Source: Escherichia phage vB_EcoM-fFiEco06 | Strand: one strand, 5' to 3' | DNA length: 64,000 nt | Sequence record: NC_054914.1 | Shown: in pieces, positions 1 to 64,000 of the stretch | How positions within the stretch are numbered: the first letter of the stretch is position 1 | Layout: the number at the start of each line of letters is the position of its first letter | Notes under the pieces: model-generated | Seen by the model: only the letters and a program-made list of their open reading frames with translations | Database searches by the model: none | What the model was told of the DNA's origin: nothing | Position numbers and translations under genes: made by a program

Positions 1-11
1 AATTTTCCTTA

Positions 12-2189
12 TTAGGCCGCAAGGGCCTTCATAGTTTTAGCGATTTGAGAAACTTCATCATCACTTAAAGAGTTGCGATATCCGATGAAGTCGGAAACAA
101 TACGGAATTTCTTGGTAAACTCAGCAACCATTTTATCACTGTTTTTTGAAGCATTATTTGATAATACATCAAAAAGATTAGTTACTGTCCAGATGTCATG
201 ACCGATGGTATCTTTTCCACCATTAAAATATACACCGCGCAATGAACTAACTATATTAGCGAGTCGTGTATATTCTTCAGAAACTTCATCTGTACTGAAG
301 TACTTCATCATAAAATCTAGTTCAGGATACTTGATAATTTTATCAATATATCGTTGAGCTGAACTTGAATAACCTACGTACTTATCATAATCTACATCAT
401 CAAAAGCATCTACATATAAATCACGCAAAGCTTCAAAAATACATTGGCACTGACCGAGTTCTTTTACCTTTTTCTGTAAAAGCGGACGAATAACATAAAA
501 TTCATTAATGCCAATAAGATTAGCCATACGAATCAAAATATTCATAGATGGATGACAAAGAGATGTAGTACCATCCATAGAGAAAATATCAGAACGATGC
601 ATATACGCTACATAACCAGTAATTTCATCTGCTTCTGATGTGAGCGTAAATAGTTCCTCTTTTTCCCAGCGTCCGTCTTTAATTTCAAACTTAAATGCTG
701 TAGCAGCTTTAGGACGAGGAGCTTTACTTTTAACTACCTTTGGAATATAGCTTTTAACTAAAGCTTCAATTTCTGACAAATAATGAATGTTAACTTCATC
801 ACTTTCAAACATCGCCATAATATCAGGAAGTAAATCAATCTGCGATTCTACTTCTGGATTAATAAACAGAAGACGCTCATTATGATGAATATTCAAAGTG
901 TTATTAAATTCACTATCATCTAACGCTCGTGCTAATCCACGGACAATATTAACACGATTTTTAATATTATCAATAACGATATTAATTTTTGTTGTATTAA
1001 TACCAAACAGACGATAACTTGATGCAACGGCTGAAGTTTCATGGCTTTGCTTAATGCGTTTCAGTCGAGGGTCAAGATTTACTTCATACACAACTCCCGC
1101 GTTGCATAACTTACTATCAGGTTCAAACATGCTTTGCATCTTCTTATATGACAGATTTTTAGTCGTAAATTTGACTGAATTACTAATCATATAATCTCGA
1201 GCAGAATACCCCATCTTCATCAATTCACGATATGTATGACGGGGAGATGTGGATTCTTTAAATCGTTTTACATCTTCATTAAATGCTTTCTCACTGAGTT
1301 CTTTAACTCGTTCAATAATATTTTTACGAGTACGATCATCCAGTGAAAGAGCCTCGCGAGATGGAGCAATATCAAGTGAACCCATTGGAAACTTAATGTA
1401 ATTCACTTCATTGCGAATGCTTAGCCAGTTACGGTCTCTAATAACACCATCGATAGGATAAACAATACCGCCATAGATAGCATATAATCCACCACGATCT
1501 GGCCAGTATCTTTCTGGATTTACGCCATAATAATCATCAAAATCCGGAAAATAATCAATTTCGCGGTCAAGACCATTAATGATAGCCAAATCTTTGAACG
1601 GTCGCATGATATAAGAAACTTCATAAGCAAAGTTTCTAAAGTCTTTTTCTTCAACTGGAACTACGATTTCAATACCAGTTTTATCATCTGGACCCATTTC
1701 TTTTACGAATGTAGGTTTAATCTGTGGGCCATCACCATCCATGTAAGCTACATAACCACGAATTTCACCTTTATGATACGAAGTAATACTAAATGTATCA
1801 GTATAACTAAACGGAGATTTAGAACCTAAACCAAACCCGCCAATAAAGTCATTAGATTCAGCCTTAGATGAACTGAAGTATGAATTATATAACCCAGGAG
1901 AATTATCATCACCCTGAATATCAAAATCACTCATACCCGGACCAAAATCTCGACAAACAAATCGCGGATCTAATCGTCCTGGAACTTGTATGATAAATTT
2001 TTCAGGATTTCCATTAAGTGCATGGGCATCAATCATATTAGTAATTAATTCACGGACTACTGCACGAATCTTGTTTGTATACAAATCAGATGACAGAATT
2101 TTAAATACTTTAGGAGATGCTGTGATGCTAAATGCTTTTGATTTAGAACCATTGCCAAGAATTGTTTCTTTTTCAGTGGTGATAATCAT
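12..2189 (-). CDS. rIIA: rIIA membrane-associated protein (rapid lysis / Rex exclusion locus)
   Basis: 725 aa ORF; sequence, length and position recalled as T-even rIIA; ATG at 2187-2189. Confidence 0.9.
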
Positions 2190-2199
2190 AATTTCCTCA

Positions 2200-2403
2200 T
2201 TAATTCATATTACGCTTAATAACTTCAGCAACTTCTAGTAATTCATCTTTAGTTGCAGTGTCGGATTGAATTTTATCTCTAATATCTTTAAAGCGGTTTT
2301 TAAATTCTTCGGCTTCTCCCATATCGAAAAAGCGTTGAATGATTCTATATTCTCGATGAACTGCTTTATCAAAAAGTTCTAAATTTACTTTATATGATTT
2401 CAT
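2200..2403 (-). CDS. rIIA.1: small hypothetical protein upstream of rIIA
   Basis: 67 aa ORF immediately upstream of rIIA and downstream of an early promoter; symbol assigned by position only. Confidence 0.55.
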
Positions 2404-2428
2404 TTCAATATCCTCATTTGCCCAATTA

Positions 2429-2458
2429 ATTATACCACATCCTTGTGGTAAAGTAAAC
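2429..2458 (-). promoter_or_regulatory. early promoter (GTTTAC -35, 18-nt spacer, TATAAT -10) reading toward rIIA.1/rIIA
   Basis: minus strand reads GTTTAC-N18-TATAAT; same architecture recurs upstream of many genes in the window. Confidence 0.6.
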
Positions 2459-4275
2459 TACTGGCTCATCCATTCTTTACGAAGGTCAGCATTATCTCCC
2501 ATGAGCATTTCAAAAAGCTCTTTCCAGTTCTCAGGAAGTTTAACAACATCATATACTGGATTTTGAATCATCTCACGATATTCAGATTTTTCCAAAGAGC
2601 CAAGTCCTTTAATATAACGGATGCTATGTTTAGGTAGAGCATCTTTAGCACTCTCATATTCAGCGACTGTATAAAACCATTCTTGTTTTTTACCGACCTG
2701 AGCGATGATTACAGGAGTTTTGACAAAACGAATTCTTCCTTGCTCAAACAGTTCTGGCCAATTACTAAAAAACCCGAGCAGAGAAGGATAAATGCTTCCT
2801 AGACCATCATGGTCAGCATCAGTCATAATAGCAATATTATGATAATTCAAGTTTTCAGCTTTTTCACCGAGAACTAATCCAGTGATTGCGCAAATATCAA
2901 ATAGTTCTTTGTTTTTAAGCATATCTGCATAAGACATACCCCAACTGTTGAGAACTTTACCGCGCAATGGATAACCACCGTGAAGTTCTTTATCACGAAC
3001 ATCAATAAGATATCCGATAGCCGAATCACCCTCAGTCAAGAAAAGAGTAGTGTCAGCATCTTTACCACAAAGATTCGCTTTGATATGTTTATGAACCTTA
3101 GCTTTAGAAGCCTTTTTAGCTGCTTTAGTTTCTGCTGCTTTTTCTGCCGCCAATTTACGAGCCAAAGCAGCTTCAATAATCGGCATTAGAATTGCTTCAT
3201 TATTTAGAATAGCGCGTGAAATCTTTTTAGCATCAAGTTGAATATGACTACGAATTTCGCCAAATGGAGAAGTCAAACGCTCTTTAGTTTGAGAATCAAA
3301 TCGCATGTTTTTCATATCACGAACAAACATAACGATAGTCAAACATTCTTTAACACGCGCTTTAGTTACATCAATTTTGAACTTACGTTTGATTTGTGGA
3401 ATAAGGTCTTCACAAATATCATCCATAACACAGTCAATGTGATGGCCACCATTCTTAGTGTGAATGTTATTGACGTATGTTAATTGACGAAAACCATCCG
3501 GTGAACGACCAACCGCAATAGAACAATTTTCTTGTTCTTGAACAATAGCATGCTCATCATATTGGCGTGCATATTTCTTAAAATTGCCCTGAACCTTTTT
3601 ACCATTAAAGGTAAATTGAATATCAGGATAAACTACTGCAAGTGTCTGGAGACGATCTAGTGTAATGTCAAGATAAACTTGGGACAGCTCATTAGTTTCA
3701 AATGACATAAAATCAGGAATGAAAGTAACACGAGTTCCTTTCCATTTTCCAGGAATAGTTTCCCACGATTTATTTTCCATGCCATTTGAACAACGAACTA
3801 CAATATTATTTTGACCATCACCAGTTTCACCGACAAACATCACAGAAAAAATGTTTGTCAAACTAGAACCAACACCATTCATACCGCCAGTGACGCGTTC
3901 TTTATCATCACCGAAGTTACCACCTGCTTTTGGAATAGTCCATGCAGCAACAGGACCAGGAATTTCTTCACCGGTAGGTGTTTTAACCATCGCCTGCGGA
4001 ATACCACGACCGTTATCTTCAACTGTTACTTGATTGTTTTTAATAGTAACATTAATTTTATTTGCGAATTTAAACTTAGTACGAATACCTTCATCTACTG
4101 AGTTATCGATAATTTCATCAATAAGCTTAACAAGACCAGGTACATACTGAACACTTTCCCATTTACCAAACAGAAAGCGCTCATGCATTTCATTAGCAGA
4201 AGAGCCAATATACATGCCGCTACGCTTTTTGATATGTTCAATATCGCTCAGAATTTTAATTTCATTCTTAATCAT
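2458..4275 (-). CDS. 39: DNA topoisomerase II large subunit, GyrB-like ATPase plus Toprim, continuous (fused 39+60 form)
   Basis: GHKL motifs EDNGRGIP and GMNGVG, Toprim motifs LTEGDSA and IMTDADHDG; ATG at 4273-4275, track start 4278 is GTG; about 605 aa. Confidence 0.9.
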   Translation of the reverse strand: MIKNEIKILSDIEHIKKRSGMYIGSSANEMHERFLFGKWESVQYVPGLVKLIDEIIDNSVDEGIRTKFKFANKINVTIKNNQVTVEDNGRGIPQAMVKTPTGEEIPGPVAAWTIPKAGGNFGDDKERVTGGMNGVGSSLTNIFSVMFVGETGDGQNNIVVRCSNGMENKSWETIPGKWKGTRVTFIPDFMSFETNELSQVYLDITLDRLQTLAVVYPDIQFTFNGKKVQGNFKKYARQYDEHAIVQEQENCSIAVGRSPDGFRQLTYVNNIHTKNGGHHIDCVMDDICEDLIPQIKRKFKIDVTKARVKECLTIVMFVRDMKNMRFDSQTKERLTSPFGEIRSHIQLDAKKISRAILNNEAILMPIIEAALARKLAAEKAAETKAAKKASKAKVHKHIKANLCGKDADTTLFLTEGDSAIGYLIDVRDKELHGGYPLRGKVLNSWGMSYADMLKNKELFDICAITGLVLGEKAENLNYHNIAIMTDADHDGLGSIYPSLLGFFSNWPELFEQGRIRFVKTPVIIAQVGKKQEWFYTVAEYESAKDALPKHSIRYIKGLGSLEKSEYREMIQNPVYDVVKLPENWKELFEMLMGDNADLRKEWMSQ

Positions 4276-4327
4276 CACTTATCCTCGTTTGGTTTCGGGA
4301 ATATTATACTCCGGTAATCATAAAGCT

Positions 4328-4347
4328 AAAGGCCCGAAGGCCTTTTA
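4328..4347 (-). terminator. C(UUCG)G-type hairpin between 39.1-like ORF and gene 39
   Basis: plus aaaggcc-cgaa-ggccttt; RNA stem AAAGGCC loop UUCG; weak U tract. Confidence 0.45.
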
Positions 4348-4614
4348 TTTAAAACGAATAGTCGAATCCTTGAAGAATAGTCCAGAACATACTGTTCCTT
4401 CTACTTTCTGCCCAGTAGGTCCAATAGCACGAAATCCAGTATGCTGGAAATCATTTTCAGAGCAACCGAACCAATTATATCCAGTGATTTCAATATTAGT
4501 AAAACCACTTGAAGACAAAACTTTGGTTGCATTATCAGCATCAGTACATCCTATTAAAGACACTGCTAATACTAATGCTGCGATAGAACGATTAATATAT
4601 TTCATAATTTTCAC
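4345..4614 (-). CDS. putative lipoprotein
   Basis: 89 aa; N-terminal signal with lipobox-like LIGC. Confidence 0.6.
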   Translation of the reverse strand: MKIMKYINRSIAALVLAVSLIGCTDADNATKVLSSSGFTNIEITGYNWFGCSENDFQHTGFRAIGPTGQKVEGTVCSGLFFKDSTIRFK

Positions 4615-4982
4615 TTAAATTTAATGGCTTGAAGAAGACTAATAACTCTCAAGCGGCTTCTTTCATCTTTAACTGTAAAAGAAAGAGGGTCACCAGATTT
4701 CATAGTGATAGTGCATTCAAAAGCAAAACCTTCGGGAACTTCTTCGAAGAAGTCAAATTCTTCATCATATATTAGAACATTACTCTGAAAACTGTGAAGA
4801 ATTTTTCCGTCATTTCCAGATGCTGTACTAATCATTGTAACGTTATTACCTTTCATATCTTCAACGATAAATTCGCTTGTAGATATTACAGCATTAATAG
4901 AACCATTCCTATAAATAGCAGAAAATAGATATTTCTTTTCTTCACCTTCGCGAATGCGATATTTCTTACCGATTTTAAACAT
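4611..4982 (-). CDS. hypothetical protein
   Basis: 123 aa ORF; ATGA overlap with downstream ORF. Confidence 0.6.
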   Translation of the reverse strand: MFKIGKKYRIREGEEKKYLFSAIYRNGSINAVISTSEFIVEDMKGNNVTMISTASGNDGKILHSFQSNVLIYDEEFDFFEEVPEGFAFECTITMKSGDPLSFTVKDERSRLRVISLLQAIKFK

Positions 4983-4984
4983 AA

Positions 4985-5161
4985 TTACCCTTTAAGTAAG
5001 TCGTAAAATCCGCCATTCACATGCTTAGGGGCAGAGACTAACCGAATAGCAATCCGATGACAATCAGGACATACATCAGTATCTCTTTCAGAAATTTTCT
5101 TGATTTTTTCGTATTCTTTTGCGCAGTCTTTTGATTGACATTTATAATCATAAAGCGGCAT
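4985..5161 (-). CDS. FmdB-like zinc-ribbon small protein
   Basis: 58 aa ORF absent from the track; begins MPLYDYKCQSKDC and has a second CPDC pair; start 2 nt after upstream stop. Confidence 0.5.
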   Translation of the reverse strand: MPLYDYKCQSKDCAKEYEKIKKISERDTDVCPDCHRIAIRLVSAPKHVNGGFYDLLKG

Positions 5162-5163
5162 AA

Positions 5164-5577
5164 TTATTCCTTAAAGTGAGCTTTCAACATCTGATACAAG
5201 GACCATGCCTGTTCATCATTTTCAATAGTAACTTTCATTACAGGGAATTTAGATTGATCAGTTATCGGTGCAGATTCTTCCTGCTCTTCAGCTGCCTGGT
5301 ATGGATTTTCAACTTCATTAAAGAATTCAGCTTCATTCGATGAAAGCCAAATAAAATCTTCATCCAAAATATCTTTACCAGAAGATAGTACTAAATTTCC
5401 AGCAAATGACATAATTTTAATAGGACGCCCAAGAGCATCCACATCTAAAATTTTAAAAGGATGCATACCTAAACGGCGTGCATAGATTCCGTTATCAGTA
5501 TGGTCTTTAATAAAATTTTCTTGAGCTTGTTTATTTTTAAATTGATACCATTTATTAACTTCAAATTTAATAGCCAT
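5164..5577 (-). CDS. hypothetical acidic protein
   Basis: 137 aa ORF. Confidence 0.6.
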
Positions 5578-5795
5578 TAATAAATTTCCTTCCAGTAAGT
5601 TGTACCATCTTCAGTGATTTCACGAAATACACCGTAAATTGGTTGTTTATCACCGACTTTCTCATATACATAAACCGAAGTCAAGTGAGTAAACTTGATA
5701 GTGTGTTCCTTTTGAACTACTACCAAATCTGGATCGAATAATACATCTTCAAATTCATCATTAGTGCAATTCTGAACAATTTTACGTTTCATCAT
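5577..5795 (-). CDS. hypothetical protein
   Basis: 72 aa ORF; overlaps downstream ORF by 1 nt. Confidence 0.55.
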
Positions 5796-5893
5796 AATTT
5801 CCTCATTAATTGAACATTGGAGCGATGCGTTTCAGAAGAGTATCAGCGCACCTTTAACGAATTATCCATTTTATTCTTCAAGTTGTTTTCTGT

Positions 5894-5936
5894 ATCAGTA
5901 GTTGATATTGATATAGTACCATAATCAACTACTGAT
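5894..5936. repeat. 13-bp perfect inverted repeat (stem-loop) in a 170-bp intergenic gap
   Basis: atcagtagttgat ... atcaactactgat separated by 17 nt. Confidence 0.7.
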
Positions 5937-5966
5937 GTATATAGTTTTATGAAAAAATTTTAAACT

Positions 5967-6458
5967 TTATGCAAAGCGAGCTTTGCTGTAGTGTTTAATC
6001 CAACTTTCAGGAATGACTTTGTATGTTCCTAAAAATACCGCGTTGTATAACTTAACGCCATCTTCTACCCATTGATCAGTAATGTATGCACACATAGCGC
6101 GAGTACGCTGAGGAAGTGGTTGTCCACCTTCGGTAAATTCAAACTCATAAGGAGCAATGAACTTGATAGCTTGACCAAGTTTCCACTTAAAGTCTACACC
6201 TACATGCGAAGTATCAATCGTTTCAATTCCTTTAGCAGGAACAGCTTTCAAAAACGCAGGCTCAAGAAATTTCCATCGAACATAACCAAACTGGGGCTTA
6301 GACATTCCATCTTTAGCAATGATACGTACTTTTACTTCAGAATCTTCATCTTTAACACCGTGTTTAAGCTGAATGCTTACAACTTCGACCAATTTTCCTG
6401 CTGCTTTAGAACGGGATTTATCAGATACACGAGCAATTTCACCGATATTAATATTCAT
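5967..6458 (-). CDS. motB: MotB-like protein (modifier of transcription)
   Basis: 163 aa; assigned by size and position between cef-region ORFs and dexA; shares C-terminal domain with the next ORF. Confidence 0.5.
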   Translation of the reverse strand: MNINIGEIARVSDKSRSKAAGKLVEVVSIQLKHGVKDEDSEVKVRIIAKDGMSKPQFGYVRWKFLEPAFLKAVPAKGIETIDTSHVGVDFKWKLGQAIKFIAPYEFEFTEGGQPLPQRTRAMCAYITDQWVEDGVKLYNAVFLGTYKVIPESWIKHYSKARFA

Positions 6459-6531
6459 AATTATCTCTCACTTGTTAAAAAGATTTTATACTCCACAGGA
6501 CCATTATACTCTGGTCCCAAGAGTTTGTAAA

Positions 6532-7080
6532 CTAGCTTACACGAACATTAATCACTGCGCTACGAGGAACTACAGAGTATTCTCCAGCATGAACTACGTT
6601 CAGAAGTTCAACGCCATCTTCAATCCACTGGTCTGTTACCCAACCACAGATAGGATTATCAAAAGGACGACGGATAGACACAGCAGCACACAACAGGTCT
6701 GTAGGGTCTTGTTCTTCAACTTCTTGGAACAGGATGAACTCATCTTCATAAACCAGGTTTTTCTTTATTTTGTTATTATCTAACCGGCGACCGTGGATGA
6801 CGTAAGATTTGTCAAACCACTCACTTTTGGCAAATTCTTCAACAATAAATTCGCCTTCGCCAAAAACATCAGTCAGAGTTTTATGACCAGAAATCAAGGC
6901 ATTAGTTTTAATTTTAGGTTCAACCAGTTTGTAGGTTTTGCCGATTTCAATAGCGGTAGTCATAGTAGGTTCCTTAATTTCCAGTGGTTTAACAGGGCAT
7001 ACATAAGTGCTTACAACATCAAAATCAATCAGTTTAGCTACCGGATTTGGTATGTATTCAGGATTATAATTAAATTTCAT
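6532..7080 (-). CDS. hypothetical protein, paralog of MotB-like C-terminal domain
   Basis: 182 aa; motif VTDQWIEDGVELLNVVHAGEYSVVPRS parallels ITDQWVEDGVKLYNAVFLGTYKVIPES in 5967..6458. Confidence 0.6.
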   Translation of the reverse strand: MKFNYNPEYIPNPVAKLIDFDVVSTYVCPVKPLEIKEPTMTTAIEIGKTYKLVEPKIKTNALISGHKTLTDVFGEGEFIVEEFAKSEWFDKSYVIHGRRLDNNKIKKNLVYEDEFILFQEVEEQDPTDLLCAAVSIRRPFDNPICGWVTDQWIEDGVELLNVVHAGEYSVVPRSAVINVRVS

Positions 7081-7082
7081 AA

Positions 7083-7583
7083 TTATCTCATTTCAATAAA
7101 ATCTACGAGTTCAGCATGCGATTTGCGGAACATTACTTGGTGCCCACCAATGATAACTTCATCTTCAGGAACTTCGTATACAGCGAGATAAAATCCTTTA
7201 GAAGATAATTCTTCCCGCTCTTCTCGTGTGAACCATCTCATCATATCATATTCACTAGCGAAAGCAAAATGATAAAGACCTATAAACCATCCTGGAATAT
7301 GATATTCTACTCCAACATAATCTTTCTTGAACTTAGTATTAATTACTATATTAGCGTTTTTAACTAATAGTTTATCTTCGTGTGGTAAAGGAATTCTTTT
7401 ATTATTATCGCTATGATGCATAAAATTAGGTCTGTCATAACCTACGTGTAATAGCCACTCTTCGCTCCATGAATCTATTATACTCCTGTACGGCGTTATT
7501 TGAACACAAAGATTTCGACGTATTGTTATAGCATCTTCATAATCAAGAATACTAAACGATGATTCAACACGATAAATTTTCAT
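7083..7583 (-). CDS. hypothetical protein
   Basis: track ORF starts at 7622 but the early promoter -10 lies at 7611-7616; internal ATG at 7583 has a GAGGA Shine-Dalgarno. Confidence 0.5.
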   Translation of the reverse strand: MKIYRVESSFSILDYEDAITIRRNLCVQITPYRSIIDSWSEEWLLHVGYDRPNFMHHSDNNKRIPLPHEDKLLVKNANIVINTKFKKDYVGVEYHIPGWFIGLYHFAFASEYDMMRWFTREEREELSSKGFYLAVYEVPEDEVIIGGHQVMFRKSHAELVDFIEMR

Positions 7584-7610
7584 TTTATTATCCTCAGTAG
7601 CTATGGTGTT

Positions 7611-7640
7611 ATAATACCACAACTAACCGAGGAAGTAAAC
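7611..7640 (-). promoter_or_regulatory. early promoter
   Basis: GTTTAC-N18-TATTAT on minus strand. Confidence 0.55.
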
Positions 7641-7646
7641 AACTTT

Positions 7647-8330
7647 TTATCGTTTTGTTGGAAGAGATAGAGGATCGCAATCTTCCTCTGATGGAGCATC
7701 TTCAAGACCCATAGCATATCGCAAAGCATACTTCATCATCAGGATGTCTTTCGCACAGTCATGGATAGAATCATGCGCAACGAATCCATCTAAAGTTCCT
7801 TTTGGAAGAGGACACGTGGTCATATCACGAACAAGTAGAAGTGCTTCAATTCTGGTACGAATATCACGCTGATTCCAGAATTTACATGGTTCTAACTTAA
7901 ATGTGTCAAGCTCATTCTCAGAAACACCATTAAGACGTTGAATATCACGAATGAGATCGACTAAAATTGGAAAATCAAACGACATTCCACGGCACCAGCC
8001 TTGAGATTTCCAAGGATCGATATTATGTGCATTGATGTAATCATTAAATTTTGCAATACCATCGATAGTGCTTACATCTTCATCTGATGGTGCAATATTT
8101 TTTCGAGCTTCAGGAGATTGGTTCTTCCACCATTCAATAGTGCTTTTAGTAAAAAGACGATGTCCTTTTTGGCTTTTTAAATCAAATTTGATTTTAATGC
8201 CGCGTGAAACTAATTCATCAAATGTTTCAACTACTTCTGGGTTAGGGTCAAAAGCAATTACAGCTAAATCAATAACAGCTGCCTTTTCGCCGCTTCCCAT
8301 TGTTTCAAAATCTATAATAAAATCAAACAT
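7647..8330 (-). CDS. dexA: exonuclease A, DnaQ-like 3'-5' exonuclease
   Basis: 227 aa; DFETMG exo motif near N-terminus; size and position match T4 dexA. Confidence 0.85.
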   Translation of the reverse strand: MFDFIIDFETMGSGEKAAVIDLAVIAFDPNPEVVETFDELVSRGIKIKFDLKSQKGHRLFTKSTIEWWKNQSPEARKNIAPSDEDVSTIDGIAKFNDYINAHNIDPWKSQGWCRGMSFDFPILVDLIRDIQRLNGVSENELDTFKLEPCKFWNQRDIRTRIEALLLVRDMTTCPLPKGTLDGFVAHDSIHDCAKDILMMKYALRYAMGLEDAPSEEDCDPLSLPTKR

Positions 8331-8605
8331 TAAATTTTCCTTGCTAAATCGCGAATTTGACCTACAGTATAATCTTGAATATAAACTTTATTAATAGGTT
8401 CATCAATAAATTTTGCCATAGATTCAATATCTTTTTGTATCTCTTCAAGACTGTATACTATCTTTGAAGCTTTTTCGCGAATAGTAATATTATCAGGCCC
8501 CGGATTTTCCTCAATGACAGCTTTAACATTTGTCATAAGAGATTTAAACTGATGCAAACTTAATTCAATCATTAATAACCGCCTTATAAAGATGGCTAAT
8601 TTCAC
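8330..8605 (-). CDS. hypothetical protein
   Basis: 91 aa ORF; 1-nt overlap with dexA start. Confidence 0.55.
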   Translation of the reverse strand: MKLAIFIRRLLMIELSLHQFKSLMTNVKAVIEENPGPDNITIREKASKIVYSLEEIQKDIESMAKFIDEPINKVYIQDYTVGQIRDLARKI

Positions 8606-8825
8606 CTAAAACATAATCACCGATTGTAACAGTTTTTACTTCACCACAAAAGAATTCTAACGCAATCAAATCTCGTTCAATTTCTTCCAATTGAAGCATT
8701 AACTTACCAGATTCAATTTTTACATTTCTACGATTTTTACTATAAGCTATTTCATAAATTTCGCTCACTTTATCTTGAAGAAGATAAAACTGATCTTTAG
8801 TTATTTCCACGAATAGCTTCCTCAA
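8565..8825 (-). CDS. hypothetical protein, paralog of 8330..8605
   Basis: 86 aa; TVTIGDYVLGEISHL resembles YIQDYTVGQIRDL in neighbour; start uncertain (41-nt overlap). Confidence 0.5.
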   Translation of the reverse strand: MRKLFVEITKDQFYLLQDKVSEIYEIAYSKNRRNVKIESGKLMLQLEEIERDLIALEFFCGEVKTVTIGDYVLGEISHLYKAVIND

Positions 8826-9057
8826 ATTTAATTAGTAATTTACAGACACTTTCATCTAATGTAATTACTGTATCTGTATTACTATGATATGATTGTTTTT
8901 CAATTCGTTTAATTGCTAATATAGTATCACTTATAAGATAAAGCTTATGAAGGAGCTCAGCTCCTGTTACCATAACATTAAGATTATCTTGCTTATTAGT
9001 ATGCTTCCTTATACCATCTATTAGACGATTTAAATATTTTGAATTGATGTTAATCAT
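8797..9057 (-). CDS. hypothetical protein
   Basis: 86 aa ORF between dexA-region ORFs and dda. Confidence 0.5.
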   Translation of the reverse strand: MININSKYLNRLIDGIRKHTNKQDNLNVMVTGAELLHKLYLISDTILAIKRIEKQSYHSNTDTVITLDESVCKLLIKFEEAIRGNN

Positions 9058-9063
9058 ATATCC

Positions 9064-10383
9064 TCACACATAAAATACGTCATAACGACCACGGGTAACA
9101 CCAACATAAAGAAGTTGTTGAGCTAATTCAGCATCTGCATAATGAATGCAAGGCGTATAAATGAAAGCACGGTCTACAGACATACCCTGAGCTTTATGGA
9201 ATGTTGATGCAGGAAGTGCTTTCACTTTACTAAACTGTGATTTAGCATCCCAAAAATCACTCCATGGAGCTTTTCCGCCTTTGTTCCAATTTTTATAAGT
9301 TTCTGCCGTTTTACCTAAAAATAGGTTAAACTTATACAGTTCTTCATCAGATGAAATTATTTTAATCTTTTCACGATAATATTCATCATCGCCATAAGTT
9401 TCTACTGTTAAATCCCAATGACGAATTAGATATTCTCCAGGAACACCACGAGCTTTAACAAACGTCGATGTATACTCTGCTTCTATAATACGAACTAATT
9501 GTCCGTTATTAAAAATAATTTCTGACACAGGCTTTCCATCAATTTTATATGTTTTAATTAATGGTTCCTGCATTACAATAATTTCACCGACAATAAAATC
9601 TTTATCAGTTTCAAAAATCTTTTTACGAATAATGCTATTTAACTTGTCAACAGATTTATTCGTAAATGCCATTACGCGATTTTCAAACAAATCATCTAGT
9701 GATTTGACGATTGAAAAATAATTTACCATAAAATCGCGTAAAGCGGTATCACCAGTAAATCCACGTACTCCATGACCGTCAACAACTTTATCATAAATCC
9801 ACTTACCGTTGCGAACATCAGTAGCTACATCAATAATAGGAGCATTACTGCGTTTAACTTCAGTAAGTTCACACTGATAAAAATCTTTGTGTGTAAAGAA
9901 TGGACTGATATAAGCAGTATTTTCTCCTGGATCAACAGGTCTAATTTGCTTATTATCACCTATTCCAATTATAGTACACCAAGGTGGAATAGTTGAAAGC
10001 AGAATTTTAAATAGCTTTCTATCATACATTGACACTTCGTCGCAGATTAATACCCTGCATTTAGCTAAATCTGGTACTTCCTTCTGTTCAAAAAGAACGT
10101 TTTCTTCATACGTAACTGGGTTAATTTTAAGAATACTGTGAATAGTACTCGCTTCTTTCCCCGACAGTTTTGAAAGAATCTTTTTAGCTGCATGTGTAGG
10201 AGCTGCCAAAATGATACCAGTTTCGCCTGTTGATATTAAAGCTTCAATGATGAACTTAGTAAGAGTAGTCTTACCAGTACCAGCAGGTCCATTAATAGTT
10301 ACATGATGTTTCTTTTCTTTAATAGCCCTCATAACGATGTTAAAGGCATTTTTCTGGCCTTCGGTCAAATCATCAAATGTCAT
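9064..10383 (-). CDS. dda: Dda DNA helicase (SF1B)
   Basis: 439 aa; Walker A GPAGTGKTT; sequence recalled as T4 Dda. Confidence 0.9.
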   Translation of the reverse strand: MTFDDLTEGQKNAFNIVMRAIKEKKHHVTINGPAGTGKTTLTKFIIEALISTGETGIILAAPTHAAKKILSKLSGKEASTIHSILKINPVTYEENVLFEQKEVPDLAKCRVLICDEVSMYDRKLFKILLSTIPPWCTIIGIGDNKQIRPVDPGENTAYISPFFTHKDFYQCELTEVKRSNAPIIDVATDVRNGKWIYDKVVDGHGVRGFTGDTALRDFMVNYFSIVKSLDDLFENRVMAFTNKSVDKLNSIIRKKIFETDKDFIVGEIIVMQEPLIKTYKIDGKPVSEIIFNNGQLVRIIEAEYTSTFVKARGVPGEYLIRHWDLTVETYGDDEYYREKIKIISSDEELYKFNLFLGKTAETYKNWNKGGKAPWSDFWDAKSQFSKVKALPASTFHKAQGMSVDRAFIYTPCIHYADAELAQQLLYVGVTRGRYDVFYV

Positions 10384-10691
10384 CGTAAATTCCCTGCAAT
10401 TGGTATACTAACAATACGCCCAGTATCTAAAATTCGCTGATATAATCTTTGTGTGTCTACGTCAGGCTTAACATGTTTAACTTCTATTTTATTAAACCAA
10501 AACTTGCGTGGAGTCTCAACTAATCTTGGAATTCCCTTACCTAAAGCTAATCGATACTGCTCTTTAAGAGTAGTAAATACTTTATCAGCAATATTCCATT
10601 CAAAAAATACAGCAGGACGATGTTCATCAAGCGGAACTGGCGCCGTAAATCCGTCTTTGTCTCGGTAAACTATCGCATATACATAAACCAT
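10380..10691 (-). CDS. hypothetical protein
   Basis: 103 aa; ATGA overlap with dda. Confidence 0.6.
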   Translation of the reverse strand: MVYVYAIVYRDKDGFTAPVPLDEHRPAVFFEWNIADKVFTTLKEQYRLALGKGIPRLVETPRKFWFNKIEVKHVKPDVDTQRLYQRILDTGRIVSIPIAGNLR

Positions 10692-10692
10692 A

Positions 10693-11439
10693 TTATCCTC
10701 GGATAAGTTTAAAAATTGAACAATTTAGCGGATATCCTCTTTTCAGTTTAAGTTTATCAATAAAAGACAAGTTTTGATACCGCTCTACACCTTGAATAAT
10801 TTTATCACACATATCATATTGCATTTCTGCTTCTGACAACTTTTTCACAATTTTCCAATCCGAGCCTTTAAGAAGAACGTTCAATTTAACAACTTCAGCG
10901 CCTTCTGCTATGCGAGAACCATCAATACGAGCTTTAAGTGCTATAATCCTTAGCTTAATGTCAGAGGTCTGTTTTGATTTAGAAAGCTGAGAAATGTGTT
11001 CAATTCGGTTTTCACGTTTTTTCTGTATAGCTTTAATTTGATTATAAGTCTTTTTGATTTTAGCCCATTTCTTTTCATCTAAATTTAGTTTATGAACTTT
11101 TTTCGCAGATGAACGACCAATTCGCAAAGCAAATAAATCACGCTTTTCAATCAACTCCTCTAAAGTATAATCAGAACGAAATGTATTATACTTTTTCTTT
11201 ACTGCAATAACATTCCCTTTAATGTATCCAACGTTATTATCAAAACGTTCTAATGATAATTTCTCTCCTTCAATACGATTATCAAAAGGTTCTCCTGAAT
11301 AGGCACAAACTTTTTGTTCTAAAATATTCTTAATATAATTGAAGTCTAAGTTAAAATCTTTAGAACGTCTTTTTGCAGATGCCTGAGTATGCTCTAGACG
11401 ACGTTTAATTTTACGAATTTGGTTATTAGACAGCTTCAT
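10693..11439 (-). CDS. srd: Srd-like protein
   Basis: 248 aa basic protein; symbol by size and position upstream of dda. Confidence 0.55.
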   Translation of the reverse strand: MKLSNNQIRKIKRRLEHTQASAKRRSKDFNLDFNYIKNILEQKVCAYSGEPFDNRIEGEKLSLERFDNNVGYIKGNVIAVKKKYNTFRSDYTLEELIEKRDLFALRIGRSSAKKVHKLNLDEKKWAKIKKTYNQIKAIQKKRENRIEHISQLSKSKQTSDIKLRIIALKARIDGSRIAEGAEVVKLNVLLKGSDWKIVKKLSEAEMQYDMCDKIIQGVERYQNLSFIDKLKLKRGYPLNCSIFKLIRG

Positions 11440-11475
11440 ATTTTTCTCACATCTTACGGACGGTTAACTACTTAT

Positions 11476-11505
11476 ACTATAACATTTTTACCTTAACTTG
11501 TAAAC
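11476..11505 (-). promoter_or_regulatory. early promoter upstream of srd
   Basis: GTTTAC-N18-TATAGT on minus strand. Confidence 0.55.
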
Positions 11506-11562
11506 AACTTTATGTAAAAATGCTTTAAAACTTTCATGGTATAATGAATCTAAGTCCTTCCA

Positions 11563-12165
11563 TTATAGATTAAATCCTTCAAAATCAAGAGTATAGATAG
11601 TGTATGTTGAATACTTTTTGTACTCATATCTATCTGCAATTCTAAATACACTTCCAGCTGGTATCATTACTTCTTGTTCATCTGAAACTAATTCCATATT
11701 ACGATAACGATGGCTATCCGGAAACTTAAAGTTTGGATTGTATTCTTTACAACGTAGAGCTTTTATAGCATACTCCTGGAAATTGAATACCATAGGAGCT
11801 TTGAATTCAAAAATAACTTGTGTGTTATACTCTAAACCGGAAGCAAAATGTAGAGCTATATTTTTATCATATGAAGCTGATACGACTTTATCAAATGTAA
11901 TAATATCAATTCCTTGATTTAATACTTGCTTAGTCTCAGCTGGAACACCTCTCCAAAGAGGTTTATCGTTTGGTTCCAAACGAGATTTGATTATTTCATT
12001 TAACCAAGTATGGTCATCTGGTTTATTAGTAATACAATGAATTAAAAGTTCAATTTCAGATAAATTAAACCCTTCAGAAAGTAATTCTTCACGAATAGAA
12101 GCACGCACCGATGCATCCATTGATTTTATTTTAAAATCTTTTAGTTGCATTATTGAGTATTTCAT
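11563..12165 (-). CDS. modA: ADP-ribosyltransferase ModA
   Basis: 200 aa; R-S-E type ART signature (LWRGV, SASY, EQEVMIP); size matches T4 ModA. Confidence 0.75.
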   Translation of the reverse strand: MKYSIMQLKDFKIKSMDASVRASIREELLSEGFNLSEIELLIHCITNKPDDHTWLNEIIKSRLEPNDKPLWRGVPAETKQVLNQGIDIITFDKVVSASYDKNIALHFASGLEYNTQVIFEFKAPMVFNFQEYAIKALRCKEYNPNFKFPDSHRYRNMELVSDEQEVMIPAGSVFRIADRYEYKKYSTYTIYTLDFEGFNL

Positions 12166-12785
12166 TCAACTACCTCAATATCATAAACTTTAAATGTTCC
12201 AAATGAATCGTGTAATTTTTCTTTTGAAATAGAAGTTATTCTATACTTTCCAATTGGAATCATCCATTCTTGTTCACGCACAATCATCATTAAGTTATCA
12301 GTACGCTCTGAATCTAGCCCATCAGTATCTTCATACGTGTACTTAAACTCAGTATTAGGAGAAGAAAGTATAATATCGCTGATATGGTCAGAATAATTAA
12401 AAGCTTTATCAGTTTTTAAGCGAAATATTATTTCAGTGAAATACTCAACATAAGAAAAACCACATGCTGTGTGCAAACTAGTAGTAAATGAATCTACTCT
12501 GTTCGTTGAAAACACTTCTCCGACTTGTAAATCTTTAATGAGTTCTTTTGTCGATTTTGATATACCACGATATAGCTGATAAGGCGATTTAGTTAAATGC
12601 TTTTTAACGATTTTATTCAACTGCCGATGAAGAGCTTCATTCTTTTTGGCTTCCATACACTGCCAAAGAACTGACTGTTCAAAGTCAGTAAATTTTTCAC
12701 AGACCTTTTTGTACATATCATATTGAAAATCAACACTTTCAGCTTTTATAGATAACTGTTCAACATCTGCGAGATTAATAATCAT
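12162..12785 (-). CDS. modB: ADP-ribosyltransferase ModB
   Basis: paralog of modA (YRGIS, STN, EQEWMIP); ATG at 12785 gives 207 aa, track start 12797. Confidence 0.75.
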   Translation of the reverse strand: MIINLADVEQLSIKAESVDFQYDMYKKVCEKFTDFEQSVLWQCMEAKKNEALHRQLNKIVKKHLTKSPYQLYRGISKSTKELIKDLQVGEVFSTNRVDSFTTSLHTACGFSYVEYFTEIIFRLKTDKAFNYSDHISDIILSSPNTEFKYTYEDTDGLDSERTDNLMMIVREQEWMIPIGKYRITSISKEKLHDSFGTFKVYDIEVVE

Positions 12786-12811
12786 GATAGCCTCCATATA
12801 CTTCAGAAGCT

Positions 12812-12841
12812 ATCATATCATTGTTAGGAAGGAAAGTAAAC
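12812..12841 (-). promoter_or_regulatory. early promoter upstream of modB
   Basis: GTTTAC-N18-TATGAT; GGAGG Shine-Dalgarno follows. Confidence 0.6.
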
Positions 12842-12852
12842 AACTTTTTGAA

Positions 12853-13035
12853 TTATTTTGCCCAGGGAGCCCAAGGCGGAGGGTCAAGATGGTATGAAGC
12901 TAGTTCTTCTAGAAGAGCATCTGGGGCTTCAATTCCATAATTCTGTAATACTATACGGTACTCTTTCTTATAATCACTAGAATCATTCTGGGTATTCGTA
13001 GAATGATTATCTTCTAACATCTCAAATAAATCCAT
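12853..13035 (-). CDS. hypothetical protein
   Basis: 60 aa ORF. Confidence 0.5.
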   Translation of the reverse strand: MDLFEMLEDNHSTNTQNDSSDYKKEYRIVLQNYGIEAPDALLEELASYHLDPPPWAPWAK

Positions 13036-13043
13036 ATTAATTC

Positions 13044-13526
13044 CTAGCGATAAAAACCAAAATAACGATTAGCTTCAATAATCTTTCTTTCTTCTTCAGA
13101 TATTCTCCAGCGTAGTCCAACATCAAAATGAGCCCAGACCATCTTAACAAATGCATTTATATCTTTAATATCTTCAATAATGAATGTTTTACTTTTAGAA
13201 GGTTGACCTGCTAAATTAAGTGCTAATTTAACTTTATCGTCTTCAAACAGGGCAAAAAGACCATATTCATGAGCTCTTTTATAGCCTTTAATAGTTAAAG
13301 CTTCAGAAGAAGAAAACGGTGAATCAGTATTCTGTAAAATATCTTCAGTATGCTTTATAATTAGAATAACATTTTCTGGATATTTTCTTTCTTTTATATC
13401 TTTAATTAAAAGATCCGGATTTTCTGCTAAAGGAATAATTAATGAGCATTTTTTATCAAGTGCATTTACTGATTTACCTTCTTTAGACATAAATTCTATT
13501 GAATAATGTTTTGCTACTTCAATCAT
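13044..13526 (-). CDS. hypothetical protein
   Basis: 160 aa ORF. Confidence 0.6.
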
Positions 13527-13683
13527 GTGATTTCCTTTTGCCTACTAATGGGCCGTCAGGAATTTTGTTTTCCTGGATATATTTCTCATTTTCTTCCATC
13601 ATTTTACTGCCAATTTTAAGAAGCAAATCCAGTGCTTCATTTGCTTTAGCCTTGGCCTCTTCTAGCGTCATATCTCTGTTCAT
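13519..13683 (-). CDS. small hypothetical protein
   Basis: 54 aa ORF not in track; ATGA overlap with upstream stop, ends just inside next gene. Confidence 0.4.
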
Positions 13684-13883
13684 GATTTATCACCATAGAT
13701 ATCTCTCATCAATTTAAGCGCTGAGCGTTCTAATTTCTTTTCTTTCTCAGCACTAATCATTGATTTCATCCATTCTTCTGATTCGTTCTGCATTTCTTTA
13801 TTTGCTTGTTCAACCCAACCATCATCAATATACATCGAATTTGGTCTATTGAACCATTCAAGCATCTTCTTCAGAGCTTTCAT
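13680..13883 (-). CDS. hypothetical protein
   Basis: 67 aa ORF. Confidence 0.5.
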
Positions 13884-14355
13884 TTGTTTTACCTAAAACA
13901 ACAGTAGGAGCATCATCAAATTCATGAATTTTGAGCAAATTTGGATTTAACTTATTCCATAAAGAGGTAATAAAATATGATAGCGCACTTTCGTCCGTAA
14001 TTATAAATTTATTTCCTTTATCTATTTTCCAATCATATATTGAATCATATGAATAGAAGGATAACGGTTTATTATTATAATATGCTTCACTAACATCAAT
14101 ATAGTTAGATTTAGTAAATGCTTGAATTGCCATAAATGGAGAATTTTGTACAGTTTCAATAATTCCGATCTTTTTAAGTTTTATTTCAACATCTTCTGGA
14201 ATTGGCATTGAAATAAAATCTTCTACTAGATACATGTTATTGTCATATCTTTTATCAATCATTACTGCTACGGTAATTGGAACATCCTTGACAAACGCCA
14301 TACTAATACTATTGATAAACATTTCAAACAAAATTGCTTCCATAATTTTCCTCAA
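13858..14355 (-). CDS. hypothetical protein
   Basis: 165 aa ORF. Confidence 0.6.
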
Positions 14356-14690
14356 TCACAAGATGTAGATGAACAACTAGAATCACAAGAACTTCCACAT
14401 GAATCGCCCGTCCATACATGAACAGGAACATTAGTATCATATGAATCAGAACTAGACTGTGTATTCTGCGTATTAGATGATGTAGGTGTTGACCAACGCC
14501 AAGGATTTTTATAATATTCCTGGGCTTCTTCATAAGTCATAGTAACCGCTTCTACTGTTCCATCTCCCATATAAACATATTCAACTACAGTTAAAGGAAG
14601 GTAGTCATTTGAAATAGGAACTACACCTTCTCCGGGAGTTGTAGAGAAAAAATCCGTAAAGAAACTTTTAAACCAATTAAAGATAAACAT
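14352..14690 (-). CDS. hypothetical protein with Cys/Ser-rich C-terminal tail
   Basis: 112 aa; C-terminus [17 protein letters not shown]. Confidence 0.55.
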
Positions 14691-14896
14691 TACAAAAAGC
14701 CTCTTTTGAATTCAACTTGCTTCTCGCCATAATCATATCGAATCTCTGCATTAAATTCAACAGAACCATCTGCGTACATCATAAATGAATGCACAACAAC
14801 TTCTGTAGACCATGGCTGTAGTTCATATTTCTTCATTACATGCCGTGAAATGATAATATCTAAATCTTCATTCGGTTTAATCCAACGATTTAACAT
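14690..14896 (-). CDS. hypothetical protein
   Basis: 68 aa ORF downstream of an early promoter. Confidence 0.5.
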   Translation of the reverse strand: MLNRWIKPNEDLDIIISRHVMKKYELQPWSTEVVVHSFMMYADGSVEFNAEIRYDYGEKQVEFKRGFL

Positions 14897-14922
14897 AGCG
14901 CTCTCCTCTATAAGATAATTCT

Positions 14923-14952
14923 ATTATACCATACTCATTTTGGAAAGTAAAC
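14923..14952 (-). promoter_or_regulatory. early promoter
   Basis: GTTTAC-N18-TATAAT on minus strand. Confidence 0.6.
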
Positions 14953-14962
14953 CATTTAAATG

Positions 14963-14988
14963 AAAAAAGGACTCCCGAAGGAGTCCTT
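14963..14988 (-). terminator. rho-independent terminator after soc (UUCG tetraloop hairpin plus U-run)
   Basis: RNA AAGGACUCC-UUCG-GGAGUCCUU followed by UUUUUU. Confidence 0.7.
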
Positions 14989-14994
14989 GAATTA

Positions 14995-15240
14995 TTAACC
15001 ACCAGTTACTTTCCACAAATCTTCGTTTGCAGCAATCCATTCAGTACGCTGATTTTCTTCATATACAGTAGTATATGCTGCTTTTTCTGAAGGGAACGTC
15101 TGGTAATGAGCACCAGAAATTTTGTGAACGTCAGAATAAAGAGGGAAAGCTACTGAAATTTCCTTTCCTTCAATTTTCTTATTTCCATCTAATTTCTGCT
15201 CAAATGTTTTGATATTAACATAACCGCGAGTACTAGCCAT
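14995..15240 (-). CDS. soc: small outer capsid protein Soc
   Basis: 81 aa; MASTRGYVNIKTFEQKLDGNKK recalled as T4 Soc. Confidence 0.9.
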   Translation of the reverse strand: MASTRGYVNIKTFEQKLDGNKKIEGKEISVAFPLYSDVHKISGAHYQTFPSEKAAYTTVYEENQRTEWIAANEDLWKVTGG

Positions 15241-15270
15241 GTAATTCTCCTTTTATTTAAATTACATGAT

Positions 15271-15278
15271 TATTTATA
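15271..15278 (-). promoter_or_regulatory. late promoter TATAAATA upstream of soc
   Basis: minus strand TATAAATA about 30 nt upstream of soc ATG, followed by AAGGAG. Confidence 0.6.
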
Positions 15279-15308
15279 ATAAATTCTCGCGGCTTTTAAG
15301 ACGAGCTG

Positions 15309-15827
15309 TTAATAACCTCGGTCTTGACGAGCGAAATTTTCAGCATTTTTCAGATAATAAAGTTTAAAGATTTCTTCAGCCGTAAGACCGAGGCCTTGGA
15401 ACATGTTCAGAACGAAATGAAGAATATCAATCATTTCGAATTTAATTTCCAACTGGTCTTGTGGAGACAAATCAGTAATCAGAGTTTCACGTCGTTCACC
15501 ATGTTGAGCTTTCCAAGGCTTCCATACAGCAGATGCATCTTTTTCACCATTGCTCATACCACCAAGAGAAGTCAGAAGTTCGCGGAATTCATCATCAATA
15601 TAATCTTTCTGATTACGCAGCCAATCAACAACTTCACCTGCAGTAGCCAAATCATCAGGATGACGGTTATATTCAGGTTTATCTTTAGCTAAACGAATCT
15701 GCAGAGATTTCTGCATGTCAAGCATTACCTGCAGCGGGTCTTTTTCATCACCGAGAATATCCCAATATTCATTTTGAGCTTTATCAGCGCCTTCGATCAG
15801 TTGACTACATTCGTTAAAGTAAGCCAT
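15309..15827 (-). CDS. 56: dCTP pyrophosphatase (dCTPase-dUTPase)
   Basis: recalled as T4 gp56; ATG at 15827 gives about 172 aa. Confidence 0.85.
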   Translation of the reverse strand: MAYFNECSQLIEGADKAQNEYWDILGDEKDPLQVMLDMQKSLQIRLAKDKPEYNRHPDDLATAGEVVDWLRNQKDYIDDEFRELLTSLGGMSNGEKDASAVWKPWKAQHGERRETLITDLSPQDQLEIKFEMIDILHFVLNMFQGLGLTAEEIFKLYYLKNAENFARQDRGY

Positions 15828-15887
15828 TATTTTTCCTTTCAATTCATCAATAAGTTAAATAATTATATCATTTGAGTATGTAAGCAA

Positions 15888-17227
<1,340 letters not shown>

Positions 17228-17252
17228 TATATCATCCTCAGCAATTTATTTT

Positions 17253-17282
17253 ATAATACCATAACAAGCTGAGAAAGTAAAC
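17253..17282 (-). promoter_or_regulatory. early promoter upstream of the 186-aa ORF and dam
   Basis: GTTTAC-N18-TATTAT. Confidence 0.55.
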
Positions 17283-17326
17283 AAATTTATGAAATTTGTG
17301 ATAAATATTAATTTAAAGGAGGACAT

Positions 17327-17527
17327 ATGGCACAAAAATTAATGGCACTTGTTAATGCCATAAAAGGTAATAAAAAACGTATAGCTTTTACTATTTCTGC
17401 TATGGTAGGAATTTTACTCTGGAACTTTATTTTATCACCAATTGCAATTGCGCATGGTGTTAATATTCCAGTAGTTACTCTTGATACATTCGTAGATCTA
17501 GCATTTGCTTTAGTTGGGTTAATTTAA
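17327..17527 (+). CDS. small hydrophobic membrane protein (plus strand)
   Basis: 66 aa; AGGAGG Shine-Dalgarno 5 nt upstream of ATG; two hydrophobic helices; convergent with primase. Confidence 0.55.
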   Translation: MAQKLMALVNAIKGNKKRIAFTISAMVGILLWNFILSPIAIAHGVNIPVVTLDTFVDLAFALVGLI

Positions 17528-18552
17528 ATCTTGGCATATTTAGATAACCGCATTTTAGCCATTAACCCCTGGGCAATATTATTTTTCATATATTCCATAA
17601 TTTGTTCAGGGGTTGCACCTTCCTTTCTAATCATATCATTAACATCTTTTGATTTCCAGGGAGATTTATCCCAAAACATAACCCTTTCTCCTGCATCAAC
17701 TAATTTAGTCATTCGCTTGATAGTGTCAGGGTGACGAGGCTCATTATCTAAAACCCACACTCGTCTATCTTTAAATGGAACAACTTCTAGGTCTAATTGA
17801 CCACCCGTAATAGCTATACCATTTTCAATAAAAAGTGAATCTATAGGTCCTTCTAGAACATATACATCACCATCTTTAACTCGTTCGACTCCATATATTT
17901 TTGTTGCCTCAGGATAAGCTTTGATGGTGATATATTTTTGAGGAGCATCTTTCTTTAATGCACGTCCTTGAAAAGACTCAGCTTTTCCATTAGCATTATA
18001 AATTGGAATAACAAGACGAGGCTCAGAAATTTCCTTTTTGTATGTTCCCGGTGCTATGCTATTAACTAATTTAGGCCATTCGGTTGTAAACCAAAGATAT
18101 TTCCATTTATCCTTTGGAATACAACGAGCTTTTACATATTTTATAATTGGATGGTCTTCCGCCAGTTTATCTAATCTAACACATGACGGAAGAGATTTAA
18201 TTATTTTCTTCTCAGGATGTTTAGGAAGTTCTTTAGGTTTTTCTACTGGACGACTTTTACCTTTTTCTTTTCTTATTTCAAAGATATACTCACGATATAA
18301 ATCAGGTTCAAACTCCTTTAAATATATTCCGATTGGCGCATGATAGTTACAGTTATAACAATGAATATTTCCTTCATTATTATCACCATAATACCATCCA
18401 CGCGCTTTATTTTGGTCGGTTTTTGAATCTCCACAAACTGGGCATCTAAACCGTAATTTAAAAGTTGAACTATTATTTACTTGTGTGAATTTAGGTAAAT
18501 GAGCTAATGCACGATATGCAAACTCATTATCAATCCAAGCTATTGATGACAT
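17524..18552 (-). CDS. 61: DNA primase
   Basis: 342 aa; zinc ribbon CPVCGD ... CYNC and Toprim region; recalled as T4 gp61. Confidence 0.9.
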   Translation of the reverse strand: MSSIAWIDNEFAYRALAHLPKFTQVNNSSTFKLRFRCPVCGDSKTDQNKARGWYYGDNNEGNIHCYNCNYHAPIGIYLKEFEPDLYREYIFEIRKEKGKSRPVEKPKELPKHPEKKIIKSLPSCVRLDKLAEDHPIIKYVKARCIPKDKWKYLWFTTEWPKLVNSIAPGTYKKEISEPRLVIPIYNANGKAESFQGRALKKDAPQKYITIKAYPEATKIYGVERVKDGDVYVLEGPIDSLFIENGIAITGGQLDLEVVPFKDRRVWVLDNEPRHPDTIKRMTKLVDAGERVMFWDKSPWKSKDVNDMIRKEGATPEQIMEYMKNNIAQGLMAKMRLSKYAKI

Positions 18553-18555
18553 TCT

Positions 18556-18720
18556 TTACTCTTCTTTTTCTTTAGATTCCTCTTTTTTCTTTTTAGGAAT
18601 CTGTTCAGGACCTTTATTTACTACAGCACCTGATGTTGTTCCAGTAGAGATATTTTCAGGATTACCACCTGAATCTCCAGCAACCATATCTTCTTTAATA
18701 AATTCTTTATATGTTTTCAT
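18556..18720 (-). CDS. small hypothetical protein
   Basis: 54 aa ORF not in track (MKTYKEFIKEDMVAGDSGG, lysine/glutamate-rich tail); closely spaced to flanking genes. Confidence 0.45.
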   Translation of the reverse strand: MKTYKEFIKEDMVAGDSGGNPENISTGTTSGAVVNKGPEQIPKKKKEESKEKEE

Positions 18721-18721
18721 A

Positions 18722-19078
18722 TTAACCTCTATTCATAAAAGCATTAAAAATTTGGTCATCAATAGATGGAATAGCAACCTTTTCGGCATCATTTAGCAAA
18801 TCATTAATTTCATCAGATAGCATAACACATGTGCCTTTATTTCCTGTAATTGTTACTGCACAATTACGAACGTTTTCTTTATTAAATTTTAGGTTAATAT
18901 TTTCGTAATGAAAATCCTTTAATGCTGAATATATTTTTAAAATAAAATTGTCTTTTACTACAATAAACCCAACCTCACTATTAAAACGTGGTTCATGGAA
19001 ACTGTAATAAACCTTTTCATCTATAAAATCGTATGAAATTTTTTCCATTTTTAAATATGAAAATTCAGAACTATACAT
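18722..19078 (-). CDS. hypothetical protein
   Basis: 118 aa ORF. Confidence 0.6.
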   Translation of the reverse strand: MYSSEFSYLKMEKISYDFIDEKVYYSFHEPRFNSEVGFIVVKDNFILKIYSALKDFHYENINLKFNKENVRNCAVTITGNKGTCVMLSDEINDLLNDAEKVAIPSIDDQIFNAFMNRG

Positions 19079-19090
19079 ACTAACCTCTAA

Positions 19091-19384
19091 TTACTCACCT
19101 ACCACTTCAGCGATGATATTTTTATTATTAAAGTTTTTATCGCAATACAGAACATAATTATACTGCATTACACCACCAGATTTAAGTTGTTTTTGCACTT
19201 CAGCTTTCATTTCAGGACGATCACGTTCAACGATATTCATAATATCCGCTTCAATTTGAATTTCAACTTCAGTCTGATCTGCAGTCATAGACCATTCGCA
19301 CAAATCTTTGTCATAACCCGCCATAGCAGGCTGAGCAGCGCAAGAAGATAAAGCAAAAATTGCAGCAAAGATAAATTTTTTCAT
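19091..19384 (-). CDS. sp: Spackle periplasmic protein
   Basis: 97 aa with signal peptide; size and position match T4 sp. Confidence 0.75.
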   Translation of the reverse strand: MKKFIFAAIFALSSCAAQPAMAGYDKDLCEWSMTADQTEVEIQIEADIMNIVERDRPEMKAEVQKQLKSGGVMQYNYVLYCDKNFNNKNIIAEVVGE

Positions 19385-19412
19385 GATAATCTCCTCAGTA
19401 GTTTATGTTTAT

Positions 19413-19442
19413 ATAGTATCTCAATTTCCAATAAAAGTAAAC
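19413..19442 (-). promoter_or_regulatory. early promoter upstream of sp
   Basis: GTTTAC-N18-TACTAT. Confidence 0.5.
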
Positions 19443-19444
19443 AG

Positions 19445-19702
19445 TTATTTTAAAACTTCTGCATAATCACATGTTACAAACTGTTTCTCTAACTTGGCGA
19501 TTTTACGAAAGTATCTTTTGCATTGACGAATCTGTCGCTTTGTAGGGCGCACAGCAAACTTAATAAATTCCACTCGACCAAATGGAGGGCTTTCTTCTGC
19601 CGGAATATCTAATACTAATTCCCACGTATCTGCAATAAGTGCTTTGAATTGAGTATTTTTCCTGACATTATACGGAGTAGGTTTAAATAAAACGATATGC
19701 AT
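19445..19702 (-). CDS. hypothetical basic protein
   Basis: internal ATG at 19702 has GAGGA Shine-Dalgarno and sits 1 nt after upstream stop; track start 19744. Confidence 0.5.
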   Translation of the reverse strand: MHIVLFKPTPYNVRKNTQFKALIADTWELVLDIPAEESPPFGRVEFIKFAVRPTKRQIRQCKRYFRKIAKLEKQFVTCDYAEVLK

Positions 19703-19703
19703 A

Positions 19704-19886
19704 TTATCCTCGGCAATCCACTTCACATACCTTCTTGTCATCAATGAAAGCTTTAACTAGTGCTTTATTAACTTCAGCATATTGAGTAGTAGCCCATTGA
19801 ACGTCATCTTTCATCATTGTGATCTCTTTAGTAAACATGCTTTCGTTCTTAAACCACCCCATAAAAACTACCTTTACCAATTCCAT
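19704..19886 (-). CDS. dmd: Dmd-like antitoxin candidate
   Basis: 60 aa ORF directly downstream of gene 41; symbol by size and position only. Confidence 0.5.
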   Translation of the reverse strand: MELVKVVFMGWFKNESMFTKEITMMKDDVQWATTQYAEVNKALVKAFIDDKKVCEVDCRG

Positions 19887-19915
19887 AACAATCTCCTCAT
19901 TTAACCAACAAGACT

Positions 19916-19945
19916 ACTATACCATAGTCTTGTCAGCTTGTAAAC
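19916..19945 (-). promoter_or_regulatory. early promoter
   Basis: GTTTAC-N18-TATAGT with palindromic spacer. Confidence 0.55.
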
Positions 19946-21372
19946 TAAAATTTTAATTCATTTGCCAAAGCATCTAACTGAGCTCGAGCGGATTCGTTTC
20001 TTTGATAGCGATTCTGTTCAGCCTGAATTTGCTGTGAACCTGCTACTTCGTTCACTTCAGTTGGAGTAGAATCTTGTTCAATTTCTACCCATTTCTGATT
20101 TCCTTTTTGAACACCCATCAAAAACTTATTCCATTTATTCTTATCACCGTATCGTGATTTGATTTGCTTAATGAGTTGTTGTTCAGCAGCTGCTAGCTCC
20201 TCGGTTTCAATGACCGCAAGCATAAAATCAGCTGTTGCTGGAAGACCGGCAGATTCTGCAATATCGCTCATGTTAACATCAGAAGAATCCCAAGCTTGTT
20301 TACCAACCTGTGCTGCAGTCCAAAGAACAGTTTCGGTTTCAACAGCAAGAGCACGTAATTCCTCTGCAATGGCTTTAACAGTTGTGTAACTATTTTCTGA
20401 GTAAACTCTAATGCGGCAAGATTTACAAATACCCAGATAGTCGACAATAATGATTGTTGGAACAAAATTCTTCTTGAGCTTTAATTCGTTTAAAAGCGAT
20501 CGAAATGTATTAGCATCTGCTCCACCAGTAGGATACTGTTTAACTATTAAACGACCGAGAGTAGATTTCTCGCGCCATTTTTCCATTTTTCCTTTATACT
20601 CAGCGTAAGAAATATGCCCGTCATCAATGTCATCAAGAGAAACATCAAGCATATTAGCATCAATACGCTTAGCACAGACTTCTTCTGCCATTTCCATGGA
20701 AATGTAAAGAACATTATGTCCGAGCTGCAAATAATCTGCTGCCAATGAACACAGACCTAATGACTTACCGACGTTAACACCAGCCATTAAAACGTTCAGT
20801 GTTCCAGTTTCAGCTCCACCTTTAGTAATTTTATTTAGAATTTTGAGTCTAAATGGAACCTTACGAGCTTTATTCATATAAGATAGCCAACGTGCTTCGT
20901 AGTCATCCATCCAATCATGACCAACGTAACTATCAAATGAAATTGATAATGCTTGGCGCATGATGTCAGGAATAGCACCTACATCTGGCATTTTCTTATT
21001 TCGTTTTTCCGGAGGAAGCTCAGCATTAGTTTGAATTTCGATTATTTTAGACGTAGCATTAAACATCGCCCTTTGCTGAACATATTTTTCTGTTTCTTTT
21101 ATTAACCAACTGTGGTCTTCCGGAGAATCAGCCAGTTTTGAAATAAGTGTTTTTACACCAGAATATTCTGTTTCAGTAAATGAACTATTTTCTAATGCAA
21201 CATTTAACGCATTAATAGATGGAACGCTATGATACTCATTAACATGAGATTTAATTAATTTGAATGTATTTTTAGCTGGACCACTTTCAAAATATTCTGA
21301 ATCCATATATGGCCAAACTTTTGAAAAATAAGCTTGATCAAATATGAGATGAGAAAGAATAATTTCTACCAC
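19945..21372 (-). CDS. 41: replicative DNA helicase (DnaB-like)
   Basis: 475 aa; Walker A GVNVGKS; recalled as T4 gp41; track start codon is GTG. Confidence 0.9.
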   Translation of the reverse strand: MVEIILSHLIFDQAYFSKVWPYMDSEYFESGPAKNTFKLIKSHVNEYHSVPSINALNVALENSSFTETEYSGVKTLISKLADSPEDHSWLIKETEKYVQQRAMFNATSKIIEIQTNAELPPEKRNKKMPDVGAIPDIMRQALSISFDSYVGHDWMDDYEARWLSYMNKARKVPFRLKILNKITKGGAETGTLNVLMAGVNVGKSLGLCSLAADYLQLGHNVLYISMEMAEEVCAKRIDANMLDVSLDDIDDGHISYAEYKGKMEKWREKSTLGRLIVKQYPTGGADANTFRSLLNELKLKKNFVPTIIIVDYLGICKSCRIRVYSENSYTTVKAIAEELRALAVETETVLWTAAQVGKQAWDSSDVNMSDIAESAGLPATADFMLAVIETEELAAAEQQLIKQIKSRYGDKNKWNKFLMGVQKGNQKWVEIEQDSTPTEVNEVAGSQQIQAEQNRYQRNESARAQLDALANELKF

Positions 21373-21381
21373 ACTTACTCC

Positions 21382-21744
21382 TTAAAAGAATTTAAACTTT
21401 TTCTTTGACCTTTTATTGAATGCATCTTGCAGTTGCATTGTAATACATTTTTCTACATGAGGAGCTAACTCAGCTTTTCTTTCTTGGTCAAGAACAGCAA
21501 AGTCCATTACAACCTTTCCATCAACCCAATCCAGTTTAGTTACATACACTATATGTGTAGAACCATCTTCTAGTTTAATGACAATCTCCTGGATAACATT
21601 TTCCATAGCGGATTTAATTATCTTAAGAGACTCATTAAAAAGACGTTCTTTTCTTTCTTCTTCCCCCTCCGAAGAGGGGGATTCATCGATAATTTCTAGA
21701 TCTAAATCTAAATCATCTTTATTCATTAAATTCTTCCATATCAC
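21382..21744 (-). CDS. 40: hypothetical protein (gene 40 position)
   Basis: 120 aa acidic ORF between uvsX and 41; symbol by position. Confidence 0.5.
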   Translation of the reverse strand: MIWKNLMNKDDLDLDLEIIDESPSSEGEEERKERLFNESLKIIKSAMENVIQEIVIKLEDGSTHIVYVTKLDWVDGKVVMDFAVLDQERKAELAPHVEKCITMQLQDAFNKRSKKKFKFF

Positions 21745-22900
21745 TTAACTGTTCGAGGTCAGTTTCTAAATCAGCTGCTGATTTACTTTTACTTTCTGGA
21801 GATTTAAATTTTTCAACCTTTGAGTTAATCAATTCATCAACTTCAGCTTCAACAATTTCATTACTATCAATAGCACCTAACTGATAAGCACGTTTAATAG
21901 CATCTCGGAATGGTTGATGCTTAAATAAAGGACCCCAGAATGTAGTACAGTTAGTATCTTTTGCACGCCAAGATTTTTCTTCGCGAATCATCTCGCCGGT
22001 TTCTTCGTCAAGAAATTCACGAGCATACCAGCCATTTTTTGGTTTTACTACAAATCCTAATTCTAGAGCCATATCTAACAATCCAGAATAAGGATCGATA
22101 CCACCGTCAAATTTAACATCAATAAAGAATTTACTTTTTTCTTTAACGGTACGAGATTTTTCTACATTTAGAACAAATTGATACCCCTGAAGATCAGAAC
22201 CATCTTTAATCTGGCGCTTACCGATAATGAATACAGTATCAGCCGAATACATTACGCCTGTACCACCTGTCATCACGGTTTTACTAAACATTTCAATTGT
22301 TTCAATTGTATGGTTAACCGCAACACATGGAATATTTTTAATGCTAAAATAAGGAGTAACAATACGGAATAATGACTTCAGTGATTTAGCACGAGTCATA
22401 TCTGCCACAGATTTTTCATTCAAGGCATCTTCCGTTTCTTTCTTGGAAGCCATATTACCAATTGAGTCGATGAATACAATAACCTTTTCACCACGCTCAA
22501 TAGCTTCAAGCTGATTCACCATATCAATTTTCAGTTGTTCAACTGACTGGATTGGTGTATGAATTACTCGTTCCGGGTCAACTCCCATGGATCGCAAATA
22601 AGCTGGAGTAATACCAAATTCGCTATCATAGAATAGACAAACCGCGTCAGGATATTTGTTTAAATATGCCGCAACCATAGTCAAAGACATATTTGATTTA
22701 AAGTGTTTAGAAGGCCCTGCGAAAATAGTTAAACCAGACTGCATACCGCCATCAATCGCACCAGAAATAGCAATATTAAGCATTGGGATTTTTGTACGGA
22801 TTACATCCTTTTCATTAAAGAATTTAGATGTAGTCAGTTCAGCAGTCATTTTAGAAGTGGAAGCTTTAATCAAACGGGATTTTAAATCTGCAATAGACAT
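21719..22900 (-). CDS. uvsX: UvsX RecA-like recombinase
   Basis: 393 aa; RecA fold Walker A GPSKHFKS; recalled as T4 UvsX. Confidence 0.9.
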   Translation of the reverse strand: MSIADLKSRLIKASTSKMTAELTTSKFFNEKDVIRTKIPMLNIAISGAIDGGMQSGLTIFAGPSKHFKSNMSLTMVAAYLNKYPDAVCLFYDSEFGITPAYLRSMGVDPERVIHTPIQSVEQLKIDMVNQLEAIERGEKVIVFIDSIGNMASKKETEDALNEKSVADMTRAKSLKSLFRIVTPYFSIKNIPCVAVNHTIETIEMFSKTVMTGGTGVMYSADTVFIIGKRQIKDGSDLQGYQFVLNVEKSRTVKEKSKFFIDVKFDGGIDPYSGLLDMALELGFVVKPKNGWYAREFLDEETGEMIREEKSWRAKDTNCTTFWGPLFKHQPFRDAIKRAYQLGAIDSNEIVEAEVDELINSKVEKFKSPESKSKSAADLETDLEQLSDMEEFNE

Positions 22901-22977
22901 TCATTTTTTCCATAGGCATCATTATATTTTCCTCACTGGTTAAAGATAGAGTAATTATAACACAATAAATTTAGGCA

Positions 22978-23826
22978 TTAATCAACTGCTATTGGATGAA
23001 TAGCATTAAACTTATGAAATGCTTCTGATTTTTCTTTACGCGAAACGCACATGCGAAGAACCTTTAATGGCTCGTCTTCTTCACCCAACGATTTTCGTTT
23101 TTCAATATTAGAAGTTTTCCAACGAGCTTGCTCTGGAAACTCTCTATTGATTTGCTCAAGCGCTCTATTATGTTTAGAATTACTACGAATTGAACTACAC
23201 CCGCCAGGAGCTTGTGCTTTTCCAGATACAACTAGATATTTGAACAAGGCCAAATGCGGATAACCTTGATTAATTAAATTGAGAAATGCATACATATCTT
23301 CGCATAAATCAATTTTTCCATACCCAATTTGTTCTGTCGTAAGTTTTCCGAGGTCATACCATGTATTCGTGAATCCATATGAATTTTCACGATAATTACC
23401 CCAAGATGAAGTAATTTTAAAAATTGGTAGACGAGCATGACCGTGATAATACCCGCAATCCATGGCATCTTCAACATATTGAATCAATTCATAGAACTGT
23501 TCACGAGTTAATTGATTAATTTTATCTACGCGCCGTTTATCGTCTCTCTTTCGTATTGAACTCATACGGATAGTAGTATCATCGTCAATCATCCAGATTC
23601 GTTGACCTGCATACATATCAGTAATTGCTTTACGAGTACCGGCAATTCCATTAACATCATCAGGAATAGTTACAATTTTAGCTCTAGACCCATAGGCATC
23701 ATAATAAGCTTTTTCTTCGTGTTCACGCACTATAATATGCGGTTCATAATCAGTCGGAAACATATCAAGGGCAGAAACTGCCCCGACACGTTGATAACTT
23801 GGAATTACGAATTGAATCATTTCCAC
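22978..23826 (-). CDS. GT-A-like glycosyltransferase, candidate beta-glucosyl-HMC-alpha-glucosyltransferase
   Basis: 282 aa; DDD (DxD-like) motif in IWMIDDDTTI; occupies the locus where T4 has beta-gt but is unrelated to it. Confidence 0.5.
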   Translation of the reverse strand: MEMIQFVIPSYQRVGAVSALDMFPTDYEPHIIVREHEEKAYYDAYGSRAKIVTIPDDVNGIAGTRKAITDMYAGQRIWMIDDDTTIRMSSIRKRDDKRRVDKINQLTREQFYELIQYVEDAMDCGYYHGHARLPIFKITSSWGNYRENSYGFTNTWYDLGKLTTEQIGYGKIDLCEDMYAFLNLINQGYPHLALFKYLVVSGKAQAPGGCSSIRSNSKHNRALEQINREFPEQARWKTSNIEKRKSLGEEDEPLKVLRMCVSRKEKSEAFHKFNAIHPIAVD

Positions 23827-24557
23827 TCACCTTTATAGTCTTTTTTCACAATATGAGTTTCGCCAGTATTCCACCAATGATCAACCAAATAAAAATGACG
23901 AGAATATACATGAAGACTTCCAACATTCCATATAATAGAACCTGCTTTATACTGACGAGTTGAATCGCCTGCATTCAAATCAGATACTAATTTATCTAAT
24001 ACGTATTTTTGCCATGCATAATCATTACGGAATCCGAAGACCACGTCATTTGAGCGCATGCTTACTACCGCATTGACTTTCTTATCACGAATCAAGTACT
24101 GTACTGTATTAGTACACATGAAATCTGACATACCATCTTTATTGTAGTCAAACTGCATAGATGGACGAGTATAAATCATGATACCACGTCGAGAATCAGG
24201 ATTTTGACCAAGTTCAGCTAAACACATATCATACTGGGCATAGTTATCTTCTGACCAGATAGCCCAACCATAATTCGAGTTAATTTCACCTTTAGAAGAT
24301 GCTACTTGTTGCCAAATCTTCGGTGTTTCACCCGGAATATCTTTAACGAACAAGCTCTTAGATTTATACCATTCAAGTTCACGCTGAATGTATTCATCAT
24401 TAAGAGCGCCAAAAATAAACGGTTCATCTGCTACAAATGATGCGCCAATAATTTCAATAGTTTTAACGCCAGTTTTATCAACTACGAAATCTTTTTCCTT
24501 TAATGCAAGCCCCAAATGAAGACGGATTTCTTCAACTGTCATAGAGTCACTAATCAT
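23817..24557 (-). CDS. 42: dCMP hydroxymethylase
   Basis: recalled as T4 gp42; ATG at 24557 gives 246 aa (MISDSM), track start 24578. Confidence 0.9.
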   Translation of the reverse strand: MISDSMTVEEIRLHLGLALKEKDFVVDKTGVKTIEIIGASFVADEPFIFGALNDEYIQRELEWYKSKSLFVKDIPGETPKIWQQVASSKGEINSNYGWAIWSEDNYAQYDMCLAELGQNPDSRRGIMIYTRPSMQFDYNKDGMSDFMCTNTVQYLIRDKKVNAVVSMRSNDVVFGFRNDYAWQKYVLDKLVSDLNAGDSTRQYKAGSIIWNVGSLHVYSRHFYLVDHWWNTGETHIVKKDYKGEWK

Positions 24558-24565
24558 TTTAAACC

Positions 24566-24715
24566 TCAATTGATACATTCATATTTAACTTGTAACAGTA
24601 ATAAACTCCAACCTAAAACAATAGTTGGAATCATAAGAGGAACCGTTACACTATAGTATATACTTATTATAACCATCAAGATTAAAAGCAATGCTGCTAT
24701 AATTTTGCTTTTCAT
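24566..24715 (-). CDS. small hydrophobic protein
   Basis: 49 aa ORF not in track; ATGA overlap with imm stop. Confidence 0.4.
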   Translation of the reverse strand: MKSKIIAALLLILMVIISIYYSVTVPLMIPTIVLGWSLLLLQVKYECIN

Positions 24716-24963
24716 TCCTTCTCTCTGATGATAATTACCTGATTTGGCTGCGCAGACTTTTTAGTTTCACCTGCAATTGACCAAATAAATGTAATAAACC
24801 AACCAATAATTGACCAGTTAAACAGTAAAGATGTGAAAAAGATTCCTACTGTTGATTTTGACCCACGCATCAAAGCAATAAACCATGGAAGCATGTATAT
24901 AATAATAGCCAACACACCCGAAACTAAAACCATAAAAATTGAACCTGCTACTAAAGTTTCCAT
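24712..24963 (-). CDS. imm: immunity to superinfection membrane protein
   Basis: 83 aa, two transmembrane helices; size and position match T4 Imm. Confidence 0.8.
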   Translation of the reverse strand: METLVAGSIFMVLVSGVLAIIIYMLPWFIALMRGSKSTVGIFFTSLLFNWSIIGWFITFIWSIAGETKKSAQPNQVIIIREKE

Positions 24964-24970
24964 GTTTTCC

Positions 24971-25351
24971 TCACTTAGTCAAATTTTTTACACATGAATT
25001 ATAAGAATTCACTACATACTCCATCGGAGCATTTTTACCTGTGCGCCATTGGTAATTATTAGCCCAATTTGCCCAAAGTTCAGCGCAGTAATTTTCAATT
25101 TTTTCTTCGCGTGTAATTACATCCGAATTACGATATGCTTGAGCGGATTCATCTGGACGAATAGCCTCGTCAAAATTCGCCTGCATTTGTTCGACTGTTT
25201 GCTTTGGAGCTTCTTTATAACACTTGACATTAGGATTATAAAATTTGCTTGAACAGTTTACAATTTTTCCTGCATCAGACTGATTTACTACCGGTCCTTG
25301 AGCTACACAACCAGTAAGACCTAATGCAATAACCAAAATAGCGATTTTCAT
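24971..25351 (-). CDS. putative lipoprotein
   Basis: 126 aa; signal peptide with lipobox LTGC. Confidence 0.6.
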   Translation of the reverse strand: MKIAILVIALGLTGCVAQGPVVNQSDAGKIVNCSSKFYNPNVKCYKEAPKQTVEQMQANFDEAIRPDESAQAYRNSDVITREEKIENYCAELWANWANNYQWRTGKNAPMEYVVNSYNSCVKNLTK

Positions 25352-25361
25352 AATAATTTCC

Positions 25362-25610
25362 TCAAATGCAAGTAGTAATTACTCCAGTAGTGCTTATGCA
25401 GGTATTACCCATTTGCACACCTAAAGATCCATTTGTATTCACATGAAGATTATCATCAATTTTAACTGATATTTTACCATTAGTGTGAATAACAGTGCTA
25501 GATTCAATCACAGGTTGAGTATCATTTTCAACACTAACAAATGGAACTGCTGCTAATGCAACTAAACAAACTGCTAAGCATCCCATAACAATTTTCATTT
25601 TATTCTCCAA
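25362..25610 (-). CDS. putative secreted protein
   Basis: 82 aa with N-terminal signal peptide. Confidence 0.55.
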   Translation of the reverse strand: MENKMKIVMGCLAVCLVALAAVPFVSVENDTQPVIESSTVIHTNGKISVKIDDNLHVNTNGSLGVQMGNTCISTTGVITTCI

Positions 25611-25632
25611 ATCCGTATTAGTTGATAGTTGT

Positions 25633-25662
25633 ATAGTACCACAGAGGAACAGTCTTGTAAAC
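25633..25662 (-). promoter_or_regulatory. early promoter inside a repeated promoter cassette
   Basis: GTTTAC-N18-TACTAT; surrounding 42 nt identical to 51338..51379. Confidence 0.6.
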
Positions 25663-25744
25663 AGTTTTGTGAAAAATTTTTAGGGAATTCTAAAGGTCCA
25701 GAATCATCTGTTTTTCATAAGTATAGATTTATATTACTTGTATG

Positions 25745-25767
25745 AAAAAGGGACCCGGAGGTCCCTA
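25745..25767 (-). terminator. rho-independent terminator after gene 43
   Basis: RNA GGGACC-UCCG-GGUCCC followed by UUUUU. Confidence 0.7.
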
Positions 25768-25778
25768 GATTTATTCTA

Positions 25779-28475
25779 TCAGCCAAACAGGAAGTCTAAC
25801 GAAGCTTTTTCTTCATAGTCCATACCAGCCGATTCACACATACCCGCAAGCGGTTTAACAAACGATTTTTGGAACAAAGTTGAGTAGTCAATCCAAGACA
25901 GTACGTCAGAACGAATTTCTTTTGGAAGTTCTGTACCCGATGGCCAAGCAATGCACTTATCACCAAATGGATTTCCTTCACGTAATGGAAGAACCATTAC
26001 TTTATTTCCATCCAAAATTGGAGCTACACCTAAACCGCTAACAGCTCGACGATAAGTTAGCACACCGCGAATATGGAACGGGCATTTAAATCCTGGCCAA
26101 CCTTTATCATCATATTTCGCTATATCGTTCGCAGTTTTTACTTCAGCAATAACTTTATAGTCAAGTTGACGATATTCTTTCTCGAAGTTCTTGTAGTATT
26201 CTTGGACAGACTCTTCACCTTCCTGAAGAATACGACGAATACTTTCTTCGAGAGCTTCTTGCACTGCTTTTGGTGTTGAACTCTGCTGAGTTTCCATACC
26301 CATGATTTTTAGATGTGGTTCAGCAAATCGCTTATCTTCCATATCATAAACGTTCAGAGCATAACGTTTTTTCGCTTTCCAAAATCCACCAACGCCCTTT
26401 GAACCAAGCGGAGGGCAAGAAATAGCTTCACGGTCCATATGCATCAGATGCTCGCGGTTATTCATATAATCACATAACTCACGATATGCAACATCAATCA
26501 TAGGTTCCATCTTTTTCTTACCGAACTGATTCATGAATTCAACTAAATCGTTCTGCTCTTTGAATCGGTCAAGACCAACTTTTTCAATAACTTTATCTAC
26601 ACAAACATATACCGAATCAGTATCACCTGCTGCAATGAAATCTTCACCATTAGTTCCGCATACTTTATTCAGATATTCATTAATTTTACGAGCAATCCAC
26701 TGAATACCGACTTGACCAAAAATTGTGATAGCAGTAGCATTTCGCAAATCATAGTAACGGAAATGAATATTACCAAGAGCACCATAAAGACTGTTAATGA
26801 GAATTTTACGGTTCAGCTGATTTGTGTTAGCAAGTGTAGCAGCTTTTTCACATTCCTCAATCAAACTATTGAGAACAGATTCAGTATAATTCGACAGTTC
26901 ATTTAAGAAATCATCACTGAACTTAACATATCGTTCAACTTCTGGTTTAGTTGAACAAGACCCTGCGCCTTTCATAATAATCTTTTTAATAGCTTCGGCA
27001 TTCATTTCTTCAGCGAACATTTTCTTTTTCCAATCTTTACGCTGGAAAAATACTTTAGCGATTTCCTTTGGAATGATACCTTCTTGATGCTTATCATACA
27101 TCCATCCATTCGGAGAACAAGAATATTCATCACTTGGTTTAGGAGCTGTTCCTGCGATATATTCATGAATTGGATGAACTTTAAACTGACCACGAATAGT
27201 TTCAGGACTAATGTTAACCTGACGAATAATGCTCGGATACAGAGACGTCAAGTCAAAACTCATAATATATCGACGAGCAATTGGTTTAGGTTCAAATACA
27301 AATGCACCCGGAAAACTCTGTTTAACATGCGAACCTTGCTGAGGAATAACCTTGTGTTCACCTTTCAATGAGTTAAAAATAATAGCATCCCAAGTTTTAA
27401 TAGGACTCATTACACCAGAAAAAGGCATTTTAGCATAATAAGACATACTTAAAACTAGATCGATAAACCCGCGAATTTTATCAATTGCTTGAACTGATTC
27501 TACGTCAATGATGTTATAACTAATGTATCGTTGATGATTAGTCTCACGGAGTTTATTAATAGGACCGTCGTATGGTAATTTACCTTTTTTGGTTTCATGT
27601 TGAGCAACTGATTCCAAAGAGAATGACGGCAAATTAGTAAAAGCAAATTTCTTGTACAAATCTAAATAATCAAGAATAGATACGCCATCAATAGAATAAA
27701 TTTCTTTGCTACCGTACATATTTTGAATTAGTTTAGATTTTACCCGACCGATTGGAGAGAAGCGTTTCATACTACGTTCACCGAGAACCATTTTAACGCG
27801 ATTCATGATATACGGAACGTCAAATCCCTCAATATTCCAACCAGTAAAAATAGCAGGTCGTTTCTGTTCCCAAAGATTGATATATTCCATGAGCATATCA
27901 CGCTCATTATCGAATGGCATATAAATTACTCGGTCAAGAATTTCCTGAGGAACTTCATCACCACCTTCACAGTCAAGCTTAGCAGCTAACTTTGCATCCC
28001 ATTTTGATACTGAACCATACATTGAATTCAAAAGGTCGAAAACATAAAAACGATCGTCAATTGAATCATAATGAGTGATAGCATCAATTTCATATTCAGC
28101 TTTCATTGGGTCAGGAAATTTATCACCAGTAACCTCAATGTCACAGTTAGCTACACGAACAAATTTTCGGTCATAAACAATTTCTGAACCATATGTATCA
28201 CTGATATAAGCGAGTTTAAAATCGTTCATACCGAGAGCTTCGAGACCGATGTCTTCCATTCGCTTCATCCAATCTCGAGCATCTTTCATTGATGGAAATT
28301 TTTGAGGAGCGCAATTTTTACCATAGATGTCTTTGTACTTTGACTCTTCCTTACAATGCCTAAACATAGTTGGAAGATATTCTACTTCACGAGTACGTTC
28401 CTTTCCGTTTTCATCAATATAACGTTCAACAATGTTATTTCCGACTGTTTCAATAGAGATATAAAATTCTTTCAT
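25779..28475 (-). CDS. 43: DNA polymerase (family B)
   Basis: 898 aa; polymerase motifs DxxSLYPS and YGDTDS; recalled as T4 gp43. Confidence 0.95.
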   Translation of the reverse strand: MKEFYISIETVGNNIVERYIDENGKERTREVEYLPTMFRHCKEESKYKDIYGKNCAPQKFPSMKDARDWMKRMEDIGLEALGMNDFKLAYISDTYGSEIVYDRKFVRVANCDIEVTGDKFPDPMKAEYEIDAITHYDSIDDRFYVFDLLNSMYGSVSKWDAKLAAKLDCEGGDEVPQEILDRVIYMPFDNERDMLMEYINLWEQKRPAIFTGWNIEGFDVPYIMNRVKMVLGERSMKRFSPIGRVKSKLIQNMYGSKEIYSIDGVSILDYLDLYKKFAFTNLPSFSLESVAQHETKKGKLPYDGPINKLRETNHQRYISYNIIDVESVQAIDKIRGFIDLVLSMSYYAKMPFSGVMSPIKTWDAIIFNSLKGEHKVIPQQGSHVKQSFPGAFVFEPKPIARRYIMSFDLTSLYPSIIRQVNISPETIRGQFKVHPIHEYIAGTAPKPSDEYSCSPNGWMYDKHQEGIIPKEIAKVFFQRKDWKKKMFAEEMNAEAIKKIIMKGAGSCSTKPEVERYVKFSDDFLNELSNYTESVLNSLIEECEKAATLANTNQLNRKILINSLYGALGNIHFRYYDLRNATAITIFGQVGIQWIARKINEYLNKVCGTNGEDFIAAGDTDSVYVCVDKVIEKVGLDRFKEQNDLVEFMNQFGKKKMEPMIDVAYRELCDYMNNREHLMHMDREAISCPPLGSKGVGGFWKAKKRYALNVYDMEDKRFAEPHLKIMGMETQQSSTPKAVQEALEESIRRILQEGEESVQEYYKNFEKEYRQLDYKVIAEVKTANDIAKYDDKGWPGFKCPFHIRGVLTYRRAVSGLGVAPILDGNKVMVLPLREGNPFGDKCIAWPSGTELPKEIRSDVLSWIDYSTLFQKSFVKPLAGMCESAGMDYEEKASLDFLFG

Positions 28476-28533
28476 AGATATTCCTTAGTTTATAGCCCGA
28501 GTTATTAGGCTCTTGATATATTATACTCCAAAT

Positions 28534-28551
28534 AAGGGGCCGAAGCCCCTT
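28534..28551 (-). terminator. C(UUCG)G hairpin after regA
   Basis: RNA AAGGGGC-UUCG-GCCCCUU; weak U tract. Confidence 0.45.
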
Positions 28552-28553
28552 GC

Positions 28554-28922
28554 TTAATTACCAATCGTATATTTAGGAACGAGTTTCCATTCATGTTTTT
28601 GTTTAAAAGAAATAACTCGGAAGTTATTAGTTAAATCTTTCATAAAAGTTCTTTGACCAGGAACGATTTCAATCAGTCCCCAATCTTCTAATAGCCATGC
28701 AATCGAATCACGACGAACTTCATCTTCTTCTGTCATTTCAACTTGGCGACCATCCATACGAAGCATTTCTTTAAAATGAACGATATAATATAGTCCTTTT
28801 TTCTGAAGAATATGACAGGACTGATACAGAACTTTATCTTTATTATTAGCAATTCCCATACGAGTCAAAGTTTCTTTTACTTTCAGAAAATCTTCAGGTT
28901 TTTTAAGAGTAATTTCAATCAT
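28554..28922 (-). CDS. regA: RegA translational repressor
   Basis: 122 aa; recalled as T4 RegA. Confidence 0.9.
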   Translation of the reverse strand: MIEITLKKPEDFLKVKETLTRMGIANNKDKVLYQSCHILQKKGLYYIVHFKEMLRMDGRQVEMTEEDEVRRDSIAWLLEDWGLIEIVPGQRTFMKDLTNNFRVISFKQKHEWKLVPKYTIGN

Positions 28923-28923
28923 T

Positions 28924-29487
28924 TTACCATTCCAATGCTAGTTTTTTGAGTTGTTTCTGTTCTTTTACGTTCTTAGTCACTTCTTTCAAAAAATCATCCG
29001 TGACTAAACCTTTTAGTTCTTTTAATACTAAAGGAAGTTTTCCATTTTTAGTAAGAATTGATTTATAGTTAATTGCATCATTTGTATTAACTTGATACCG
29101 CTTAGCAAGTAACTTAATAATCAATACTTCGGTGGAATCTTCAACCAGTTTTGCCCATTTACCATATCTTTTACCACGAGGAACTGCAGCCATTAGATAA
29201 TTAAAATGAGCTTCATCACTTAATCCAGAACCGATTAAATTCATAGCATATACAGCTGGCATGCACTCTGGAAATTGTGATAATGCATTTTCAACCATGA
29301 ATTTTGAATAATCTTTTTGAGCAATAGAGCATTTAGTTTTATTATTAATAGCTCCAATTATTTCAAAAAATTCATTTTCAGCTTTTTCTTTAAAAGAATC
29401 AGCAGCGGATTGGACAGCTGTCCAATCTTTTGAATACCAAGCAACTTGATGCTCGTTTAATTGAATATCATCTTCAAATAAGCTCAT
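28924..29487 (-). CDS. 62: clamp loader small subunit
   Basis: 187 aa; size and position match T4 gp62. Confidence 0.85.
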
Positions 29488-29488
29488 A

Positions 29489-30448
29489 TCACTTCCACTG
29501 CATTTCGCATGCTAATTGAATGAAAAGATAAGCTAAATGCAATTCAGTATTAGCTGCAATACCATGATACTGATTATTTTCGCCTACAATTTCGTACATA
29601 CGAATAATACTCTGCGGAGTTACACGTGAATAGATTTCTTCGGCAAGTTTACCAACGAACCACGAATAATCAGCTGCATATTTTGGTGCTAAAGCTCTGA
29701 GTTGTTTAACATCTTTATTTTTGAGAGACTCAAGAACATCATCAATAGCACCACGATCGTTAGTAACCAGTGATAAAATACCAGCATCCAAAACACCTTT
29801 AGATGAATAACTATCGAGCTCGCCAATAGTTTTACGAAAATCAGGAAAATTCTTTTTAACCAAAGCTGCTACAACTTTCATATCAGCTATAGCAATTCCT
29901 TCATGCTTACAGATTTCAGTCAATCGACGAATCATCTGCTTCATCATTTCAATTTTATCTTCATCGGTCGGTTGACCGAACGTAATAACTCGGCAGCGTG
30001 ACTGAAGTGGTTTAATAATACCATCAATATTGTTAGCAGTAATAATAATACTACAGTTTGAACTATAAGCTTCCATAAAGGAACGAAGATGTCGCTGAGA
30101 TTCTGCTAAACCTGAACGGTCAAATTCATCAATAACGATTACTTTTTGACGACCATCAAATGAAGCGGCGCTGGCAAAATTAGTCAAAGGACCACGAACG
30201 AAATCAATTTTACAATCTGAACCATTCACAAACATCATATCAGCATTTACATCATGACACAATGCTTTTGCTACAGTTGTTTTACCTGTTCCTGGAGAAG
30301 GAGAATGAAGAATAATATGTGGAATCTTACCTTTACTTGTAATAGATTTAAAGGTTTCTTTATCAAAGGCGGGAAGAATACATTCATCGATAGTAGATGG
30401 ACGATATTTCTGTTCAAGAATGTGTTCTTTTTCATTTACGGTAATCAT
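29489..30448 (-). CDS. 44: clamp loader ATPase subunit (AAA+)
   Basis: Walker A SPGTGKTT; ATG at 30448 gives 319 aa, track start 30463 is TTG. Confidence 0.9.
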
Positions 30449-30481
30449 AATTTCCTCATTCAAGTTTTAGTGTAAATTATA

Positions 30482-30496
30482 AAGGGCCGAAGCCCT
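30482..30496 (-). other. C(UUCG)G hairpin in the 45-44 intercistronic region
   Basis: RNA AGGGC-UUCG-GCCCU; no U tract. Confidence 0.45.
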
Positions 30497-30499
30497 CTA

Positions 30500-31186
30500 T
30501 TAAAAATCATGGGTAGAATCAGCTTCAAGAGCTACTACATAATTCGCATGTTCACCTTCAAATTTAGCAGCGCCTTGTTTACCTTTTGCCCAAAGCAGAA
30601 GTTTATAATTTCCTGGTTGCATTTTCATATTTGCCATATTGATAATGAAATTAAATGTGTTTTCACCATCATAATCACCAAGAGTCAAAGAATATTTAAC
30701 ACGAGTCAAAGCAGAATCTTCTACTTTATTAAAACCGTTAATTACGATTTTACCTTCTTTTACTGTGATAGCAATTGTATCAATCTGCAGACCGCGAGAT
30801 ACACGCAACAACTGTTGAAGGTCTTCAGCTTTAATTTCGGTAACAACAGATGCTACCGGGAATGGAATTGGTTTATTAGGAGCAACTACTGTACTCGGAT
30901 CGGCTGCTGGCCAAAAAATTGTTGAACGGGCATCAGCAATTTTAATATTTCCATCTTCTGACTGGGAAATTTCTGCATCATCATTAACTAGCGACAGAAT
31001 ACCGAGAAAACCGTTCAAATCGTAAATTGCTACATCAAAATCAATAACGTCAGAAATATTTGCTTCCGCGTAAGTTGTACCATTAACTGCGCGAGTCATA
31101 ATAAATTGACCGGATTTAAGCATAATGCCAGAGTTAATAGTAGCGAAATTTTTAAGCAGAGCAGTAGTATCTTTAGACAGTTTCAT
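30500..31186 (-). CDS. 45: sliding clamp
   Basis: 228 aa; recalled as T4 gp45. Confidence 0.9.
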   Translation of the reverse strand: MKLSKDTTALLKNFATINSGIMLKSGQFIMTRAVNGTTYAEANISDVIDFDVAIYDLNGFLGILSLVNDDAEISQSEDGNIKIADARSTIFWPAADPSTVVAPNKPIPFPVASVVTEIKAEDLQQLLRVSRGLQIDTIAITVKEGKIVINGFNKVEDSALTRVKYSLTLGDYDGENTFNFIINMANMKMQPGNYKLLLWAKGKQGAAKFEGEHANYVVALEADSTHDF

Positions 31187-31241
31187 GTAATTTCCTTCAA
31201 TTCAAATGAGATTTAATTTTATAACTAATTTAATAAAGCAA

Positions 31242-31631
31242 TTAACGATTAAAATCAGCCGCAATTGTTTCCGCAACAATTTGAGCAGCAACAATTAGAC
31301 GTTCATCTGCATTACCGCAATAATCATCTTCAAGACGTTCACCACATGAAGTCATAATAAATTTAGCACCGGCGTTTAGGGATTCTGTAGTATGTTTGCG
31401 CATTAGTTCAATCCATTTATTACTTACTTCACGATCGATAGCTTCATAATACGCATGACGAGCAGGTGCAGATTTAATTTTGTTCTGAATAACTTCCATT
31501 GCGTTATCAGAAAGAGACAAAACCCATGCTCGACGAATTTTATTTTGGTTTTGTGGATTTGATTCAGAACGCACGTGTTTTGGCTGAATATCTTTTACAT
31601 CAACAGTATAATTCACAGTAATTTTAGTCAT
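31242..31631 (-). CDS. rpbA: RpbA-like RNA polymerase-binding protein
   Basis: 129 aa; symbol by size and position next to gene 45. Confidence 0.55.
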
Positions 31632-31640
31632 AATACACCT

Positions 31641-31832
31641 TTAGTCATAATAATCAGTAACAGTCCAAGCTTCATTTCTATTGGACATTATTTTTGTATA
31701 TTCTGCTTTAAATGCATTCCTAAGCATAGATTCAGTAACTATATGCTCTTCATTAGAAAAATTATTTCTCAGAATATATCGTTTTATTTCAGGAATAGTT
31801 AATAGATGCTGTCCAGTTGAATATTCTGCCAC
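31641..31832 (-). CDS. hypothetical protein
   Basis: 63 aa ORF. Confidence 0.5.
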   Translation of the reverse strand: MAEYSTGQHLLTIPEIKRYILRNNFSNEEHIVTESMLRNAFKAEYTKIMSNRNEAWTVTDYYD

Positions 31833-31842
31833 AATTCCTCCG

Positions 31843-31850
31843 TATAAATA
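31843..31850 (+). promoter_or_regulatory. late promoter TATAAATA (plus strand) upstream of HNH endonuclease
   Basis: exact TATAAATA 34 nt upstream of ATG, followed by AAGGA Shine-Dalgarno. Confidence 0.6.
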
Positions 31851-31883
31851 TGTTTATCACTCGCTGTATCAAAAGGATATGTT

Positions 31884-32600
31884 ATGAATTATAAACTAAT
31901 TTATGAAAAGTTAATCTCTAATGCTAAATCTCGAAAACTTGATTGCTATACTGAATCTCATCACATTATACCACGCTGTTTAAATGGCAGCGATGATGCT
32001 TCAAACTTAGTAGATTTAACACCAGAAGAGCACTATGTAGCTCATCAACTTTTAGTAAAAATTTATCCTTCTGAACCAAAATTAGTCTATGCTGCTAACA
32101 TGATGACAGTTTCCACGAAATACGCTAAACGCAACAATAAAACTTTCGGTTGGATTCGTCGTAAACTCTGGGAAATAGAAAAGAACAAAGAATTCTCCCA
32201 GGAGACACGAAAGAAAATGTCTGATGCAGTAGCTAATAAAGCAAGACTAACTTGTCCTCATTGCGGTAAGTCTGGATTAAGCGGGAATATGAATCGTTGG
32301 CATTTTGATAACTGTCCAAATCACCCTAATCCTAAAGTTAGACCACCAATGTCTAAAGAACACAGAAATAATATCTCAAACGGGCTTAAAGCAATCGTTC
32401 TTGAAGAAACATCCTGCGAATTCTGCGGAATGATAGGCAAGAAATGCGTTATCGCAGCGCATAGAAATTTCTGCAAGAAAAATCCAAATGGACGCAAGAA
32501 AACTGAAAAGACTGGTACTTGCGTCCATTGTGGTAAAGTTACCACTTTCGGAAATTTATCAAGATGGCATAATGATAACTGTAAATATAAACCTAGCTAA
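31884..32600 (+). CDS. HNH homing endonuclease with three C-terminal zinc-finger-like repeats
   Basis: 238 aa; HNH motif ESHHIIPRCLNGSDDASNLVDLTPEEHYVAH; three CxxC...H..C repeats; only long plus-strand gene, convergent with gene 46. Confidence 0.8.
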   Translation: MNYKLIYEKLISNAKSRKLDCYTESHHIIPRCLNGSDDASNLVDLTPEEHYVAHQLLVKIYPSEPKLVYAANMMTVSTKYAKRNNKTFGWIRRKLWEIEKNKEFSQETRKKMSDAVANKARLTCPHCGKSGLSGNMNRWHFDNCPNHPNPKVRPPMSKEHRNNISNGLKAIVLEETSCEFCGMIGKKCVIAAHRNFCKKNPNGRKKTEKTGTCVHCGKVTTFGNLSRWHNDNCKYKPS

Positions 32601-34281
32601 TCTTAGCTAAACTAAATCTACCAACTTTTTCCATTTGAATATGCTGACCATATTCTTGTGGGTCATGGTCTTTATGCGAAATTATGAAGAAGTTGGTATC
32701 CTTCAAACCATCTAAAATTTTAGCTACATTTTTAATACCTTCAGCATCAAATGCACCGTCATACACTTCATCAAGAAATAAACAACTTATTTTAACACCT
32801 GAAACTTTTTCAGCAATATCACGCCAAGTAAATAAAAGAGCAATATCAATTCGTGCTTTTTCACCTTGACTGAATGAAGCATAACTAAAATCTTCGCGAC
32901 CACGGGATTTAATTGTCTCATTAAATTCTTCATCTAATGTAAACACATAATCCGCTTCCATTATTTTAAGATAATGGTTAATCTGCTTATTAAATAATGG
33001 AATGTACTTTTTAATAATAGCACCTTTAATACCAGAATCTTTGAGCATATCAGTCAAAATTCCTCGGTGGTATTTTTCCATTACTAAATTAGTTTTTGTC
33101 TTAACAATTTTATCAAGTTCTTCTTGAAGCAGTGCTATTTCATCAGCATGGTCAATAAACTCAGAAGATGCTTTTTCTATAGCCGCTTTAACCTTTTTAG
33201 CTTTATCTACTGCTGCGATCAGAGATTGCTTTTTATTGCGAATATCATTTGCTAACGACTGTTGGGTTTTAATATTATCTCGGTATTCATCAACAAGAAC
33301 TTTTAAATTATCACGATGTGTTGAAAGCTGTTCAAACGAATGCGTACATTCAGAAACTTTATCTTTAATTTTAGAAACAACTTTATCACCGGAACTCAAT
33401 TGTGACAAACAGGTTGGACATAATCCACCTTCGTGATACATATTAATGACTTTATTATACGAGTCAATTTTTGATTTAATTAAAACTGCTTCTTGACCGA
33501 TTTTATTAAATGCATCAGTCGGGTCTTCATCTAAAACAATATTAACTAATCTTTCATTAGCTTCTTCTATTTCCGATTTTAGCGTTCTAGCTTCTTTTGC
33601 CAAATCATCATACATATTTTGCAGACGAGTAAGATTGTCACCCGTTAATTTTTTCTGGCGTTCAACGTTATCATTATATATTTTAATTTGTTGGATAATA
33701 CTATCTTTTTTAACGTCAAGCACTTGGTTTTGTGAATTTAATTCACGTATTAGTGCTTTATTAAGCTTATCCATTTCAGCTAATGTTCCTACCTCAAGCA
33801 GGTCTTCCACAAGCTTTCTTCGCGCAGGGGTCGACAAACCCATGAAAGGGGTATACCCTGCTGTACCAAGGACAACAATCTGCTTGAAACTGGCATATGA
33901 CATTCCGATAAGCTGTTCAAATTCTGCTTGGAAATCTTTACTGCTGGCAGATTCATTAAGACGTGTACCGTTAACGGTGATTTCAAAAACGTTCGGTTTT
34001 TGTCCTCTTTTGATATAGTACTTTTTCTCATCATATTCCATCCACAGTTCAACTAAAAGTTCTTTCTTATTTGTGCTGTTTATTAATTGACCTTTCTTTA
34101 CATCACGAAATGGCTTGCCAAAAAGCCCAAATGTGATGGCTTCTAGCATAGTAGACTTACCACCGCCATTTCGTCCAGTAATAAGAGTTTTTTGAACCTT
34201 ATCTAATTGAATGTCAATAGGATTTCCACCTACTGACATTATATTTTGATACCTAACTCGGTTTAGTTTAAAATTCTTCAC
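32593..34281 (-). CDS. 46: recombination endonuclease subunit (Rad50/SbcC-like)
   Basis: 562 aa; Walker A GRNGGGKST; recalled as T4 gp46; track start codon GTG. Confidence 0.9.
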   Translation of the reverse strand: MKNFKLNRVRYQNIMSVGGNPIDIQLDKVQKTLITGRNGGGKSTMLEAITFGLFGKPFRDVKKGQLINSTNKKELLVELWMEYDEKKYYIKRGQKPNVFEITVNGTRLNESASSKDFQAEFEQLIGMSYASFKQIVVLGTAGYTPFMGLSTPARRKLVEDLLEVGTLAEMDKLNKALIRELNSQNQVLDVKKDSIIQQIKIYNDNVERQKKLTGDNLTRLQNMYDDLAKEARTLKSEIEEANERLVNIVLDEDPTDAFNKIGQEAVLIKSKIDSYNKVINMYHEGGLCPTCLSQLSSGDKVVSKIKDKVSECTHSFEQLSTHRDNLKVLVDEYRDNIKTQQSLANDIRNKKQSLIAAVDKAKKVKAAIEKASSEFIDHADEIALLQEELDKIVKTKTNLVMEKYHRGILTDMLKDSGIKGAIIKKYIPLFNKQINHYLKIMEADYVFTLDEEFNETIKSRGREDFSYASFSQGEKARIDIALLFTWRDIAEKVSGVKISCLFLDEVYDGAFDAEGIKNVAKILDGLKDTNFFIISHKDHDPQEYGQHIQMEKVGRFSLAKIS

Positions 34282-34541
34282 AAAAGATTCCTTTTAATGT
34301 ATCTTTTAGACCATTCTATCATATCATCATAATCTAAAAAGTATTCATCAAATTCAGCCATGCAAACAACGCCTTGTGCTGTTTTTGATGTAATATAAAT
34401 TATTCCAACATATCTAGAATCTTCTTCGGTGTAATCAATATTTGCTATGAATTCATCATTAATGTCAAATGTCGAAAACTTCACAGTATGCATCCTTAAT
34501 ACAAGATACGGCCATATCTCGTAATGATTTAGGTGTGTCAT
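34278..34541 (-). CDS. hypothetical protein
   Basis: 87 aa ORF; start uncertain (overlaps next ORF). Confidence 0.5.
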   Translation of the reverse strand: MTHLNHYEIWPYLVLRMHTVKFSTFDINDEFIANIDYTEEDSRYVGIIYITSKTAQGVVCMAEFDEYFLDYDDMIEWSKRYIKRNLL

Positions 34542-34728
34542 TATCTAAAATGTTGAAGTTAAAGGATACAGCCCAGTCAGTGCAGACCGTAACCTTTTTA
34601 ATACAATTATCTTCAACCTCTAGCGGTTCAAACCAATATTCAATAATTTCTTTATGCCCAATATCATCTTTTACTTCGCATTCAAAATGCTGACTCATCA
34701 TAACATTTTTAAATTCATCAAAAGTCAT
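34465..34728 (-). CDS. hypothetical protein
   Basis: 87 aa ORF; ATGA overlap with gene 47. Confidence 0.5.
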   Translation of the reverse strand: MTFDEFKNVMMSQHFECEVKDDIGHKEIIEYWFEPLEVEDNCIKKVTVCTDWAVSFNFNILDNDTPKSLRDMAVSCIKDAYCEVFDI

Positions 34729-35744
34729 TGTGTTGCCTCTACATATAGCTGATTTGCATATTGAATAAGTGCTTCACGGTCAGAATCAGTGATGTCTGGA
34801 ATTGCATTAATATACTCTTCCATTAATGTCTGAAGCGATTGGACTTCAACTTCTTCACTGTCATCTGACTCGACAGAGTTATCAATCTTTGACACAACTC
34901 GTAATGAATGCACAACTTTCTCTAGTTCAGATTCAAACTTCGTCAGATTTTTGTCTACTTCAGTTACTATAACACGTACTGATAGATTTGTAAAATCTTT
35001 ATAGTCAATTTTTCCTTTAAATGGATAATGAATTCTACGATGCCAGGTAGTATTGTTTGGAATAAATTCCATTCGTTCTGTTTCTGTATCAAACATCCAG
35101 AACCCGCGAGGGTCATTCTCGTCACCTGCAGTTAGTGTCCATGGTGTCCCAATATATCTGACGTTAGCAGCCTCAGAGATAGTATGGAAGTGACCAGACC
35201 ACACTTCTTTATAAGTCTTAAGGAAATCAGGTTCAAGACCATGAGATTTCATTCCTTTATAAAAATAAAATCCATTCAGTTCCCAGTGACCAACACAAAA
35301 AGAAGCAGATGAAGTTTTGATGTGTTCAAGAATTTCACCAGTATTTTCTTCACACATCCAAGGAATTAAATCAATCAAACATCCGTCAAAATCTACTGTA
35401 GTAGGCTTATCATACACTTTAACATTAGGATATTTAGCCAAAAGCTCAGTAGAGGCATTTGGATGCATTACATTTTTATAGTGGAGATCGTGATTTCCTA
35501 CAATAGTGTGTAATGTAATTCCAGCATCATCAAGCGTTTGAACTATTTCACGGGCAAACTCCATAGTTTTATGTGTGATCGCTTTTCGCACATCAAAAAT
35601 ATCACCGTATTGAATCCAGGTAGTAATTCCATTTTTCTTAGAATATTCTATTGCTTGTTTAATTCCATCAATTTGAATACCGCGAATCCACTCATCATCA
35701 GCTTTAACGCCTAAATGCCAATCACCTAAATTTAAAATTTTCAT
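34725..35744 (-). CDS. 47: recombination endonuclease subunit (Mre11/SbcD-like)
   Basis: 339 aa; phosphoesterase motifs DWHLG, GDIFD, GNHD; recalled as T4 gp47. Confidence 0.9.
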   Translation of the reverse strand: MKILNLGDWHLGVKADDEWIRGIQIDGIKQAIEYSKKNGITTWIQYGDIFDVRKAITHKTMEFAREIVQTLDDAGITLHTIVGNHDLHYKNVMHPNASTELLAKYPNVKVYDKPTTVDFDGCLIDLIPWMCEENTGEILEHIKTSSASFCVGHWELNGFYFYKGMKSHGLEPDFLKTYKEVWSGHFHTISEAANVRYIGTPWTLTAGDENDPRGFWMFDTETERMEFIPNNTTWHRRIHYPFKGKIDYKDFTNLSVRVIVTEVDKNLTKFESELEKVVHSLRVVSKIDNSVESDDSEEVEVQSLQTLMEEYINAIPDITDSDREALIQYANQLYVEATQ

Positions 35745-35881
35745 ATATCAAGAACCGTCATTGAAATGCAAAATAAAATTATTGAAATAAACCCATCTGG
35801 TGTGCTAAAGAAACCAATCCAGCATGCTCTAGTGAATAGATAAAATGCAAGAAAAAGTATCACATATCCAAAAAATATCAT
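35741..35881 (-). CDS. small hydrophobic protein
   Basis: 46 aa ORF not in track; stop overlaps gene 47 start. Confidence 0.4.
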   Translation of the reverse strand: MIFFGYVILFLAFYLFTRACWIGFFSTPDGFISIILFCISMTVLDI

Positions 35882-35905
35882 TATATCAAACTCCGTATAA
35901 AGCTA

Positions 35906-35923
35906 AAGGGCCGAAGCCCTTTA
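35906..35923 (-). terminator. C(UUCG)G hairpin at end of a-gt
   Basis: RNA AAAGGGC-UUCG-GCCCUUU overlapping the a-gt stop codon. Confidence 0.5.
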
Positions 35924-37123
35924 TTTTGTAATAATGTCAAACTGTTCTTTAAAGCAGAAGCTTGAATCTTGATGCTGATACAAAAATTCATATGCTTTTT
36001 CTCGCTCACGGTCATAAAGAGCTCGGTCAGATGACAGTTCTTTAATACGTTCAAACGTTGATTCCATATCATTTTCATCAAACCAAATGATACCGCTATC
36101 ATGCGAGGTCAAAGGAGTATTATCAACACGGAATTTTAAATTTTCGCCAGTAGATTTCCAAAATACCGGAATTGTTCCACATGCACCAAGCTCGAGATGA
36201 GTATATTCTAAAGAACGTTGCAGATATTTTTTATCCAACTTACTCAACTGATAACCAAATCCGGATTTACTCATGCGTTCAAGCATTTCGCTATTTACAT
36301 AACGGTCAAGAATTTGCGTTGGCAAATTAGGAGCAATTTTAATTTGGTCTACTTGATGAAGACGATAATACTCGTATGGAATTCCTTTTTCTTTAATAGG
36401 AATGAACGCTGGAGAACGTTCCAGACCTTCCATAATAGTACTTAGTCCTGCAGGTTTAAGATGTTTTTCATGAAAATCAAACATCTGATAAAAACCTTTC
36501 CATGTAGTCGTACGACCAATCCAACGGTTGATATTCATGTTAATTTCAGAAACATCTTTCCAGTAGGTTGACCGAACCTTCGCAATATCCATAGGAGGCT
36601 GAAAGTTATATACTGTCGGTGCTTCTTCAATATCATCAAACAGAGAAACAGTTTCTGGATACCATTCTTTCATCAGAACTTTATTAAAATCACCATTATC
36701 AGAATGACTAAAAATAACATCAGCTCGACGAACAGTTTCTTCTAATCCCAAATTTCGACGCAAAGAAAGAGAAGAATGGTCATGTTGATAAACTACAACA
36801 CGAACAGAAGGTTTAATGTTATCAATAATTTTTTTATAGTTATTAATAGTGTCTTCTTCAACCGAAGTAGCAGGAACTGAATTGATAATTAGAATATCAC
36901 AATCATTTACCAGCTTAAGTGTTTTATCATATTCTTTTGCCAATAAAACCGGAATTGAAAATGATTTATAATCATGCGCGCAATTACGAGTAAATGATTT
37001 ATCTTTAGCATAAACCAAAGTTACTTCATGACCATTTTTAATAAACCAATCACGTTGCTCGAGTGAGAATTTTGTTACACCACAACCTTCAAGACCTCGA
37101 GCCATAAAAATACATACTTTCAT
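35921..37123 (-). CDS. a-gt: alpha-glucosyltransferase
   Basis: 400 aa; size and position after gene 47 match T4 alpha-gt. Confidence 0.8.
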   Translation of the reverse strand: MKVCIFMARGLEGCGVTKFSLEQRDWFIKNGHEVTLVYAKDKSFTRNCAHDYKSFSIPVLLAKEYDKTLKLVNDCDILIINSVPATSVEEDTINNYKKIIDNIKPSVRVVVYQHDHSSLSLRRNLGLEETVRRADVIFSHSDNGDFNKVLMKEWYPETVSLFDDIEEAPTVYNFQPPMDIAKVRSTYWKDVSEINMNINRWIGRTTTWKGFYQMFDFHEKHLKPAGLSTIMEGLERSPAFIPIKEKGIPYEYYRLHQVDQIKIAPNLPTQILDRYVNSEMLERMSKSGFGYQLSKLDKKYLQRSLEYTHLELGACGTIPVFWKSTGENLKFRVDNTPLTSHDSGIIWFDENDMESTFERIKELSSDRALYDREREKAYEFLYQHQDSSFCFKEQFDIITK

Positions 37124-37173
37124 TTAATATCCTCTTTGTTTTGGTTTATTTTACCAAAAATTTATAAAGCAAT

Positions 37174-37193
37174 ATAGGAGCCGAAGCTCCTAT
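37174..37193 (-). other. C(UUCG)G hairpin upstream of a-gt
   Basis: RNA AUAGGAGC-UUCG-GCUCCUAU. Confidence 0.45.
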
Positions 37194-37381
37194 CCACATA
37201 ATACGCCATACAGAGGCTCGTTAGAACTTTTAAATTTTATGCGCTTATATTTTATAGTTCCTTCTGCTTTAGCTTTATCATGAGACTCTTTAAAGCGTCT
37301 CATCATTTCCTCTTGAGAGGAACGAATTTTATTATAATCTATTTCAGAAGTCTGGTGTTCATCTTTCATAACTGCCACCAT
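37190..37381 (-). CDS. hypothetical protein
   Basis: 63 aa ORF. Confidence 0.45.
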   Translation of the reverse strand: MVAVMKDEHQTSEIDYNKIRSSQEEMMRRFKESHDKAKAEGTIKYKRIKFKSSNEPLYGVLCG

Positions 37382-37572
37382 TTTTTGACTTGATAAGAAT
37401 CAACCCACACTTTCATATTGGGGTCTGCTCTTACAATAGGAGGATTAACTTCTTTAATTGAACTATCATGGTATTCTTTTTCAGAAATTTTCACACAAAG
37501 ATGACCATTCAAAGATTCAGTAAATCCTGCATTAATTTTAAGACGCTTGAATTTTACGTGTGTAAGCATCAA
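37366..37572 (-). CDS. hypothetical protein
   Basis: 68 aa ORF. Confidence 0.45.
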   Translation of the reverse strand: MMLTHVKFKRLKINAGFTESLNGHLCVKISEKEYHDSSIKEVNPPIVRADPNMKVWVDSYQVKKWWQL

Positions 37573-37855
37573 TCATATCCTCAATCTGCGATCTAGTAGT
37601 CTTCCAAAGAATACTGATGAGTTCATCGTTATATGGCTGTTTCAGAATATCCCGACTTTTCTTGATAGCATATTCGTATTGAGCAAAATTATTGTTTTCA
37701 GCTGCGATCTGAGCGTGCTTATAAAGACGATTCAGTTCGCGTTTGTTTTTAGACAATAACTTATTTGCTTTTCTTTCTGCTTCAAGACGGTTCTTTTCTT
37801 CAATAGAAGAAATAAGCTTTTCCACTTCATCATTAATTTCGGGTTTATCAGTCAT
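37538..37855 (-). CDS. hypothetical protein
   Basis: 105 aa ORF. Confidence 0.5.
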   Translation of the reverse strand: MTDKPEINDEVEKLISSIEEKNRLEAERKANKLLSKNKRELNRLYKHAQIAAENNNFAQYEYAIKKSRDILKQPYNDELISILWKTTRSQIEDMIDAYTRKIQAS

Positions 37856-37856
37856 A

Positions 37857-38075
37857 TTATTTCTCTAATATAAAATAAAAATCATCATCTGTTAAATGAT
37901 ACCTGTAATTTAATTCTACACCATTAGATTTAAAAGCGGTATCATACGGATTTTCTGGATCAATATCAATGTCAAGAGCTAAAACTTCCCTGAGATACAT
38001 TTTAAGTAAATAGGGAATAGCTTCAACTTCAGGTATTTCTTCCAAGAATCCGGAGAGGTTAATCGTTAGCCTCAT
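37857..38075 (-). CDS. hypothetical protein
   Basis: 72 aa ORF. Confidence 0.5.
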
Positions 38076-38616
38076 ATAAAAAATCCAAACTAGGAGAATC
38101 GTCTACAACACTTTTCTTTTCAGCCCCCGGTGTTCTATAGGTCGATTCTTCGTAATGCGTCATTTTATCGTAGATGTCTTGAATAAAAGTTTCATCTACT
38201 AACGCAACCATATCGTCGTCACGGCTGTCATAGACATTGTGAACGAAGTAACTGTATTTCTTTGCAACTTCCTTACGTTCTTTTTTAATACGTTGGACGA
38301 ATGCATTAAAACAAGCTTGAGTTATATATGCATGCGGGTTTTTATATTTCGTTTCATCAAAATTGTGAAGCCCCTTAATAGAAGCTTCTATACCATCTGC
38401 AATCATTTCTTGTTTCCAAGACTGGGTGTATCCTGAAAAGTTGAAACGTTTAGATAAGCCTTCTGCAATAAGCATAATGGCTAATCCGATAGTATCATTC
38501 TGACGAACTACTTTATTTGGGTCTTTATTATTTGCTAATTCTGTTTTCCAATCAATAATAGCTTGTAAAAGCTCTTTATTGTTTACGTAATTATATTTAG
38601 GCTTAGTTTCTGACAT
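38059..38616 (-). CDS. 55: late-transcription sigma factor gp55
   Basis: ATG at 38616 gives 185 aa ([11 protein letters not shown]), track start 38622 is GTG; recalled as T4 gp55. Confidence 0.9.
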
Positions 38617-38637
38617 TTTCACCTCTTAGCTCAATTC

Positions 38638-38672
38638 ATAGATCTATTATATCATAATATTTGAAGATCTAT
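38638..38672. repeat. nested palindrome upstream of gene 55
   Basis: atagatct ... agatctat arms with inner tattat/ataata arms. Confidence 0.6.
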
Positions 38673-38694
38673 CTTAAAGCATAGAGGATATCAG

Positions 38695-38964
38695 TTATCT
38701 AAGTAAACAGTATGCTTGGAACACTTTTTCCATCATCTTTTTAAATTCATGAATATCTATGTAATGACTAGTTAAATCAGCATGATATAAAAAGTCTAAA
38801 AACTTTTCATGTGTACTAACATATTCACTTTCATTTAATTCAGAAACATGGCTTTCCCAATATCCAACACCAGTCTTATTTGGGAAAAATGAAATTTTCA
38901 TGTATTTGTCAACATAGAAAATGCCATAATTTTCAATAGTAATAGAAATATTAATAAATTTCAT
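38695..38964 (-). CDS. hypothetical protein
   Basis: 89 aa ORF. Confidence 0.5.
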   Translation of the reverse strand: MKFINISITIENYGIFYVDKYMKISFFPNKTGVGYWESHVSELNESEYVSTHEKFLDFLYHADLTSHYIDIHEFKKMMEKVFQAYCLLR

Positions 38965-39176
38965 ACATTCATCAACTTAGCCGCTTCAAGAGCTGCATCT
39001 AGTGAATCAAATTGATCAACATATTCAATCAATTCGCCGTAATTAGCATATAACCACCATTGGCTAAATTCATACTCAAGGATGAATCCGTTTCCTTCAA
39101 TTTGAGTTAAACCAATGCCATTTGTATTTACTTCATACCCAGCAAGACGTAAATCGTTAATAAGAGCTTCGTTCAT
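38961..39176 (-). CDS. hypothetical protein
   Basis: 71 aa ORF. Confidence 0.5.
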   Translation of the reverse strand: MNEALINDLRLAGYEVNTNGIGLTQIEGNGFILEYEFSQWWLYANYGELIEYVDQFDSLDAALEAAKLMNV

Positions 39177-39178
39177 AA

Positions 39179-39505
39179 TTATACCTTAGTAATTTTCAGG
39201 TCTACAAATTTTTTCTTGCGTTGATTTTTCATGCGACGAATAGTTTTATCGGAAATTTCATGCTTTTGATAAGCTTTAGATTCTACACCAAAAGCTTTAA
39301 CATCAAATTCTGACAAGATATATTGAACCAACAATTCACGGACAGTATTGCGTCCAATCTTCTGATCATTCTGTTTCATCGTCTGATGAAGCTCTTTTTC
39401 CCATTTATCCAAAATTTGAGGAGTTACAATATCGCCTTTTTCTAGCAAAGAAACTACTTTATCATATGCGTAAGAATTAATGACGTTTTTAATTTGAATA
39501 GTCAT
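39179..39505 (-). CDS. hypothetical protein
   Basis: 108 aa basic ORF. Confidence 0.55.
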   Translation of the reverse strand: MTIQIKNVINSYAYDKVVSLLEKGDIVTPQILDKWEKELHQTMKQNDQKIGRNTVRELLVQYILSEFDVKAFGVESKAYQKHEISDKTIRRMKNQRKKKFVDLKITKV

Positions 39506-39543
39506 ACATTATCCTCAATTACGTTAAAATTTTATTATCCAAA

Positions 39544-39559
39544 AAGGGCCGAAGCCCTT
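39544..39559 (-). terminator. C(UUCG)G hairpin with U-run
   Basis: RNA AAGGGC-UUCG-GCCCUU then UUUUGGAUAAUAAAAUUUU. Confidence 0.6.
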
Positions 39560-39758
39560 AGCTAAACTTTTTGGCACCCTTCCAGCCTTCGTACATCATT
39601 GCGACTGACAATGACAAAGCTCCTTCACATGCTGCATACTTATTATTCCAGAACCAATTTAGAAAAACTTCATCCTCAATACCATTGTGTTTCATGTTCT
39701 GGAAAAATTTGGCGCGTTCTTCAGCAATTCGCTGCGATAATTTAGATTCAGGATTCAT
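39558..39758 (-). CDS. hypothetical protein
   Basis: 66 aa ORF. Confidence 0.5.
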   Translation of the reverse strand: MNPESKLSQRIAEERAKFFQNMKHNGIEDEVFLNWFWNNKYAACEGALSLSVAMMYEGWKGAKKFS

Positions 39759-39974
39759 TTAAATTTCCCAATTGCCATTTTCATCAATAAATTTAATCCA
39801 GTCATTTACTGACCACTTAGTTGTATCGCCTTTTGGAGTAACATTTAAAGTATATAACCCCTGCTTAAAAAGCATTCGTTTGATATTCATATTTTCCTCA
39901 GCTATAACGATAACACTCGTTTGATTTACGTTTAGCAACTCGTTGAGAAGTATTATAATCAAAATCATCGTCAA
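39759..39974 (-). CDS. hypothetical protein
   Basis: 71 aa ORF. Confidence 0.5.
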   Translation of the reverse strand: MTMILIIILLNELLNVNQTSVIVIAEENMNIKRMLFKQGLYTLNVTPKGDTTKWSVNDWIKFIDENGNWEI

Positions 39975-40191
39975 TGTAAACTGATTTTTTCAACTTTCTT
40001 ACTTCACCGCGTAATTGACGATTTAACTCATCTTTAACTTCTGAATCAATACCTTTCATTCTACGCCATTTATCTGAGCGAAAAATGTTTTCAACCATAT
40101 CTTTATGACTTACACCATCAGGAGCTTTACGCTTTCCGAAATAGTCATAATCACGAACTTTCAAGTCTTTACGACGATACGTTTTACCCAT
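39898..40191 (-). CDS. hypothetical basic protein
   Basis: ATG at 40191 sits beside upstream stop; track start 40230. Confidence 0.45.
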   Translation of the reverse strand: MGKTYRRKDLKVRDYDYFGKRKAPDGVSHKDMVENIFRSDKWRRMKGIDSEVKDELNRQLRGEVRKLKKSVYIDDDFDYNTSQRVAKRKSNECYRYS

Positions 40192-40366
40192 GGAGTTTAA
40201 TTTCCTTAGCAACTGAACTAAATGCAGCACGATCGCAAATCATGCGTTTATGTAACTTGAGTATAATATAGCAAACTTCAAAACTATTTACATGAGTAAC
40301 ACGAACAGCATTACCATTAATGAGATAATACTGTCCCTTTTTAATTTCTTTATCAACCATAACCAT
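40184..40366 (-). CDS. hypothetical protein
   Basis: 60 aa ORF downstream of an early promoter. Confidence 0.5.
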   Translation of the reverse strand: MVMVDKEIKKGQYYLINGNAVRVTHVNSFEVCYIILKLHKRMICDRAAFSSVAKEIKLHG

Positions 40367-40396
40367 ATCAATTCCTCAAAGGCAATTCATATGTTA

Positions 40397-40426
40397 ATAA
40401 TACCACAGTTTGAGCTCGTTGTAAAC
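40397..40426 (-). promoter_or_regulatory. early promoter
   Basis: GTTTAC-N18-TATTAT. Confidence 0.55.
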
Positions 40427-40524
40427 AACTTTGTGAAAATTATTTTAGGGAATGATAAGAAGGGAACGATAGCTTAGAATGGTAATATACAGAATGTGAG
40501 AAAGAAGGACCCAGAGGGCCCGTC

Positions 40525-40848
40525 TTAGTCTTCTATGATATCTCTATCATATCCAAGTGAAATGAGAGTTTCTTTGAAATGTTTAATGTTCTTTTGTCTA
40601 GAATCATTAATGAAAATGACTGGATAACGAATGTTAAGAGATGTGAATCCAGCGCGTTTAGCAAGAGATACAATCAGTGGACGATCATACTCAATCTTAC
40701 CGTTATTTGTAAGAACTTTATAGAAAGTAAAAGGAGCATTGAGCTCCTTTAGAAGTTTTGTAACTGATTGACATCCAGGACAACGACCTACTTCTTCGGG
40801 GATGCCATAGATTTCAATCTTATTCTTTAAGTTCGAGTTTTGTTCCAC
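40525..40848 (-). CDS. nrdH: NrdH-like glutaredoxin
   Basis: CPGC active-site motif; no in-frame ATG near the domain start, possible GTG at 40846-40848; N-terminal 50 codons of the track ORF overlap the upstream gene. Confidence 0.55.
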   Translation of the reverse strand: MEQNSNLKNKIEIYGIPEEVGRCPGCQSVTKLLKELNAPFTFYKVLTNNGKIEYDRPLIVSLAKRAGFTSLNIRYPVIFINDSRQKNIKHFKETLISLGYDRDIIED

Positions 40849-41131
40849 GAGAAATAATTCCTTGATAAGCCCAGTATGGCGGGTTAACAGAATCCTCACC
40901 AGAGTTTTCTTCAGGAAAATAAACCTGGATAACAAATCCAGATGCATCAAAGGTAAAATAAACCGTAGGCAGTTCACCTAACAATTCGGCACGAGCATTA
41001 ATTTCTTCGAGATCTCGTTCACGTCCAGCCCAAAAACTAGGATTTAGACTACATTCGTAAAAATAATAGTCATTACCGAACATATCAAAACCCTTCCAAC
41101 TCTCTACCACATACCGCTCAAAACTAATCAT
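40820..41131 (-). CDS. hypothetical protein
   Basis: 103 aa ORF. Confidence 0.5.
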   Translation of the reverse strand: MISFERYVVESWKGFDMFGNDYYFYECSLNPSFWAGRERDLEEINARAELLGELPTVYFTFDASGFVIQVYFPEENSGEDSVNPPYWAYQGIISRGTKLELKE

Positions 41132-41133
41132 AA

Positions 41134-41349
41134 TTAAGCCTTTTTATCAAGAACAGAATTCAGCTTGTTAGTAATTTTATCCAGACGCTCATTGAACTCG
41201 CTAGAAGATAAACCCTTTTCTGGAGAAATCAAACTAATCACGAAAAATATAGCAATAAAAGGAATAAGGAAAATAGCTCCAACTGCCATAAACAGAAAGA
41301 ATGTTACAGTTGTAAGAAAATCAGCTAAACCTTTACGAAATTTATACAT
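41134..41349 (-). CDS. small membrane protein
   Basis: 71 aa with one long hydrophobic segment. Confidence 0.5.
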   Translation of the reverse strand: MYKFRKGLADFLTTVTFFLFMAVGAIFLIPFIAIFFVISLISPEKGLSSSEFNERLDKITNKLNSVLDKKA

Positions 41350-41464
41350 ATTTTACCCTTAATTGATTAACCAAGCATTGATAAGCACTAAACTATACTG
41401 CGAATAAAATTCTGGACCAAAATGAAAAATCATATCATTTATAGTATCCATAATGTAATTCAAT

Positions 41465-41935
41465 TTAATCATGTGTCCACACCCCATCGGTATTTGACCA
41501 AAGCCGCTGATTATCTGATCCTCTCCACAGCTTTTTGGTCGGAAGATTTTTCTCATACTTCCCATCAATAATAACATCAACATATTTAAGCATTTCTAGT
41601 TGTTTAATATCTTCAAACTTATATCCTGTCCACAACCAAATGCTTTTATTTGGATAAAGATTTTTTACTGTTTGAACAATGCAATGAATAACATCTCGAT
41701 TATCAGGATAGAGAGGGTCTCCTCCAGTTATAGTTAATCCTTCTATATAATCATTATTCAAACATTCAATTAATTGTTCTAGTGTTTCACCAGTGAATGG
41801 AATACCATTTCTAGCATTCCATGTTGATTTATTATAACACCCTTCGCATTTATGCAAACAACCTGTAACGAAAAGAACGACCCTGCAACCAGGGCCATTC
41901 ACAAAATCGCAAGGATAAAATCTATCATAATTCAT
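41465..41935 (-). CDS. nrdG: anaerobic ribonucleotide reductase activating protein (radical SAM)
   Basis: 156 aa; CxxxCxxC cluster in GCLHKCEGCYN. Confidence 0.85.
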   Translation of the reverse strand: MNYDRFYPCDFVNGPGCRVVLFVTGCLHKCEGCYNKSTWNARNGIPFTGETLEQLIECLNNDYIEGLTITGGDPLYPDNRDVIHCIVQTVKNLYPNKSIWLWTGYKFEDIKQLEMLKYVDVIIDGKYEKNLPTKKLWRGSDNQRLWSNTDGVWTHD

Positions 41936-43749
41936 TGATGCTTAACCCTATGCATGATTTCTTTATTTTTGCCGAGATTAAATCCGCGTTCGTTCGGATT
42001 TCCCAAATAACCACATGTTCTTCTTATTGTATTCATCTTTTTAGGATCAGTTTCTCCACAAATAGAACAAACAAATCCGTTTTCAGTAGGAGTCATTTCA
42101 TGGGTACTTCTGCATGTAAAACATTTATCCACTGGCATATTAACACCAAAATAATCTAAATGTTGTGCAGCATAATCCCATACGGCCTCAAGACCTTTCA
42201 AGTTATTTTTCATATCAGGAAGTTCAACATAAGAAATGTGACCACCTGTCGCAATGAAATGATATGGCGCTTCACGAGAAATCTTTTCAAACGGAGTAAT
42301 ATTTTCTTCTACTGAGACATGGAAACTGTTAGTGTACCAGCCTTTATCGGTAACATCTTTTACGCTTCCATATTTTTCTGTATCGAGTTTACAGAAGCGA
42401 TAACAAAGGTTTTCAGCAGGAGTCGAATATAAACTAAAAGCAAATCCGGTTCTTTCAGTCCACTGTTTAAGATGAGCATTCATTTTAGTTAAAATTTCTC
42501 GTCCAATATCACGACCGACAAGAATATTCAATTCGTGAATACCAATGTATCCTAAAGACACTGAACTTCTACCGTTTTTAAATAACTCAATTATATCGTC
42601 ATCAGGTTTAAGACGAACCCCAAATGCACCTTCTTGGTAAAGAATAGGAGCAACAGTAGCTTTAACTCCTTTTAAGGAACTAATTCTACACATCAAAGCT
42701 TCAAAACATAAATCCATTCGTTCATTGAACAATTCAACAAATTTCTGTTCATTGAACTGTGTTCCAATATAAGAATCTAACGCGATGCGAGGAAGATTCA
42801 GTGTTACAACACCAAGATTATTACGTCCATCAAGAATTTCATTACCAGTCGAATCTTTCCATACGCCCAAGAAACTACGGCAACCCATTGGAGAAACAGG
42901 AACAGATGAACCAGTGATAGCTTTATTGTTCTTAGCTGAAATAATATCAGGATACATCCTTTTGCTTGCACACTCTAGAGCAAGCTGCTTAATATCATAG
43001 TTCGGATCGTCTTTATAAAGATTAACACCTTCTTCAACGAACATAACAAGCTTAGGGAAAATAGGAGTTATTCCATCACGACCAAGACCTTTAATACGAT
43101 TTTTCAGAATTGCTTTCTGAATCATTCGTTCAGTCCAGTCAGTTCCTGTACCAAATGTAATTGTTACAAAAGGTGTTTGTCCGTTTGAACTAAAGAGAGT
43201 ATTTACTTCATATTCATAAGCTTGGAATGCATCGTATACATCTTTTTCTGTTTTAGATTGAGCATAATTCAACGCATCAGCGATTTGCCATTTTTCTGCA
43301 TCCTCAATATGTTTTGCATAGGTGCGTTTAACATAAGGAGAAAGTACTTTATCGACATTAGCAAATGTAGTTCCGCCATATTGGTGAGAAGCAACCTGTG
43401 CAGTAATTTGTGCCATAATTGCAGTAGCAACACCGATTGATTTAGGAGTTTCAATCTGTGCATTACCAAGCTTAAATCCGTTCTCAAGCATTCCTTTTAA
43501 ATCTACTAAACAACAATTAGTAAATGGAAGAGCAGGGGAATAATCAATATCGTGGAAATGGATAATTCCGCTTTCATGCGCTTTCATAATAAAAGACGGG
43601 ACCATATTTTTGGCAATGTGTTTAGACACAATACCAGCCATAAGGTCCCGTTGAGTTGGAAAAACACGAGAATCTTTATTAGCATTCTCGTTTAAAAGGT
43701 CTTTATTAGTTTTATGAATCAATCCTTCAATTTCTTTTTCAATTGTCAT
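41932..43749 (-). CDS. nrdD: anaerobic ribonucleoside-triphosphate reductase, uninterrupted
   Basis: 605 aa; C-terminal glycyl radical motif RTCGYLG and CxxC zinc site; single continuous ORF. Confidence 0.9.
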   Translation of the reverse strand: MTIEKEIEGLIHKTNKDLLNENANKDSRVFPTQRDLMAGIVSKHIAKNMVPSFIMKAHESGIIHFHDIDYSPALPFTNCCLVDLKGMLENGFKLGNAQIETPKSIGVATAIMAQITAQVASHQYGGTTFANVDKVLSPYVKRTYAKHIEDAEKWQIADALNYAQSKTEKDVYDAFQAYEYEVNTLFSSNGQTPFVTITFGTGTDWTERMIQKAILKNRIKGLGRDGITPIFPKLVMFVEEGVNLYKDDPNYDIKQLALECASKRMYPDIISAKNNKAITGSSVPVSPMGCRSFLGVWKDSTGNEILDGRNNLGVVTLNLPRIALDSYIGTQFNEQKFVELFNERMDLCFEALMCRISSLKGVKATVAPILYQEGAFGVRLKPDDDIIELFKNGRSSVSLGYIGIHELNILVGRDIGREILTKMNAHLKQWTERTGFAFSLYSTPAENLCYRFCKLDTEKYGSVKDVTDKGWYTNSFHVSVEENITPFEKISREAPYHFIATGGHISYVELPDMKNNLKGLEAVWDYAAQHLDYFGVNMPVDKCFTCRSTHEMTPTENGFVCSICGETDPKKMNTIRRTCGYLGNPNERGFNLGKNKEIMHRVKHQ

Positions 43750-44219
43750 TTTAAACTCTTTCTAAGCTGCTTCTTAAATGAAGCTATTAACTGTGTTTTG
43801 GTGTCAGATTCATTATATTCAAATCCTCTTTGAAGCATCTCGGCCATCATTTCCTCTTTTCCTAAACGAGAAAATTCCTTTGATTTATCTCCAACAAAGT
43901 TAGGGTGAATATTATTTTGGGTGTAATCGGATTTTAAATAAGTAAGTAAATTTTCTAACCATTCAAGATAATCAACACCTTGTCCCTTTAAGCCAGAACG
44001 ATTAAATTTATGCTTCATTTGACCTTCTGCAGCATTGCAGAGATTACAAAGCAATCCACGTATCTTTCCTGCTTTTGGTCCATTTAATTCATGGTCATGG
44101 TCGAGGTGATTAGCTTGAACATCAGGATTTAGTTCTCGTTGGCAAATTAAGCATTTACCGTTTTGTGCATTATAAAATTTTTGTTTTTCTTCTTTGTATA
44201 ATTTGCCAGTCAATAACAT
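43746..44219 (-). CDS. 49: endonuclease VII (Holliday junction resolvase)
   Basis: 157 aa; recalled as T4 gp49. Confidence 0.9.
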   Translation of the reverse strand: MLLTGKLYKEEKQKFYNAQNGKCLICQRELNPDVQANHLDHDHELNGPKAGKIRGLLCNLCNAAEGQMKHKFNRSGLKGQGVDYLEWLENLLTYLKSDYTQNNIHPNFVGDKSKEFSRLGKEEMMAEMLQRGFEYNESDTKTQLIASFKKQLRKSLK

Positions 44220-44260
44220 AATAAAACCCTTACCTTAAATAGATAAGGGTATTTATTATT

Positions 44261-44306
44261 TTTAAGTATTGTAAAACATTCGATGCAATCGTTTATACTG
44301 TCGAAT
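44261..44306. repeat. direct repeat copy A (about 45 bp)
   Basis: aagtattgtaaaacattcgatgcaatcgtttatactgtcgaatc; 4 mismatches to copy B at 44476..44521. Confidence 0.8.
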
Positions 44307-44438
44307 CATCTTTTTAGTAGGACGAGAATAGGTTCCTACGCAAGTGGTCATATGAGGGTCCGTAGAATGTCCTTTAATAAAAAGTTTCCAAACCTTACCG
44401 CCATTTAACTTTTCAGTATAAACCAATTCGGTTTTCAT
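44262..44438 (-). CDS. small ORF sharing its C-terminal 14 residues with the pin-like protein
   Basis: 58 aa ORF not in track; ends IRQYKRLHRMFYNT, encoded by repeat copy A. Confidence 0.4.
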   Translation of the reverse strand: MKTELVYTEKLNGGKVWKLFIKGHSTDPHMTTCVGTYSRPTKKMIRQYKRLHRMFYNT

Positions 44439-44474
44439 TAAAATGTCCTGTCAGAAAAAGAATTTTGAGTTTTT

Positions 44475-44960
44475 TCAAGTATTGTAAAACATTTGATGCA
44501 ATCGCTTATATTGCCGAATCTTTTGGTCAGAAAAAGAAATTTGAGTTTCAAGCCATTCAATGTACTCTGCGGCAGCTTGCATCAGGTTACCTTCATAGCC
44601 ATCGTTATTTTCTTGCGCAGCTAATTTAGCTAATGCGTATGAAATACGTTCACCTTGAAAAGCGGCTTTAGGCTTCTGAACATCTTGGCTAGTTCTCTCT
44701 ACAACTTCTTCAATTTCGCCATTTTCAACGGATTCAGTATTCCACAAACACCAGTATGTAATTGGCTTATCATAGATGTTAATAATCTTTCCGTCGGAAA
44801 GTTCAATTTCAATAATTCCAGTATCAGGTTCTATATCATCTTCGCATTCTTTTGCAAGTTCACGAACTTTAAAGACAGTACCTGCACTAAGTTCCGGCCA
44901 GTAATTACATAGCCCTGTATCAACACGATTAATTCTAAACCACTTATCTACTGTAATCAT
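44475..44960 (-). CDS. pin: Pin-like protein (candidate protease inhibitor)
   Basis: ATG at 44960 gives 161 aa; track start 44978 is TTG; symbol by size and position after gene 49. Confidence 0.5.
   Translation of the reverse strand: MITVDKWFRINRVDTGLCNYWPELSAGTVFKVRELAKECEDDIEPDTGIIEIELSDGKIINIYDKPITYWCLWNTESVENGEIEEVVERTSQDVQKPKAAFQGERISYALAKLAAQENNDGYEGNLMQAAAEYIEWLETQISFSDQKIRQYKRLHQMFYNT
44476..44521. repeat. direct repeat copy B
   Basis: aagtattgtaaaacatttgatgcaatcgcttatattgccgaatc; encodes C-terminus of the pin-like ORF. Confidence 0.8.
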
Positions 44961-45111
44961 GTCCCATCTCCATATCAATTAAGTCATTTATCGTTGGTTC
45001 ATTATATACTGTTTCTTCATCAGTGTAAACCGGTTCTTCCGGCTCTGGCTCTACAGTTTCCCATCTAGCCGCCCACCAAGGTTTAACCCCGAAGCTTATT
45101 AAGTTCTTCAT
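44944..45111 (-). CDS. small acidic hypothetical protein
   Basis: 55 aa ORF not in track; overlaps neighbours. Confidence 0.3.
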   Translation of the reverse strand: MKNLISFGVKPWWAARWETVEPEPEEPVYTDEETVYNEPTINDLIDMEMGHDYSR

Positions 45112-45253
45112 AATCAATCCAGGATTCTAATCCTGATGGCAAATCAGATTCAATTTCCCAAAGAAGCTCTTCAATTTTCTGAAGACGATCTAGTTCTTCG
45201 GCTGGAATAGTAACCATTGACGGAGCTCGTGATACATTAATATCGTAAATCAT
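45083..45253 (-). CDS. small acidic hypothetical protein
   Basis: 56 aa ORF not in track; start 2 nt after upstream stop. Confidence 0.35.
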   Translation of the reverse strand: MIYDINVSRAPSMVTIPAEELDRLQKIEELLWEIESDLPSGLESWIDYEELNKLRG

Positions 45254-45255
45254 AT

Positions 45256-45471
45256 TTACCCCAATTTAACCATACAATCGCCGTATTTCCACTTAGAAAT
45301 AGACTTTTCACCATTAGAATAATAAACTTCGAGTTTAGCACGATTATTTTTAATTTGAATAACCTTGGCTGTCATCAAAGTTCCATACCCATAATAAACT
45401 GCAACTTCATCACCTACATATACCGCGCTTCCGCGGTAATCATGAATATAGTCAGTTCCTTCAAGCATCAT
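45256..45471 (-). CDS. hypothetical protein
   Basis: 71 aa ORF; ATGA overlap with nrdC. Confidence 0.5.
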   Translation of the reverse strand: MMLEGTDYIHDYRGSAVYVGDEVAVYYGYGTLMTAKVIQIKNNRAKLEVYYSNGEKSISKWKYGDCMVKLG

Positions 45472-45731
45472 TTAAAATATTCTCGCAGTTGGTCAAATCC
45501 ACCAATATGACTTCCATCAGGAGCAAATACCTGGGGCATTGTCAAGCCGATTTGAGTATCACGACCTAGTTTAGTCAGAAGCTCAGCAATTTTCTCATCA
45601 TCAAAAACACCTTTTTCCGGCATAATGTTGATAAATTCAAACGGCTGTTTCTTCACGGTCAAAAGACGTTTTGCATTATCGCAATACACACATTTATGAA
45701 TGTTGCTATCATAACCATATACTTTAAACAT
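45468..45731 (-). CDS. nrdC: thioredoxin/glutaredoxin
   Basis: 87 aa; active site CVYC; recalled as T4 thioredoxin. Confidence 0.85.
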   Translation of the reverse strand: MFKVYGYDSNIHKCVYCDNAKRLLTVKKQPFEFINIMPEKGVFDDEKIAELLTKLGRDTQIGLTMPQVFAPDGSHIGGFDQLREYFK

Positions 45732-45732
45732 A

Positions 45733-45975
45733 TTATTCCTTAATTCCTAGTACTTGTTTAAAAGTCTCGTCGTAATCAAGACTTTGGCCCGTTTGTTCTT
45801 TATGTTTGTATATAATATCACTTACTTCTGATAGCATATTTTTATATGAACGAGTTAAAGCAGATTTAAGCACGCTGTATCTATCAGGAAATTTACCATG
45901 TTCATTATAATAAGCTATTGCTAATTCACGGACTGCCTTTTCAGCAGCCTCCATATATTCTTTACGCTTGGTCAT
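45733..45975 (-). CDS. hypothetical protein
   Basis: 80 aa ORF. Confidence 0.5.
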
Positions 45976-45977
45976 TT

Positions 45978-46367
45978 TTAATCCAAAATATTATTAGGCA
46001 TTGGTTGAACACTCACAAGTTCTTTAAAGAACTCAGTAGAGTCAGGCAATTTAACCATTTCCGGAGCATGCTTACTGAATTTATGTTTACATTGACGGCA
46101 TTTATATTCAAGCTCTGGTTTACGCCAGTTAATCAATTGAACTTGTTCAGTTCCACATTCAGGGCAATTAGGAACGTTTTTAGAAGCCCTTTCACGTCGT
46201 TCAACCATAGCCATAATAGCATCCCATGCTGGAGGTTTAAAATCTAAATCGTCGCAGCCGTGAATCTTTCCACGCATTTCCATATCATCTTCCTCACCAG
46301 CCATAATAATTTTAATTAAACTGGAATTACTTGAAGCTGCAATGTCTTCTAATAGACGCTTTTTCAT
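45978..46367 (-). CDS. hypothetical protein with zinc-ribbon motif
   Basis: 129 aa; CPECG ... CRQC. Confidence 0.55.
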
Positions 46368-47293
46368 TTCAATACCTCAATAGCATTACGTAAACCATTT
46401 GCTTTTGCATTAAGAGCTTTTAACAATTTGGTGTGTTCTGCAATTTGGGCTTCAACTTCAATCAAACGAGCATTGAGATATTCGCGTTCTTCACTCAGAT
46501 TATCAGCCTTTTCTGCTTTAGGTTCTTTTACAACTTGCTTATATGTATTAGGGTTCTTCAGTTTAATTAGAATGCGTGAACTGTACAGCATTGAATCATT
46601 ATCTTCGGTTTCGTCATACATTTCCACTACGTCCATCATCTCCACCATCGTGCAGAGTTTATAAGACAACGAACGAATAATTTTGTTGTGCTTATTAATT
46701 TCTCTAGCTGTCATGGTGCCGAGATTACGTGAGTAATAATAAGGAACCTGGATATTAATTAATACTGATGAACCACCTGGCTTGTGTGTTACTTCATCAG
46801 CAATAACCCAATCCTTAACATGAACTGTATTTGTACGGTCATCGCCCGCGGTAAATAGTTTACGAGCATGCTTAAAAAGCATATTCACTTGGTCATTGAA
46901 TTGACAAGCGAATTTATCAGCAAATTTAGTTTCGGGAATGGTAGATAACCAATCAGCCAAATGGGTCTTTTTAACATCGTTAACAATAGTAAATTCAACC
47001 AAATCGGTTATAGATGTCGCAGTTTTAATGAATCTCGGCTTCATAAAGTTTTTAATGTTATCGCGAGCTACAGTAGAAGATAACATACGAGAACGTTTAA
47101 ACCATTCAAGTAAATTGCCTAACGAATGAGAATAAGCGTTCTGAGTATCTTTACAGATATGATTTTCCTGGCCAACATACTGAAGGAAATCACGAAGAAT
47201 ATTATTGATTACTGCTCTGTGTCCTATCTGATAATCACGATGTTTAGTAATAAGACTGTCAAAATAATCAATATAATGTTTACGAGTTTTCAT
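46364..47293 (-). CDS. hypothetical protein with C-terminal coiled coil (paralog family member)
   Basis: 309 aa; C-terminal heptad-like region. Confidence 0.6.
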   Translation of the reverse strand: MKTRKHYIDYFDSLITKHRDYQIGHRAVINNILRDFLQYVGQENHICKDTQNAYSHSLGNLLEWFKRSRMLSSTVARDNIKNFMKPRFIKTATSITDLVEFTIVNDVKKTHLADWLSTIPETKFADKFACQFNDQVNMLFKHARKLFTAGDDRTNTVHVKDWVIADEVTHKPGGSSVLINIQVPYYYSRNLGTMTAREINKHNKIIRSLSYKLCTMVEMMDVVEMYDETEDNDSMLYSSRILIKLKNPNTYKQVVKEPKAEKADNLSEEREYLNARLIEVEAQIAEHTKLLKALNAKANGLRNAIEVLK

Positions 47294-47347
47294 GTTCTTC
47301 TCACTTGGTTAATGGTTTATACTCCGAGCCATCCTTGGCTTTAAATT

Positions 47348-48379
47348 TTACTTAATTAACTGTAAAGCTTGTTCAAGACGATCCAGGCGATTAACAGATT
47401 CTTCCCAAATCCTTTTAGCCTGCTCATATTCTTTCTGTGCTTTATTAGAAATTTCTAGAACTTCTTTATAAGCTTTTTCTAATGCAATAACTTCTGGACG
47501 AATTTCTACCGATTCAGGTGAATCATCAAGATTATCCATTAGTTCCTCAAGGGTAGTTTCTTCTTTAGGGGTATTCACAATTTCTTCACATTTTTGTTGA
47601 TAAATTTCTTTATTAGTAGGTGAGTACGCGCACTTTACTTCACGAAGACTAACTACAATTTTATATCCTTCCCAACCGCATATATTCTTAAAAGGATAAG
47701 TATGAATATTTTCTACCGTTTCCATACAAAGTAATGCAGTCTCTAACTGACGAGTTGTATCACTAGCAATTGAGAAAAATTTATTAATGTTCTTTTGATT
47801 AGCTTCTGGTGTAAAAAATTCATAATTCACAAAAATAGCTGCTTTATTTTTATCAAGTTCATATTCTTTTATGATAATCATATCAGAAGCCAAAGGATGA
47901 ATTTGACGATAATCGCCATAACATAATTTAGAAGCTGATTTTAGAATTTGCTTCTTGAAAAGTCTAAAATTACTAATCCAACGACGAGTAAAAATATTCT
48001 CAGGGTCTTCTTTATTATTAAGATGATAAGAATTAACATCACCGAACCAACTGTATCCTACTACATCTTTGGTTCGTTTAATTTCTTTCCCAAAATTACT
48101 AAGAATATCTTGATTAACTAAATATGAAAGAAGACGAGACCCTTTAAAGGTTTCCTTAATATCATCTTTATCTACACGACTAGAAATTTTATGAACTTCA
48201 TGAATAAATTTGCTGGAAGAAACAATACTTGCATCAGTATTGTTGAGCCACTGATTGATAATAGAAAGAACACTATTCTGACTAGACATAGGTTTAACTT
48301 TATCATCAATAACGCTATTGAATGATTTGATATATTCGTTACGAGTCATATTAATCTCCTCAGTAGAAAGTAAGAACAT
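47348..48379 (-). CDS. hypothetical protein with C-terminal coiled coil (paralog family member)
   Basis: 343 aa; RRWISNFRLFKKQILKSASKL aligns with the next ORF. Confidence 0.6.
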   Translation of the reverse strand: MFLLSTEEINMTRNEYIKSFNSVIDDKVKPMSSQNSVLSIINQWLNNTDASIVSSSKFIHEVHKISSRVDKDDIKETFKGSRLLSYLVNQDILSNFGKEIKRTKDVVGYSWFGDVNSYHLNNKEDPENIFTRRWISNFRLFKKQILKSASKLCYGDYRQIHPLASDMIIIKEYELDKNKAAIFVNYEFFTPEANQKNINKFFSIASDTTRQLETALLCMETVENIHTYPFKNICGWEGYKIVVSLREVKCAYSPTNKEIYQQKCEEIVNTPKEETTLEELMDNLDDSPESVEIRPEVIALEKAYKEVLEISNKAQKEYEQAKRIWEESVNRLDRLEQALQLIK

Positions 48380-48407
48380 TATACCACATCCTTGTGGTAA
48401 AGTAAAC
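48378..48407 (-). promoter_or_regulatory. early promoter, near-identical to the rIIA.1 promoter
   Basis: GTTTAC-N18-TATAAT; ttataccacatccttgtggtaaagtaaacta shared with 2431..2460. Confidence 0.6.
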
Positions 48408-49426
48408 TAGTTCAGCGCATTTAGTGCATTGTTCAATTTAGAACGTTGCTTCGTGAGATTTTTGACTTTTTCTTGAGCTTTTTCTAGCATCTTTTCAGCT
48501 TCTAGCACTTCATTAGTTGCTTTAACGAGTTCATCATCTACTGCCTTGATAGACTTCTCAATCGCATCCGCGTGCCATTTTTCAACAGGTTTAAGACTCG
48601 GATTTTCAATAGGAAGAAAATTCACTTTATTGAATTTCCATGCATCTTTATTACCTGAGCTATACATCCAAAATTTAGGATCGTTTGATGAGCAATTAGA
48701 TAAATTTAAGTTATCTTGCACTTCCTGCTTTTTCTCTTGCGGGACTTCATCCTTTCTCAAAAAATCGTATTTAAATGAAACGATCATATCAAGTTCATAC
48801 GTTGTTGTATGTTCCCAATTTCGCTCAAAATGAGGTAAAATCTTAGACTGAACAGCGGCAACAACATCCATATACTTAAATGCTTCTGTCAACTGTGATT
48901 TAAGGCATTCACAAATTGAAAGAGAATTTTTTGTATTAGGTTTAAAGCTAATTCGTGCAGTTCTATTATTTTCTTTTAATGGTCTTACTTCCATCTGAAG
49001 AGTATAACCATCAAATTTCAGGTTCTTTAAGTTAATGTCAGAACCTTTTAATCGACTAGCCGTCGACAAAATTTGCTTTAATTGTTTACGGAATAGAGCA
49101 ATAAATCTCCATTCAAGACGGTAATGATTTGGATTAAAAAATCCTGTTGATAAATCAACCTTACTCTGACCAACGCCTTGAACAAATAGAGGATTTTTAT
49201 AATCAATAGTTTTACAGAAATCGGTGAGCTGTTCGCGAGCAGTCATTTGCGTAATATATCCAGCTTTATCAAAATGTCGCAGCCATTCACTGCTATTCAT
49301 ATACTTAAAGTGAATGGAACTATTAACTCTATCAGGGTCTAAATTATTTTGGCACAAAAATGTCATAACATCACGAGTATAACTGGCATTACGAACCATA
49401 TCTTCAATTTGAGAACGAGTTTTCAT
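48407..49426 (-). CDS. hypothetical protein with C-terminal coiled coil (paralog family member)
   Basis: 339 aa; RLEWRFIALFRKQLKQILSTASRL. Confidence 0.6.
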   Translation of the reverse strand: MKTRSQIEDMVRNASYTRDVMTFLCQNNLDPDRVNSSIHFKYMNSSEWLRHFDKAGYITQMTAREQLTDFCKTIDYKNPLFVQGVGQSKVDLSTGFFNPNHYRLEWRFIALFRKQLKQILSTASRLKGSDINLKNLKFDGYTLQMEVRPLKENNRTARISFKPNTKNSLSICECLKSQLTEAFKYMDVVAAVQSKILPHFERNWEHTTTYELDMIVSFKYDFLRKDEVPQEKKQEVQDNLNLSNCSSNDPKFWMYSSGNKDAWKFNKVNFLPIENPSLKPVEKWHADAIEKSIKAVDDELVKATNEVLEAEKMLEKAQEKVKNLTKQRSKLNNALNALN

Positions 49427-49434
49427 GGTGTTCC

Positions 49435-50337
49435 TTAAAATTTAAGTAAATCAACGATTTTAATTAATTTTTCACGCTCAGATTTAGCTTTACTACTCAA
49501 TCCAGATAGTCTGAAAATTTCATCATCATATTGCTGAATAGAAATATTTAGCTCTTCAATCTGCTTATTAAAATAAGCAATTTGTTCAGAATGTTTTTCA
49601 TTACTGCGAACTGGTACAGGTTTTGTAGGTAATTTAGATGAACTGGATTCATTCGGGCGATAAATTAAAATACAACTTGAACCAATCGGACATTTAGCAC
49701 CAGATGAATATTCTAATGTTCCAGCTTCTTTTAAAACTTCAAAAGCTAAACAGAGATGATGCCCCATATTGACATAATCTGTAGAGTGAGCTCTGATGTA
49801 ATAATCATCTCCACGAGTACTAAATTTAAAGCATTTAAGGTCTTCTGTATTATTGGTCTTAAAAATCATTTGTTTATCTAGACCTTTAGCTAATCGAGCG
49901 CCTAATGCTAATAATCGTCGTTGATTTTCCCACAAATCCACAATCATTTGGTCAAATGATAATTTCGGCATTAGTCGACCATAAAGGTCATATCCTTTAT
50001 TATAATTGCGAAGGATTTCACTCGCATTAATACGAGACAACGCTCCAATTTTATTAAGGGCTTTCATGATGCGATTAGATAAACCCATTCCAGATCCGTT
50101 TGTTCGTTGCAAATGTTTATCTAATCCAAACCCAATATCAACTTTAAATTTATCTAAAATTTCAGCATGAACATCTCTGTCAATAACATTCAAATCCAAA
50201 GTTGGGTTAAATCTATGAAAAAATTTATCTGGCTCTCCACGACGAAGTACAGTCCATTCATTTAATTTTTTATTAACTAAAGATTTAATTACTGCATTGA
50301 CATTATTAATTACTACTGACATATTTTTCTCACTCAA
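49435..50337 (-). CDS. hypothetical protein with C-terminal coiled coil (paralog family member)
   Basis: 300 aa; LWENQRRLLALGARLAKGL. Confidence 0.6.
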   Translation of the reverse strand: MSEKNMSVVINNVNAVIKSLVNKKLNEWTVLRRGEPDKFFHRFNPTLDLNVIDRDVHAEILDKFKVDIGFGLDKHLQRTNGSGMGLSNRIMKALNKIGALSRINASEILRNYNKGYDLYGRLMPKLSFDQMIVDLWENQRRLLALGARLAKGLDKQMIFKTNNTEDLKCFKFSTRGDDYYIRAHSTDYVNMGHHLCLAFEVLKEAGTLEYSSGAKCPIGSSCILIYRPNESSSSKLPTKPVPVRSNEKHSEQIAYFNKQIEELNISIQQYDDEIFRLSGLSSKAKSEREKLIKIVDLLKF

Positions 50338-50738
50338 TTTTCAATTTTACTAAATACACAGAATATGATGGAAAAGACTATATAAGCACCGCATACAGAT
50401 TGAACTAATACCATTCCAAAGAACCAAACAATATTATCAAACAATGTCTGTTTTACGTCGAAAGGACGTAAACTTACAGTAATATTATCGCCTTTTTCTA
50501 TTGATGAATACATCTCTGGTGAAATATATTCACTAAATCTATAACCGTCTTTGAGTTCATATACGGCAATAAACGATAAACTAGACCCCTTTCCTTGAGT
50601 TCCTGTAAGGGTATTAACTACAGTAACATCATAATCTTTATAATGCATATAATCATTAATTGCATAATAACCATATGCAACTACTACACATAAACAACAT
50701 ATCAATAAATTCAATCTTTTAATTATCAACTGTTTCAT
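50334..50738 (-). CDS. membrane protein
   Basis: 134 aa with N- and C-terminal hydrophobic segments. Confidence 0.55.
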   Translation of the reverse strand: MKQLIIKRLNLLICCLCVVVAYGYYAINDYMHYKDYDVTVVNTLTGTQGKGSSLSFIAVYELKDGYRFSEYISPEMYSSIEKGDNITVSLRPFDVKQTLFDNIVWFFGMVLVQSVCGAYIVFSIIFCVFSKIEN

Positions 50739-50793
50739 AATAATCTCAATTAAAAGGGCTTAGAACCATTATACCATCCTTGGTATAAAGCGG

Positions 50794-51321
50794 TTATGCG
50801 AGTACCGTCTTTAACCGTTCTTCAAACTTCCGAAGAGTATTTTGGCGTTCAGCTCTTTGCTTTTTGTAAGTTTCAATACGCTCTGAAATGAGAGTGTATC
50901 GTTCATTTACTGATTCTTTCATAAAATCAGGAATTTCACGAGAAGCTTTAATCTCGTCAAATTTATCAATAACTGCTTGCTCTTCAGCAATTAAGTTATC
51001 ATACATCAAAATATCTTTCTTGATGAACTCAATATCTTCTTGAGTTACACGAGATAATTTAGATGCTTTATCCTTTTTGTACTGTTCGTTAGTATCACGA
51101 GACCAGTGTAATGTACGATTTTTATTCGTATTCTTGTAAATTTCTACAATACCAATCTCATCGATAATAACGATCCAATTCCAACGAGATTTGTAAATTT
51201 GTCCTCCGTCAACCGTGATTTCACCTCCGATTGAGATGTCATTAAAGAACTTGCTTTGTGCTTCAGATTTAAATTTACCATCGTTGTAATTTACCAGGTT
51301 GAAAATATCTTTAGCGTTCAT
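50794..51321 (-). CDS. hypothetical protein
   Basis: 175 aa ORF downstream of an early promoter. Confidence 0.55.
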   Translation of the reverse strand: MNAKDIFNLVNYNDGKFKSEAQSKFFNDISIGGEITVDGGQIYKSRWNWIVIIDEIGIVEIYKNTNKNRTLHWSRDTNEQYKKDKASKLSRVTQEDIEFIKKDILMYDNLIAEEQAVIDKFDEIKASREIPDFMKESVNERYTLISERIETYKKQRAERQNTLRKFEERLKTVLA

Positions 51322-51349
51322 TTTGTGTTCCTCCGTAGTTGATAGTTGT

Positions 51350-51379
51350 ATAGTACCACAGAGGAACAGTCTTGTAAAC
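51350..51379 (-). promoter_or_regulatory. early promoter (second copy of repeated cassette)
   Basis: GTTTAC-N18-TACTAT; 42 nt identical to 25621..25662. Confidence 0.6.
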
Positions 51380-51381
51380 CA

Positions 51382-51696
51382 CTAAAAGAAACTTCTTTCA
51401 CAATTTTTTCCACTGAACCATGCGCTTACCGCTTTCTTAGTCTCAGGAGCAGTGTTATCCATAAACCATTCAAAGGCAGCCTTTTTATGATTCTGGAGGG
51501 CTTCTCGGGCTTTAATCTGCTCACGGTCTATTAACACTAACATATGAGCCTTTCTTGTCACCATGGGCTTCTTATGATTTTTTGAATACTCCCAGTCATT
51601 TGTCCATCGCATTGTCGTTGCGAACTTAAATACTGCTTCTTTAATTTTAGTTTCGTAAATTTCACGAGCCTTTGAGTATAACATCATTACCTCCAT
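51382..51696 (-). CDS. hypothetical protein
   Basis: 104 aa ORF. Confidence 0.5.
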   Translation of the reverse strand: MEVMMLYSKAREIYETKIKEAVFKFATTMRWTNDWEYSKNHKKPMVTRKAHMLVLIDREQIKAREALQNHKKAAFEWFMDNTAPETKKAVSAWFSGKNCERSFF

Positions 51697-51786
51697 TCAC
51701 CAGTTTAATTCTAGTCATCTTTTTAATGGCAGTCCATATAATCTATTTCTGAACTGCCTTTTTGTCATAGAAGTCCTCTTATGAAT

Positions 51787-52755
51787 TTATTTCAGAAGAG
51801 TAACCTCAGCGATTTCTTCCCAACCGTTTTTGTCGGTCATAATAAAGTCAGCAAGATAAAGAGCAGTACGCAGTGAAACATTGCGTAAACGATTAACATT
51901 AACTTTCATCCATGATAATGCTTTATAAGTTTCTTCATCAGAAAGACCGCGCTTTTGCATCATGTCGGTTGAAAGAATAACATCTTCAACCCTGACCATA
52001 ATTTCTTCATTAGTGTGAACACCCAAATCTAAATAAACTGAGCGGGACACTAATGCTTGTAAATGTGGAGCAAGTTTAGTACCACGGTCTAATTCGCGGT
52101 CAATATCAACGTTTGTGATAAAAACAATCGTTCCTTTAAATTCAAACTCACGCTCAATGCCTTTTTCTTCTAAGTAAGAAGATGCAGTGCTCCAGCAGAC
52201 TTTACGGGTCTCTCCAGTGTCCAGAGCAGCTTTCAGAAGATTAAGAATGTCCATATCAGAGAAAACATCCACATCATCAATCAAAAGGACAGAATTCTCT
52301 TCACGATTATTCCAAAGTTGTTCATAAAGACCGATACCGGAGATTTTACCGTTAATGCTTTTATATTCAATGTATCCATTATCATTTGCTTTATTCAAAG
52401 CTTTATCTAAAGAATACGTTTTACCAATACCCGCCGCACCAGAGATAATTAATGAACGAATGTTTCCGTTAATAATACCATTCGTCATCATTCCCATAAC
52501 ATTAAATCTTTTATTAATGCGGGTTTTCATATCTTCATATGATTCTTTAACTTCTTCAACTTTTACACCATCATATGAAATGTCTGATTTGTAAACCCAA
52601 ACACCGCGACGCTTACCGTCAATTTCAACAAAAACTTTACCATCTCCTTGTGCATCTACCGGAGCATTATCTGGGAACCATTCACCTAAGAGCTCAAAAG
52701 TTCCAGAGATTTCTTTACCGAAGTAGATACCCTTATTGATAGTTACAGTTTTCAT
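51787..52755 (-). CDS. P-loop NTPase (AAA-like ATPase)
   Basis: Walker A GAAGIGKT and Walker B LLIDDVD; ATG at 52755 with GGAG Shine-Dalgarno, track start 52773 is GTG. Confidence 0.65.
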   Translation of the reverse strand: MKTVTINKGIYFGKEISGTFELLGEWFPDNAPVDAQGDGKVFVEIDGKRRGVWVYKSDISYDGVKVEEVKESYEDMKTRINKRFNVMGMMTNGIINGNIRSLIISGAAGIGKTYSLDKALNKANDNGYIEYKSINGKISGIGLYEQLWNNREENSVLLIDDVDVFSDMDILNLLKAALDTGETRKVCWSTASSYLEEKGIEREFEFKGTIVFITNVDIDRELDRGTKLAPHLQALVSRSVYLDLGVHTNEEIMVRVEDVILSTDMMQKRGLSDEETYKALSWMKVNVNRLRNVSLRTALYLADFIMTDKNGWEEIAEVTLLK

Positions 52756-52791
52756 TTTATTCTCCAATCTCACATTTGTTTTGATAGGGTA

Positions 52792-52821
52792 ATAGTATCA
52801 CACTACTACCCTTCTGTAAAC
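52792..52821 (-). promoter_or_regulatory. early promoter upstream of the ATPase
   Basis: GTTTAC-N18-TACTAT. Confidence 0.55.
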
Positions 52822-52824
52822 AAT

Positions 52825-53088
52825 TTATTTTAACGTTCGCCAAATTTTTACTGCTTCACGGCGAGATACTTCTACAGCTCCAAGTTCTACAGCTTTTTGG
52901 CGTCGGCGAGCGTGTAAGTCATAATGTTTAATGCGTTTATCTTGAAACCAAGAACGTTTCATTCCTATTGCTTCTGCCATTTCATGAAGCTCTTCAATAT
53001 CTCCATCAGTGAACATATGACAATTTTTAGTTGGATGACCGCGAAGTTTCCATCCATGATTCATTAAAACATCTACGTAAACTGTCAT
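52825..53088 (-). CDS. hypothetical protein
   Basis: 87 aa ORF. Confidence 0.5.
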   Translation of the reverse strand: MTVYVDVLMNHGWKLRGHPTKNCHMFTDGDIEELHEMAEAIGMKRSWFQDKRIKHYDLHARRRQKAVELGAVEVSRREAVKIWRTLK

Positions 53089-53234
53089 TGATTCTTCTCC
53101 AAATAAGTTTCGATAATTTTCTGAGCGAGATAAACTGCATTATCTTCAGTTGCATCTTCTAAGAAACTTTCAAAACACTCTGAAATTTCTTCTGTATCAA
53201 TCAACTTTTTTACTTCAATTGGTGTAATTTTCAT
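53085..53234 (-). CDS. small acidic hypothetical protein
   Basis: track ORF begins upstream of the promoter -10 at 53272; internal ATG at 53234 gives 49 aa. Confidence 0.4.
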   Translation of the reverse strand: MKITPIEVKKLIDTEEISECFESFLEDATEDNAVYLAQKIIETYLEKNQ

Positions 53235-53271
53235 TTTGTTTTTCCGTTTAAGTGTTTGTTTTGATAGTTGT

Positions 53272-53301
53272 ATAGTACCATAAAGCTTTATGCTTGTAAA
53301 C
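53272..53301 (-). promoter_or_regulatory. early promoter (partial copy of repeated cassette)
   Basis: GTTTAC-N18-TACTAT. Confidence 0.55.
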
Positions 53302-53330
53302 AATTTTGTGAAAAATTTTTGAAATAAAAA

Positions 53331-53350
53331 AGGGAGCCCGAAGGCTCCCT
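53331..53350 (-). terminator. rho-independent terminator after the nucleotidyltransferase gene
   Basis: RNA AGGGAGCC-UUCG-GGCUCCCU followed by UUUUUUAUUU. Confidence 0.7.
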
Positions 53351-53351
53351 A

Positions 53352-54365
53352 TCATTTATAATAACTTCGGTGGTTTTCAAGATAAACCCTCTCAAGGAAG
53401 TCATCCCAAAAACCCATGTCTACTTTTTGCTGCATACCGTTCTTAGAAGCTTCAGTAGATGCTGCTTCTACTTGATCGACCACATCTTCCAAAAACTCTT
53501 GAACCGTTTTAAATGGATGTTTACCCAACTTCACGTCGAGAATAAATGGAGCATCTTGGAGTGGATAAACCAAGTCACCAGTTTTGTAAATTTCCAATAG
53601 TTGGAGTCCACCACGGCAAGCATGACTCAGAGCTTTCCAGTCAATACCTTCATTGGCTTCGGCCTTACGAGCACGTTCACCGTATTCAGCATCTAATTTG
53701 TTCAGTGACTGCTTAAGCTCAATAAGAGAAAGCGTTGTCTGATATTTACGACCCAACACTGTGTAGAACGTCTGTGGGCCTGTTTTCTCATGATTATGGA
53801 ACACCCATTCACAGAATTCGTTTTCTGGAAGACGATGCTTAATATCTTCAACTTTAGTACGACGCTGCTTAATAGAACCATCTTCTTGGTAATCAACCCA
53901 TTGCTCAGGGATTTGATTAACTACTTTCAATACATCACGTAATGCAGCCAAACGAGAACCCTTAACGCCGTATTTAGAAGCTTGCTTACGGACATATCCT
54001 AAATAGGATTTCATGTTAGTCGTATAAAAACGAGAACGGTTGTCTTGAATAAACTTCCACACATCAGGCAAATCAGATTTAACCACTAGTTCAGGTGGAG
54101 TGTGAAGCATATCTAACGCTACAGTTTCACCATCTGCTGCTAATTTAAAGAAATATTTAAGACTGTATAGTTCATGGTCAATATCATCTTTAGTGTTTTT
54201 AGATGATGTGTTGTTAGTGTTTTTACTCATGTGCTCTTTAACATTTCCGATAAGAATATCACGAGCAGGAGGAACAAAGATTTCTTTAAAATCTACATCA
54301 GATTCTGGGGTAGAAGTTCCATAAAGATGACTACCAAAATAGCTTTTCATTACTGTTTTCATCAT
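53352..54365 (-). CDS. Pol-beta-superfamily nucleotidyltransferase
   Basis: 337 aa; N-terminal GS-x11-DVD in YFGSHLYGTSTPESDVDFKEIFV. Confidence 0.6.
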   Translation of the reverse strand: MMKTVMKSYFGSHLYGTSTPESDVDFKEIFVPPARDILIGNVKEHMSKNTNNTSSKNTKDDIDHELYSLKYFFKLAADGETVALDMLHTPPELVVKSDLPDVWKFIQDNRSRFYTTNMKSYLGYVRKQASKYGVKGSRLAALRDVLKVVNQIPEQWVDYQEDGSIKQRRTKVEDIKHRLPENEFCEWVFHNHEKTGPQTFYTVLGRKYQTTLSLIELKQSLNKLDAEYGERARKAEANEGIDWKALSHACRGGLQLLEIYKTGDLVYPLQDAPFILDVKLGKHPFKTVQEFLEDVVDQVEAASTEASKNGMQQKVDMGFWDDFLERVYLENHRSYYK

Positions 54366-54823
54366 TCAGCCTTATATTCAATAACAGGACATACTTTAGC
54401 TTTACGAGCTTTTAAAAATTCAACGATAATCGATTTCTTGGGTTGAATAGGAGGTAAACCTTTATACGCCCTATCAATATTTTCTACGTGTAAAGCATAA
54501 TCCTTTTTCCATTTATAATCTTTATATTTTTCACGCAGTTGTGCAGGAATAACAAATGAACCGATAATAAGTAAAACAAGCAAAATGGCAAGTATAAATG
54601 CTGATGGAATAAGAGTCCATAAACTACCAAAAATAAGCCATTTCTGTATGATTTCTGCGCAGATGATAGTTAGACCTACGAGTATAGTACATCCGAAAAA
54701 AGAAACGAAAAATGTAGGGATAACAATAGACCAAAAGTATGCGCACAGCGTCTTAGGTCGTTGCCATTCATCGTTAAACAATTTGAATAATTTATAGTGC
54801 CAAGAGTTTTCATTAATAATCAT
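54362..54823 (-). CDS. membrane protein
   Basis: 153 aa with several hydrophobic helices. Confidence 0.55.
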   Translation of the reverse strand: MIINENSWHYKLFKLFNDEWQRPKTLCAYFWSIVIPTFFVSFFGCTILVGLTIICAEIIQKWLIFGSLWTLIPSAFILAILLVLLIIGSFVIPAQLREKYKDYKWKKDYALHVENIDRAYKGLPPIQPKKSIIVEFLKARKAKVCPVIEYKAE

Positions 54824-54825
54824 AA

Positions 54826-55347
54826 TTATCCTTTCATTGAAGGTGTAACAGTTGTTAAATACTTAATCATAGCTTCAGCTTCTGATTTTGATAATGAAAT
54901 TTCTTCATTGTTTTGACGAATAGAAATAAAATCCGGATGACGGTCACCACCAGCTTTTAAAACACACATATAAGTATCAGTTTCATCTTCAATATCTGAA
55001 ATGATTGAAGCAGTTCCACATGAATGCGGTTTTTGATAAATCAATACAGCTTTTCTTCCGCCATTTGACTGTTCATAAACTTTTAATACATCAAACAAAT
55101 CACTTCTTTTATCAATAGCTAAAATGTTATTTTCATCTTCAATGTTAAATCCTTCGGATACTTCATAAAGTGTCACCCATAAATCGCCAATATCAATAAC
55201 AGCGTTCACTTTTCCATGACTTTCAAGAGCATGACAAATTTTCTTGATTTCGTCATAACTCATTTTAATAATATCATCTCCTTGAATAAGAAAGATGTCA
55301 TTTTTAAATTCAACACGAATTAAACCACTTCCACTTGAAATAAACAT
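54826..55347 (-). CDS. hypothetical protein (paralog pair member)
   Basis: 173 aa; C-terminus ISLSKSEAEAMIKYLTTVTPSM parallels next ORF. Confidence 0.55.
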   Translation of the reverse strand: MFISSGSGLIRVEFKNDIFLIQGDDIIKMSYDEIKKICHALESHGKVNAVIDIGDLWVTLYEVSEGFNIEDENNILAIDKRSDLFDVLKVYEQSNGGRKAVLIYQKPHSCGTASIISDIEDETDTYMCVLKAGGDRHPDFISIRQNNEEISLSKSEAEAMIKYLTTVTPSMKG

Positions 55348-55353
55348 ATTTCC

Positions 55354-55911
55354 TCACTTTGAAATCATAGTTGGAATGACAGAATCGAGATAAGTCTTTA
55401 GCGCAATAGCTTCGTCTTTGGTAAATGTGACAATATACGATCGAAAATCATCAATTTGACGAATAGTTAAGACATCACCATCTTCATAGCATTTTGATAC
55501 GTTTAAAACAGTTTCATCATTCTGATTGCAAGCGTTAGTAATAATAGCATTGCAATTTTTGAGCCATTTTAAACTATGTTTTCTTTCATTAGAATAATAA
55601 AAATATTTAATCTTATCTATAAAACTATCCCAATGGATAACTGATAAACACATTGACTCACTTTTAATATTAAATCCTGGGCATGAAGAATAAAAATGAA
55701 TTTTGTGCTCATCATTGATGCTTACTATTTTATCAGTATAAGGATATTCAATTTGGGTTAAATGAATGATTTCACTAGGCGTAAAATATAGCATATCGTC
55801 TTCTTGTGTCAAACGATACATATTATTTACTTTTTCTATAGCTAATTCACCAAAAAGCGGACTAACTTCTAATACTAATCGTTTCATATTGATTCTCTTC
55901 GACTCACCCAC
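55354..55911 (-). CDS. hypothetical protein (paralog pair member)
   Basis: 185 aa; C-terminus VTFTKDEAIALKTYLDSVIPTM. Confidence 0.55.
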   Translation of the reverse strand: MGESKRINMKRLVLEVSPLFGELAIEKVNNMYRLTQEDDMLYFTPSEIIHLTQIEYPYTDKIVSINDEHKIHFYSSCPGFNIKSESMCLSVIHWDSFIDKIKYFYYSNERKHSLKWLKNCNAIITNACNQNDETVLNVSKCYEDGDVLTIRQIDDFRSYIVTFTKDEAIALKTYLDSVIPTMISK

Positions 55912-56034
55912 AATTACATACTCCTTTGAATAATATCAATAATGTTGTTCACCAGATTATAAGTAAACATTGGATAATTATATTGAATCATCACATACAC
56001 AACAAACAAAACTTTCATTCTCTTCTCCTTGGCA

Positions 56035-56068
56035 GTTGACAAGATTACTATATCATAATCTTGTCAAC
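56035..56068. repeat. 13-bp inverted repeat within an early promoter spacer
   Basis: gttgacaagatta ... taatcttgtcaac with 8-nt loop. Confidence 0.7.
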
Positions 56069-56076
56069 TTGTAAAC
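56047..56076 (-). promoter_or_regulatory. early promoter
   Basis: GTTTAC-N18-TATAGT. Confidence 0.5.
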
Positions 56077-56078
56077 CA

Positions 56079-56252
56079 TTAAATGACGTTTTCAATAAAA
56101 TTCTGAAGCTTTGTGTGAGCATCAACCATGATTTTCATTTCTTCTTTGGCGAAAGCTGTACCTCTTTCCCGAGAAGAACACTCATAGTCAGAAACTGCAT
56201 TAGCATATTCTTCAATTAGTTTCATTAAAAACATCTGCTTTTCAGTTTTCAT
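56079..56252 (-). CDS. small hypothetical protein
   Basis: 57 aa ORF not in track; start ambiguous (11-nt overlap with upstream ORF). Confidence 0.3.
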   Translation of the reverse strand: MKTEKQMFLMKLIEEYANAVSDYECSSRERGTAFAKEEMKIMVDAHTKLQNFIENVI

Positions 56253-56436
56253 TGTTCCACCTAATCATTTCAAGATATTGAACTAACTTAGCTTTAGATT
56301 TATCCAAATCCTTTTTAGCTGCTTCTATACCATCGTATGAATATCCTTCACAATGCTCAACTGCTAATTGATATGAATCTATTTCAATATCACGTGCTAA
56401 TTTAATGATTTTTTCAAACTGTTCGCGTGTTAGCAT
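56242..56436 (-). CDS. hypothetical protein
   Basis: 64 aa ORF. Confidence 0.5.
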   Translation of the reverse strand: MLTREQFEKIIKLARDIEIDSYQLAVEHCEGYSYDGIEAAKKDLDKSKAKLVQYLEMIRWNNEN

Positions 56437-56438
56437 AC

Positions 56439-56642
56439 TTACACTCTCGTATTATGATCGATAATTTCATCAAGAAACATATCTAACGCTTCTATAGCAT
56501 TATCAACTTTAGCTTCAAGTTCTTCAGCGCCTTTATTTGCAATGCCTGCCGAAAACCAAGCAAAGTCACTAAGTTCCTCATCTGCTTTGCGAATTAAAGC
56601 TACCAATTCTTTAATTTTATCTGCTTGTTCAATGCTAGTCAT
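56439..56642 (-). CDS. hypothetical acidic protein
   Basis: ATG at 56642 shares a base with upstream stop; track start 56678. Confidence 0.45.
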   Translation of the reverse strand: MTSIEQADKIKELVALIRKADEELSDFAWFSAGIANKGAEELEAKVDNAIEALDMFLDEIIDHNTRV

Positions 56643-56830
56643 TATTCCACCACATATGAAAGAGAGAATATTGCACACGCCATATGAGTTGCAGCTTCAT
56701 CACACATATCATAACGTTTCTTAAGAAGTTCTACAAGTTCTTCACTAGTAACTTCATCCATGTCGACGAAAAAATCACCATTAATGATGACGTAGATATT
56801 TCCTTCTTGATTAAGTGCTTCAATTTTCAT
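56642..56830 (-). CDS. hypothetical acidic protein
   Basis: ATG at 56830 with AGAGGAG Shine-Dalgarno, downstream of promoter; track start 56875 lies upstream of the -10. Confidence 0.45.
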
Positions 56831-56858
56831 GATGTTCTCCTCTTTATCCGATAGTTGT

Positions 56859-56888
56859 ATAGTATCACAGCTCAAACGGAAAGTAAAC
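56859..56888 (-). promoter_or_regulatory. early promoter
   Basis: GTTTAC-N18-TACTAT. Confidence 0.55.
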
Positions 56889-56903
56889 CGGTAAAATGAA
56901 AAA

Positions 56904-56921
56904 AGTCTCCCGAAGGAGACT
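56904..56921 (-). terminator. rho-independent terminator downstream of the rI cluster
   Basis: RNA AGUCUCC-UUCG-GGAGACU followed by UUUUUUCAUUUU. Confidence 0.7.
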
Positions 56922-56925
56922 AATG

Positions 56926-57312
56926 TTATTCGAGGGAAAGAAGATACTTACTCTGGTAAAACATTCCAGTAATATCATCTATCGTGCTTTGAATGGCTGG
57001 AGGCATTTCTTTATAAATGCTGTTAGATTGGTCTAGTATGCGATCAATCATTTTAATTGTGTCGGTAGGAAGTTTACTGGCATCTGGAATTGAAGGCGTG
57101 TATTTTCTACCAGAATACCCCAAATATTGCTCACCAAATTTATCAATCAAATCTGGCAATTCGGAGAAAATAAAATCGTATGCTTTGTGTCTAGCATAAC
57201 TTTTAGTTTCAAAATGCGCAGAATGAAAATAAGCTTGTGCAGCCATTAATAAACCTAAGTATTCATCTGCCTTTGAAGGTTTTCCACTTTGTGAAAAGTC
57301 GCTGAATTTCAT
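56926..57312 (-). CDS. hypothetical protein downstream of rI
   Basis: 128 aa; ATGA overlap with rI. Confidence 0.6.
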
Positions 57313-57602
57313 TCAGTCTCCAATTTAATGTTCATAATTCTAGCGTATGATTGTGCCATCTCCGCGCCTCGTTCTATACATTCAAAATCAGAAGAGCACG
57401 GGTCATTTTTATAGGTCGTTCTCATAAAACTATAGAACTGTTCAGATGATTCTACGCTTTTATTTTCAAAAAGCATATAAACATGTCTAATACCAGATTC
57501 CATAAATTTATCAAAATGAGGATCGACATTCGCTTCAATCGATGGAGATAAAACAAATGACAATCCTAGCATGGCAAATAGTGCCGTTGCTTTTAAGGCC
57601 AT
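57309..57602 (-). CDS. rI: lysis inhibition regulator RI
   Basis: 97 aa with signal-anchor; recalled as T4 RI. Confidence 0.85.
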   Translation of the reverse strand: MALKATALFAMLGLSFVLSPSIEANVDPHFDKFMESGIRHVYMLFENKSVESSEQFYSFMRTTYKNDPCSSDFECIERGAEMAQSYARIMNIKLETE

Positions 57603-57614
57603 AAAGGCCTCCTA

Positions 57615-57827
57615 TCATTTTTGTCCTGTATTTACTTTATGCCGATGCACGGCCTTAACTTTATCAAGGTATTTTTCAAAATTTCGCAATCTAGTATAGT
57701 CTGCCGGAGATTGATTGAGTGATACTTCTCGACGCAAAGCTGAAATGATATTTCCAACTTCCCTACGAATTTCATCTAATTGAAGCACAGTAAGATTGCG
57801 AAGTTGCTTTTCAGTTAATTGTAGCAT
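57615..57827 (-). CDS. hypothetical protein
   Basis: 70 aa ORF upstream of rI. Confidence 0.5.
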
Positions 57828-57852
57828 ATATACCCCTTTAGTTAGATAAACC

Positions 57853-57860
57853 TATTTATA
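57853..57860 (-). promoter_or_regulatory. late promoter TATAAATA upstream of rI cluster
   Basis: minus strand TATAAATA 26 nt upstream of the ATG at 57827. Confidence 0.5.
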
Positions 57861-57869
57861 ACTTTTGCA

Positions 57870-58451
57870 CTAACCGAGCTTTTTAGTTAATTCATTCCAA
57901 TGTTTTCTACACAAAGAAACATAAATTTCATCACCAATACAGATTTGATTACCTTCTTTAACTGGTGTTCCATCTTCCATTAATCGAGCTGTCATAATCG
58001 CTTTTTTACCACAATGACAAACTGCTTTTAATTCAATAAGTTTATCTGCAATCGCTAAAAGTTCTTTAGAACCTTCAAATAATTTTCCAGCGAAATCAGT
58101 CCTTAATCCATAAGCCATAACAGGAACATTATATGTATCAACAATTCGACTTAATTGATGCACTTGTTCAGTTTTTAAAAACTGAGCTTCATCTACAAAT
58201 ACGCAATGAATATCTTTTTGTGCTTCAGCCCATTTATAGAACTCGAAAATATCCATATCATCTGTAATAATATTCGCTTCCTGTTTAATTCCAATGCGAG
58301 AAACAACTTCACAGACAGAATCGCGAGTATCAATAGCAGGCTTAAGAACTAATACACTCATTCCACGTTCTTTATAATTATGTGCAGCAGTCAAAAGAGA
58401 AGCAGATTTTCCAGCATTCATTGCTGCATAAGTAAAAATTAAACTCGCCAT
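57870..58451 (-). CDS. tk: thymidine kinase
   Basis: 193 aa; P-loop YAAMNAGKS and C-terminal zinc cysteines; recalled as T4 Tk. Confidence 0.9.
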   Translation of the reverse strand: MASLIFTYAAMNAGKSASLLTAAHNYKERGMSVLVLKPAIDTRDSVCEVVSRIGIKQEANIITDDMDIFEFYKWAEAQKDIHCVFVDEAQFLKTEQVHQLSRIVDTYNVPVMAYGLRTDFAGKLFEGSKELLAIADKLIELKAVCHCGKKAIMTARLMEDGTPVKEGNQICIGDEIYVSLCRKHWNELTKKLG

Positions 58452-58460
58452 ATCACCTTC

Positions 58461-58646
58461 TTAAAGCGTATTCACATAAGCTATTAATTCGTTTTCTTTC
58501 TTATCAAACCGATCAGCAAATTCTTCCTGCTGTTCTGGAGATAGCGGGCCGTATTCATCATAAAAGGTGTTTGCTTCTGTATGCTCATCTAGAAGTTCAT
58601 GGATAAGCTCAAACAATTTATCTTTTTGTTCTTTACTCAGACTCAT
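58461..58646 (-). CDS. hypothetical acidic protein
   Basis: 61 aa ORF. Confidence 0.5.
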   Translation of the reverse strand: MSLSKEQKDKLFELIHELLDEHTEANTFYDEYGPLSPEQQEEFADRFDKKENELIAYVNTL

Positions 58647-58812
58647 ATATTAATTTCCAGGAGTTTTAAAATAATTCGCTTTTGCTTAAATATTTCCATA
58701 GTTAAATGACCAGTATCTTTTTGACCGATTCCAATGGCAAAACCTTTATTGACAGCGAGTTCAATTAAATTATCAAGCTCACGTAACACTTCATACTGTA
58801 ACTCAAAACTAT

Positions 58813-59025
58813 TCATTTCGGTTTACCTTCTTTAACGAAATCTGGATAAGGATAAAATCCCGAATAAAATCCTTCACCTTTATGATTGATGCATCCTTTA
58901 TTAGAACAATAGCACCAATAATCGAAATCACAAGCCATTTCATCGTTGCATAAAGCAAAAACAACTGGCCATTTACACTTTTCACAATGGGCATTTTTAA
59001 GAATACTAGTTTGGCTCATAACCAT
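58813..59025 (-). CDS. Cys-rich hypothetical protein
   Basis: 70 aa; HCEKCK ... CNDEMAC ... CYCSNKGC; preferred over the overlapping 58809..58994 frame. Confidence 0.45.
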   Translation of the reverse strand: MVMSQTSILKNAHCEKCKWPVVFALCNDEMACDFDYWCYCSNKGCINHKGEGFYSGFYPYPDFVKEGKPK

Positions 59026-59243
59026 GTAACCTTTAAGCAGTATTCTTCTACATGCTGTTTACGACCTTTCTTATCAATAAAGGTATATTCAACGAATGTT
59101 CCAATGTAGTCTTTATCTACATCATGCGGACTATTAATTGGACATTTAGTACGGCAAATGCGTTCCCATTGACGAATAATTACTGCCTTATTCTTTGGGT
59201 CATATGGATGTGGATAATGTATATTCATAATAACGGTTCCCAA
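59016..59243 (-). CDS. hypothetical protein
   Basis: 75 aa ORF. Confidence 0.5.
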   Translation of the reverse strand: MGTVIMNIHYPHPYDPKNKAVIIRQWERICRTKCPINSPHDVDKDYIGTFVEYTFIDKKGRKQHVEEYCLKVTWL

Positions 59244-59692
59244 TCAACAATCACAATTTCTAATTTAGAGGAATATGTATCTAAAATCCCCTCAATAATA
59301 TCCCAGTTCCCTTTACCTATGCCTGCACCAATCCTAGGCATATAGATTGTAGGTTTAATCAGTTTATTTTCACCAAACTCATTTAATTCTAACATACAAT
59401 TCATTAAAGCGGAATACTCAAAATTTGGCCCTGGTTGAAATTGAGTATAAAGGTTGAAGCAATACGCTTTATGAGTCCTAAAGTATTTTTCATAGACTGA
59501 GTAAGAACCGAGTTTAGTTACATCACCCCATTCAGTCTGTAATTTATCAGCTTCCAAAATTTTAGGGAAAGCTTTGGTTAATTGACCCGCTACGCCTGAA
59601 CCCATAGTATGAAAACAATTGCATCCATGCGCAATATTTTTACCTTCAGCGAAAAGGGCGACAATATCGCCCTTGATATATTTTACAATCAT
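59225..59692 (-). CDS. macro domain protein (ADP-ribose binding or processing)
   Basis: 155 aa; GDI ... NIAHGCNCFHTMGSGVAGQ and IYMPRIGAGIGKGNWD resemble macro-domain signatures. Confidence 0.6.
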   Translation of the reverse strand: MIVKYIKGDIVALFAEGKNIAHGCNCFHTMGSGVAGQLTKAFPKILEADKLQTEWGDVTKLGSYSVYEKYFRTHKAYCFNLYTQFQPGPNFEYSALMNCMLELNEFGENKLIKPTIYMPRIGAGIGKGNWDIIEGILDTYSSKLEIVIVDWEPLL

Positions 59693-60030
59693 CTAGTACT
59701 CAATCCTCGATTATAAGAATCTACCAAACGGTCAACCATTGAATGACAAGCGGCTTTATCTTTCTCCTCCGCAACTGAACATTCTAAGGTATTCCACTTT
59801 TTAGCATATCGTTTTAATAATGTATCGTTTTTGTATCTGCTTGATTTATCTCTTTCTCCGTCTTTATATGCATATATTAATTTCTGCGCAAATTCAGCTT
59901 GGCATGCTTTATTTTTCCCACAATAATCTGCCGCAGTGCGATTTACATATTCTCTAATTTCAGTATATGATGTATCTGCTAACGCAGAAAATGAAATTAA
60001 TCCTATACATAAAACCAAAATTTTAGTCAT
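59689..60030 (-). CDS. secreted hypothetical protein
   Basis: 113 aa with signal peptide and four cysteines. Confidence 0.55.
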   Translation of the reverse strand: MTKILVLCIGLISFSALADTSYTEIREYVNRTAADYCGKNKACQAEFAQKLIYAYKDGERDKSSRYKNDTLLKRYAKKWNTLECSVAEEKDKAACHSMVDRLVDSYNRGLSTR

Positions 60031-60568
60031 TTACTATTTCCAAAAGTTTATTATTTTTAAGGTAATTAGCCTTTTCTAGGACTTCAGAAGCATATTTAGA
60101 ACCTGCTTTAACATTCCATCCCGAATTATAAGATGATATTGCTTTTCTTATATCGCCCTTATGTATATTTAACCAATAAGAAAGTTCAATGTACGCCCAG
60201 GAAGCTGAATTGGATCGTTTATTCAACATTCTTTTTATTTCAGCATCGGTCATATTATAACCAAGTTCCTTAACTCTTGCTCGCATAGTAGGCAAATAAT
60301 TTTGGAACATTCCATAAGCGTGATGCTTTGGTTTAGATTTTAAATTAACTCCGCCAGAGCTTTCTTGCCATAAAATGGCTGCCATTATATGGCCTAATCC
60401 GCTCTTGTGGATGTTTTTGTGTGTTTTATATTTTCCATCCTTAGAAAATTGTTCCCCGAATTGATACGCGTAACGCATGTTATCGAGTTGGACATTACTG
60501 AAAGTATGCTCGGAGCTATGTGCCATCATTGAAATGGCCAATAGACCAGCGAGTAGTGCTTTTCTCAT
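60023..60568 (-). CDS. secreted lytic transglycosylase-like protein
   Basis: 181 aa with signal peptide; WQESSGG and YGMFQ resemble SLT-domain catalytic region. Confidence 0.55.
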   Translation of the reverse strand: MRKALLAGLLAISMMAHSSEHTFSNVQLDNMRYAYQFGEQFSKDGKYKTHKNIHKSGLGHIMAAILWQESSGGVNLKSKPKHHAYGMFQNYLPTMRARVKELGYNMTDAEIKRMLNKRSNSASWAYIELSYWLNIHKGDIRKAISSYNSGWNVKAGSKYASEVLEKANYLKNNKLLEIVND

Positions 60569-60575
60569 GCTTACC

Positions 60576-61037
60576 TCATTGAGTTTTAATTACTGCTTTA
60601 GAAGCCTTTCCTGGTAAACGACGACTGTTGATAATTGCCATCCTGCATTGAAGTGACGGGTTTTTGAACTTCTCATTAGGCTTACAAACCGTAAATCCAA
60701 GCCAAAGATTTCCATCTGTGATTTCTAAACGTCCAGGACGATATTCAACCCCATCAATAAAATCCTCGTCAATGTCAGGACGCGGAGGCATACTCAGGAA
60801 TTCATTAACTTCTAAAACATGGTCTTTTATTTTATGGAATAATTCAAAAACATATGTCTCATCAATCTCCCGTTGAATTGCACGATCAAGAAGATGTTGA
60901 GAATATTTTAGATGAAACGATGAGACTCCTGCTGCTTTTGATGCCTCACGAATCTCATTGTTAATTTGACGAAACTCCGACTCAAAATGACGACGAAGCT
61001 TATTTCGACGGATAAAAACTTCTGTATTGATAGTCAT
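60576..61037 (-). CDS. regB: RegB site-specific endoribonuclease
   Basis: 153 aa; recalled as T4 RegB. Confidence 0.85.
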   Translation of the reverse strand: MTINTEVFIRRNKLRRHFESEFRQINNEIREASKAAGVSSFHLKYSQHLLDRAIQREIDETYVFELFHKIKDHVLEVNEFLSMPPRPDIDEDFIDGVEYRPGRLEITDGNLWLGFTVCKPNEKFKNPSLQCRMAIINSRRLPGKASKAVIKTQ

Positions 61038-61064
61038 GTTGTTCTCCTCTTAACTGATAGAAAA

Positions 61065-61094
61065 ATTATACCACAGTCAAGAGGAAAAGTAAAC
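61065..61094 (-). promoter_or_regulatory. early promoter upstream of regB
   Basis: GTTTAC-N18-TATAAT. Confidence 0.6.
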
Positions 61095-61096
61095 AG

Positions 61097-61417
61097 TTAT
61101 TCTTTAAATCTAATCAATTTATTCATAGACTTTGAAACTTCTGCACGAACCTCATGTAGATTTTTGAGCTGTTCAAGACGCTGCGTATAGTAAGCAATTT
61201 CATCTTCTTCGAGACAGTCCTGTGAATCTTCTTTAAGATACCGTGCATAGTCCTGGAAAGCGTTACGGACTACTTCCTGGAAGTCATCAAGACTTTGAAT
61301 TTTCTTAGGAGCAGCAGACACACGACGAGGGGCAGTATAATACTCATAACCAAACCCTGCGCTTAATTGAGCCATTAGTATTTTTCCTCTGGTTGGAACA
61401 CAGCACGACAAGCCCAC
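61097..61417 (-). CDS. hypothetical protein
   Basis: 106 aa ORF. Confidence 0.5.
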
Positions 61418-61677
61418 ATACTGGCTTCTTTGAGTTTCGTTTTAGCAATAGCTAACTGATCGAGGCTTTCAGCATAATTCTTCGCGAGTTCAAAGTCTTC
61501 GCAATTATCTAGTGCTTCCCAGAATTCATCATATAAAGCATCAAAGATAAGTCCTAAACGAACTTCAGCGTCTTTAATAGCATTTACTTTACCGATTTTT
61601 TCGTCGGTATGTGGCTTATAACCTTTAATATCTTCAATCATATTTGACTTCCTCACCAGTACATAAATCGTATTCAA
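61375..61677 (-). CDS. hypothetical protein
   Basis: 100 aa ORF; start uncertain. Confidence 0.5.
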
Positions 61678-61855
61678 CTAAACGAATAGGTTCATGAATG
61701 CCATATCCCTGAACAGAAATTTCTGTCGTAGGATAAATTCCACTAATATCACCCATATTCCACGCTTCATTAAATTGATGTTCGCCTGAATTACTAAACC
61801 ATTCTGCGAAAGCATTTAACACATCTTTAGAACCTTCAATAATTATCTTTGCCAT
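61634..61855 (-). CDS. hypothetical protein
   Basis: 73 aa ORF. Confidence 0.5.
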   Translation of the reverse strand: MAKIIIEGSKDVLNAFAEWFSNSGEHQFNEAWNMGDISGIYPTTEISVQGYGIHEPIRLVEYDLCTGEEVKYD

Positions 61856-62217
61856 TACAAGCTCTCAGTAAAGGTACGAGCGATAACGTCGCGCTGCTGT
61901 TCCGGAGTCAGAGAGTTAAAGCGAACTGCATAACCGGATACACGGATGGTCAGCTGCGGATATTTTTCCGGATGCTTAACTGCATCTTCCAGAGTTTCAC
62001 GACGCAGAACGTTAACGTTCAGGTGTTGACCACCTTCAATTTTAACTGTAGGCTGTGTCTCAATTTCAATTTCACGGGCATGCAAACCATAGAAAATTTC
62101 TGGGTCTACAAAAGAGTCCTCTTTAAAGGTTTTAGAGACAATAATTCGTGCTTGAATACCATCTTCAAAATAAATAGTACCTTTATGTGTGCCTTCAAGA
62201 ATTTGATATGCTTTCAT
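61855..62217 (-). CDS. GrcA/YfiD-like autonomous glycyl radical cofactor
   Basis: 120 aa; C-terminus [29 protein letters not shown] matches the glycyl-radical domain of pyruvate formate-lyase / E. coli YfiD; local GC content visibly higher. Confidence 0.8.
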
Positions 62218-62223
62218 ATAACC

Positions 62224-62604
62224 TCAATTAGAAAATAAATTTATCCAAGATTGTTCTTTAATTAAAAATGGCTCAGAATCATATGCCATTAAACTCTGTG
62301 TGATTAGTCCTTTAAAAGGCCCATCAATAAATTCCATGGTAAAATATGGAATTTTATTCATTAGCCGTGCATTAGGAGCCGTGCACAAAACTCTGCATCC
62401 TTTGAATACGCCTTTTTGTAATTTGTATTGCTTGGGATAAAATTCGCTCAAAATGTTATTTTTTGCCAAAATTTCAAAATGATTCACCAATTTATTTTTA
62501 ATAGTTTTTGGCGAAAAATAAAGATATTCGAAAAGCTGAGTGTCTGTCATCATTGCATTCCGATTACGAAAAACTGTGGACGAGTAATACCACCAATGCA
62601 ACAT
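62224..62604 (-). CDS. hypothetical protein
   Basis: 126 aa ORF; alternative ATG at 62550 would abut upstream stop. Confidence 0.5.
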   Translation of the reverse strand: MLHWWYYSSTVFRNRNAMMTDTQLFEYLYFSPKTIKNKLVNHFEILAKNNILSEFYPKQYKLQKGVFKGCRVLCTAPNARLMNKIPYFTMEFIDGPFKGLITQSLMAYDSEPFLIKEQSWINLFSN

Positions 62605-63089
62605 TTAATATTACAGCAGCAGTGTACAGTGTCAATATGGACACTATAAATCTTATCCATATCAGGAGATTTGACAGGCTCATCAATTATATACAAAATT
62701 CGCGAAAGCGATAAACCTCTGAACTTGCTTCCTTTATTACCAATAAAACTGCGTACAGAATCAGTAAATAAACGAAAACGTATATCATCATTAGAATAAC
62801 GTGAAAATTCCTTTTTAATGTTATTTGCAGAAATTTTAGCGTAAGCTGAAGTATTAGAAAGAACAATAACTGTTCCGCCATCATACAACCAATTAGCAGC
62901 AAAGTTAGTCACAGCAATTGATTTACCAGATTGACGTCCACCGTCTAGTCGAAGTGTGCAATACTGTTTAAGTAAGTCTTCAAATGGCGGGATATATTCG
63001 TTTTTACAAATTTCTTCTACTCTAGCATCAGAATGGTGTGTAAAAGCATTCATCAGGGATAGATAAGGACCAGTTAAAAATGTTCTCAT
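62550..63089 (-). CDS. P-loop protein with C-terminal cysteine cluster
   Basis: Walker A GGRQSGKS; C-terminal HCCCNIKCC; ATG at 63089 preferred over track start 63137. Confidence 0.45.
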   Translation of the reverse strand: MRTFLTGPYLSLMNAFTHHSDARVEEICKNEYIPPFEDLLKQYCTLRLDGGRQSGKSIAVTNFAANWLYDGGTVIVLSNTSAYAKISANNIKKEFSRYSNDDIRFRLFTDSVRSFIGNKGSKFRGLSLSRILYIIDEPVKSPDMDKIYSVHIDTVHCCCNIKCCIGGITRPQFFVIGMQ

Positions 63090-63234
63090 TTTGTTCTCTC
63101 TAGGTTTGGGCCATTCCATGGCGCATGAATTGTCCATTTCTGTATTTACCCATTACCGCACTTGGGCTCGACCTTATTACAGGTTGGCGGGAATCCCTCA
63201 CAGAATCATGAGGTCCAGGTTATTCCCATGTTAT

Positions 63235-63651
63235 TTAAATGTAAATATTTTTGCCGTAATACTTATACCAGTGTGGCTTCATTAAAATTTTTTCATCGAG
63301 TCGTTGTTGACTCAACTTAATAGCTGATTTACATGGATTATAATCATTTTTCCATTCTACTGGAATATCGCTGATGTCAGGAACTTCAGTATCTTTTATA
63401 CTGAACCCGCGTTTTAAGCATTCCGTTATAATGTCCGATTGACGCTTTCGCAAAAATTCTAACTTATCGTAAAAGAAAGTAACATGACCAGAACCTAAAA
63501 TAAATTTAGAAGATATTTTAAAATCTTTAACGCGCTTACCGTTTGCCACATGCTTACGAACTATACCAAAAACACGCGGCAATTCACGGTATTCTGCGAT
63601 TAAATGTTGATCAGCAAGTTCAGATACTAAAGTCAAATTAATACGAGTCAT
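63235..63651 (-). CDS. denV: endonuclease V (pyrimidine dimer DNA glycosylase)
   Basis: 138 aa; [17 protein letters not shown] recalled as T4 DenV. Confidence 0.9.
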
Positions 63652-63676
63652 TTTATCCCTCCAAGTAACTGTGAAT

Positions 63677-63706
63677 ATACTATCACAATTCTAGGAGAAA
63701 GTAAAC
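63677..63706 (-). promoter_or_regulatory. early promoter upstream of denV
   Basis: GTTTAC-N18-TAGTAT. Confidence 0.55.
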
Positions 63707-63710
63707 AACT

Positions 63711-64000
<290 letters not shown>

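Follow-up and report, generated by a model that had tools for sequence, protein, structure and literature searches.

Dsr1 is a SIR2-domain defence protein with an NADase-type effector that is triggered by the phage major capsid protein (PMC9391042, PMC13581612). Phage T4 counters it with nrdC.5, expression of which in trans allowed a T4 deletion mutant to plate again on Dsr1-bearing E. coli (PMC9391042); this activity was established as genetic suppression of ECOR17 Dsr1, for the T4 allele only (Srikant, Guegler & Laub, eLife 2022; PMC9391042). A possible functional analogy is provided by DSAD1 of phage SPbeta, which binds the sensor region of DSR2 and blocks its tail-tube trigger, since both phage proteins disarm defence-associated sirtuins, the sensors of which recognise virion proteins. 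However, DSAD1 targets DSR2 whereas NrdC.5 targets Dsr1, and the two have no sequence or fold relationship. In a PDB Foldseek search for nrdC.5, against a library expected to contain the DSR2-DSAD1 complexes, no target labelled as DSR2 or DSAD1 was present among the 50 matches listed, and none of these was significant. By analogy, NrdC.5 may work like DSAD1 though it lies outside the DSAD1 family.

In T4, nrdC.3-nrdC.6 share an early, non-essential accessory block with other anti-defence genes, among them gp49.2 (anti-OLD), nrdC.1 (anti-Septu) and pin (Lon inhibitor), although the products of these are small proteins unrelated to the NrdC.3-NrdC.6 family. The T4 accessory block behaves as an anti-defence island. 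In the phage studied here, several proven anti-defence genes lie in the surrounding block, and gp49.2 is absent.

The DNA analysed (the window) is a 64,000-nucleotide stretch of Escherichia phage vB_EcoM-fFiEco06 (NC_054914.1), a T4-like phage (Tequatrovirus), and is a 100% match to MG781191.1 (vB_EcoM-fHoEco02). Four consecutive genes had been predicted at 46364-50337 and are present there as minus-strand open reading frames, syntenic with T4 (Table 1). That these are nrdC.3-nrdC.6, and that all four are paralogs, can be held jointly with very little doubt. They are direct orthologues of T4 NrdC.3 and NrdC.4 (PF26897), NrdC.5 and NrdC.6 (PF26899), with identities of 60%, 91%, 91% and 97%, respectively. 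The nrdC.3 gene is a different allele from that of T4, being closer to nrdC.3 of Mosigvirus JS09 (75%). The nrdC.5 orthologue matches T4 over its full length, is likewise flanked by nrdC.6 and nrdC.4 and followed by the same promoter, but about 9% of its residues are changed.

Table 1. Features of the nrdC.3-nrdC.6 block and its early promoter (window coordinates)
Feature	Position	Strand	Description
nrdC.3	46364..47293	-	309 aa; PHROG 1435 / PF26897 (Phage_T4_Y04OP) family; RB14-type allele
nrdC.4	47348..48349	-	333 aa from most likely start, ATG 48349; PHROG 1435
nrdC.5	48407..49426	-	339 aa; DUF7235 (PF23882); orthologue of T4 anti-Dsr1 gene
nrdC.6	49435..50322	-	295 aa from most likely start, ATG 50322; PHROG 2257; close homologues with PF26899
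T4-type early promoter	48378..48407	-	GTTTAC, 17 nt, TGgTATAAT; between nrdC.5 stop codon and nrdC.4
Second promoter copy	2429..2460	-	exact 32 nt; upstream of 67-aa rIIA.1-like ORF and rIIA
Central motif, nrdC.3	46856-46915	-	aa 127-146
Central motif, nrdC.4	47924-47983	-	aa 123-142
Central motif, nrdC.5	49049..49111	-	WRFIALFRKQLKQILSTASRL; aa 106-126; helices 104-114/116-127
Central motif, nrdC.6	49891-49938	-	aa 129-144; helices 123-132/134-146
C-terminal heptad helix, nrdC.5	48410..48544	-	aa 295-339; ends in family-wide L..A(L/I)..LK
Equivalent tail, nrdC.3	46367-46501	-	
Equivalent tail, nrdC.4	47351-47485	-	
Equivalent tail, nrdC.6	49438-49572	-	

The array itself thus stands as first described, but the protein lengths then given (300-343 aa) are corrected to those in Table 1. 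The GenBank record and the open reading frame list extend nrdC.4 to 48379 (343 aa). The downstream ATG (MTRNEY, Shine-Dalgarno GAGGAG) is most likely the true start, because the upstream ATG falls within the promoter -10 box and the T4 annotation begins MTRNEY. Similarly, nrdC.6 most likely starts at its ATG rather than at TTG 50337, since all orthologues start MS.. and a Shine-Dalgarno-like GAGTGAGA lies upstream. The GenBank product name for all four, thioredoxin, is a carry-over from the 'NrdC.x' locus names; none of the four (0/4) has a thioredoxin- or glutaredoxin-fold match in Pfam or NCBIfam.

In the databases the four proteins are divided among three separate families. NrdC.3 and NrdC.4 fall together in PHROG 1435 by profile match (E 2.9e-115 and 8.5e-166), and precomputed tables assign PF26897 to homologues that share at least 89% identity with NrdC.4. 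NrdC.5 covers all of the PF23882 model (positions 1-307 of 307; 416.2 bits, cut-off 30), and a Pfam search matched none of the other three to PF23882 even at E<=1. NrdC.6 belongs to PHROG 2257 (E 3.9e-151), with homologues 94-97% identical carrying PF26899.

The original prediction had proposed that the four are paralogs, to be checked by pairwise and profile alignment and doubted if alignment did no better than shuffled controls. Judged pairwise, the proposal holds for nrdC.3 and nrdC.4 and fails for nrdC.6: in Smith-Waterman comparisons against 500 shuffles, NrdC.3/NrdC.4 was the sole pair clearly above the shuffles (z=10.6), NrdC.4/NrdC.5 gave z=3.3-3.9, and NrdC.5/NrdC.6 and NrdC.4/NrdC.6 scored at chance level. 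It is profiles, structure and an intermediate sequence that sustain the paralogy. Real profile-profile comparisons outscored all 80 column-shuffled profiles used as controls, with z of 12.0 for nrdC.3/nrdC.5, 8.6 for nrdC.4/nrdC.5 and 10.3 for the combined nrdC.3+4+5 profile against nrdC.6; the lowest direct pairs, nrdC.4/nrdC.6 and nrdC.5/nrdC.6, gave z of 4-5. Family pairs in hhalign reached 97.8% (nrdC.3/nrdC.4), 92% (nrdC.3/nrdC.5) and 65% (nrdC.4/nrdC.5), and a broad nrdC.3/4/5 profile found the nrdC.6 profile with a probability of 92.6% (E 4.7e-7), the link of nrdC.6 to the others spanning just 77-163 columns. A bridge is supplied by the single-copy protein of Kanagawavirus IME523, which scores 28.3 and 29.1 bits against the HMMs of nrdC.5 and nrdC.6, respectively, matches the nrdC.6 profile at 94.3% over 163 columns, and has both the nrdC.6-specific 'EFKT' and an nrdC.5-type tail. 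The AlphaFold models of NrdC.5 and NrdC.6, two of the four proteins, have an identical order of secondary-structure elements, and four of the top ten BFVD targets found by Foldseek are common to both. Because of these profile scores, the IME523 bridge and the agreement between the models, all four proteins can be assigned to one superfamily. The genes are ancient, strongly diverged tandem paralogs, and the superfamily is confined to T4-like phages.

The models, available for NrdC.5 and NrdC.6, have moderate confidence (pLDDT 70 and 77, respectively), and the alignment behind that of NrdC.5 also included nrdC.3 and nrdC.4 sequences. They suggest a common plan in which a helical N-domain is followed by the motif helix pair and then by a β-hairpin/helix/β-hairpin domain, from which a disordered linker leads to a C-terminal heptad helix. 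The central motif noticed originally is real: it takes the form F..F+..(K)..IL..A(S/R)+L, stays in register across the alignments and lies on a helix pair in both models. The coiled-coil tails attributed to all four proteins are borne out for three. The observed heptad periodicity was reached by 0/200 shuffles for NrdC.5, 5/200 for NrdC.6 and 9/200 for NrdC.4, but in this crude test the NrdC.3 tail was indistinguishable from shuffles. The modelled C-terminal helix is long (residues 280-338 in NrdC.5, 245-294 in NrdC.6). Only T3, R4, F70, V189, L331 and A334 are invariant or nearly so in the superfamily alignment. Since these columns are few, none is suited to catalysis, and there is no significant family or fold match, the proteins appear to be non-enzymatic. 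Searches of Pfam, NCBIfam and the PDB with the four proteins gave no significant sequence or fold match that would confer an enzymatic function; PDB sequence searches were negative and the best PDB Foldseek match of the NrdC.5 model, to H-NOX domains (E 8e-3), was not significant. The same model repeatedly matched small neck and tail-completion proteins of virions, though not significantly (E 0.01-0.05; gpU, E 0.12), and residues 30-88 of NrdC.3 have a weak, sub-threshold likeness to the N-terminal helical domain of tyrosine recombinases (18.6 bits, cut-off 279; E 9e-4).

The promoter between nrdC.5 and nrdC.4 scores 10/12 in a consensus scan and has an extended -10; before nrdC.4 it is kept in T4T (one mismatch) and in phage 235Ecol030PP. 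It had been described as duplicated, and an exact copy does exist, where no exact 32-nt repeat would be expected by chance. This is no special duplication, however, as the promoter is one of many near-identical T4 early promoters. Early expression of the block is indicated by the early promoter within it and by the description of T4 nrdC.5 as an early gene.

By analogy with its 91%-identical T4 counterpart, nrdC.5 in this phage is probably an anti-Dsr1 gene. A host-range or counter-defence role had been suggested for the whole array; it is published for T4 nrdC.5 (PMC9391042), and for nrdC.3, nrdC.4 and nrdC.6 the case is circumstantial. These three are good immune-inhibitor candidates because they are paralogs of nrdC.5. 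The explanation of the block that is, on balance, favoured is a set of paralogous, early, dispensable coiled-coil proteins that bind immune sensors. nrdC.3-nrdC.6, expressed early and dispensable on laboratory hosts, would encode non-catalytic binders that dimerise or oligomerise via the C-terminal helix. An immune sensor would be blocked before its late-expressed trigger appears, the major capsid protein in the case of Dsr1, and nrdC.3, nrdC.4 and nrdC.6 would be diversified versions directed against other immune proteins or variants. Direct sensor blocking by the four proteins is proposed only tentatively, and the balance is even on whether nrdC.3, nrdC.4 and nrdC.6 are counter-defence factors.

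A counter-defence role for these three is argued from their being non-essential, from presence/absence and hybrid genes, from the nrdC.3 alleles and dN/dS values, and from their anti-defence neighbours. All four genes are classed as non-essential in T4 transposon data. Relatives carry between 1 and 4 copies of the family; in natural phages, loss of nrdC.4 by recombination and an nrdC.5::nrdC.3 hybrid gene are both seen. nrdC.3 occurs as two old alleles (dS about 1) that are conserved at both ends and vary in between. dN/dS is 0.19-0.31 for nrdC.3-nrdC.5 versus 0-0.13 for most neighbouring genes; the overall value is <1, and positive selection is therefore unproven. To judge from the sequences, changing copy number, hybrids, deep nrdC.3 alleles and raised dN/dS may be circumstantial signatures of an arms race.

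It is rather unlikely that only nrdC.5 counters defence and that the shared scaffold serves nrdC.3, nrdC.4 and nrdC.6 in ordinary regulation or host takeover, for example by binding a nucleic-acid or protein complex of host or phage early in infection. This would suit the lack of a known phenotype for the three and one HIDEN-SEQ host-comparison table, in which insertions in T4 nrdC.3-nrdC.6 caused no significant fitness change (q=1.0). It would also suit the tyrosine-recombinase likeness in NrdC.3 and the conservation of nrdC.6 (97% identity and dN/dS 0.08, fHoEco02 versus T4). But these genes are freely lost, fused and replaced among close relatives, which better fits an accessory than a core takeover function, two deep nrdC.3 alleles persist inside one genus, and many proven anti-defence genes lie nearby.

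The proteins might instead counter NAD+-depleting immunity indirectly, without sensor binding, for example by shielding or chaperoning the unassembled capsid protein that serves as trigger, or through an effect on NAD+ metabolism. The nature of Dsr1, an NADase-type effector triggered by capsid protein, lends this some plausibility, as do the NARP pathways by which phages are known to rebuild NAD+ against DSR1 and the virion-protein hits of the NrdC.5 model, non-significant as they are. It is made improbable by the lack of conserved polar residues suiting catalysis in the family, and of a match to any NAD-related family in Pfam or NCBIfam. The genes are early and the capsid protein is late; shielding could still occur, but pre-emptive sensor blocking is simpler. 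Least credible of all is that nrdC.6 is no true paralog and that its short amphipathic-helix motif and coiled-coil tail are alike through convergence, since its chance pairwise scores, its family-to-family hhalign probabilities of just 4-13% and its separate family in both Pfam and PHROGs are outweighed by the broad-profile and union-profile matches, the IME523 protein that fits both HMMs equally well, the agreement of its model with that of NrdC.5, and its position adjoining nrdC.5, which is kept in four genera.

A bolder extension of the sensor-binding explanation, unlikely as a whole, is that the four paralogs form a panel of sensor blockers on one scaffold. The N-terminus and coiled coil would provide a common dimeric frame and the fast-changing central alpha/beta domain, which might imitate a virion protein surface, would set the sensor specificity of each copy or allele. 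The candidate targets would be different members of the large Avs7/Dsr1 family of capsid sensors, with its fusions to over 20 types of effector. The division between a conserved scaffold (N-terminus, motif helices and C-terminal helix) and a variable central domain provides a guide for binding and swap experiments.

The genes themselves and one function, that of T4 nrdC.5, were already known; what is new is the joining of all four into one superfamily and the standing of nrdC.3, nrdC.4 and nrdC.6 as candidates. NrdC.5, so far an orphan anti-Dsr1 factor, is now placed in a four-member family of T4-like phages, and three 'hypothetical' genes mislabelled as thioredoxin become concrete candidate inhibitors of other immune sensors. 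In phage therapy, knowing which of nrdC.3-nrdC.6 a T4-like phage carries may help to predict its host range.

The 4.8 kb around the four genes is 100% identical, with identical coordinates, to the T4-like phage vB_EcoM-fHoEco02 (MG781191.1; genus Tequatrovirus), and the whole block occurs at 90-99% identity in about 460 other T4-like phage records. From the MG781191.1 record and the T4T genome, the genes are nrdC.3, nrdC.4, nrdC.5 and nrdC.6, flanked by nrdC.2 and nrdC.7 in an early accessory block with gene 49 and pin at one end and nrdC.11 at the other. The nrdC.6 start is probably the ATG listed in the Table, not the TTG at 50337, because the orthologues all begin with 'MS' and an SD-like GAGTGAGA lies upstream. 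The nrdC.4 start is likewise probable, because of a GAGGAG Shine-Dalgarno sequence and the T4 annotation; the ATG of a 343-aa reading would lie inside the promoter -10 box. Thus, the tandem array of the original prediction is confirmed, but it spans 46364-50322 and encodes proteins of 295-339 aa, rather than 46364-50337 and 300-343 aa.

Coordinates of genes, transcription signals and repeats in the window
Feature	Position	Strand	Remarks
nrdC.3	46364-47293	minus	309 aa
nrdC.4	probable start ATG 48349	minus	333 aa, MTRNEY
nrdC.5	48407-49426	minus	339 aa
nrdC.6	probable start ATG 50322	minus	295 aa
M(K)TR.(E/H)Y sites	47282-47293, 48338-48349, 49415-49426		nrdC.3, nrdC.4, nrdC.5
Early promoter	48407..48378	minus	GTTTAC-17 nt-TGgTATAAT; between nrdC.5 stop codon and nrdC.4
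Promoter copy, exact, 32 nt	2429-2460		precedes rIIA.1-like ORF and rIIA
Repeat family D1	51339-51398, 52781-52840, 53261-53320 and five more	minus	
Repeat family D2	7610-7656 and others	minus	
GC-rich hairpin	4328-4351, 28534-28557, 30481-30504, 35905-35928, 39543-39566		AAAGGGCCGAAGCCCTTT
nrdC.4-nrdC.3 spacer	47294-47347		small hairpin AGCCA-AGGA-TGGCT, then CGGAGTATAAAC
Direct repeat, 63 nt	44245-44307, 44458-44520		83% identity
58-aa ORF	44262-44438	minus	downstream of pin
pin	44475-44960	minus	
Interval between 49.1 and nrdC	45083-45471		two small ORFs (56, 71 aa)
nrdC	45468-45731		thioredoxin/glutaredoxin
nrdC.2	45978-46367		129 aa

Pairwise comparison (BLASTP, Smith-Waterman) makes a convincing case only for nrdC.3 and nrdC.4. 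Against 500 shuffles, Smith-Waterman gave z=10.6 for this pair, z=3.3-3.9 for nrdC.4/nrdC.5, z=3.6 for nrdC.3/nrdC.6 (a signal from the tails) and only z=1.7 for nrdC.3/nrdC.5. The two remaining pairs, nrdC.4/nrdC.6 and nrdC.5/nrdC.6, score no better than shuffled sequence, and pairwise statistics are therefore unable to decide paralogy. Under the refutation condition set with the original prediction, alignment no better than shuffled controls, a portion of the claim would fail.

Profiles were built from orthologues in T4, Gaprivervirus VR26, Dhakavirus MX01 and IME281, and Mosigvirus JS09, together with database matches, and were compared by hhalign with 80 column shuffles as controls. In every comparison shuffled, none of the 80 controls reached the observed score. 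The probability was 97.8% for nrdC.3/nrdC.4 (E 1.3e-12), 92% for nrdC.3/nrdC.5 (E 6.6e-7 over 232 columns, z 12.0) and 65% for nrdC.4/nrdC.5 (E 5.9e-5, z 8.6). The small per-family profiles gave only 4-13% against nrdC.6 (nrdC.4, 12.8%, E 2.3e-3, z 4.9; nrdC.5, 3.8%, E 1.1e-2, z 4.0), so that the link to nrdC.6 called for wider profiles and a bridging sequence. The union of nrdC.3, nrdC.4 and nrdC.5 reached 71.4% (E 3.6e-5, z 10.3), and a broader profile that included distant members reached 92.6% (E 4.7e-7) against a 32-sequence nrdC.6 profile, placing nrdC.5 44-141 opposite nrdC.6 81-157, the region of the motif. Enterobacter phage IME523 has a single family member, of 335 aa, to which the nrdC.5 and nrdC.6 HMMs give 28.3 and 29.1 bits, respectively; its alignment with the nrdC.6 profile covers 163 columns (94.3%), and as an intermediate sequence it closes the gap to nrdC.6. 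With the low small-profile probabilities on one side and the broad-profile and IME523 matches on the other, convergence rather than homology is a very improbable source of the nrdC.6 likeness. The proposal of four paralogues is thus upheld by profiles and the intermediate sequence, but not by pairwise alignment except for nrdC.3/nrdC.4.

The shared central W..F.LF.KQ.L...ASRL-like motif is real (nrdC.3 aa 127-146, nrdC.4 aa 123-142, nrdC.5 aa 106-126, nrdC.6 aa 129-144), and structure prediction, which had been suggested as a check, gives the same order of elements in the AlphaFold2 models of nrdC.5 (pLDDT 70, from an input alignment that also contained nrdC.3 and nrdC.4 sequences) and nrdC.6 (pLDDT 77). 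Both are predicted to have N-terminal helices, the motif helix pair, a β-hairpin, a helix, a second β-hairpin, a disordered linker and a long C-terminal helix. In BFVD both models match uncharacterised 300-375-aa proteins of other T4-like phages, with four of the ten top targets in common (Erwinia Cronus, Klebsiella Mineola, Acinetobacter Acj61 and Yersinia fHe-Yen9-01). Among solved structures, PDB sequence searches were negative and PDB Foldseek found nothing significant (best, H-NOX domains, E 8e-3); Pfam and NCBIfam gave no significant match to a known family. Weak matches to H-NOX, ARPC2, ribosomal S6, the gpU tail terminator and the XerD N-domain are non-significant and were dismissed as evidence. 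The claim of heptad-rich tails holds for three proteins: over the last ~45 residues, the observed periodicity was reached by 0/200 shuffles for nrdC.5, 5/200 for nrdC.6 and 9/200 for nrdC.4, but the nrdC.3 tail is not clearly above shuffles. A conserved L..A(L/I)..LK closes every protein of the family, and beyond it the only (near-)invariant columns are T3, R4, F70 and V189, a pattern that suits a structural or binding protein better than an enzyme. An M(K)TR.(E/H)Y N-terminus is almost invariant across nrdC.3, nrdC.4 and nrdC.5, a conservation that may act on the protein or on the mRNA, and is missing in nrdC.6.

Of 1.84 billion representative proteins searched exhaustively by HMM, only 21 matched, and the family is therefore restricted to T4-like phages (Straboviridae). 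Copy number ranges from one gene in Klebsiella- and Enterobacter-type genera, through three in Mosigvirus, Dhakavirus and Gaprivervirus, to four in typical Tequatrovirus; a 262-272-aa gene beside the single member in a Klebsiella-type phage was checked and is not a further paralogue. Within Tequatrovirus, Bas43 (TadeuszReichstein) retains only nrdC.3, ACG-C40 and P0056 carry an nrdC.5::nrdC.3 hybrid, and 235Ecol030PP has lost nrdC.4 by recombination at ACTCGTAA, the coding DNA of the M(K)TR.(E/H)Y N-terminus common to the 5' ends of nrdC.4 and nrdC.3, leaving an 'MTR+KHY…' hybrid immediately after the promoter. There are two old nrdC.3 alleles in this one genus (~60% protein identity, dS about 1), conserved at both ends (~75 N-terminal and ~35 C-terminal residues) and 36-68% identical in the middle; that in the window is nearer to the Mosigvirus gene (75%). 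Between fHoEco02 and T4, dN/dS is 0.31 for nrdC.3, 0.19 for nrdC.4 and nrdC.5 and 0.08 for nrdC.6, with most neighbouring genes at 0-0.13.

The early promoter before nrdC.4 differs by a single mismatch from the conserved T4 site and is indeed duplicated, as predicted, by the exact copy before the rIIA.1-like ORF. Near-identical T4 early promoters are numerous in the window (families D1-D3), and this is one of them; the extended form recurs as 47-60-nt minus-strand copies (…GTTTAC…TGGTATAcTATAC…). Such a copy directly precedes each of three genes (nrdC.8, nrdC.10 and the DUF4031 gene), and the nrdC block therefore comprises several early transcription units. A consensus promoter scan gave 24 matches against 26.8 expected in shuffles, which is no excess, its sole meaningful match being the extended promoter at 48378-48407; terminator-like matches were few and not clearly above shuffles, and an Rfam scan of the block matched no RNA family. 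A GC-rich hairpin recurs elsewhere in the window; in T4-like phages, intrinsic terminators and RNA-stabilising stem-loops typically take this form. The GGAG of the nrdC.4-nrdC.3 spacer is a possible RegB cleavage site, and the TATAAA may be a degenerate box of late-promoter type.

In MG781191.1 all nrdC.x genes (46364-51684, 51787-52755) are labelled 'thioredoxin', as in hundreds of related records. Only nrdC itself is a thioredoxin/glutaredoxin; nrdC.3-nrdC.6 have no thioredoxin-like match in Pfam or NCBIfam, and the name is a locus-name carry-over, an annotation error that has spread widely. The nrdC.2 product, whose T4 counterpart has 104 aa (78% identity over 100 aa), has two CxxC pairs and sub-threshold zinc-ribbon matches, and its 'tRNA synthetase class I (K) superfamily' note reflects a weak match (E 1.2e-3) under the cut-off. 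By tblastn, neither T4 gene 49.2 nor 49.3 has a match anywhere in the 64-kb window, where two unrelated small ORFs take their place. The 58-aa ORF shares its ~14 C-terminal residues (…IRQYKRLH(R/Q)MFYNT) with Pin and therefore looks like a partial duplicate of the pin 3' end.

T4 nrdC.5 has been shown to suppress Dsr1, a SIR2-domain bacterial defence protein, genetically: a T4 clone that had acquired a deletion during evolution was unable to infect ECOR17 due to Dsr1, and when T4 nrdC.5 was expressed, plating on dsr1-carrying K-12 was recovered (Srikant, Guegler and Laub, eLife 2022, PMC9391042). The nrdC.5 of the window, 91% identical to that of T4, probably acts likewise. The predicted counter-defence role is thus partly supported, by the published T4 work for nrdC.5 and by circumstantial evidence for nrdC.3, nrdC.4 and nrdC.6. 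Nearby anti-defence genes include nrdC.1, against Septu, and T4 gp49.2, against OLD. Full-text literature searches found no paper on the function of nrdC.3, nrdC.4 or nrdC.6, and in the HIDEN-SEQ transposon data consulted T4 nrdC.3-nrdC.6 are non-essential, with no significant effect in one host-comparison table. That these three have non-immune roles is a less likely possibility.

Dsr1 and Avs7 have a common sensor, and Dsr1 is set off by the major capsid protein of the phage (PMC13581612). A mechanism other than sensor binding, by shielding of the trigger or by metabolic rescue, is rather unlikely; an enzymatic NAD+-rescue reading is rejected, there being neither conserved polar residues nor an NAD-related match. 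In the sensor-binding mechanism, the four proteins would be early, non-catalytic binders, assembled through coiled coils, that occupy an immune sensor ahead of the late virion proteins. The variable central domain would set target specificity, and paralogues and alleles may be aimed at different targets. Such sensor blocking would be similar in logic to the action of DSAD1, the phage SPbeta inhibitor, on DSR2, although the nrdC.5-type proteins are not alike to it in fold.

The four genes and one function, that of nrdC.5, were already known. What is added is the superfamily link across all four, with its picture of scaffold versus variable domain, the dynamics of copy number and alleles, and nrdC.3, nrdC.4 and nrdC.6 as concrete, testable candidates.

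What the first reader, a model, noticed from the sequence alone, without database searches (positions are those of the whole stretch)
53352..54365. Pol-beta-superfamily nucleotidyltransferase with its own terminator
The N-terminus has GS-x11-DVD (YFGSHLYGTSTPESDVDFKEIFV), the hallmark of Pol-beta-type nucleotidyltransferases (a superfamily that includes MNT toxins, CCA-adding enzymes, OAS/cGAS-like enzymes). About 250 residues downstream of the core are uncharacterised. A phage-encoded NTase in an accessory block could modify nucleic acids or make or destroy a signalling nucleotide.
Basis: partly seen in the sequence, partly recalled or inferred. Interest (0 to 1): 0.6.

Follow-up and report, generated by a model that had tools for sequence, protein, structure and literature searches.

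The report
T4 NrdC.11, an RlaP-family RNA nucleotidyltransferase

Summary
A 337-codon ORF on the minus strand (53352-54365) starts with G11-S12-x10-D23-V-D25, and a strong intrinsic terminator follows it. The spacer is x10, not x11.

The window is bases 1-64000 of Escherichia phage vB_EcoM-fHoEco02, a Tequatrovirus. The ORF is the orthologue of T4 nrdC.11, which has been flagged as a nucleotidyltransferase since 2006. It scores above threshold against Pfam PF10127 (RlaP). A December 2025 preprint names T4 NrdC.11 as an RlaP and shows that bacterial RlaPs add 1-2 NMP to RNA 3'-OH ends.

Cellular homologues of this long clade lie next to RtcB, Pnkp/Hen1 or Ro60 in 15 of 80 loci, and often have a canonical short RlaP in tandem. 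The phage encodes PseT, RnlA and RnlB elsewhere.

Best reading: an RNA-end fill-in enzyme of phage tRNA repair. The activity of the phage protein itself is untested. Already known; low interest.

The parts
53352..54365 (-). CDS of the NrdC.11 orthologue. It is 337 aa from the first ATG; the record annotates 336 aa from the second ATG at 54362. The stop is TGA at 53354-53352.
   Evidence: It is 99% identical to the phage T2/T4-group protein cluster P0001.
54362..54365 (-). ATGA overlap of the NrdC.11 start codon with the stop codon of the upstream 153-aa membrane-protein ORF. This indicates translational coupling, with no promoter of its own.
   Evidence: The minus strand reads ...CTGAATGATGAAAA; ORF table.
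53961..54347 (-). Residues 7-135: the Pol-beta NTase core plus the first helices. This is the part that matches the RlaP profile.
   Evidence: PF10127 match to residues 7-135, profile positions 23-142 of 249, 44.3 bits. hhalign to canonical RlaP gives 94% probability, E 1.2e-7. The model has strands 3-10, 24-31, 45-49 and 62-68.
54330..54335 (-). G11-S12 of the hG[GS] NTase motif.
   Evidence: Invariant in 141 homologues. Aligned with the G-S of ESGSRAWGF in canonical RlaP.
54291..54299 (-). D23-V24-D25, the two metal-binding carboxylates.
   Evidence: 99% conserved. Aligned with the invariant D50-x-D52 of canonical RlaP.
54177..54185 (-). D61-I62-D63 on strand 62-68. D63 is the candidate third catalytic carboxylate.
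   Evidence: D61 is 95% and D63 97% conserved. D63 aligns with the invariant D83 of canonical RlaP.
53739..53903 (-). Residues 155-209: a beta-rich insert that is absent from the 249-position RlaP profile and is the least conserved part of the protein.
   Evidence: AF2 strands 155-159, 165-169, 185-192, 196-203 and 206-209. The mean top-residue frequency is 0.25 against 0.41-0.55 elsewhere. Canonical RlaPs are 252-289 aa.
53358..53726 (-). Residues 214-336: the C-terminal helical region. It includes the clade signature D242-W-K-A-x-S-H248-A-x-R251 at 53613-53642.
   Evidence: Helices 214-236, 243-262, 272-279, 285-308 and 317-336. H248 and R251 are invariant. The DWKAx[SH]HAxR pattern retrieved 156 homologues in genomes.
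53321..53350 (-). Intrinsic terminator: an 8-bp stem with 6 G-C pairs and a UUCG loop, followed by UUUUUUAUUU.
   Evidence: The same stem-loop and U-tract follow nrdC.11 in T4.
53272..53300 (-). T4-early-type promoter-like site (TTTACA-17-TACTAT, with TG) that starts the next transcription unit. It is not part of the gene but defines its 3' boundary.
   Evidence: The promoter-like site (GTTTACA-17-TACTAT) is also present in T4. A second copy lies at 52792-52820.

Best explanation
The ORF encodes the NrdC.11 protein of a T4-type phage. It is a long-form member of the RlaP (PF10127) family of Pol-beta nucleotidyltransferases.

Proposed mechanism, with the basis for each step:
1. The G11-S12 / D23-x-D25 / D63 site binds NTP with two divalent metals. 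The residues are shown; the chemistry is inferred.
2. The enzyme adds one or two untemplated nucleotides to the 3'-OH of a broken RNA, most likely the 5' half of a tRNA cut in its anticodon loop. This is inferred from the activity measured for two bacterial RlaPs.
3. The order of events would be as follows. T4 PseT (Pnkp) removes the 2',3'-cyclic phosphate and phosphorylates the 5' end. NrdC.11 refills a nucleotide that a nucleotide-excising anticodon nuclease of the RloC type has removed. RnlA or RnlB then seals the nick. This pathway is inferred.

It would therefore be a conditional counter-defence accessory of the phage tRNA-repair pathway. It is dispensable in laboratory hosts.
For: Identity:
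- The window is 100% identical to MG781191.1, and the CDS is annotated there as NrdC.11 / Nuc-transf.
- T4 has the same gene and the same terminator.

Family:
- PF10127 scores above its gathering cutoff, and 140 of 141 diverse homologues hit it.
- hhalign to canonical RlaP gives 94% probability with motif-by-motif equivalence: GS, DxD, D63=D83, D85=E105, T89-P90=S109-P110.
- A confident model (pLDDT 94.9) has an NTase core plus a helical domain.
- Fold matches are all Pol-beta NTases.

Published work:
- PMC12776372 names T4 NrdC.11 as an RlaP (SSN cluster 5).
- The same preprint shows that PfRlaP and PaRlaP add 1-2 NMP to RNA 3'-OH, prefer Mn2+ and a cleaved-tRNA mimic, and do not use DNA or protein acceptors.
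- PMC7824862 predicts the same role in jumbo phages.

Context for this clade specifically:
- 15 of 80 cellular loci carry RtcB, Pnkp, Hen1 or TROVE/Ro60 within 8 kb. The figure is 10 of the 48 loci with at least 3 kb on both flanks.
- The partner gene is directly adjacent in several of these loci, and they span at least 8 orders.
- Vibrio phage 11895-B1 has a run of AAA_33 kinase-like P-loop, CCA-adding enzyme, hydrolase, NrdC.11-like.

Partners in this phage:
- pseT, rnlA and rnlB are all present.
- The three genes have near-identical record counts per Straboviridae host genus.
- A 3'-OH product suits the 5'-P/3'-OH ligases RnlA and RnlB. The preprint notes that it does not suit RtcB.

Rationale: RloC excises the wobble nucleotide, a lesion proposed to defeat T4 repair (PMC2610378).
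Against: - No experiment exists on any phage NrdC.11. The preprint calls it 'RlaP of unknown function'.
- Only the N-terminal ~130 residues align to RlaP by sequence. The C-terminal half did not align in hhalign.
- The clade has a ~55-residue beta insert of unknown role.
- The PfRlaP coordinates are not in the PDB copy, so the folds could not be superposed.
- In the phage the gene is about 80 kb from pseT and rnlA, so the family's name-giving ligase linkage is absent here.
- Co-occurrence within Straboviridae is not independent evidence, because all three genes are near-core there.
- 65 of the 80 cellular loci show no recognisable RNA-repair neighbour.
- The closest solved structure is HalB, a DNA-synthesising NTase.
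Confidence: 0.55

Rival explanations
1. It acts on RNA 3' ends, but not as a pre-ligation fill-in step. Instead it would maintain or tail the 3' ends of phage or host tRNAs or other RNAs. Examples would be repairing acceptor ends alongside CCA-adding enzymes, or marking RNAs.
For: Bacterial RlaPs label full-length tRNAs and rRNA-sized species as well as fragments. In Vibrio phage 11895-B1 the homologue sits in one gene run with a CCA-adding enzyme, near tRNA genes. In T4-type phages it is unlinked to the ligases.
Against: Bacterial RlaPs prefer the broken anticodon-loop end over the acceptor end of a cleaved-tRNA mimic. Clade homologues sit next to ligase systems (RtcB, Pnkp/Hen1), not only next to end-maturation enzymes.
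Confidence: 0.15
2. It is a HalB-like template-independent synthase that makes oligodeoxynucleotides or other oligonucleotides. These could act, for example, as a decoy that keeps DNA-gated defence effectors such as Hailong HalA silent.
Against: There is no PADLOC hit. No HalA-like partner is conserved: the upstream neighbour is a membrane protein here, MobD in T4 and small unrelated ORFs in Proteus and Acinetobacter phages. Sequence places the protein in RlaP, not HalB. Bacterial RlaPs add only 1-2 nt and do not use DNA acceptors.
Confidence: 0.05
3. It is a protein-AMPylating NTase of the MNT or DrrA type that neutralises a host toxin, for example a HEPN-domain RNase.
Against: At 337 aa with a large helical domain it is not a minimal NTase. 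There is no HEPN neighbour. The window protein has no PF01909 hit. Bacterial RlaPs did not label E. coli proteins.
Confidence: 0.05
4. One reading: a cGAS/CD-NTase- or OAS-like enzyme that makes, mimics or depletes an immune signalling nucleotide.
For: Only the shared Pol-beta superfamily fold.
Confidence: 0.03
5. A small-molecule nucleotidyltransferase of the aminoglycoside ANT(4') or lincosamide LinB type.
For: KNTase is the top Foldseek hit (E 4.7e-3), and LinB and AadA also appear in the list.
Against: TM-scores are low (0.30), rmsd is 11 A and identity 8%, so this reflects a generic two-domain NTase architecture. There is no rationale in a lytic phage, and the neighbours of homologues are RNA enzymes.
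Confidence: 0.02

Closest known systems
Phage T4 NrdC.11 (38.9 kDa protein between nrdC.10 and mobD)
   Same: It is the orthologue. The closest protein cluster (named for phage T2, P0001) is 99% identical, and the DNA of this region is about 96% identical to T4 over the parts that match. The length is the same. The same terminator stem-loop and promoter-like site follow it, and nrdC.10 lies downstream.
   Different: In T4 the upstream gene is the homing endonuclease mobD. Here it is a 153-aa membrane protein plus an extra y05I-like gene. Here a two-gene cassette (a small ORF plus DUF4031) separates it from nrdC.10.
Bacterial RlaP (PF10127), e.g. Pseudomonas fluorescens PfRlaP and P. aeruginosa PaRlaP (PMC12776372)
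   Same: The NTase core and family motifs match, as does the architecture of an N-terminal NTase with a C-terminal helical domain. The Pfam match is above threshold. Clade homologues are linked to RtcB, Pnkp/Hen1 and Ro60.
   Different: It is about 70-85 residues longer and has a beta-rich insert (residues 155-209). The C-terminal half is not alignable by sequence. It falls in a different SSN cluster (5 against 1a). It is not next to a ligase in the phage, and its activity is untested.
HalB of the Hailong anti-phage system (PDB 9dbh/9dbj)
   Different: Identity is only 16%. No HalA partner is present and there is no PADLOC hit. HalB makes tyrosine-primed oligo-dA, whereas RlaPs extend RNA by 1-2 nt.
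Kanamycin nucleotidyltransferase ANT(4') and related two-domain NTases (3c18, LinB, AadA, Tam41)
   Same: They share the generic architecture of an N-terminal NTase with a helical C-terminal domain.
   Different: TM is about 0.3, identity 8-10%, and the substrates differ. No sequence-level relationship was detected.
Class II CCA-adding enzymes / poly(A) polymerase head domain (PF01743)
   Same: They are Pol-beta superfamily enzymes that add untemplated nucleotides to RNA 3'-OH ends. One co-occurs with an NrdC.11-like gene in the same gene run in Vibrio phage 11895-B1.
   Different: NrdC.11 has no PF01743 match, and its C-terminal domains are different.

Membership tests
[quoted passage not shown] | Sequence match to the family profile above the curated threshold | tested here: met
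   44.3 bits against a cutoff of 23, E 2.4e-11, but only profile positions 23-142 of 249 are matched. 140 of 141 homologues also match. hhalign to canonical RlaPs gives 94% probability, E 1.2e-7, over 85 columns.
[quoted passage not shown] | Three conserved catalytic carboxylates with the hG[GS] motif | tested here: met
   G11 and S12 are invariant. D23 and D25 are 99% conserved, and D63 is 97% conserved and aligned to the invariant D83 of canonical RlaP.
[quoted passage not shown] | N-terminal NTase domain plus a C-terminal helical domain, closed by a final helix as in the PfRlaP crystal structure | tested here: inconclusive
   The AF2 model has the NTase core, a helical C-terminal half and a long last helix (317-336), plus an extra beta insert. 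The PfRlaP coordinates are not in the PDB copy, so no superposition was possible.
[quoted passage not shown] | Gene neighbourhood with RNA ligases or RNA-repair genes | tested here: inconclusive
   Not met in this window: pseT, rnlA and rnlB lie about 50-80 kb away. Met for the same clade elsewhere: RtcB in 8 loci, Pnkp in 7, Hen1 in 5 and TROVE in 5, for a union of 15 of 80. There is also a kinase-like P-loop / CCA-enzyme run in a Vibrio phage.
[quoted passage not shown] | Adds 1-2 NMP to RNA 3'-OH, with a preference for Mn2+ | not testable with these tools
   Shown only for PfRlaP and PaRlaP (PMC12776372).
cGAS/DncV-like CD-NTases and OAS-type signalling synthases | Profile or fold match to CD-NTase/Mab21/OAS, with a partner effector gene | tested here: not met
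MNT (minimal NTase) antitoxins of HEPN-MNT modules | A small NTase of about 100-150 aa (PF01909/PF18765) paired with a HEPN gene | tested here: not met
   The protein is 337 aa. The window protein has no PF01909 or PF18765 hit, and only 3 and 2 of 141 homologues have one. No HEPN neighbour. The fold match is weak (probability 0.69).
Hailong HalB | An NTase encoded next to the HalA membrane channel, recognised by defence-system models | tested here: not met
Class II CCA-adding enzyme / poly(A) polymerase | PolyA_pol head domain (PF01743) with the RNA-binding body domains | tested here: not met
   No PF01743 hit for NrdC.11. A genuine PF01743 protein is a separate gene beside the homologue in Vibrio phage 11895-B1.

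The most novel reading that the evidence does not exclude
NrdC.11 may not be a simple RNA fill-in enzyme. It could be a HalB-like template-independent synthase whose oligonucleotide product acts as a decoy or antidote against a host defence, with the clade-specific beta insert conferring that specificity. A milder variant is that the long-form clade has a substrate or nucleotide specificity distinct from canonical RlaP. That would explain why cells so often encode a long and a short RlaP in tandem.
Probability: 0.06. Interest if true: 0.75.

Novelty: already known. Interest (0 to 1): 0.2.

Why it matters
If the proposed role is right, NrdC.11 would be a third enzyme of the classic T4 tRNA-repair pathway (Pnkp plus Rnl1). 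It would answer an old question raised with RloC: whether phages can reverse anticodon nucleases that excise a nucleotide rather than just nick the tRNA. That is directly testable with a T4 deletion mutant. However, the hypothesis is already in print (Burroughs and Aravind 2016, as cited in PMC12776372, and PMC7824862). The gene is a long-annotated, near-core gene of T4-like phages. This finding therefore adds confirmation and some context rather than a discovery.

Tried and rejected
- phmmer of the protein, and hmmsearch of both the NrdC.11-clade profile and a canonical-RlaP profile, against PDB sequences found nothing meaningful. The PfRlaP crystal structure could therefore not be used.
- The AFDB50 fold library was unavailable.
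- NCBIfam and PADLOC gave no hits.
- Burroughs and Aravind 2016 is not held in the paper library. Its content is cited only through papers that quote it.
- hhalign linked only the N-terminal 85 columns to canonical RlaP. I could not show sequence homology of the C-terminal halves.
- Counting RnlA, PseT and NrdC.11 across phage records gave matching numbers per host genus. I reject this as independent evidence, because all three genes are near-core in Straboviridae.
- A Pfam census of 127 same-strand genes within 1.2 kb of the cellular homologues found no further dominant partner. The best were RTC cyclase, RNase III, DEAD helicase and UDG, at 2-3 loci each.
- I considered a HalA-like role for the upstream membrane protein and rejected it. 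It has no PDB relative and is not a conserved neighbour.
- I considered a functional link to NrdC.10 and left it open. A terminator and promoter separate the two genes. Synteny holds in Acinetobacter phage Ac42, but no nrdC.10 is annotated in the 2.5 kb shown downstream in Proteus phage Pm5461.

Full report
**What the window and the ORF are**

Bases 53200-54560 are 100% identical to Escherichia phage vB_EcoM-fHoEco02 (MG781191.1, Tequatrovirus) at the same coordinates. The window is therefore the first 64 kb of that genome. The surrounding minus-strand gene order is tk, rI.1, rI, rI.-1, mobD.x, nrdC.11, nrdC.10 ... nrdC.3. This is the T4 early-gene arrangement.

The ORF in the finding runs 53352..54365 on the minus strand and is 337 aa. 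The record annotates it from the second ATG as HE2_096, 'Member of Nuc-transf superfamily; NrdC.11'. Its product name, 'thioredoxin', is wrong and was evidently copied from nrdC. T4 has the same gene between mobD and nrdC.10.

**Checking the observation**

The N-terminus is MMKTVMKSYFGSHLYGTSTPESDVDFKEIFV. G11-S12 and D23-V-D25 are ten residues apart, not eleven.

On its own the motif is weak evidence:
- GS-x9-13-DxD occurs in 2.6% of shuffles of this protein.
- The looser superfamily pattern occurs in 16% of shuffles.
- Among the 83 ORFs of at least 100 aa in the window, only this one has the strict motif.

Homology is what makes it real:
- PF10127 (RlaP) scores 44.3 bits against a cutoff of 23.
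- PHROG 388 'nucleotidyltransferase' scores 457 bits.
- tblastn finds matches in 1516 phage records, down to 29% identity.
- An exhaustive HMMER search finds 3421 50%-identity cluster representatives, 827 of them below 1e-30.
- In an alignment of 141 diverse full-length homologues, G11 and S12 are invariant, and D23, D25, D61, D63 and D85 are 95-99% conserved.

The terminator is also real:
- The stem AGGGAGCC-UUCG-GGCUCCCU lies at 53350..53331 on the minus strand, one unpaired base after the stop codon, and is followed by UUUUUUAUUU.
- It folds at -17.7 kcal/mol with z = -4.3.
- The same terminator stem-loop follows nrdC.11 in T4, together with a downstream T4-early-type promoter-like site.

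The gene has no promoter of its own. Its ATG overlaps the stop codon of the upstream ORF (ATGA). The terminator therefore closes a longer early transcription unit.

**Structure**

An AlphaFold2 model built on the 141-sequence alignment is confident, with mean pLDDT 94.9 and pTM 0.85. It shows three parts:
- A Pol-beta NTase core. It has strands 3-10, 24-31, 45-49 and 62-68, the GS turn after strand 1, D23/D25 at the start of strand 2, and D61/D63 at the start of the fourth strand.
- A beta-rich insert at residues 155-209. This is the least conserved region (mean top-residue frequency 0.25).
- A helical C-terminal half (214-336) that carries the clade signature DWKAxSHAxR, with H248 and R251 invariant.

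**Family placement**

I took canonical short RlaPs (252-289 aa, 175-253 bits to PF10127 over the whole profile) from bacterial loci. A profile-profile comparison with the NrdC.11 clade gives 94% probability and E 1.2e-7 over the N-terminal 85 columns. The correspondences are:

| NrdC.11 | Canonical RlaP |
|---|---|
| G11-S12 | G-S of ESGSRAWGF |
| D23/D25 | D50/D52 |
| D63 | D83 |
| D85 | E105 |
| T89-P90 | S109-P110 |

The C-terminal halves do not align by sequence. NrdC.11 is thus a long-form RlaP with an insert.

This matches the literature:
- nrdC.11 orthologues were matched to the COG3541 nucleotidyltransferase domain in 2006 (PMC1524935).
- A December 2025 preprint places 'T4NrdC.11' in cluster 5 of the PF10127 similarity network (PMC12776372).
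- That preprint shows that two Pseudomonas RlaPs add one or two NMP to RNA 3'-OH ends and prefer Mn2+.
- The same enzymes prefer the broken anticodon-loop end of a cleaved-tRNA mimic.
- They do not use DNA or protein acceptors.
- They partly restore aminoacylation of a tRNA that lacks one anticodon-loop nucleotide.
- The phage protein itself is called 'of unknown function' there.

**New context gathered here**

A pattern scan of one genome per prokaryotic species found 156 relatives, of which 80 loci were kept. They are 32-54% identical over essentially the full length and come from very diverse bacterial and archaeal assemblies. I clustered the flanking ORFs and confirmed family assignments with Pfam. 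The counts of loci with each neighbour are:

| Neighbour | Loci (of 80) |
|---|---|
| RtcB | 8 |
| Bacterial Pnkp (kinase-phosphatase-ligase) | 7 |
| Hen1 | 5 |
| TROVE/Ro60 | 5 |
| Any of these four | 15 |

- The union is 10 of the 48 loci with at least 3 kb on both flanks.
- The partner gene is directly adjacent in several of these loci, and they span at least eight orders.
- I estimate that four single-copy families within +/-8 kb of a random gene in a 4-Mb genome would give about one locus in 80 by chance. This is my own inference, not a computed result.
- In about 17-19 loci a canonical short RlaP follows immediately downstream, often with overlapping stop and start codons. An example is the run Hen1-Pnkp-long RlaP-short RlaP in L054.
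- T4-type phages have only the long form. Canonical RlaP is found in 86 phage records, largely jumbo phages of about 260-350 kb such as phiKZ, and in none from Escherichia.
- In Vibrio phage 11895-B1 the homologue closes a gene run consisting of an AAA_33 kinase-like P-loop protein, a CCA-adding enzyme and a 'hydrolase'.
- This phage encodes PseT, RnlA and RnlB at 132-136 kb and 105 kb.
- The three repair genes and NrdC.11 have almost identical record counts per Straboviridae host genus. That is compatible with a joint function but is not independent evidence.

**Mechanism proposed**

- Shown: membership of the Pol-beta/RlaP family, intact catalytic residues, strong conservation, a terminator-bounded early gene, and association of the clade with RNA-repair genes.
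- Inferred from family biochemistry: Mn2+-dependent untemplated addition of 1-2 nucleotides to RNA 3'-OH.
- Inferred pathway: after an anticodon nuclease cuts a tRNA and removes a nucleotide, PseT dephosphorylates the 3' end and phosphorylates the 5' end. NrdC.11 refills the gap, and RnlA or RnlB seals it. RloC excises the wobble base, a lesion suggested to defeat T4 repair (PMC2610378).

The 3'-OH product fits the phage's 5'-P/3'-OH ligases better than it fits RtcB. The preprint itself raises this difficulty for RtcB. The T4 nrdC.11-mobD.3 block can be deleted (PMC9825161), as expected for a conditional counter-defence gene. I put this explanation at 0.55.

**Rivals**

| Rival | Confidence | Main point |
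|---|---|---|
| RNA 3'-end maintenance or tailing without ligation | 0.15 | Supported by the CCA-enzyme neighbour and by labelling of intact tRNAs |
| HalB-like oligonucleotide synthesis | 0.05 | Rests on the fold match only; no partner gene, no defence-model hit |
| Protein AMPylation of MNT or DrrA type | 0.05 | Weak fold matches only |
| Small-molecule adenylylation | 0.02 | Generic architecture match only |

**Verdict**

The more exciting signalling reading is unsupported. The gene is the known NrdC.11 / RlaP of T4-like phages, so the novelty class is 'already known' and interest is low (0.2). Two minor points appear new relative to the papers I could read, and they concern homologues rather than this window: the frequent tandem long-plus-short RlaP pair in cellular RNA-repair operons, and the clade-specific beta insert.

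Noticed in passing
window 52825-53303 (minus strand), with repeats at 52775-52800 and 53255-53280: A two-gene cassette lies between nrdC.11 and nrdC.10 and is absent from T4. It holds a small ORF (49 aa as annotated, 72 aa from an upstream TTG) and an 87-aa DUF4031 protein (PF13223, 77.7 bits). It is bracketed by two copies of an early-promoter-like block (ATTGTTTACA-N17-TACTAT-...CTATCAAAACAAA), the first preceded by the nrdC.11 terminator. This looks like a cassette inserted by recombination between promoter/stem-loop elements. DUF4031 has no known function.
   Followed up: partly
window 51787-52773 (minus strand): NrdC.10 (328 aa) is a P-loop ATPase. It has only sub-threshold hits to AAA and novel-STAND NTPase models (nSTAND3 at 22.3 bits, AAA_16, AAA_14), and its PHROG 1250 has unknown function. 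It stays near nrdC.11 in Acinetobacter phage Ac42, but no nrdC.10 is annotated in the 2.5 kb shown downstream in Proteus phage Pm5461.
   Followed up: partly
window 54362-55911 (minus strand): T4 has the homing endonuclease mobD upstream of nrdC.11. This phage instead has a 153-aa membrane protein (PHROG 944) and two adjacent paralogous genes with T4_y05I_N and T4_y05I_C domains (173 and 185 aa, 'putative transcription factor' Pfam families).
   Followed up: partly
MG781191.1 annotation of window 46364-54362: In the part of the record examined, all genes from nrdC.3 to nrdC.11 carry the product name 'thioredoxin', and many other phage records do the same. This is an annotation error propagated from the gene-name prefix nrdC. 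None of the proteins I scanned (NrdC.10, NrdC.11) is a thioredoxin.
   Followed up: yes
Loci L054 (4088-9802), L037 (3558-16629), L080 and L074; about 17-19 of the 80 loci L003-L082: In cellular genomes the NrdC.11-type long RlaP is often followed immediately by a canonical short RlaP, frequently with overlapping stop and start codons, inside RNA-repair clusters. L054 reads Hen1-Pnkp-long RlaP-short RlaP. L037 combines TROVE/Ro60, RtcB, both RlaPs, Hen1 and Pnkp within 13 kb. The preprint on RlaP does not mention such pairs.
   Followed up: partly
L084 (Vibrio phage 11895-B1) 1805-5921: The gene run reads AAA_33 kinase-like P-loop protein, CCA-adding enzyme (PolyA_pol head, interrupted by an HNH endonuclease insertion), a 154-aa 'hydrolase' with no Pfam match, and an NrdC.11-like RlaP. 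tRNA genes lie about 5 kb away. It looks like an RNA-end healing cluster in a phage whose record carries no family-level classification (not placed in Straboviridae).
   Followed up: partly
L003 6141-7331 (Bacilli MAG contig next to a 54%-identical NrdC.11 homologue): The neighbour is a TET-associated glycosyltransferase (PF20691, E 5.9e-39). This suggests the contig is a phage with hypermodified DNA that was binned into a bacterial MAG. Several of the closest 'genome' hits are probably viral contigs.
   Followed up: no

Follow-up and report, generated by a model that had tools for sequence, protein, structure and literature searches.

Tk.4 (AdfM) of a T4-type phage is a stand-alone macrodomain protein that probably permits growth on DarTG2 hosts by thymidine de-ADP-ribosylation, with a predicted catalytic site unlike that of DarG

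The window analyzed here is a 64,000-nucleotide stretch of DNA from Escherichia phage vB_EcoM-fFiEco06 (NC_054914.1). Positions 59225..59692 of its minus strand hold a single ATG-started ORF that encodes a stand-alone macrodomain protein of 155 residues. The product is identical to T4 Tk.4 at 155 of 155 residues and, judged by sequence comparison, the ORF corresponds to tk.4, a T4-type phage gene since renamed adfM. The gene lies in a minus-strand chain consisting of regB, vs.1, vs, tk.4, tk.3, three small ORFs, and tk, in which most genes are coupled by short start/stop overlaps. ORF coordinates and the raw sequence place one such overlap, ATGA (59689..59692, minus strand), between the stop codon of vs and the start codon of tk.4. 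The neighbors of tk.4 are vs and tk.3 (DUF7202), and the slot between these two genes is arranged in this way in both T4 and PYPS2T. Several Tequatrovirus genomes, fHoEco02 and PYPS2T among them, match the region at 100% identity, and the DNA of T4 and the window is 97.9% identical across tk.3-tk.4-vs-vs.1-regB. The window phage differs from T4 in having a different tk.1-tk.2 segment and in lacking mobD, but its Tk.4 protein is unchanged. GenBank labels for the gene are 'macro domain protein', 'ADP-ribose binding module protein', 'Poa1p-like family protein', and 'phosphatase', and the product matches PHROG 335, which is labeled 'phosphatase', at 1.3e-65. Gene order suggests that tk.4 is expressed early. 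A promoter and terminator scan of positions 58800-62200 returned 12 promoter-like sites, compared to 12.5 expected from shuffling, so the scan is uninformative with respect to tk.4 timing, and tk.4 is not mentioned in a T4 omics paper (PMC9697503). A GC-rich hairpin of 9 bp that lies just within the tk.4 mRNA is not significant (z = -1.8).

The sequence-only reading of this DNA had described a 155-residue ORF with three macrodomain-like motifs, and the coordinates, the ATG start, and all three motifs were verified on the raw sequence. Its macrodomain call is well founded. Tk.4 matches the Pfam Macro family (PF01661) over residues 22-132 with a score of 27.7 bits (gathering cut-off, 22) and an E-value of 2.9e-6. 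A single-sequence search of the PDB yielded Bacteroides BT1257 (1.3e-9), yeast Poa1p (2.8e-6), DarG (5.2e-4), and TARG1 (6e-4), and a profile of 66 homologs improved the macrodomain matches to about 1e-18 - 1e-11 (best 7.6e-18). An AlphaFold2 model of Tk.4, calculated from the 66-homolog alignment, has a pLDDT of 95.6 and a pTM of 0.90 and displays the three-layer alpha/beta/alpha macro fold. When this model was used as a Foldseek query, the matches were TARG1 (1.9e-9), Poa1p (2.6e-9), the DarG macrodomains (2e-7 to 4.5e-7), and also BT1257, with a Foldseek probability of 1.00 to each of these four and TM values of about 0.7-0.8 (about 0.77 for DarG). The fold found by AlphaFold2 and Foldseek is thus a macro fold, and it is virtually certain that Tk.4 is a macrodomain.

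Tk.4 belongs to the TARG1/Poa1p/DarG branch of macrodomains; MacroD-type and viral macrodomains rank roughly four orders of magnitude behind TARG1, Poa1p, and DarG in Foldseek. Human TARG1/OARD1 (4J5R/4J5S) is the best Foldseek match, and it has the GD, H-x, MGxG, and PRIGxG motifs in common with Tk.4. Yeast Poa1p (6LFQ-6LFU) is similar to Tk.4 in its H-x-C-N-C motif but has a serine at the position of Q84 and a longer chain. BT1257 (2FG1/2AFC) has H-x-C-N (as HICND) and a glutamine at position 84 but lacks D49; its deposition title describes a protein of unknown function. The DarG macrodomain (T. aquaticus, 5M31/5M3E; M. tuberculosis, 5M3I; E. coli DarG2), which opposes DarT2, resembles Tk.4 in fold, branch, and pocket. 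The sole NCBIfam match of Tk.4 is to the macrodomain part of antitoxin DarG (2.5e-7), and when the Tk.4 family profile was aligned by hhalign with the macrodomain of M. tuberculosis DarG, the probability was 98.1. However, Tk.4 is not itself a DarG. Its score of 30.3 bits against the DarG model of DarTG2 (NF048014), over profile positions 2-146 of 338, falls below the equivalog cut-off of 250, its identity to DarG is 21-24%, and it has neither the C-terminal DarT-binding domain nor an adjacent darT gene. In the E. coli DarT-DarG pair, DarG is 323 residues long, compared to the 155 residues of Tk.4, which consists of the macrodomain only. A YmdB-like role in RNase III regulation, or an OAADPr deacetylase activity, was considered and rejected, since the basis for either is generic JGI labels only and MacroD ranks far lower in Foldseek.

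The ADP-ribose pocket of Tk.4 can be followed residue by residue in the family alignments. The N-terminal 'GD' element, formed by codons G8-D9-I10 (59663..59671, minus strand), aligns with the adenine-side contacts N8 and L9 of DarG (PMC5179494); 64 of the 66 family members have G8, and all 66 have D or N at position 9. Codons N19-Q37 (NIAHGCNCFHTMGSGVAGQ; 59582..59638, minus strand) comprise the H22-G-C-N25-C motif and loop 1 (M-G-x-G-x-A), in which G23, N25, G33, and A35 are invariant in the family and H22 is present in 61 of the 66 members. N25 aligns with DarG N22, and the N22A variant is the second most damaging DarG mutant (PMC5179494). Codons Y82-T83-Q84 (59441..59449, minus strand) place Q84 where TARG1 (K84) and DarG (K80) have their catalytic lysine. 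Loop 2, the glycine-rich, diphosphate-binding loop, is assigned from the family alignments to codons I116-D131 (IYMPRIGAGIGKGNWD; 59300..59347, minus strand); it aligns with G117/G119/G121 of DarG, and its residues P119, I121, G122, and G124 are invariant in the family. The macro pocket motifs D9, N25, G31-S-G33, and G122-A-G124 have thus been kept, with N25, G33, G122, and G124 unchanged throughout the 66 homologs, and Tk.4 has conserved or similar residues at most of the positions where T. aquaticus DarG contacts ADP-ribose (D9, I10, N25, V34, Q37, T83, G122, G124, and G126). As aligned, the ADP-ribose pocket of Tk.4 is conserved and the canonical nucleophile is not. The predicted pocket, made up of D9, N25, loop 1 (G31-x-G33), and loop 2 (G122-x-G124), would bind the ADP-ribose moiety.

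DarG K80 is the equivalent of the catalytic K84 of TARG1, and a K80A substitution abolishes both the DNA de-ADP-ribosylation activity and the antitoxin function of DarG (PMC5179494). In Tk.4 this position is occupied by Q84, an equivalence that rests on three independent sequence or profile alignments (HMMER profile, MAFFT, and hhalign), all of which agree. All 66 family members, including those with only about 35% identity, have glutamine at position 84. The second member of the TARG1 catalytic dyad is absent as well, with K84/D125 of TARG1 corresponding to Q84/G126 of Tk.4, and DarG residues W83 and N120 are replaced by P87 and I125, while the DarG motif PPLG reads PRIG. TARG1 and DarG, both of which have the lysine, are reported to reverse thymidine-linked ADP-ribose. 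Given that Tk.4 lacks this lysine, its chemistry must rest on other residues, and Q84, H22, N25, and D49 are candidate substitutes. There is a precedent for lysine-independent catalysis in the TARG1 branch, since Streptomyces SCO6735 (5E3B) lacks the Lys/Asp pair, yet hydrolyzes ADP-ribose from glutamate. SCO6735 differs from Tk.4 in being a bacterial DNA-damage-inducible protein with a known substrate that is protein, not DNA. The present analysis adds that the catalytic site of Tk.4, as it appears in these alignments, is not DarG-like.

The closest Tk.4 relatives that we found with an informative gene context come from a different setting. A tblastn search with Tk.4 reaches macrodomain genes inside NARP1 operons, namely gp169 of Vibrio phage Noelle, which lies between Adps and Namat, and gp130 of Acinetobacter phage Aci02-2, which adjoins Namat. 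Each is 35% identical to Tk.4, with BLASTP E-values of 3e-23 and 2e-24 and scores on the Tk.4 family profile of 116.0 and 148.7 bits, respectively. The E. coli DarG2 macrodomain is 24% identical (BLASTP E, 9e-8) and scores 71.1 bits when the full-length protein is scored, the M. tuberculosis and T. aquaticus DarG macrodomains score 54.8 and 47.6 bits, and PhiKZ gp104 (AdfM) scores 36.9 bits, with a 23-residue local match to Tk.4 (BLASTP E, 0.005). By these scores, Tk.4 is nearer to the NARP1-embedded macrodomains than to DarG or PhiKZ AdfM. The residues tell the same story: H22, C24, C26, D49, Y82, and Q84 are common to Tk.4 and the NARP1-embedded macrodomains, and by these positions the group can be told apart from DarG. 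H22, C24, and C26 are shared in part by BT1257 and are absent from DarG. Tk.4 and the Noelle and Aci02-2 proteins all have H-x-C-N-C, D49, and Y-(T/G)-Q, with the glutamine at the 'catalytic lysine' position. At the discriminating positions 22, 24, 49, 82, 84, 125, and 128, Tk.4 groups with the NARP1 macrodomains at most, whereas PhiKZ gp104 groups with DarG at all. To look for an ancestral partner, we examined two homologs labeled 'bacterial MAG', but both are T4-like phage contigs with Rnl1, PNKP, and dCMP deaminase, so no bacterial operon context was found.

DarTG systems are common phage defenses, and the DarT2 toxin attaches ADP-ribose to the thymidines of single-stranded DNA. A T4 phage without adfA and adfN retains its DarTG2 resistance, so a further factor was to be expected, and tk.4 fills this gap. 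In the HIDEN-SEQ study (bioRxiv 10.1101/2025.11.20.689424, 20 November 2025), a T4 transposon library was screened on DarTG2-expressing E. coli, the single significant transposon hit under DarTG2 was tk.4, and a clean tk.4 deletion sensitized T4 to DarTG2. The authors of that preprint renamed the gene adfM (anti-DarT factor Macrodomain), noted the structural likeness of its product to M. tuberculosis DarG, and wrote that removal of ADP-ribose from DNA 'seems likely'; no tk.4 complementation or catalytic mutant was seen in its text. The macrodomain finding is therefore correct but already known as T4 AdfM and characterized genetically. Among the roles offered by the sequence-only reading, that of countering host ADP-ribosylating defenses is the one borne out by these published genetics on the identical T4 protein, and the plating of a deletion mutant on a DarTG host that it proposed is in print for T4 tk.4, with sensitization to DarTG2 as the outcome. 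We consider an anti-DarTG2 role for Tk.4 very likely. Since the ORF is adfM, it accounts for the DarTG2 resistance of T4-like phages, and T-even phages have at least three genes directed against DarTG: adfA and adfN (DarTG1) and tk.4/adfM (DarTG2).

We propose that the tk.4 product is a stand-alone macrodomain that lets the phage grow on DarTG2 hosts, probably by thymidine de-ADP-ribosylation. Tk.4 would be expressed from the tightly packed series of overlapping genes that follows regB and would function as an orphan eraser, similar to an antitoxin but lacking the DarT-binding domain that DarG has. Its most likely mechanism would be to strip ADP-ribose enzymatically from modified thymidines in replicating phage DNA, and the bond hydrolyzed would be the C1''-N3 bond of ADP-ribosyl-thymidine in phage ssDNA. 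For this direct de-ADP-ribosylation of DNA we judge the chances to be somewhat better than even. The macrodomain of DarG by itself suffices as an antitoxin (PMC5179494), and in vitro PhiKZ gp104, which is a phage macrodomain, frees DarT2-modified TNTC DNA of its ADP-ribose (PMC13309987). PhiKZ gp104 is like Tk.4 a stand-alone phage macrodomain that counters DarT2 (Cell Rep 2026, PMC13309987), but it has the DarG signature (FPTK, PPLGxxNGGL) and constitutes a separate lineage. The name AdfM was given to PhiKZ gp104 independently in that study, and it now spans two separate phage macrodomain lineages. The calculated pI is 5.9 for Tk.4 and 5.05 for PhiKZ gp104; given that the latter, a proven DNA de-ADP-ribosylase, is even more acidic, pI is uninformative with regard to DNA binding. 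Several observations weigh against thymidine de-ADP-ribosylation by Tk.4. The preprint grades ADP-ribose removal from DNA as only 'seems likely' (10.1101/2025.11.20.689424), the lysine that is essential in DarG is an invariant glutamine in Tk.4, where DarG W83 and N120 are also missing, and Tk.4 is far nearer to the NARP1-embedded macrodomains (116-149 bits) than to DarG (48-71 bits) or PhiKZ AdfM (37 bits).

The last of these observations leads to the alternative that survives best, in which Tk.4 is primarily an Adpp/Poa1p-type small-molecule enzyme that dephosphorylates ADP-ribose-1''-phosphate or cleaves a related soluble derivative, and its effect on DarTG2 is secondary or a side activity. 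The substrate could come from NAD-consuming defenses such as RES-domain NADases, and Tk.4 could be dual-substrate. Besides the location of the nearest relatives inside NARP1 operons, their 116-149 bits on the Tk.4 profile, and the common H22, C24, C26, D49, Y82, and Q84, this alternative draws on an enzyme of known activity. The Adpp of Vibrio phage Gary (gp137), which comes from an operon layout like that of Noelle, dephosphorylates ADPR-1''P in vitro, yielding ADPR, and is required to overcome aRES, where it lets NARP1 rebuild NAD+ (bioRxiv 10.64898/2026.01.28.702374, January 2026). Gary gp137 is linked to the Tk.4 group only through the Adps-phosphatase-Namat operon layout, the sequences compared being those of Noelle and Aci02-2. 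The PHROG 335 label 'phosphatase' points in the same direction, as does the argument of Iyer et al. that soluble ADP-ribose derivatives are the main targets of phage macrodomains. However, Adpp resides in an Adps-Adpp-Namat operon, acts with NARP1 against aRES, and is useful only together with NARP1, whereas Tk.4 stands alone and its reported phenotype is anti-DarTG2. Nowhere in the 64-kb window is there similarity to Adps or Namat, and Namat homologs occur in 189 Escherichia-phage records, compared to 1000 for Tk.4 homologs. Moreover, the sole phenotype reported for tk.4 is DarTG2-specific, and the target of DarT2 is DNA rather than the NAD pool. We regard a primarily small-molecule role as unlikely, although it is the main rival.

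Thymidine de-ADP-ribosylation and Adpp-type chemistry need not exclude one another, since in both a substituent is split off the C1'' carbon of the distal ribose, and Tk.4 would cleave whatever sits on this carbon. This leads us to suggest, tentatively and at rather less than an even chance, that Tk.4 represents a glutamine-type, Adpp/Poa1p-like lineage rather than a captured DarG, and that it strips the thymidine ADP-ribose made by DarT2 without a catalytic lysine, in convergence with PhiKZ AdfM. The ability to do so would either have been acquired independently or have been present in the Tk.4 lineage all along. A lysine-independent Tk.4 may be dual-substrate, acting on both ADPR-1''-phosphate and ADP-ribosyl-thymidine. 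If Tk.4 does cleave thymidine-linked ADP-ribose, macrodomains own a second catalytic solution for N-glycosidic DNA adducts, and phage macrodomains labeled 'phosphatase' (2845 phage records) may exceed the substrate range that their label implies.

Given the absence of the canonical catalytic lysine, Tk.4 might instead neutralize DarTG2 without hydrolyzing DNA adducts, for example by blocking DarT2 or by shielding ADP-ribosylated DNA as a catalytically weak reader. Direct inhibition of DarT is known from other anti-DarT factors (AdfA and AdfB), and full-length DarG K80A still inhibits DarT through a protein-protein contact (PMC5179494). That inhibition requires the C-terminal domain of DarG, which is absent from Tk.4, and the K80A macrodomain did not inhibit (PMC5179494). 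Since the DarG K80A macrodomain is not inhibitory and Tk.4 has no DarT-binding domain, a non-catalytic neutralization of DarT2 is improbable. Furthermore, the sister proteins of Tk.4 are active enzymes, and the strict invariance of N25, Q84, G122, G124, and D49 across 66 sequences, to about 35% identity, suggests an enzyme.

The sequence-only reading had noted that the window also encodes the ADP-ribosyltransferases ModA and ModB, and this was confirmed: ModA (11563-12165, minus strand) and ModB (12162-12797, minus strand) match PHROG 832, 'RNA polymerase ADP-ribosylase', at 5.5e-34 and 6.3e-42, and tblastn with both ORFs lands on modA/modB-annotated genes of T-even phages. Its leading idea, that the macrodomain is paired with these enzymes and erases or tunes the phage's own Alt/ModA/ModB marks, has in its favor the presence of both genes in the same genome and some precedent from toxin-antitoxin systems, in which writer and eraser genes can be paired, but it is very improbable given that the linkage chemistry is wrong, the genes lie about 46 kb apart, the distributions of the families do not match, and the phenotype in the transposon screen is DarTG2-specific (10.1101/2025.11.20.689424). 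[quoted passage not shown] A further suggestion, the processing of O-acetyl-ADP-ribose, found nothing specific in its support. As for distribution, Tk.4 homologs occur in 2845 phage records, including phages of Pseudomonas, Vibrio, Acinetobacter, Aeromonas, and Campylobacter, and are thus about three times more common than ModB homologs, which occur in 1011 records, largely those of enterobacterial phages; the phage groups with Tk.4 include some without ModB. A ModA/ModB partnership was rejected on the grounds of linkage chemistry and distribution, and in the reading favored here Tk.4 is not a partner of these two enzymes.

The name AdfM is used in the 2025-26 literature for two unrelated macrodomain lineages, T4 Tk.4 and PhiKZ gp104. 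The protein encoded by tk.4 (window 59225-59692, minus strand) carries glutamine at the position of DarG K80 and resembles Adpp, the ADPR-1''-phosphate phosphatase of phage NARP1 operons, whereas gp104 (positions 22518-23006 of PhiKZ sequence L003) carries lysine there and resembles DarG. This collision of nomenclature could misdirect the transfer of annotations between the two.

Homologues of the Tk.4 macrodomain also occur in two contigs labelled as bacterial MAGs (Bacilli, Culicoidibacterales), L005 (GCA_051648945.1) and L006 (GCA_051660865.1). Both contigs are approximately 40 kb long and rich in T4-like genes, including those for Rnl1, PNKP, dCMP deaminase, spanin, and a Dda-like helicase, and in both the macrodomain gene lies near the RNA-repair genes of the contig. 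They are probably phage contigs that were binned into MAGs.

Directly upstream of tk.4 on the minus strand is vs (window 59689-60030), the valyl-tRNA synthetase modifier gene, whose product matches no Pfam family. In the HIDEN-SEQ transposon screen of T4, vs showed the strongest depletion of any gene in minimal medium (bioRxiv 10.1101/2025.11.20.689424). The adjoining minus-strand gene, vs.1 (window 60023-60568), encodes a 181-residue protein with a hydrophobic, signal-like N-terminal segment and a weak match to the SLT lytic transglycosylase family (25.1 bits, over a threshold of 21.3). An SLT-domain gene is also found two genes downstream of the macrodomain gene in the distant T4-like contig L006.

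Between tk and tk.3, three small minus-strand ORFs (window 58461-59015) stand in place of T4 tk.1 and tk.2 (T4 60346-60712). They encode proteins of 61 residues (DUF7438), 57 residues (no family), and 70 residues (Phage_zn_bind). Because a blastn comparison with T4 finds no match in this segment, it is a variable mini-cassette flanked by tk and tk.3. The T4 mobD homing-endonuclease segment (T4 56456-57258) is absent from the window, as compared at about 54373-55329, and the sequence on either side of the gap is 93-95% identical to that of T4.

Within the tk.4 mRNA, 18 nt past the AUG, lies a GC-rich hairpin of 9 bp, AAGGGCGAC...GUCGCCCUU (window 59654-59674), which is flagged as terminator-like when viewed on the plus strand. 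Since its folding z-score is only -1.8, the hairpin is probably incidental, a by-product of the KGDIVALF codons.

The ADP-ribosyltransferase genes modA (window 11563-12165) and modB (window 12162-12797), both on the minus strand and both matching PHROG 832, are neighbours that overlap by 4 nt. The longest ModB ORF begins with a few additional residues (MEAI) ahead of MIINL, the start of ModB in most tblastn matches.

Follow-up and report, generated by a model that had tools for sequence, protein, structure and literature searches.

The window, a 64,000-nt stretch of the genome of Escherichia phage vB_EcoM-fFiEco06 (NC_054914.1), contains near its end an ORF on the minus strand which is a genuine gene, namely vs.6 (Y06I) of a Tequatrovirus (T4-like phage; see Table 1). 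The gene was found to be 100% identical to that annotated as Vs.6 in record MG781191, and the region surrounding it (61400-62700) shows 100% identity to Escherichia phage vB_EcoM-fHoEco02 (Tequatrovirus) and 95-99% identity to several hundred T4-type phages. In the fHoEco02 record, Vs.6 is flanked by Vs.5 and Vs.7 within the tk-vs-regB-denV early region. The counterpart in T4 (NC_000866) is vs.6, which has this same locus, with vs.5 and vs.7 on either side, and bears the label "autonomous glycyl radical cofactor GrcA", an annotation carried for this gene by the GenBank records of many relatives. The two proteins are identical at 118 of 120 residues, the window protein having T54 where T4 has P and R73 where T4 has H. 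Neither the gene nor its function is new, T4 vs.6/Y06I having been characterised in 2001. The stop codon of vs.6 overlaps the start of vs.5 as TAATG, and a scan for promoters and terminators around the gene gave six sites compared to 7.1 expected from shuffled sequence, which is no excess.

Table 1. Location of vs.6, its parts and signals, and the anaerobic ribonucleotide reductase genes within the window
Feature	Position	Strand	Basis
nrdG, phage anaerobic ribonucleotide reductase activase (context only)	41465-41935	-	ORF; Pfam Fer4_12/Radical_SAM
nrdD, phage anaerobic ribonucleotide reductase (context only)	41932-43749	-	ORF; Pfam NRDD, E 2e-170
vs.6/Y06I coding sequence, phage GrcA-type autonomous glycyl radical cofactor	61855..62217	-	ATG start, 120 aa, ORF list
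Phage-type 3' tail (GAGAGCTTGTAA region; host GAAAGCCTGTAA), 3' limit of tract	61855..61864	-	Alignments
Host-derived conversion tract, identical over all 175 nt to nt 200-374 of E. coli grcA, encoding EGGQHLNV...RTFT of the radical domain	61865..62039	-	Longest exact shared run, pairwise alignment
Gly95 codon, RVSGYAV motif, predicted glycyl radical site	61933..61935	-	Motif position, sequence, alignment to 6owr and 1h16
5' part of phage type (AT-rich, GC3 0.20), codons 1-59, N-terminal region	62040..62217	-	Without DNA similarity to grcA
GAGG Shine-Dalgarno, 4 nt 5' of the vs.6 ATG, overlapping the vs.7 stop	62222..62225	-	Sequence read directly

A number of other features were observed in the window. 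Two genes 3' of vs.6, the T4 vs.4 counterpart (61375-61677, minus strand) was found to contain the Pfam domain Acb2_Tad1_hairpin (E 2.1e-20), identifying it as the anti-CBASS cyclic-nucleotide sponge Acb2, and the record of one relative labels its own vs.4 counterpart "anti-CBASS protein 2". The mechanically called vs.7 ORF (62224-62604, minus strand) is 126 aa in length, while relatives annotate a 109-aa product from an internal ATG; the alignment to PHROG 2049 begins at residue 18, which supports the shorter start. On the minus strand at 63235-63971, denV (endonuclease V, 63235-63651) directly adjoins the e lysozyme gene. The internal-protein genes ipII and ipIII, which lie between denV and e on the T4 map, are absent from this position in both the window and MG781191. 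The coordinates of these two sequences are the same at nrdG/nrdD (41465-43749) and are offset by +10 at 61400, which points to a net 10-bp indel within ~43750-61400, or to the window being from a very close relative.

The product of vs.6 is a small standalone protein (14 kDa, 120 aa) consisting mainly of a C-terminal glycyl radical domain, as is typical of the GrcA/YfiD family (TIGR04365/IPR011140). The Pfam domain Gly_radical was detected at residues 60-101 (E 2.2e-18; score 67.2 bits, cut-off 22.2). Among solved structures the top match was E. coli YfiD/GrcA (PDB 6owr, E 4.6e-42), with the C-terminus of pyruvate formate-lyase (PFL; 1h16) being second and aligned over PFL residues 697-759 (E 4.8e-26). 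The last 61 residues (IEGGQHL...TESL) match those of E. coli GrcA at 60 positions, with the sole difference being I for V at the first. A reading made earlier from the sequence only had named a GrcA/YfiD-type glycyl radical protein at this position, with some 60 C-terminal residues nearly identical to E. coli YfiD, and these searches bear out both observations. Alignment to 6owr and 1h16 equates Gly95 with Gly102 of E. coli GrcA and with Gly734 of PFL. The presence of the RVSGYAV motif with this glycine, followed by a PFL-type C-terminus, is what would be predicted of a protein able to replace PFL residues ~700-759.

The N-terminal part of the protein is more diverged. The best NCBIfam match was TIGR04365 GrcA with a score of 154.6 bits, which lies under the equivalog cut-off of 170 (E. 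coli GrcA itself scores 233.9 bits) because the N-terminus has diverged, the alignment being limited to residues 20-120. The N-terminal 59 residues are ~29% identical to those of E. coli GrcA and seven residues shorter, giving proteins of 120 and 127 aa, respectively. A comparison of the phage N-terminal profile with that of bacterial GrcA using hhalign gave a probability of 97% (E 1.1e-10, 59 columns, 29% identity) and showed a GrcA-type N-terminal region to be present. Judged from these profiles, the vs.6 N-terminus is distantly homologous to that of bacterial GrcA and not an unrelated fusion partner. This region of GrcA is described as being required for efficient radical installation (PMC13450708). 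The protein also belongs to PHROG 1209 (E 5e-63), and by its family relationships vs.6 is best regarded as a diverged phage subfamily of GrcA. It has in common with E. coli GrcA/YfiD (P68066; 6owr being an NMR structure) the RVSGYAV motif, the nearly identical C-terminal domain, 175 nt of DNA identity and the homologous N-terminal region. It differs in its genomic setting, with vs.6 located in the AT-rich early-gene cluster of a virulent phage and E. coli grcA next to ung.

E. coli YfiD and T4 Y06I, with a glycyl radical installed by PFL activase, are reported to bind O2-cleaved PFL and to restore its activity (Knappe and co-workers; Wagner et al. 2001, BBRC 285:456, cited in PMC8683613 and PMC13450708). 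By analogy with this T4 orthologue, vs.6 would be a spare part for the O2-cleaved pyruvate formate-lyase of the host, with host PflB and PflA being its likely partners. From the biochemistry of the T4 protein, it is expected that the host activase PflA would place the radical on Gly95, that the activated protein would dock onto host PFL cut at Gly734 by oxygen, and that this docking would restore the production of acetyl-CoA and formate in micro-oxic infection. The benefit to the phage may be that host GrcA is not renewable during infection, presumably because host gene expression is shut off after infection. A search of the open-access literature found no in vivo phage phenotype for vs.6/Y06I.

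The sequence-only reading had also pointed to phage-encoded NrdD and NrdG, both of which are present in the window, and had implied that vs.6 could be a spare part connected with them. Were vs.6 a spare glycyl radical part for the phage NrdD, activated by NrdG, in place of host PFL, this would agree with the location of both genes 18 kb from vs.6 and with NrdD also using an oxygen-sensitive glycyl radical, and a role of vs.6 in nucleotide metabolism has been suggested (PMC1524935). However, BLASTP detected no similarity between vs.6 and the NrdD of the window (E 2.7), the radical domain is nearly identical to that of E. coli GrcA and near to the PFL C-terminus, and the rescue reported for the T4 protein is that of PFL (PMC8683613). 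The PFL/GrcA type of the radical domain argues that the part replaced is host pyruvate formate-lyase, as reported for T4 Y06I, and the connection to NrdD, considered very improbable, was set aside.

At the DNA level, the two halves of vs.6 were found to differ greatly in their relationship to the host gene. Gene nt 179-363 are identical to E. coli grcA at 183 of 185 positions, including an exact run of 175 nt (gene nt 179-353). Pairwise alignment showed the 5' boundary of this run to be a knife-edge, as upstream of the junction ...GTTAAAA/TTGAAGGTGG the phage and host genes are essentially unalignable and downstream of it 175 consecutive bases are identical. Neither BLAST nor pairwise alignment found alignable DNA similarity between the 5' half of vs.6 and E. 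coli grcA. The final ~10 nt of the gene diverge from grcA once more (GAGAGCTTGTAA versus GAAAGCCTGTAA), with the GAG AGT CTA of this tail being common to the Mosigvirus and Slopekvirus copies and unlike the host sequence. Base composition follows the same division: the 5' 177 nt have a GC content of 0.339 and a GC3 of 0.20, as in the rest of the phage, and the 3' 183 nt have values of 0.492 and 0.44, compared to 0.497 and 0.43 for the same part of E. coli grcA. The tract is the sole 176-nt stretch of the window reaching a GC content of 0.494 (window mean 0.343, sd 0.040, z 3.8). T4 has the same E. coli-type 3' tract (182/186 to E. coli grcA), although with one non-synonymous change, whereas the tract of the window is a perfect copy of E. 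coli grcA.

A BLAST search of the vs.6 gene against 5,426 complete E. coli genomes matched grcA in all of them, through gene nt 179-363 only and with 98.9% identity. Megablast of window positions 1-50000 against the same genomes found nothing, and that of positions 50001-64000 found only the vs.6 tract together with its weaker paralogous match to pflB. The host-derived DNA in vs.6 is limited to the internal tract of ~175 nt. Contamination of the assembly was considered as a source of the tract and rejected, as some 640 independent phage records have it, among them that of T4 from early on (X04567).

To place vs.6 among its relatives, its locus was compared with those of T4, three Mosigviruses, seven Jiaodaviruses, two Slopekviruses and one each of Karamvirus, Nanhuvirus, Krischvirus and the T5-like Tequintavirus. 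The proteins of the family in these loci are mostly 120-123 aa in length (138 aa in the Krischvirus), and all copies have a phage-type N-terminus followed by an invariant radical domain. The gene order vs.5-vs.6-vs.7 is found in Tequatrovirus and Mosigvirus, while a vs.6 with the phage-type N-terminus also occurs in Jiaoda-, Slopek-, Karam-, Nanhu- and Krischvirus with varying neighbours, and in T5-like phages the family is present at a different locus. A scan of IMG/VR yielded only about six Tequatro- or Mosigvirus copies, but extended the family to phages of the RB43/RB16 type, to jumbo phages of ~350 kb and to numerous further T5-like phages. The 5' half of vs.6 was itself detected in 812 phage records with 72-100% identity, and an earlier comparative study lists the gene in six of six T4-like genomes (PMC1524935). 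This breadth across phage genera together with the homologous N-terminus identifies vs.6 as a long-resident phage homologue of full-length grcA.

With regard to the wider family (L093, L143-L169), the T5-like Demerecviridae encode a member with an MKAYQNLKSG... N-terminus adjoining tRNA genes, as in Salmonella phage Spc35 (L093, 315-683). The jumbo phages of ~350 kb with the family include an Erwinia phage. No host-identical tract was found in the T5-like or jumbo-phage copies. Phage-encoded GrcA is far wider spread than the two "validated" spare parts of the biochemical literature. A number of IMG/VR contigs classed as viral (L130, L171-L181) contain instead a complete grcA of bacterial type, similar to that of Yersinia, or else the pflB 3' end, and probably represent host flanks of predicted prophages.

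The sequence-only reading had described the DNA of the gene as GC-richer than its surroundings and had proposed its recent capture from an enterobacterial host. The GC content was indeed found to be non-uniform, and the identity to host grcA is far above that expected of an old phage gene. Both statements nevertheless apply to a part of the gene only. The higher GC content is that of the 3' half and not of the 5' 177 nt, and recent acquisition, from E. coli, holds for the tract of ~175 nt and not for the gene as a whole, of which the 5' 178 nt, the last ~10 nt, the N-terminal sequence and the position between vs.5 and vs.7 are phage-type and common to T4-like genera. Recent capture of the whole of grcA as a unit could draw on the near identity of the 3' half to the E. 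coli gene and on its host GC content. It is contradicted by a 5' part of phage-like composition without DNA similarity to grcA, by the return to phage-type sequence at the 3' end, and by the fact that several T4-like genera, as well as T5-like phages which lack a host-identical tract, have kept the gene with its N-terminus. Only nt 179-353 are host-like, and a gene whose 5' half is phage-type was found in 812 T4-like records and again in several other T4-like genera. Whole-gene capture is already refuted by the sharp internal boundaries and is left with an exceedingly small probability.

The last 186 nt of vs.6 match E. coli grcA at 183 positions and that of Citrobacter at 169, with fewer matches to Salmonella and Klebsiella. 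A comparison of the tract with 83 bacterial grcA sequences gave the same order, with 173/174 for E. coli, 171/174 for a cryptic Escherichia species, 159/174 for Citrobacter and lower values for Salmonella, Klebsiella and Enterobacter. As the match is highest for E. coli, the donor was E. coli or Shigella itself. This panel comprised 80 enterobacterial and Pasteurellaceae loci from a contig scan, from which K. pneumoniae was absent, and the grcA genes of K. pneumoniae and K. aerogenes were taken from chromosomes misfiled as plasmids in PLSDB, with few Klebsiella alleles represented; that of K. aerogenes was used after a 1-nt homopolymer correction. In K. aerogenes NCTC10006 a homopolymer frameshift truncates the annotated grcA CDS. 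Whole or partial chromosomes labelled as plasmids were seen repeatedly in PLSDB (L095, CP125156.1; L096, LR134122.1; K. pneumoniae of 5.37 Mb; E. coli of 4.8-4.9 Mb).

Between bacterial species, the 5' and 3' halves of grcA show dS values of 0.85 and 0.98 for Salmonella, and of 0.83-0.96 and 0.75-0.93 for Klebsiella sp. Because the bacterial halves are similar in dS and the tract has the composition of the host, the direction of transfer is from host to phage. Sequence identity is by itself directionless, and a phage could have given the radical-domain tract to the grcA of E. coli and Klebsiella. However, the matched divergence of the two bacterial halves fits vertical descent, the GC3 of the tract is that of the host and not of the phage, the tract is carried by all 5,426 E. 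coli genomes, and the 5' halves of the phages group together, in contrast to their tracts, each of which matches grcA from the phage's own host genus. Transfer in this reverse direction has next to no probability.

The internal location of the tract, with phage-type sequence on both sides, is a signature of homologous recombination (a conversion patch) and not of capture by illegitimate end-joining. Its boundaries are also the limits of the sole region with enough similarity for pairing between the phage gene and that of the host, and the crossovers lie within this region. It is therefore host-to-phage exchange within the gene that the alignments point to, with the radical-domain half of an old phage grcA homologue evidently overwritten by E. 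coli grcA via homologous recombination (gene conversion). By this account, an old syntenic phage homologue of full-length grcA has had its internal radical-domain tract of ~175 nt swapped for that of E. coli. A search of the open-access literature found no description of such a host-patched vs.6 mosaic, which is weak evidence of novelty.

Aside from the Tequatroviruses, the same pattern was observed in the genus Mosigvirus. Relative to the window, the Mosigvirus copies have 19-22 differences over the 178 positions of the 5' part (11%, dS 0.40-0.50), and only 0-5 over the 175 of the tract (0-3%). For a Mosigvirus-type locus from IMG/VR (L107), the differences are 20/178 and 0/175, respectively (Fisher p 1e-6), with 13/59 and 0/58 at third codon positions. 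With perfect E. coli copies in both genera, a single acquisition before their split would not be possible, leaving repeated host donation or movement from phage to phage. In phage APCEc01 the tract shows five changes of its own and reaches no more than 95.7% identity to any of the 5,426 E. coli genomes, which indicates that some copies of the tract are older.

A related pattern with a different donor was found in the Jiaodaviruses, which are phages of Klebsiella. Their vs.6 copies have a GC3 of 0.20-0.22 in the 5' part and 0.54-0.57 in the 3' part. Compared to K. pneumoniae grcA (the reference being a chromosome filed as a plasmid), the tract of IMG/VR locus L127 matches at 157/159 positions and those of KP1, VMC05 and K65evo4 at 154/159. 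The Jiaodavirus tracts match E. coli grcA at only 133-140/159 (L127 at 139/159), with K. pneumoniae itself matching E. coli at 139/159. Between KP01 and KP179, two Jiaodaviruses which are otherwise nearly identical, there are 2/178 differences in the 5' part and 11/162 in the tract (p 0.009). It should be mentioned that one nucleotide appears to be deleted in the 5' half of L127 (IMGVR_UViG_2974754850; ACTTTTATGGC versus ACTTTTTATGGC), owing to a sequencing error or else marking a pseudogene.

Other lineages lack such tracts. The domain encoded by the Karam-, Krisch-, Nanhu- and T5-like copies is nearly the same, but their DNA is at most ~85% identical to any of the 83 bacterial grcA sequences, with a low GC3 in several, and shows the look of an unconverted phage copy. 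In Slopek- and Karamvirus virtually the same radical-domain peptide is found with silent sites that are saturated (dS of 1.4-1.9, or beyond estimation), and this combination indicates that the peptide does not constrain silent sites. These data bear on the possibility that the tract was acquired once, long ago, by a common ancestor of Tequatro- and Mosigvirus, its identity to E. coli being kept by selection at the DNA or RNA level (codon usage, mRNA structure) and not by repeated exchange. The same apparent 5' boundary in the two genera and the drift seen in APCEc01 agree with it. In conflict with it are the distribution of third-position differences between L107 and the window, the saturated silent sites behind the same peptide in other phage lineages, and the K. 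pneumoniae-type tract at the same place in the Jiaodaviruses. Such an ancient origin is considered improbable. The tract was installed, and apparently also renewed, through gene conversion in no fewer than two phage-host pairs, and this replacement would be recent and repeated, with E. coli tracts in Tequatro- and Mosigvirus and a K. pneumoniae-like tract in Jiaodavirus. Several host-to-phage events, and one event followed by spread from phage to phage, are both compatible with the data.

Smaller differences of this kind were also observed. RB16 and RB43 (L115/L117, E. coli phages) and KP15 (L118, a Klebsiella phage) have most silent-site states in common and differ in a GAA/CTG codon and a K/E codon, in each case matching the GrcA of their own host (LEDAVKH versus LLDAVEH). 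This swap could be due to short-patch conversion or to selection for host-matched residues, and the short GAA-to-CTG patch in Slopekvirus, relative to RB16/RB43, is possibly a further conversion by a host allele. Four of the variants seen in phage tracts are also present as SNPs among three sampled alleles of Escherichia (15G, 42C, 105T), which hints at separate donors, with recurrent third-position mutation being another possible cause. Tequatroviruses listed on Serratia, Yersinia and Salmonella have the E. coli tract, and no near-identical tract was found for the Klebsiella Slopekviruses among the 83 bacterial grcA sequences. As these tract types are at odds with the host labels, any "host tracking" is not strict.

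Taken as a whole, the most satisfactory explanation, and one held to be very probable, is that this ORF is the T4-type vs.6/Y06I, a PFL spare part, and an old phage gene with a recent and recurrent host conversion tract. It is suspected, with somewhat more confidence than doubt, that vs.6 is in addition a hotspot of ongoing conversion from host to virulent phage, in which the radical-domain half is repeatedly replaced by the allele of the current host, so keeping the spare part matched to host PFL and PflA. Selection of conversion for a better fit to host PFL and PflA, and conversion as a neutral result of homology, are both compatible with the data.

Intragenic recombination between host and phage is reportedly known from the psbA and psbD genes of cyanophages, said to have been described by Zeidner and colleagues in 2005 and Sullivan and colleagues in 2006. 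As in those genes, vs.6 is a phage copy of a host metabolic gene with host-like sequence and GC content in a patch, pointing to gene conversion. It differs in that the phage is a hydroxymethylcytosine-containing T-even phage which destroys host DNA, and in that the patch is single, domain-sized and 100% identical to the current host, with a different donor in the Klebsiella phages. What is added to the known vs.6 is the mosaic structure of the tract and its conversion in at least two phage-host pairs, which is a modest evolutionary footnote and not a new system. In annotation and in screens for horizontal gene transfer, a high host identity over part of a phage gene should not be equated with recent capture of the whole gene.

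The vs.6 gene nonetheless presents a clean and statistically strong case of a virulent T4-type phage with a domain-sized patch identical to a host gene, and indicates that homologous exchange with host DNA occurs in nature even in phages that degrade and exclude cytosine-containing host DNA. The synonymous sites of the 175-nt tract provide a simple marker for measuring such exchange and for inferring the recent hosts of T4-like phages. If vs.6 is the conversion hotspot suspected above, it would be a natural and easily assayed reporter of exchange between host chromosome and phage, and may exemplify selection in favour of auxiliary proteins that match the host.
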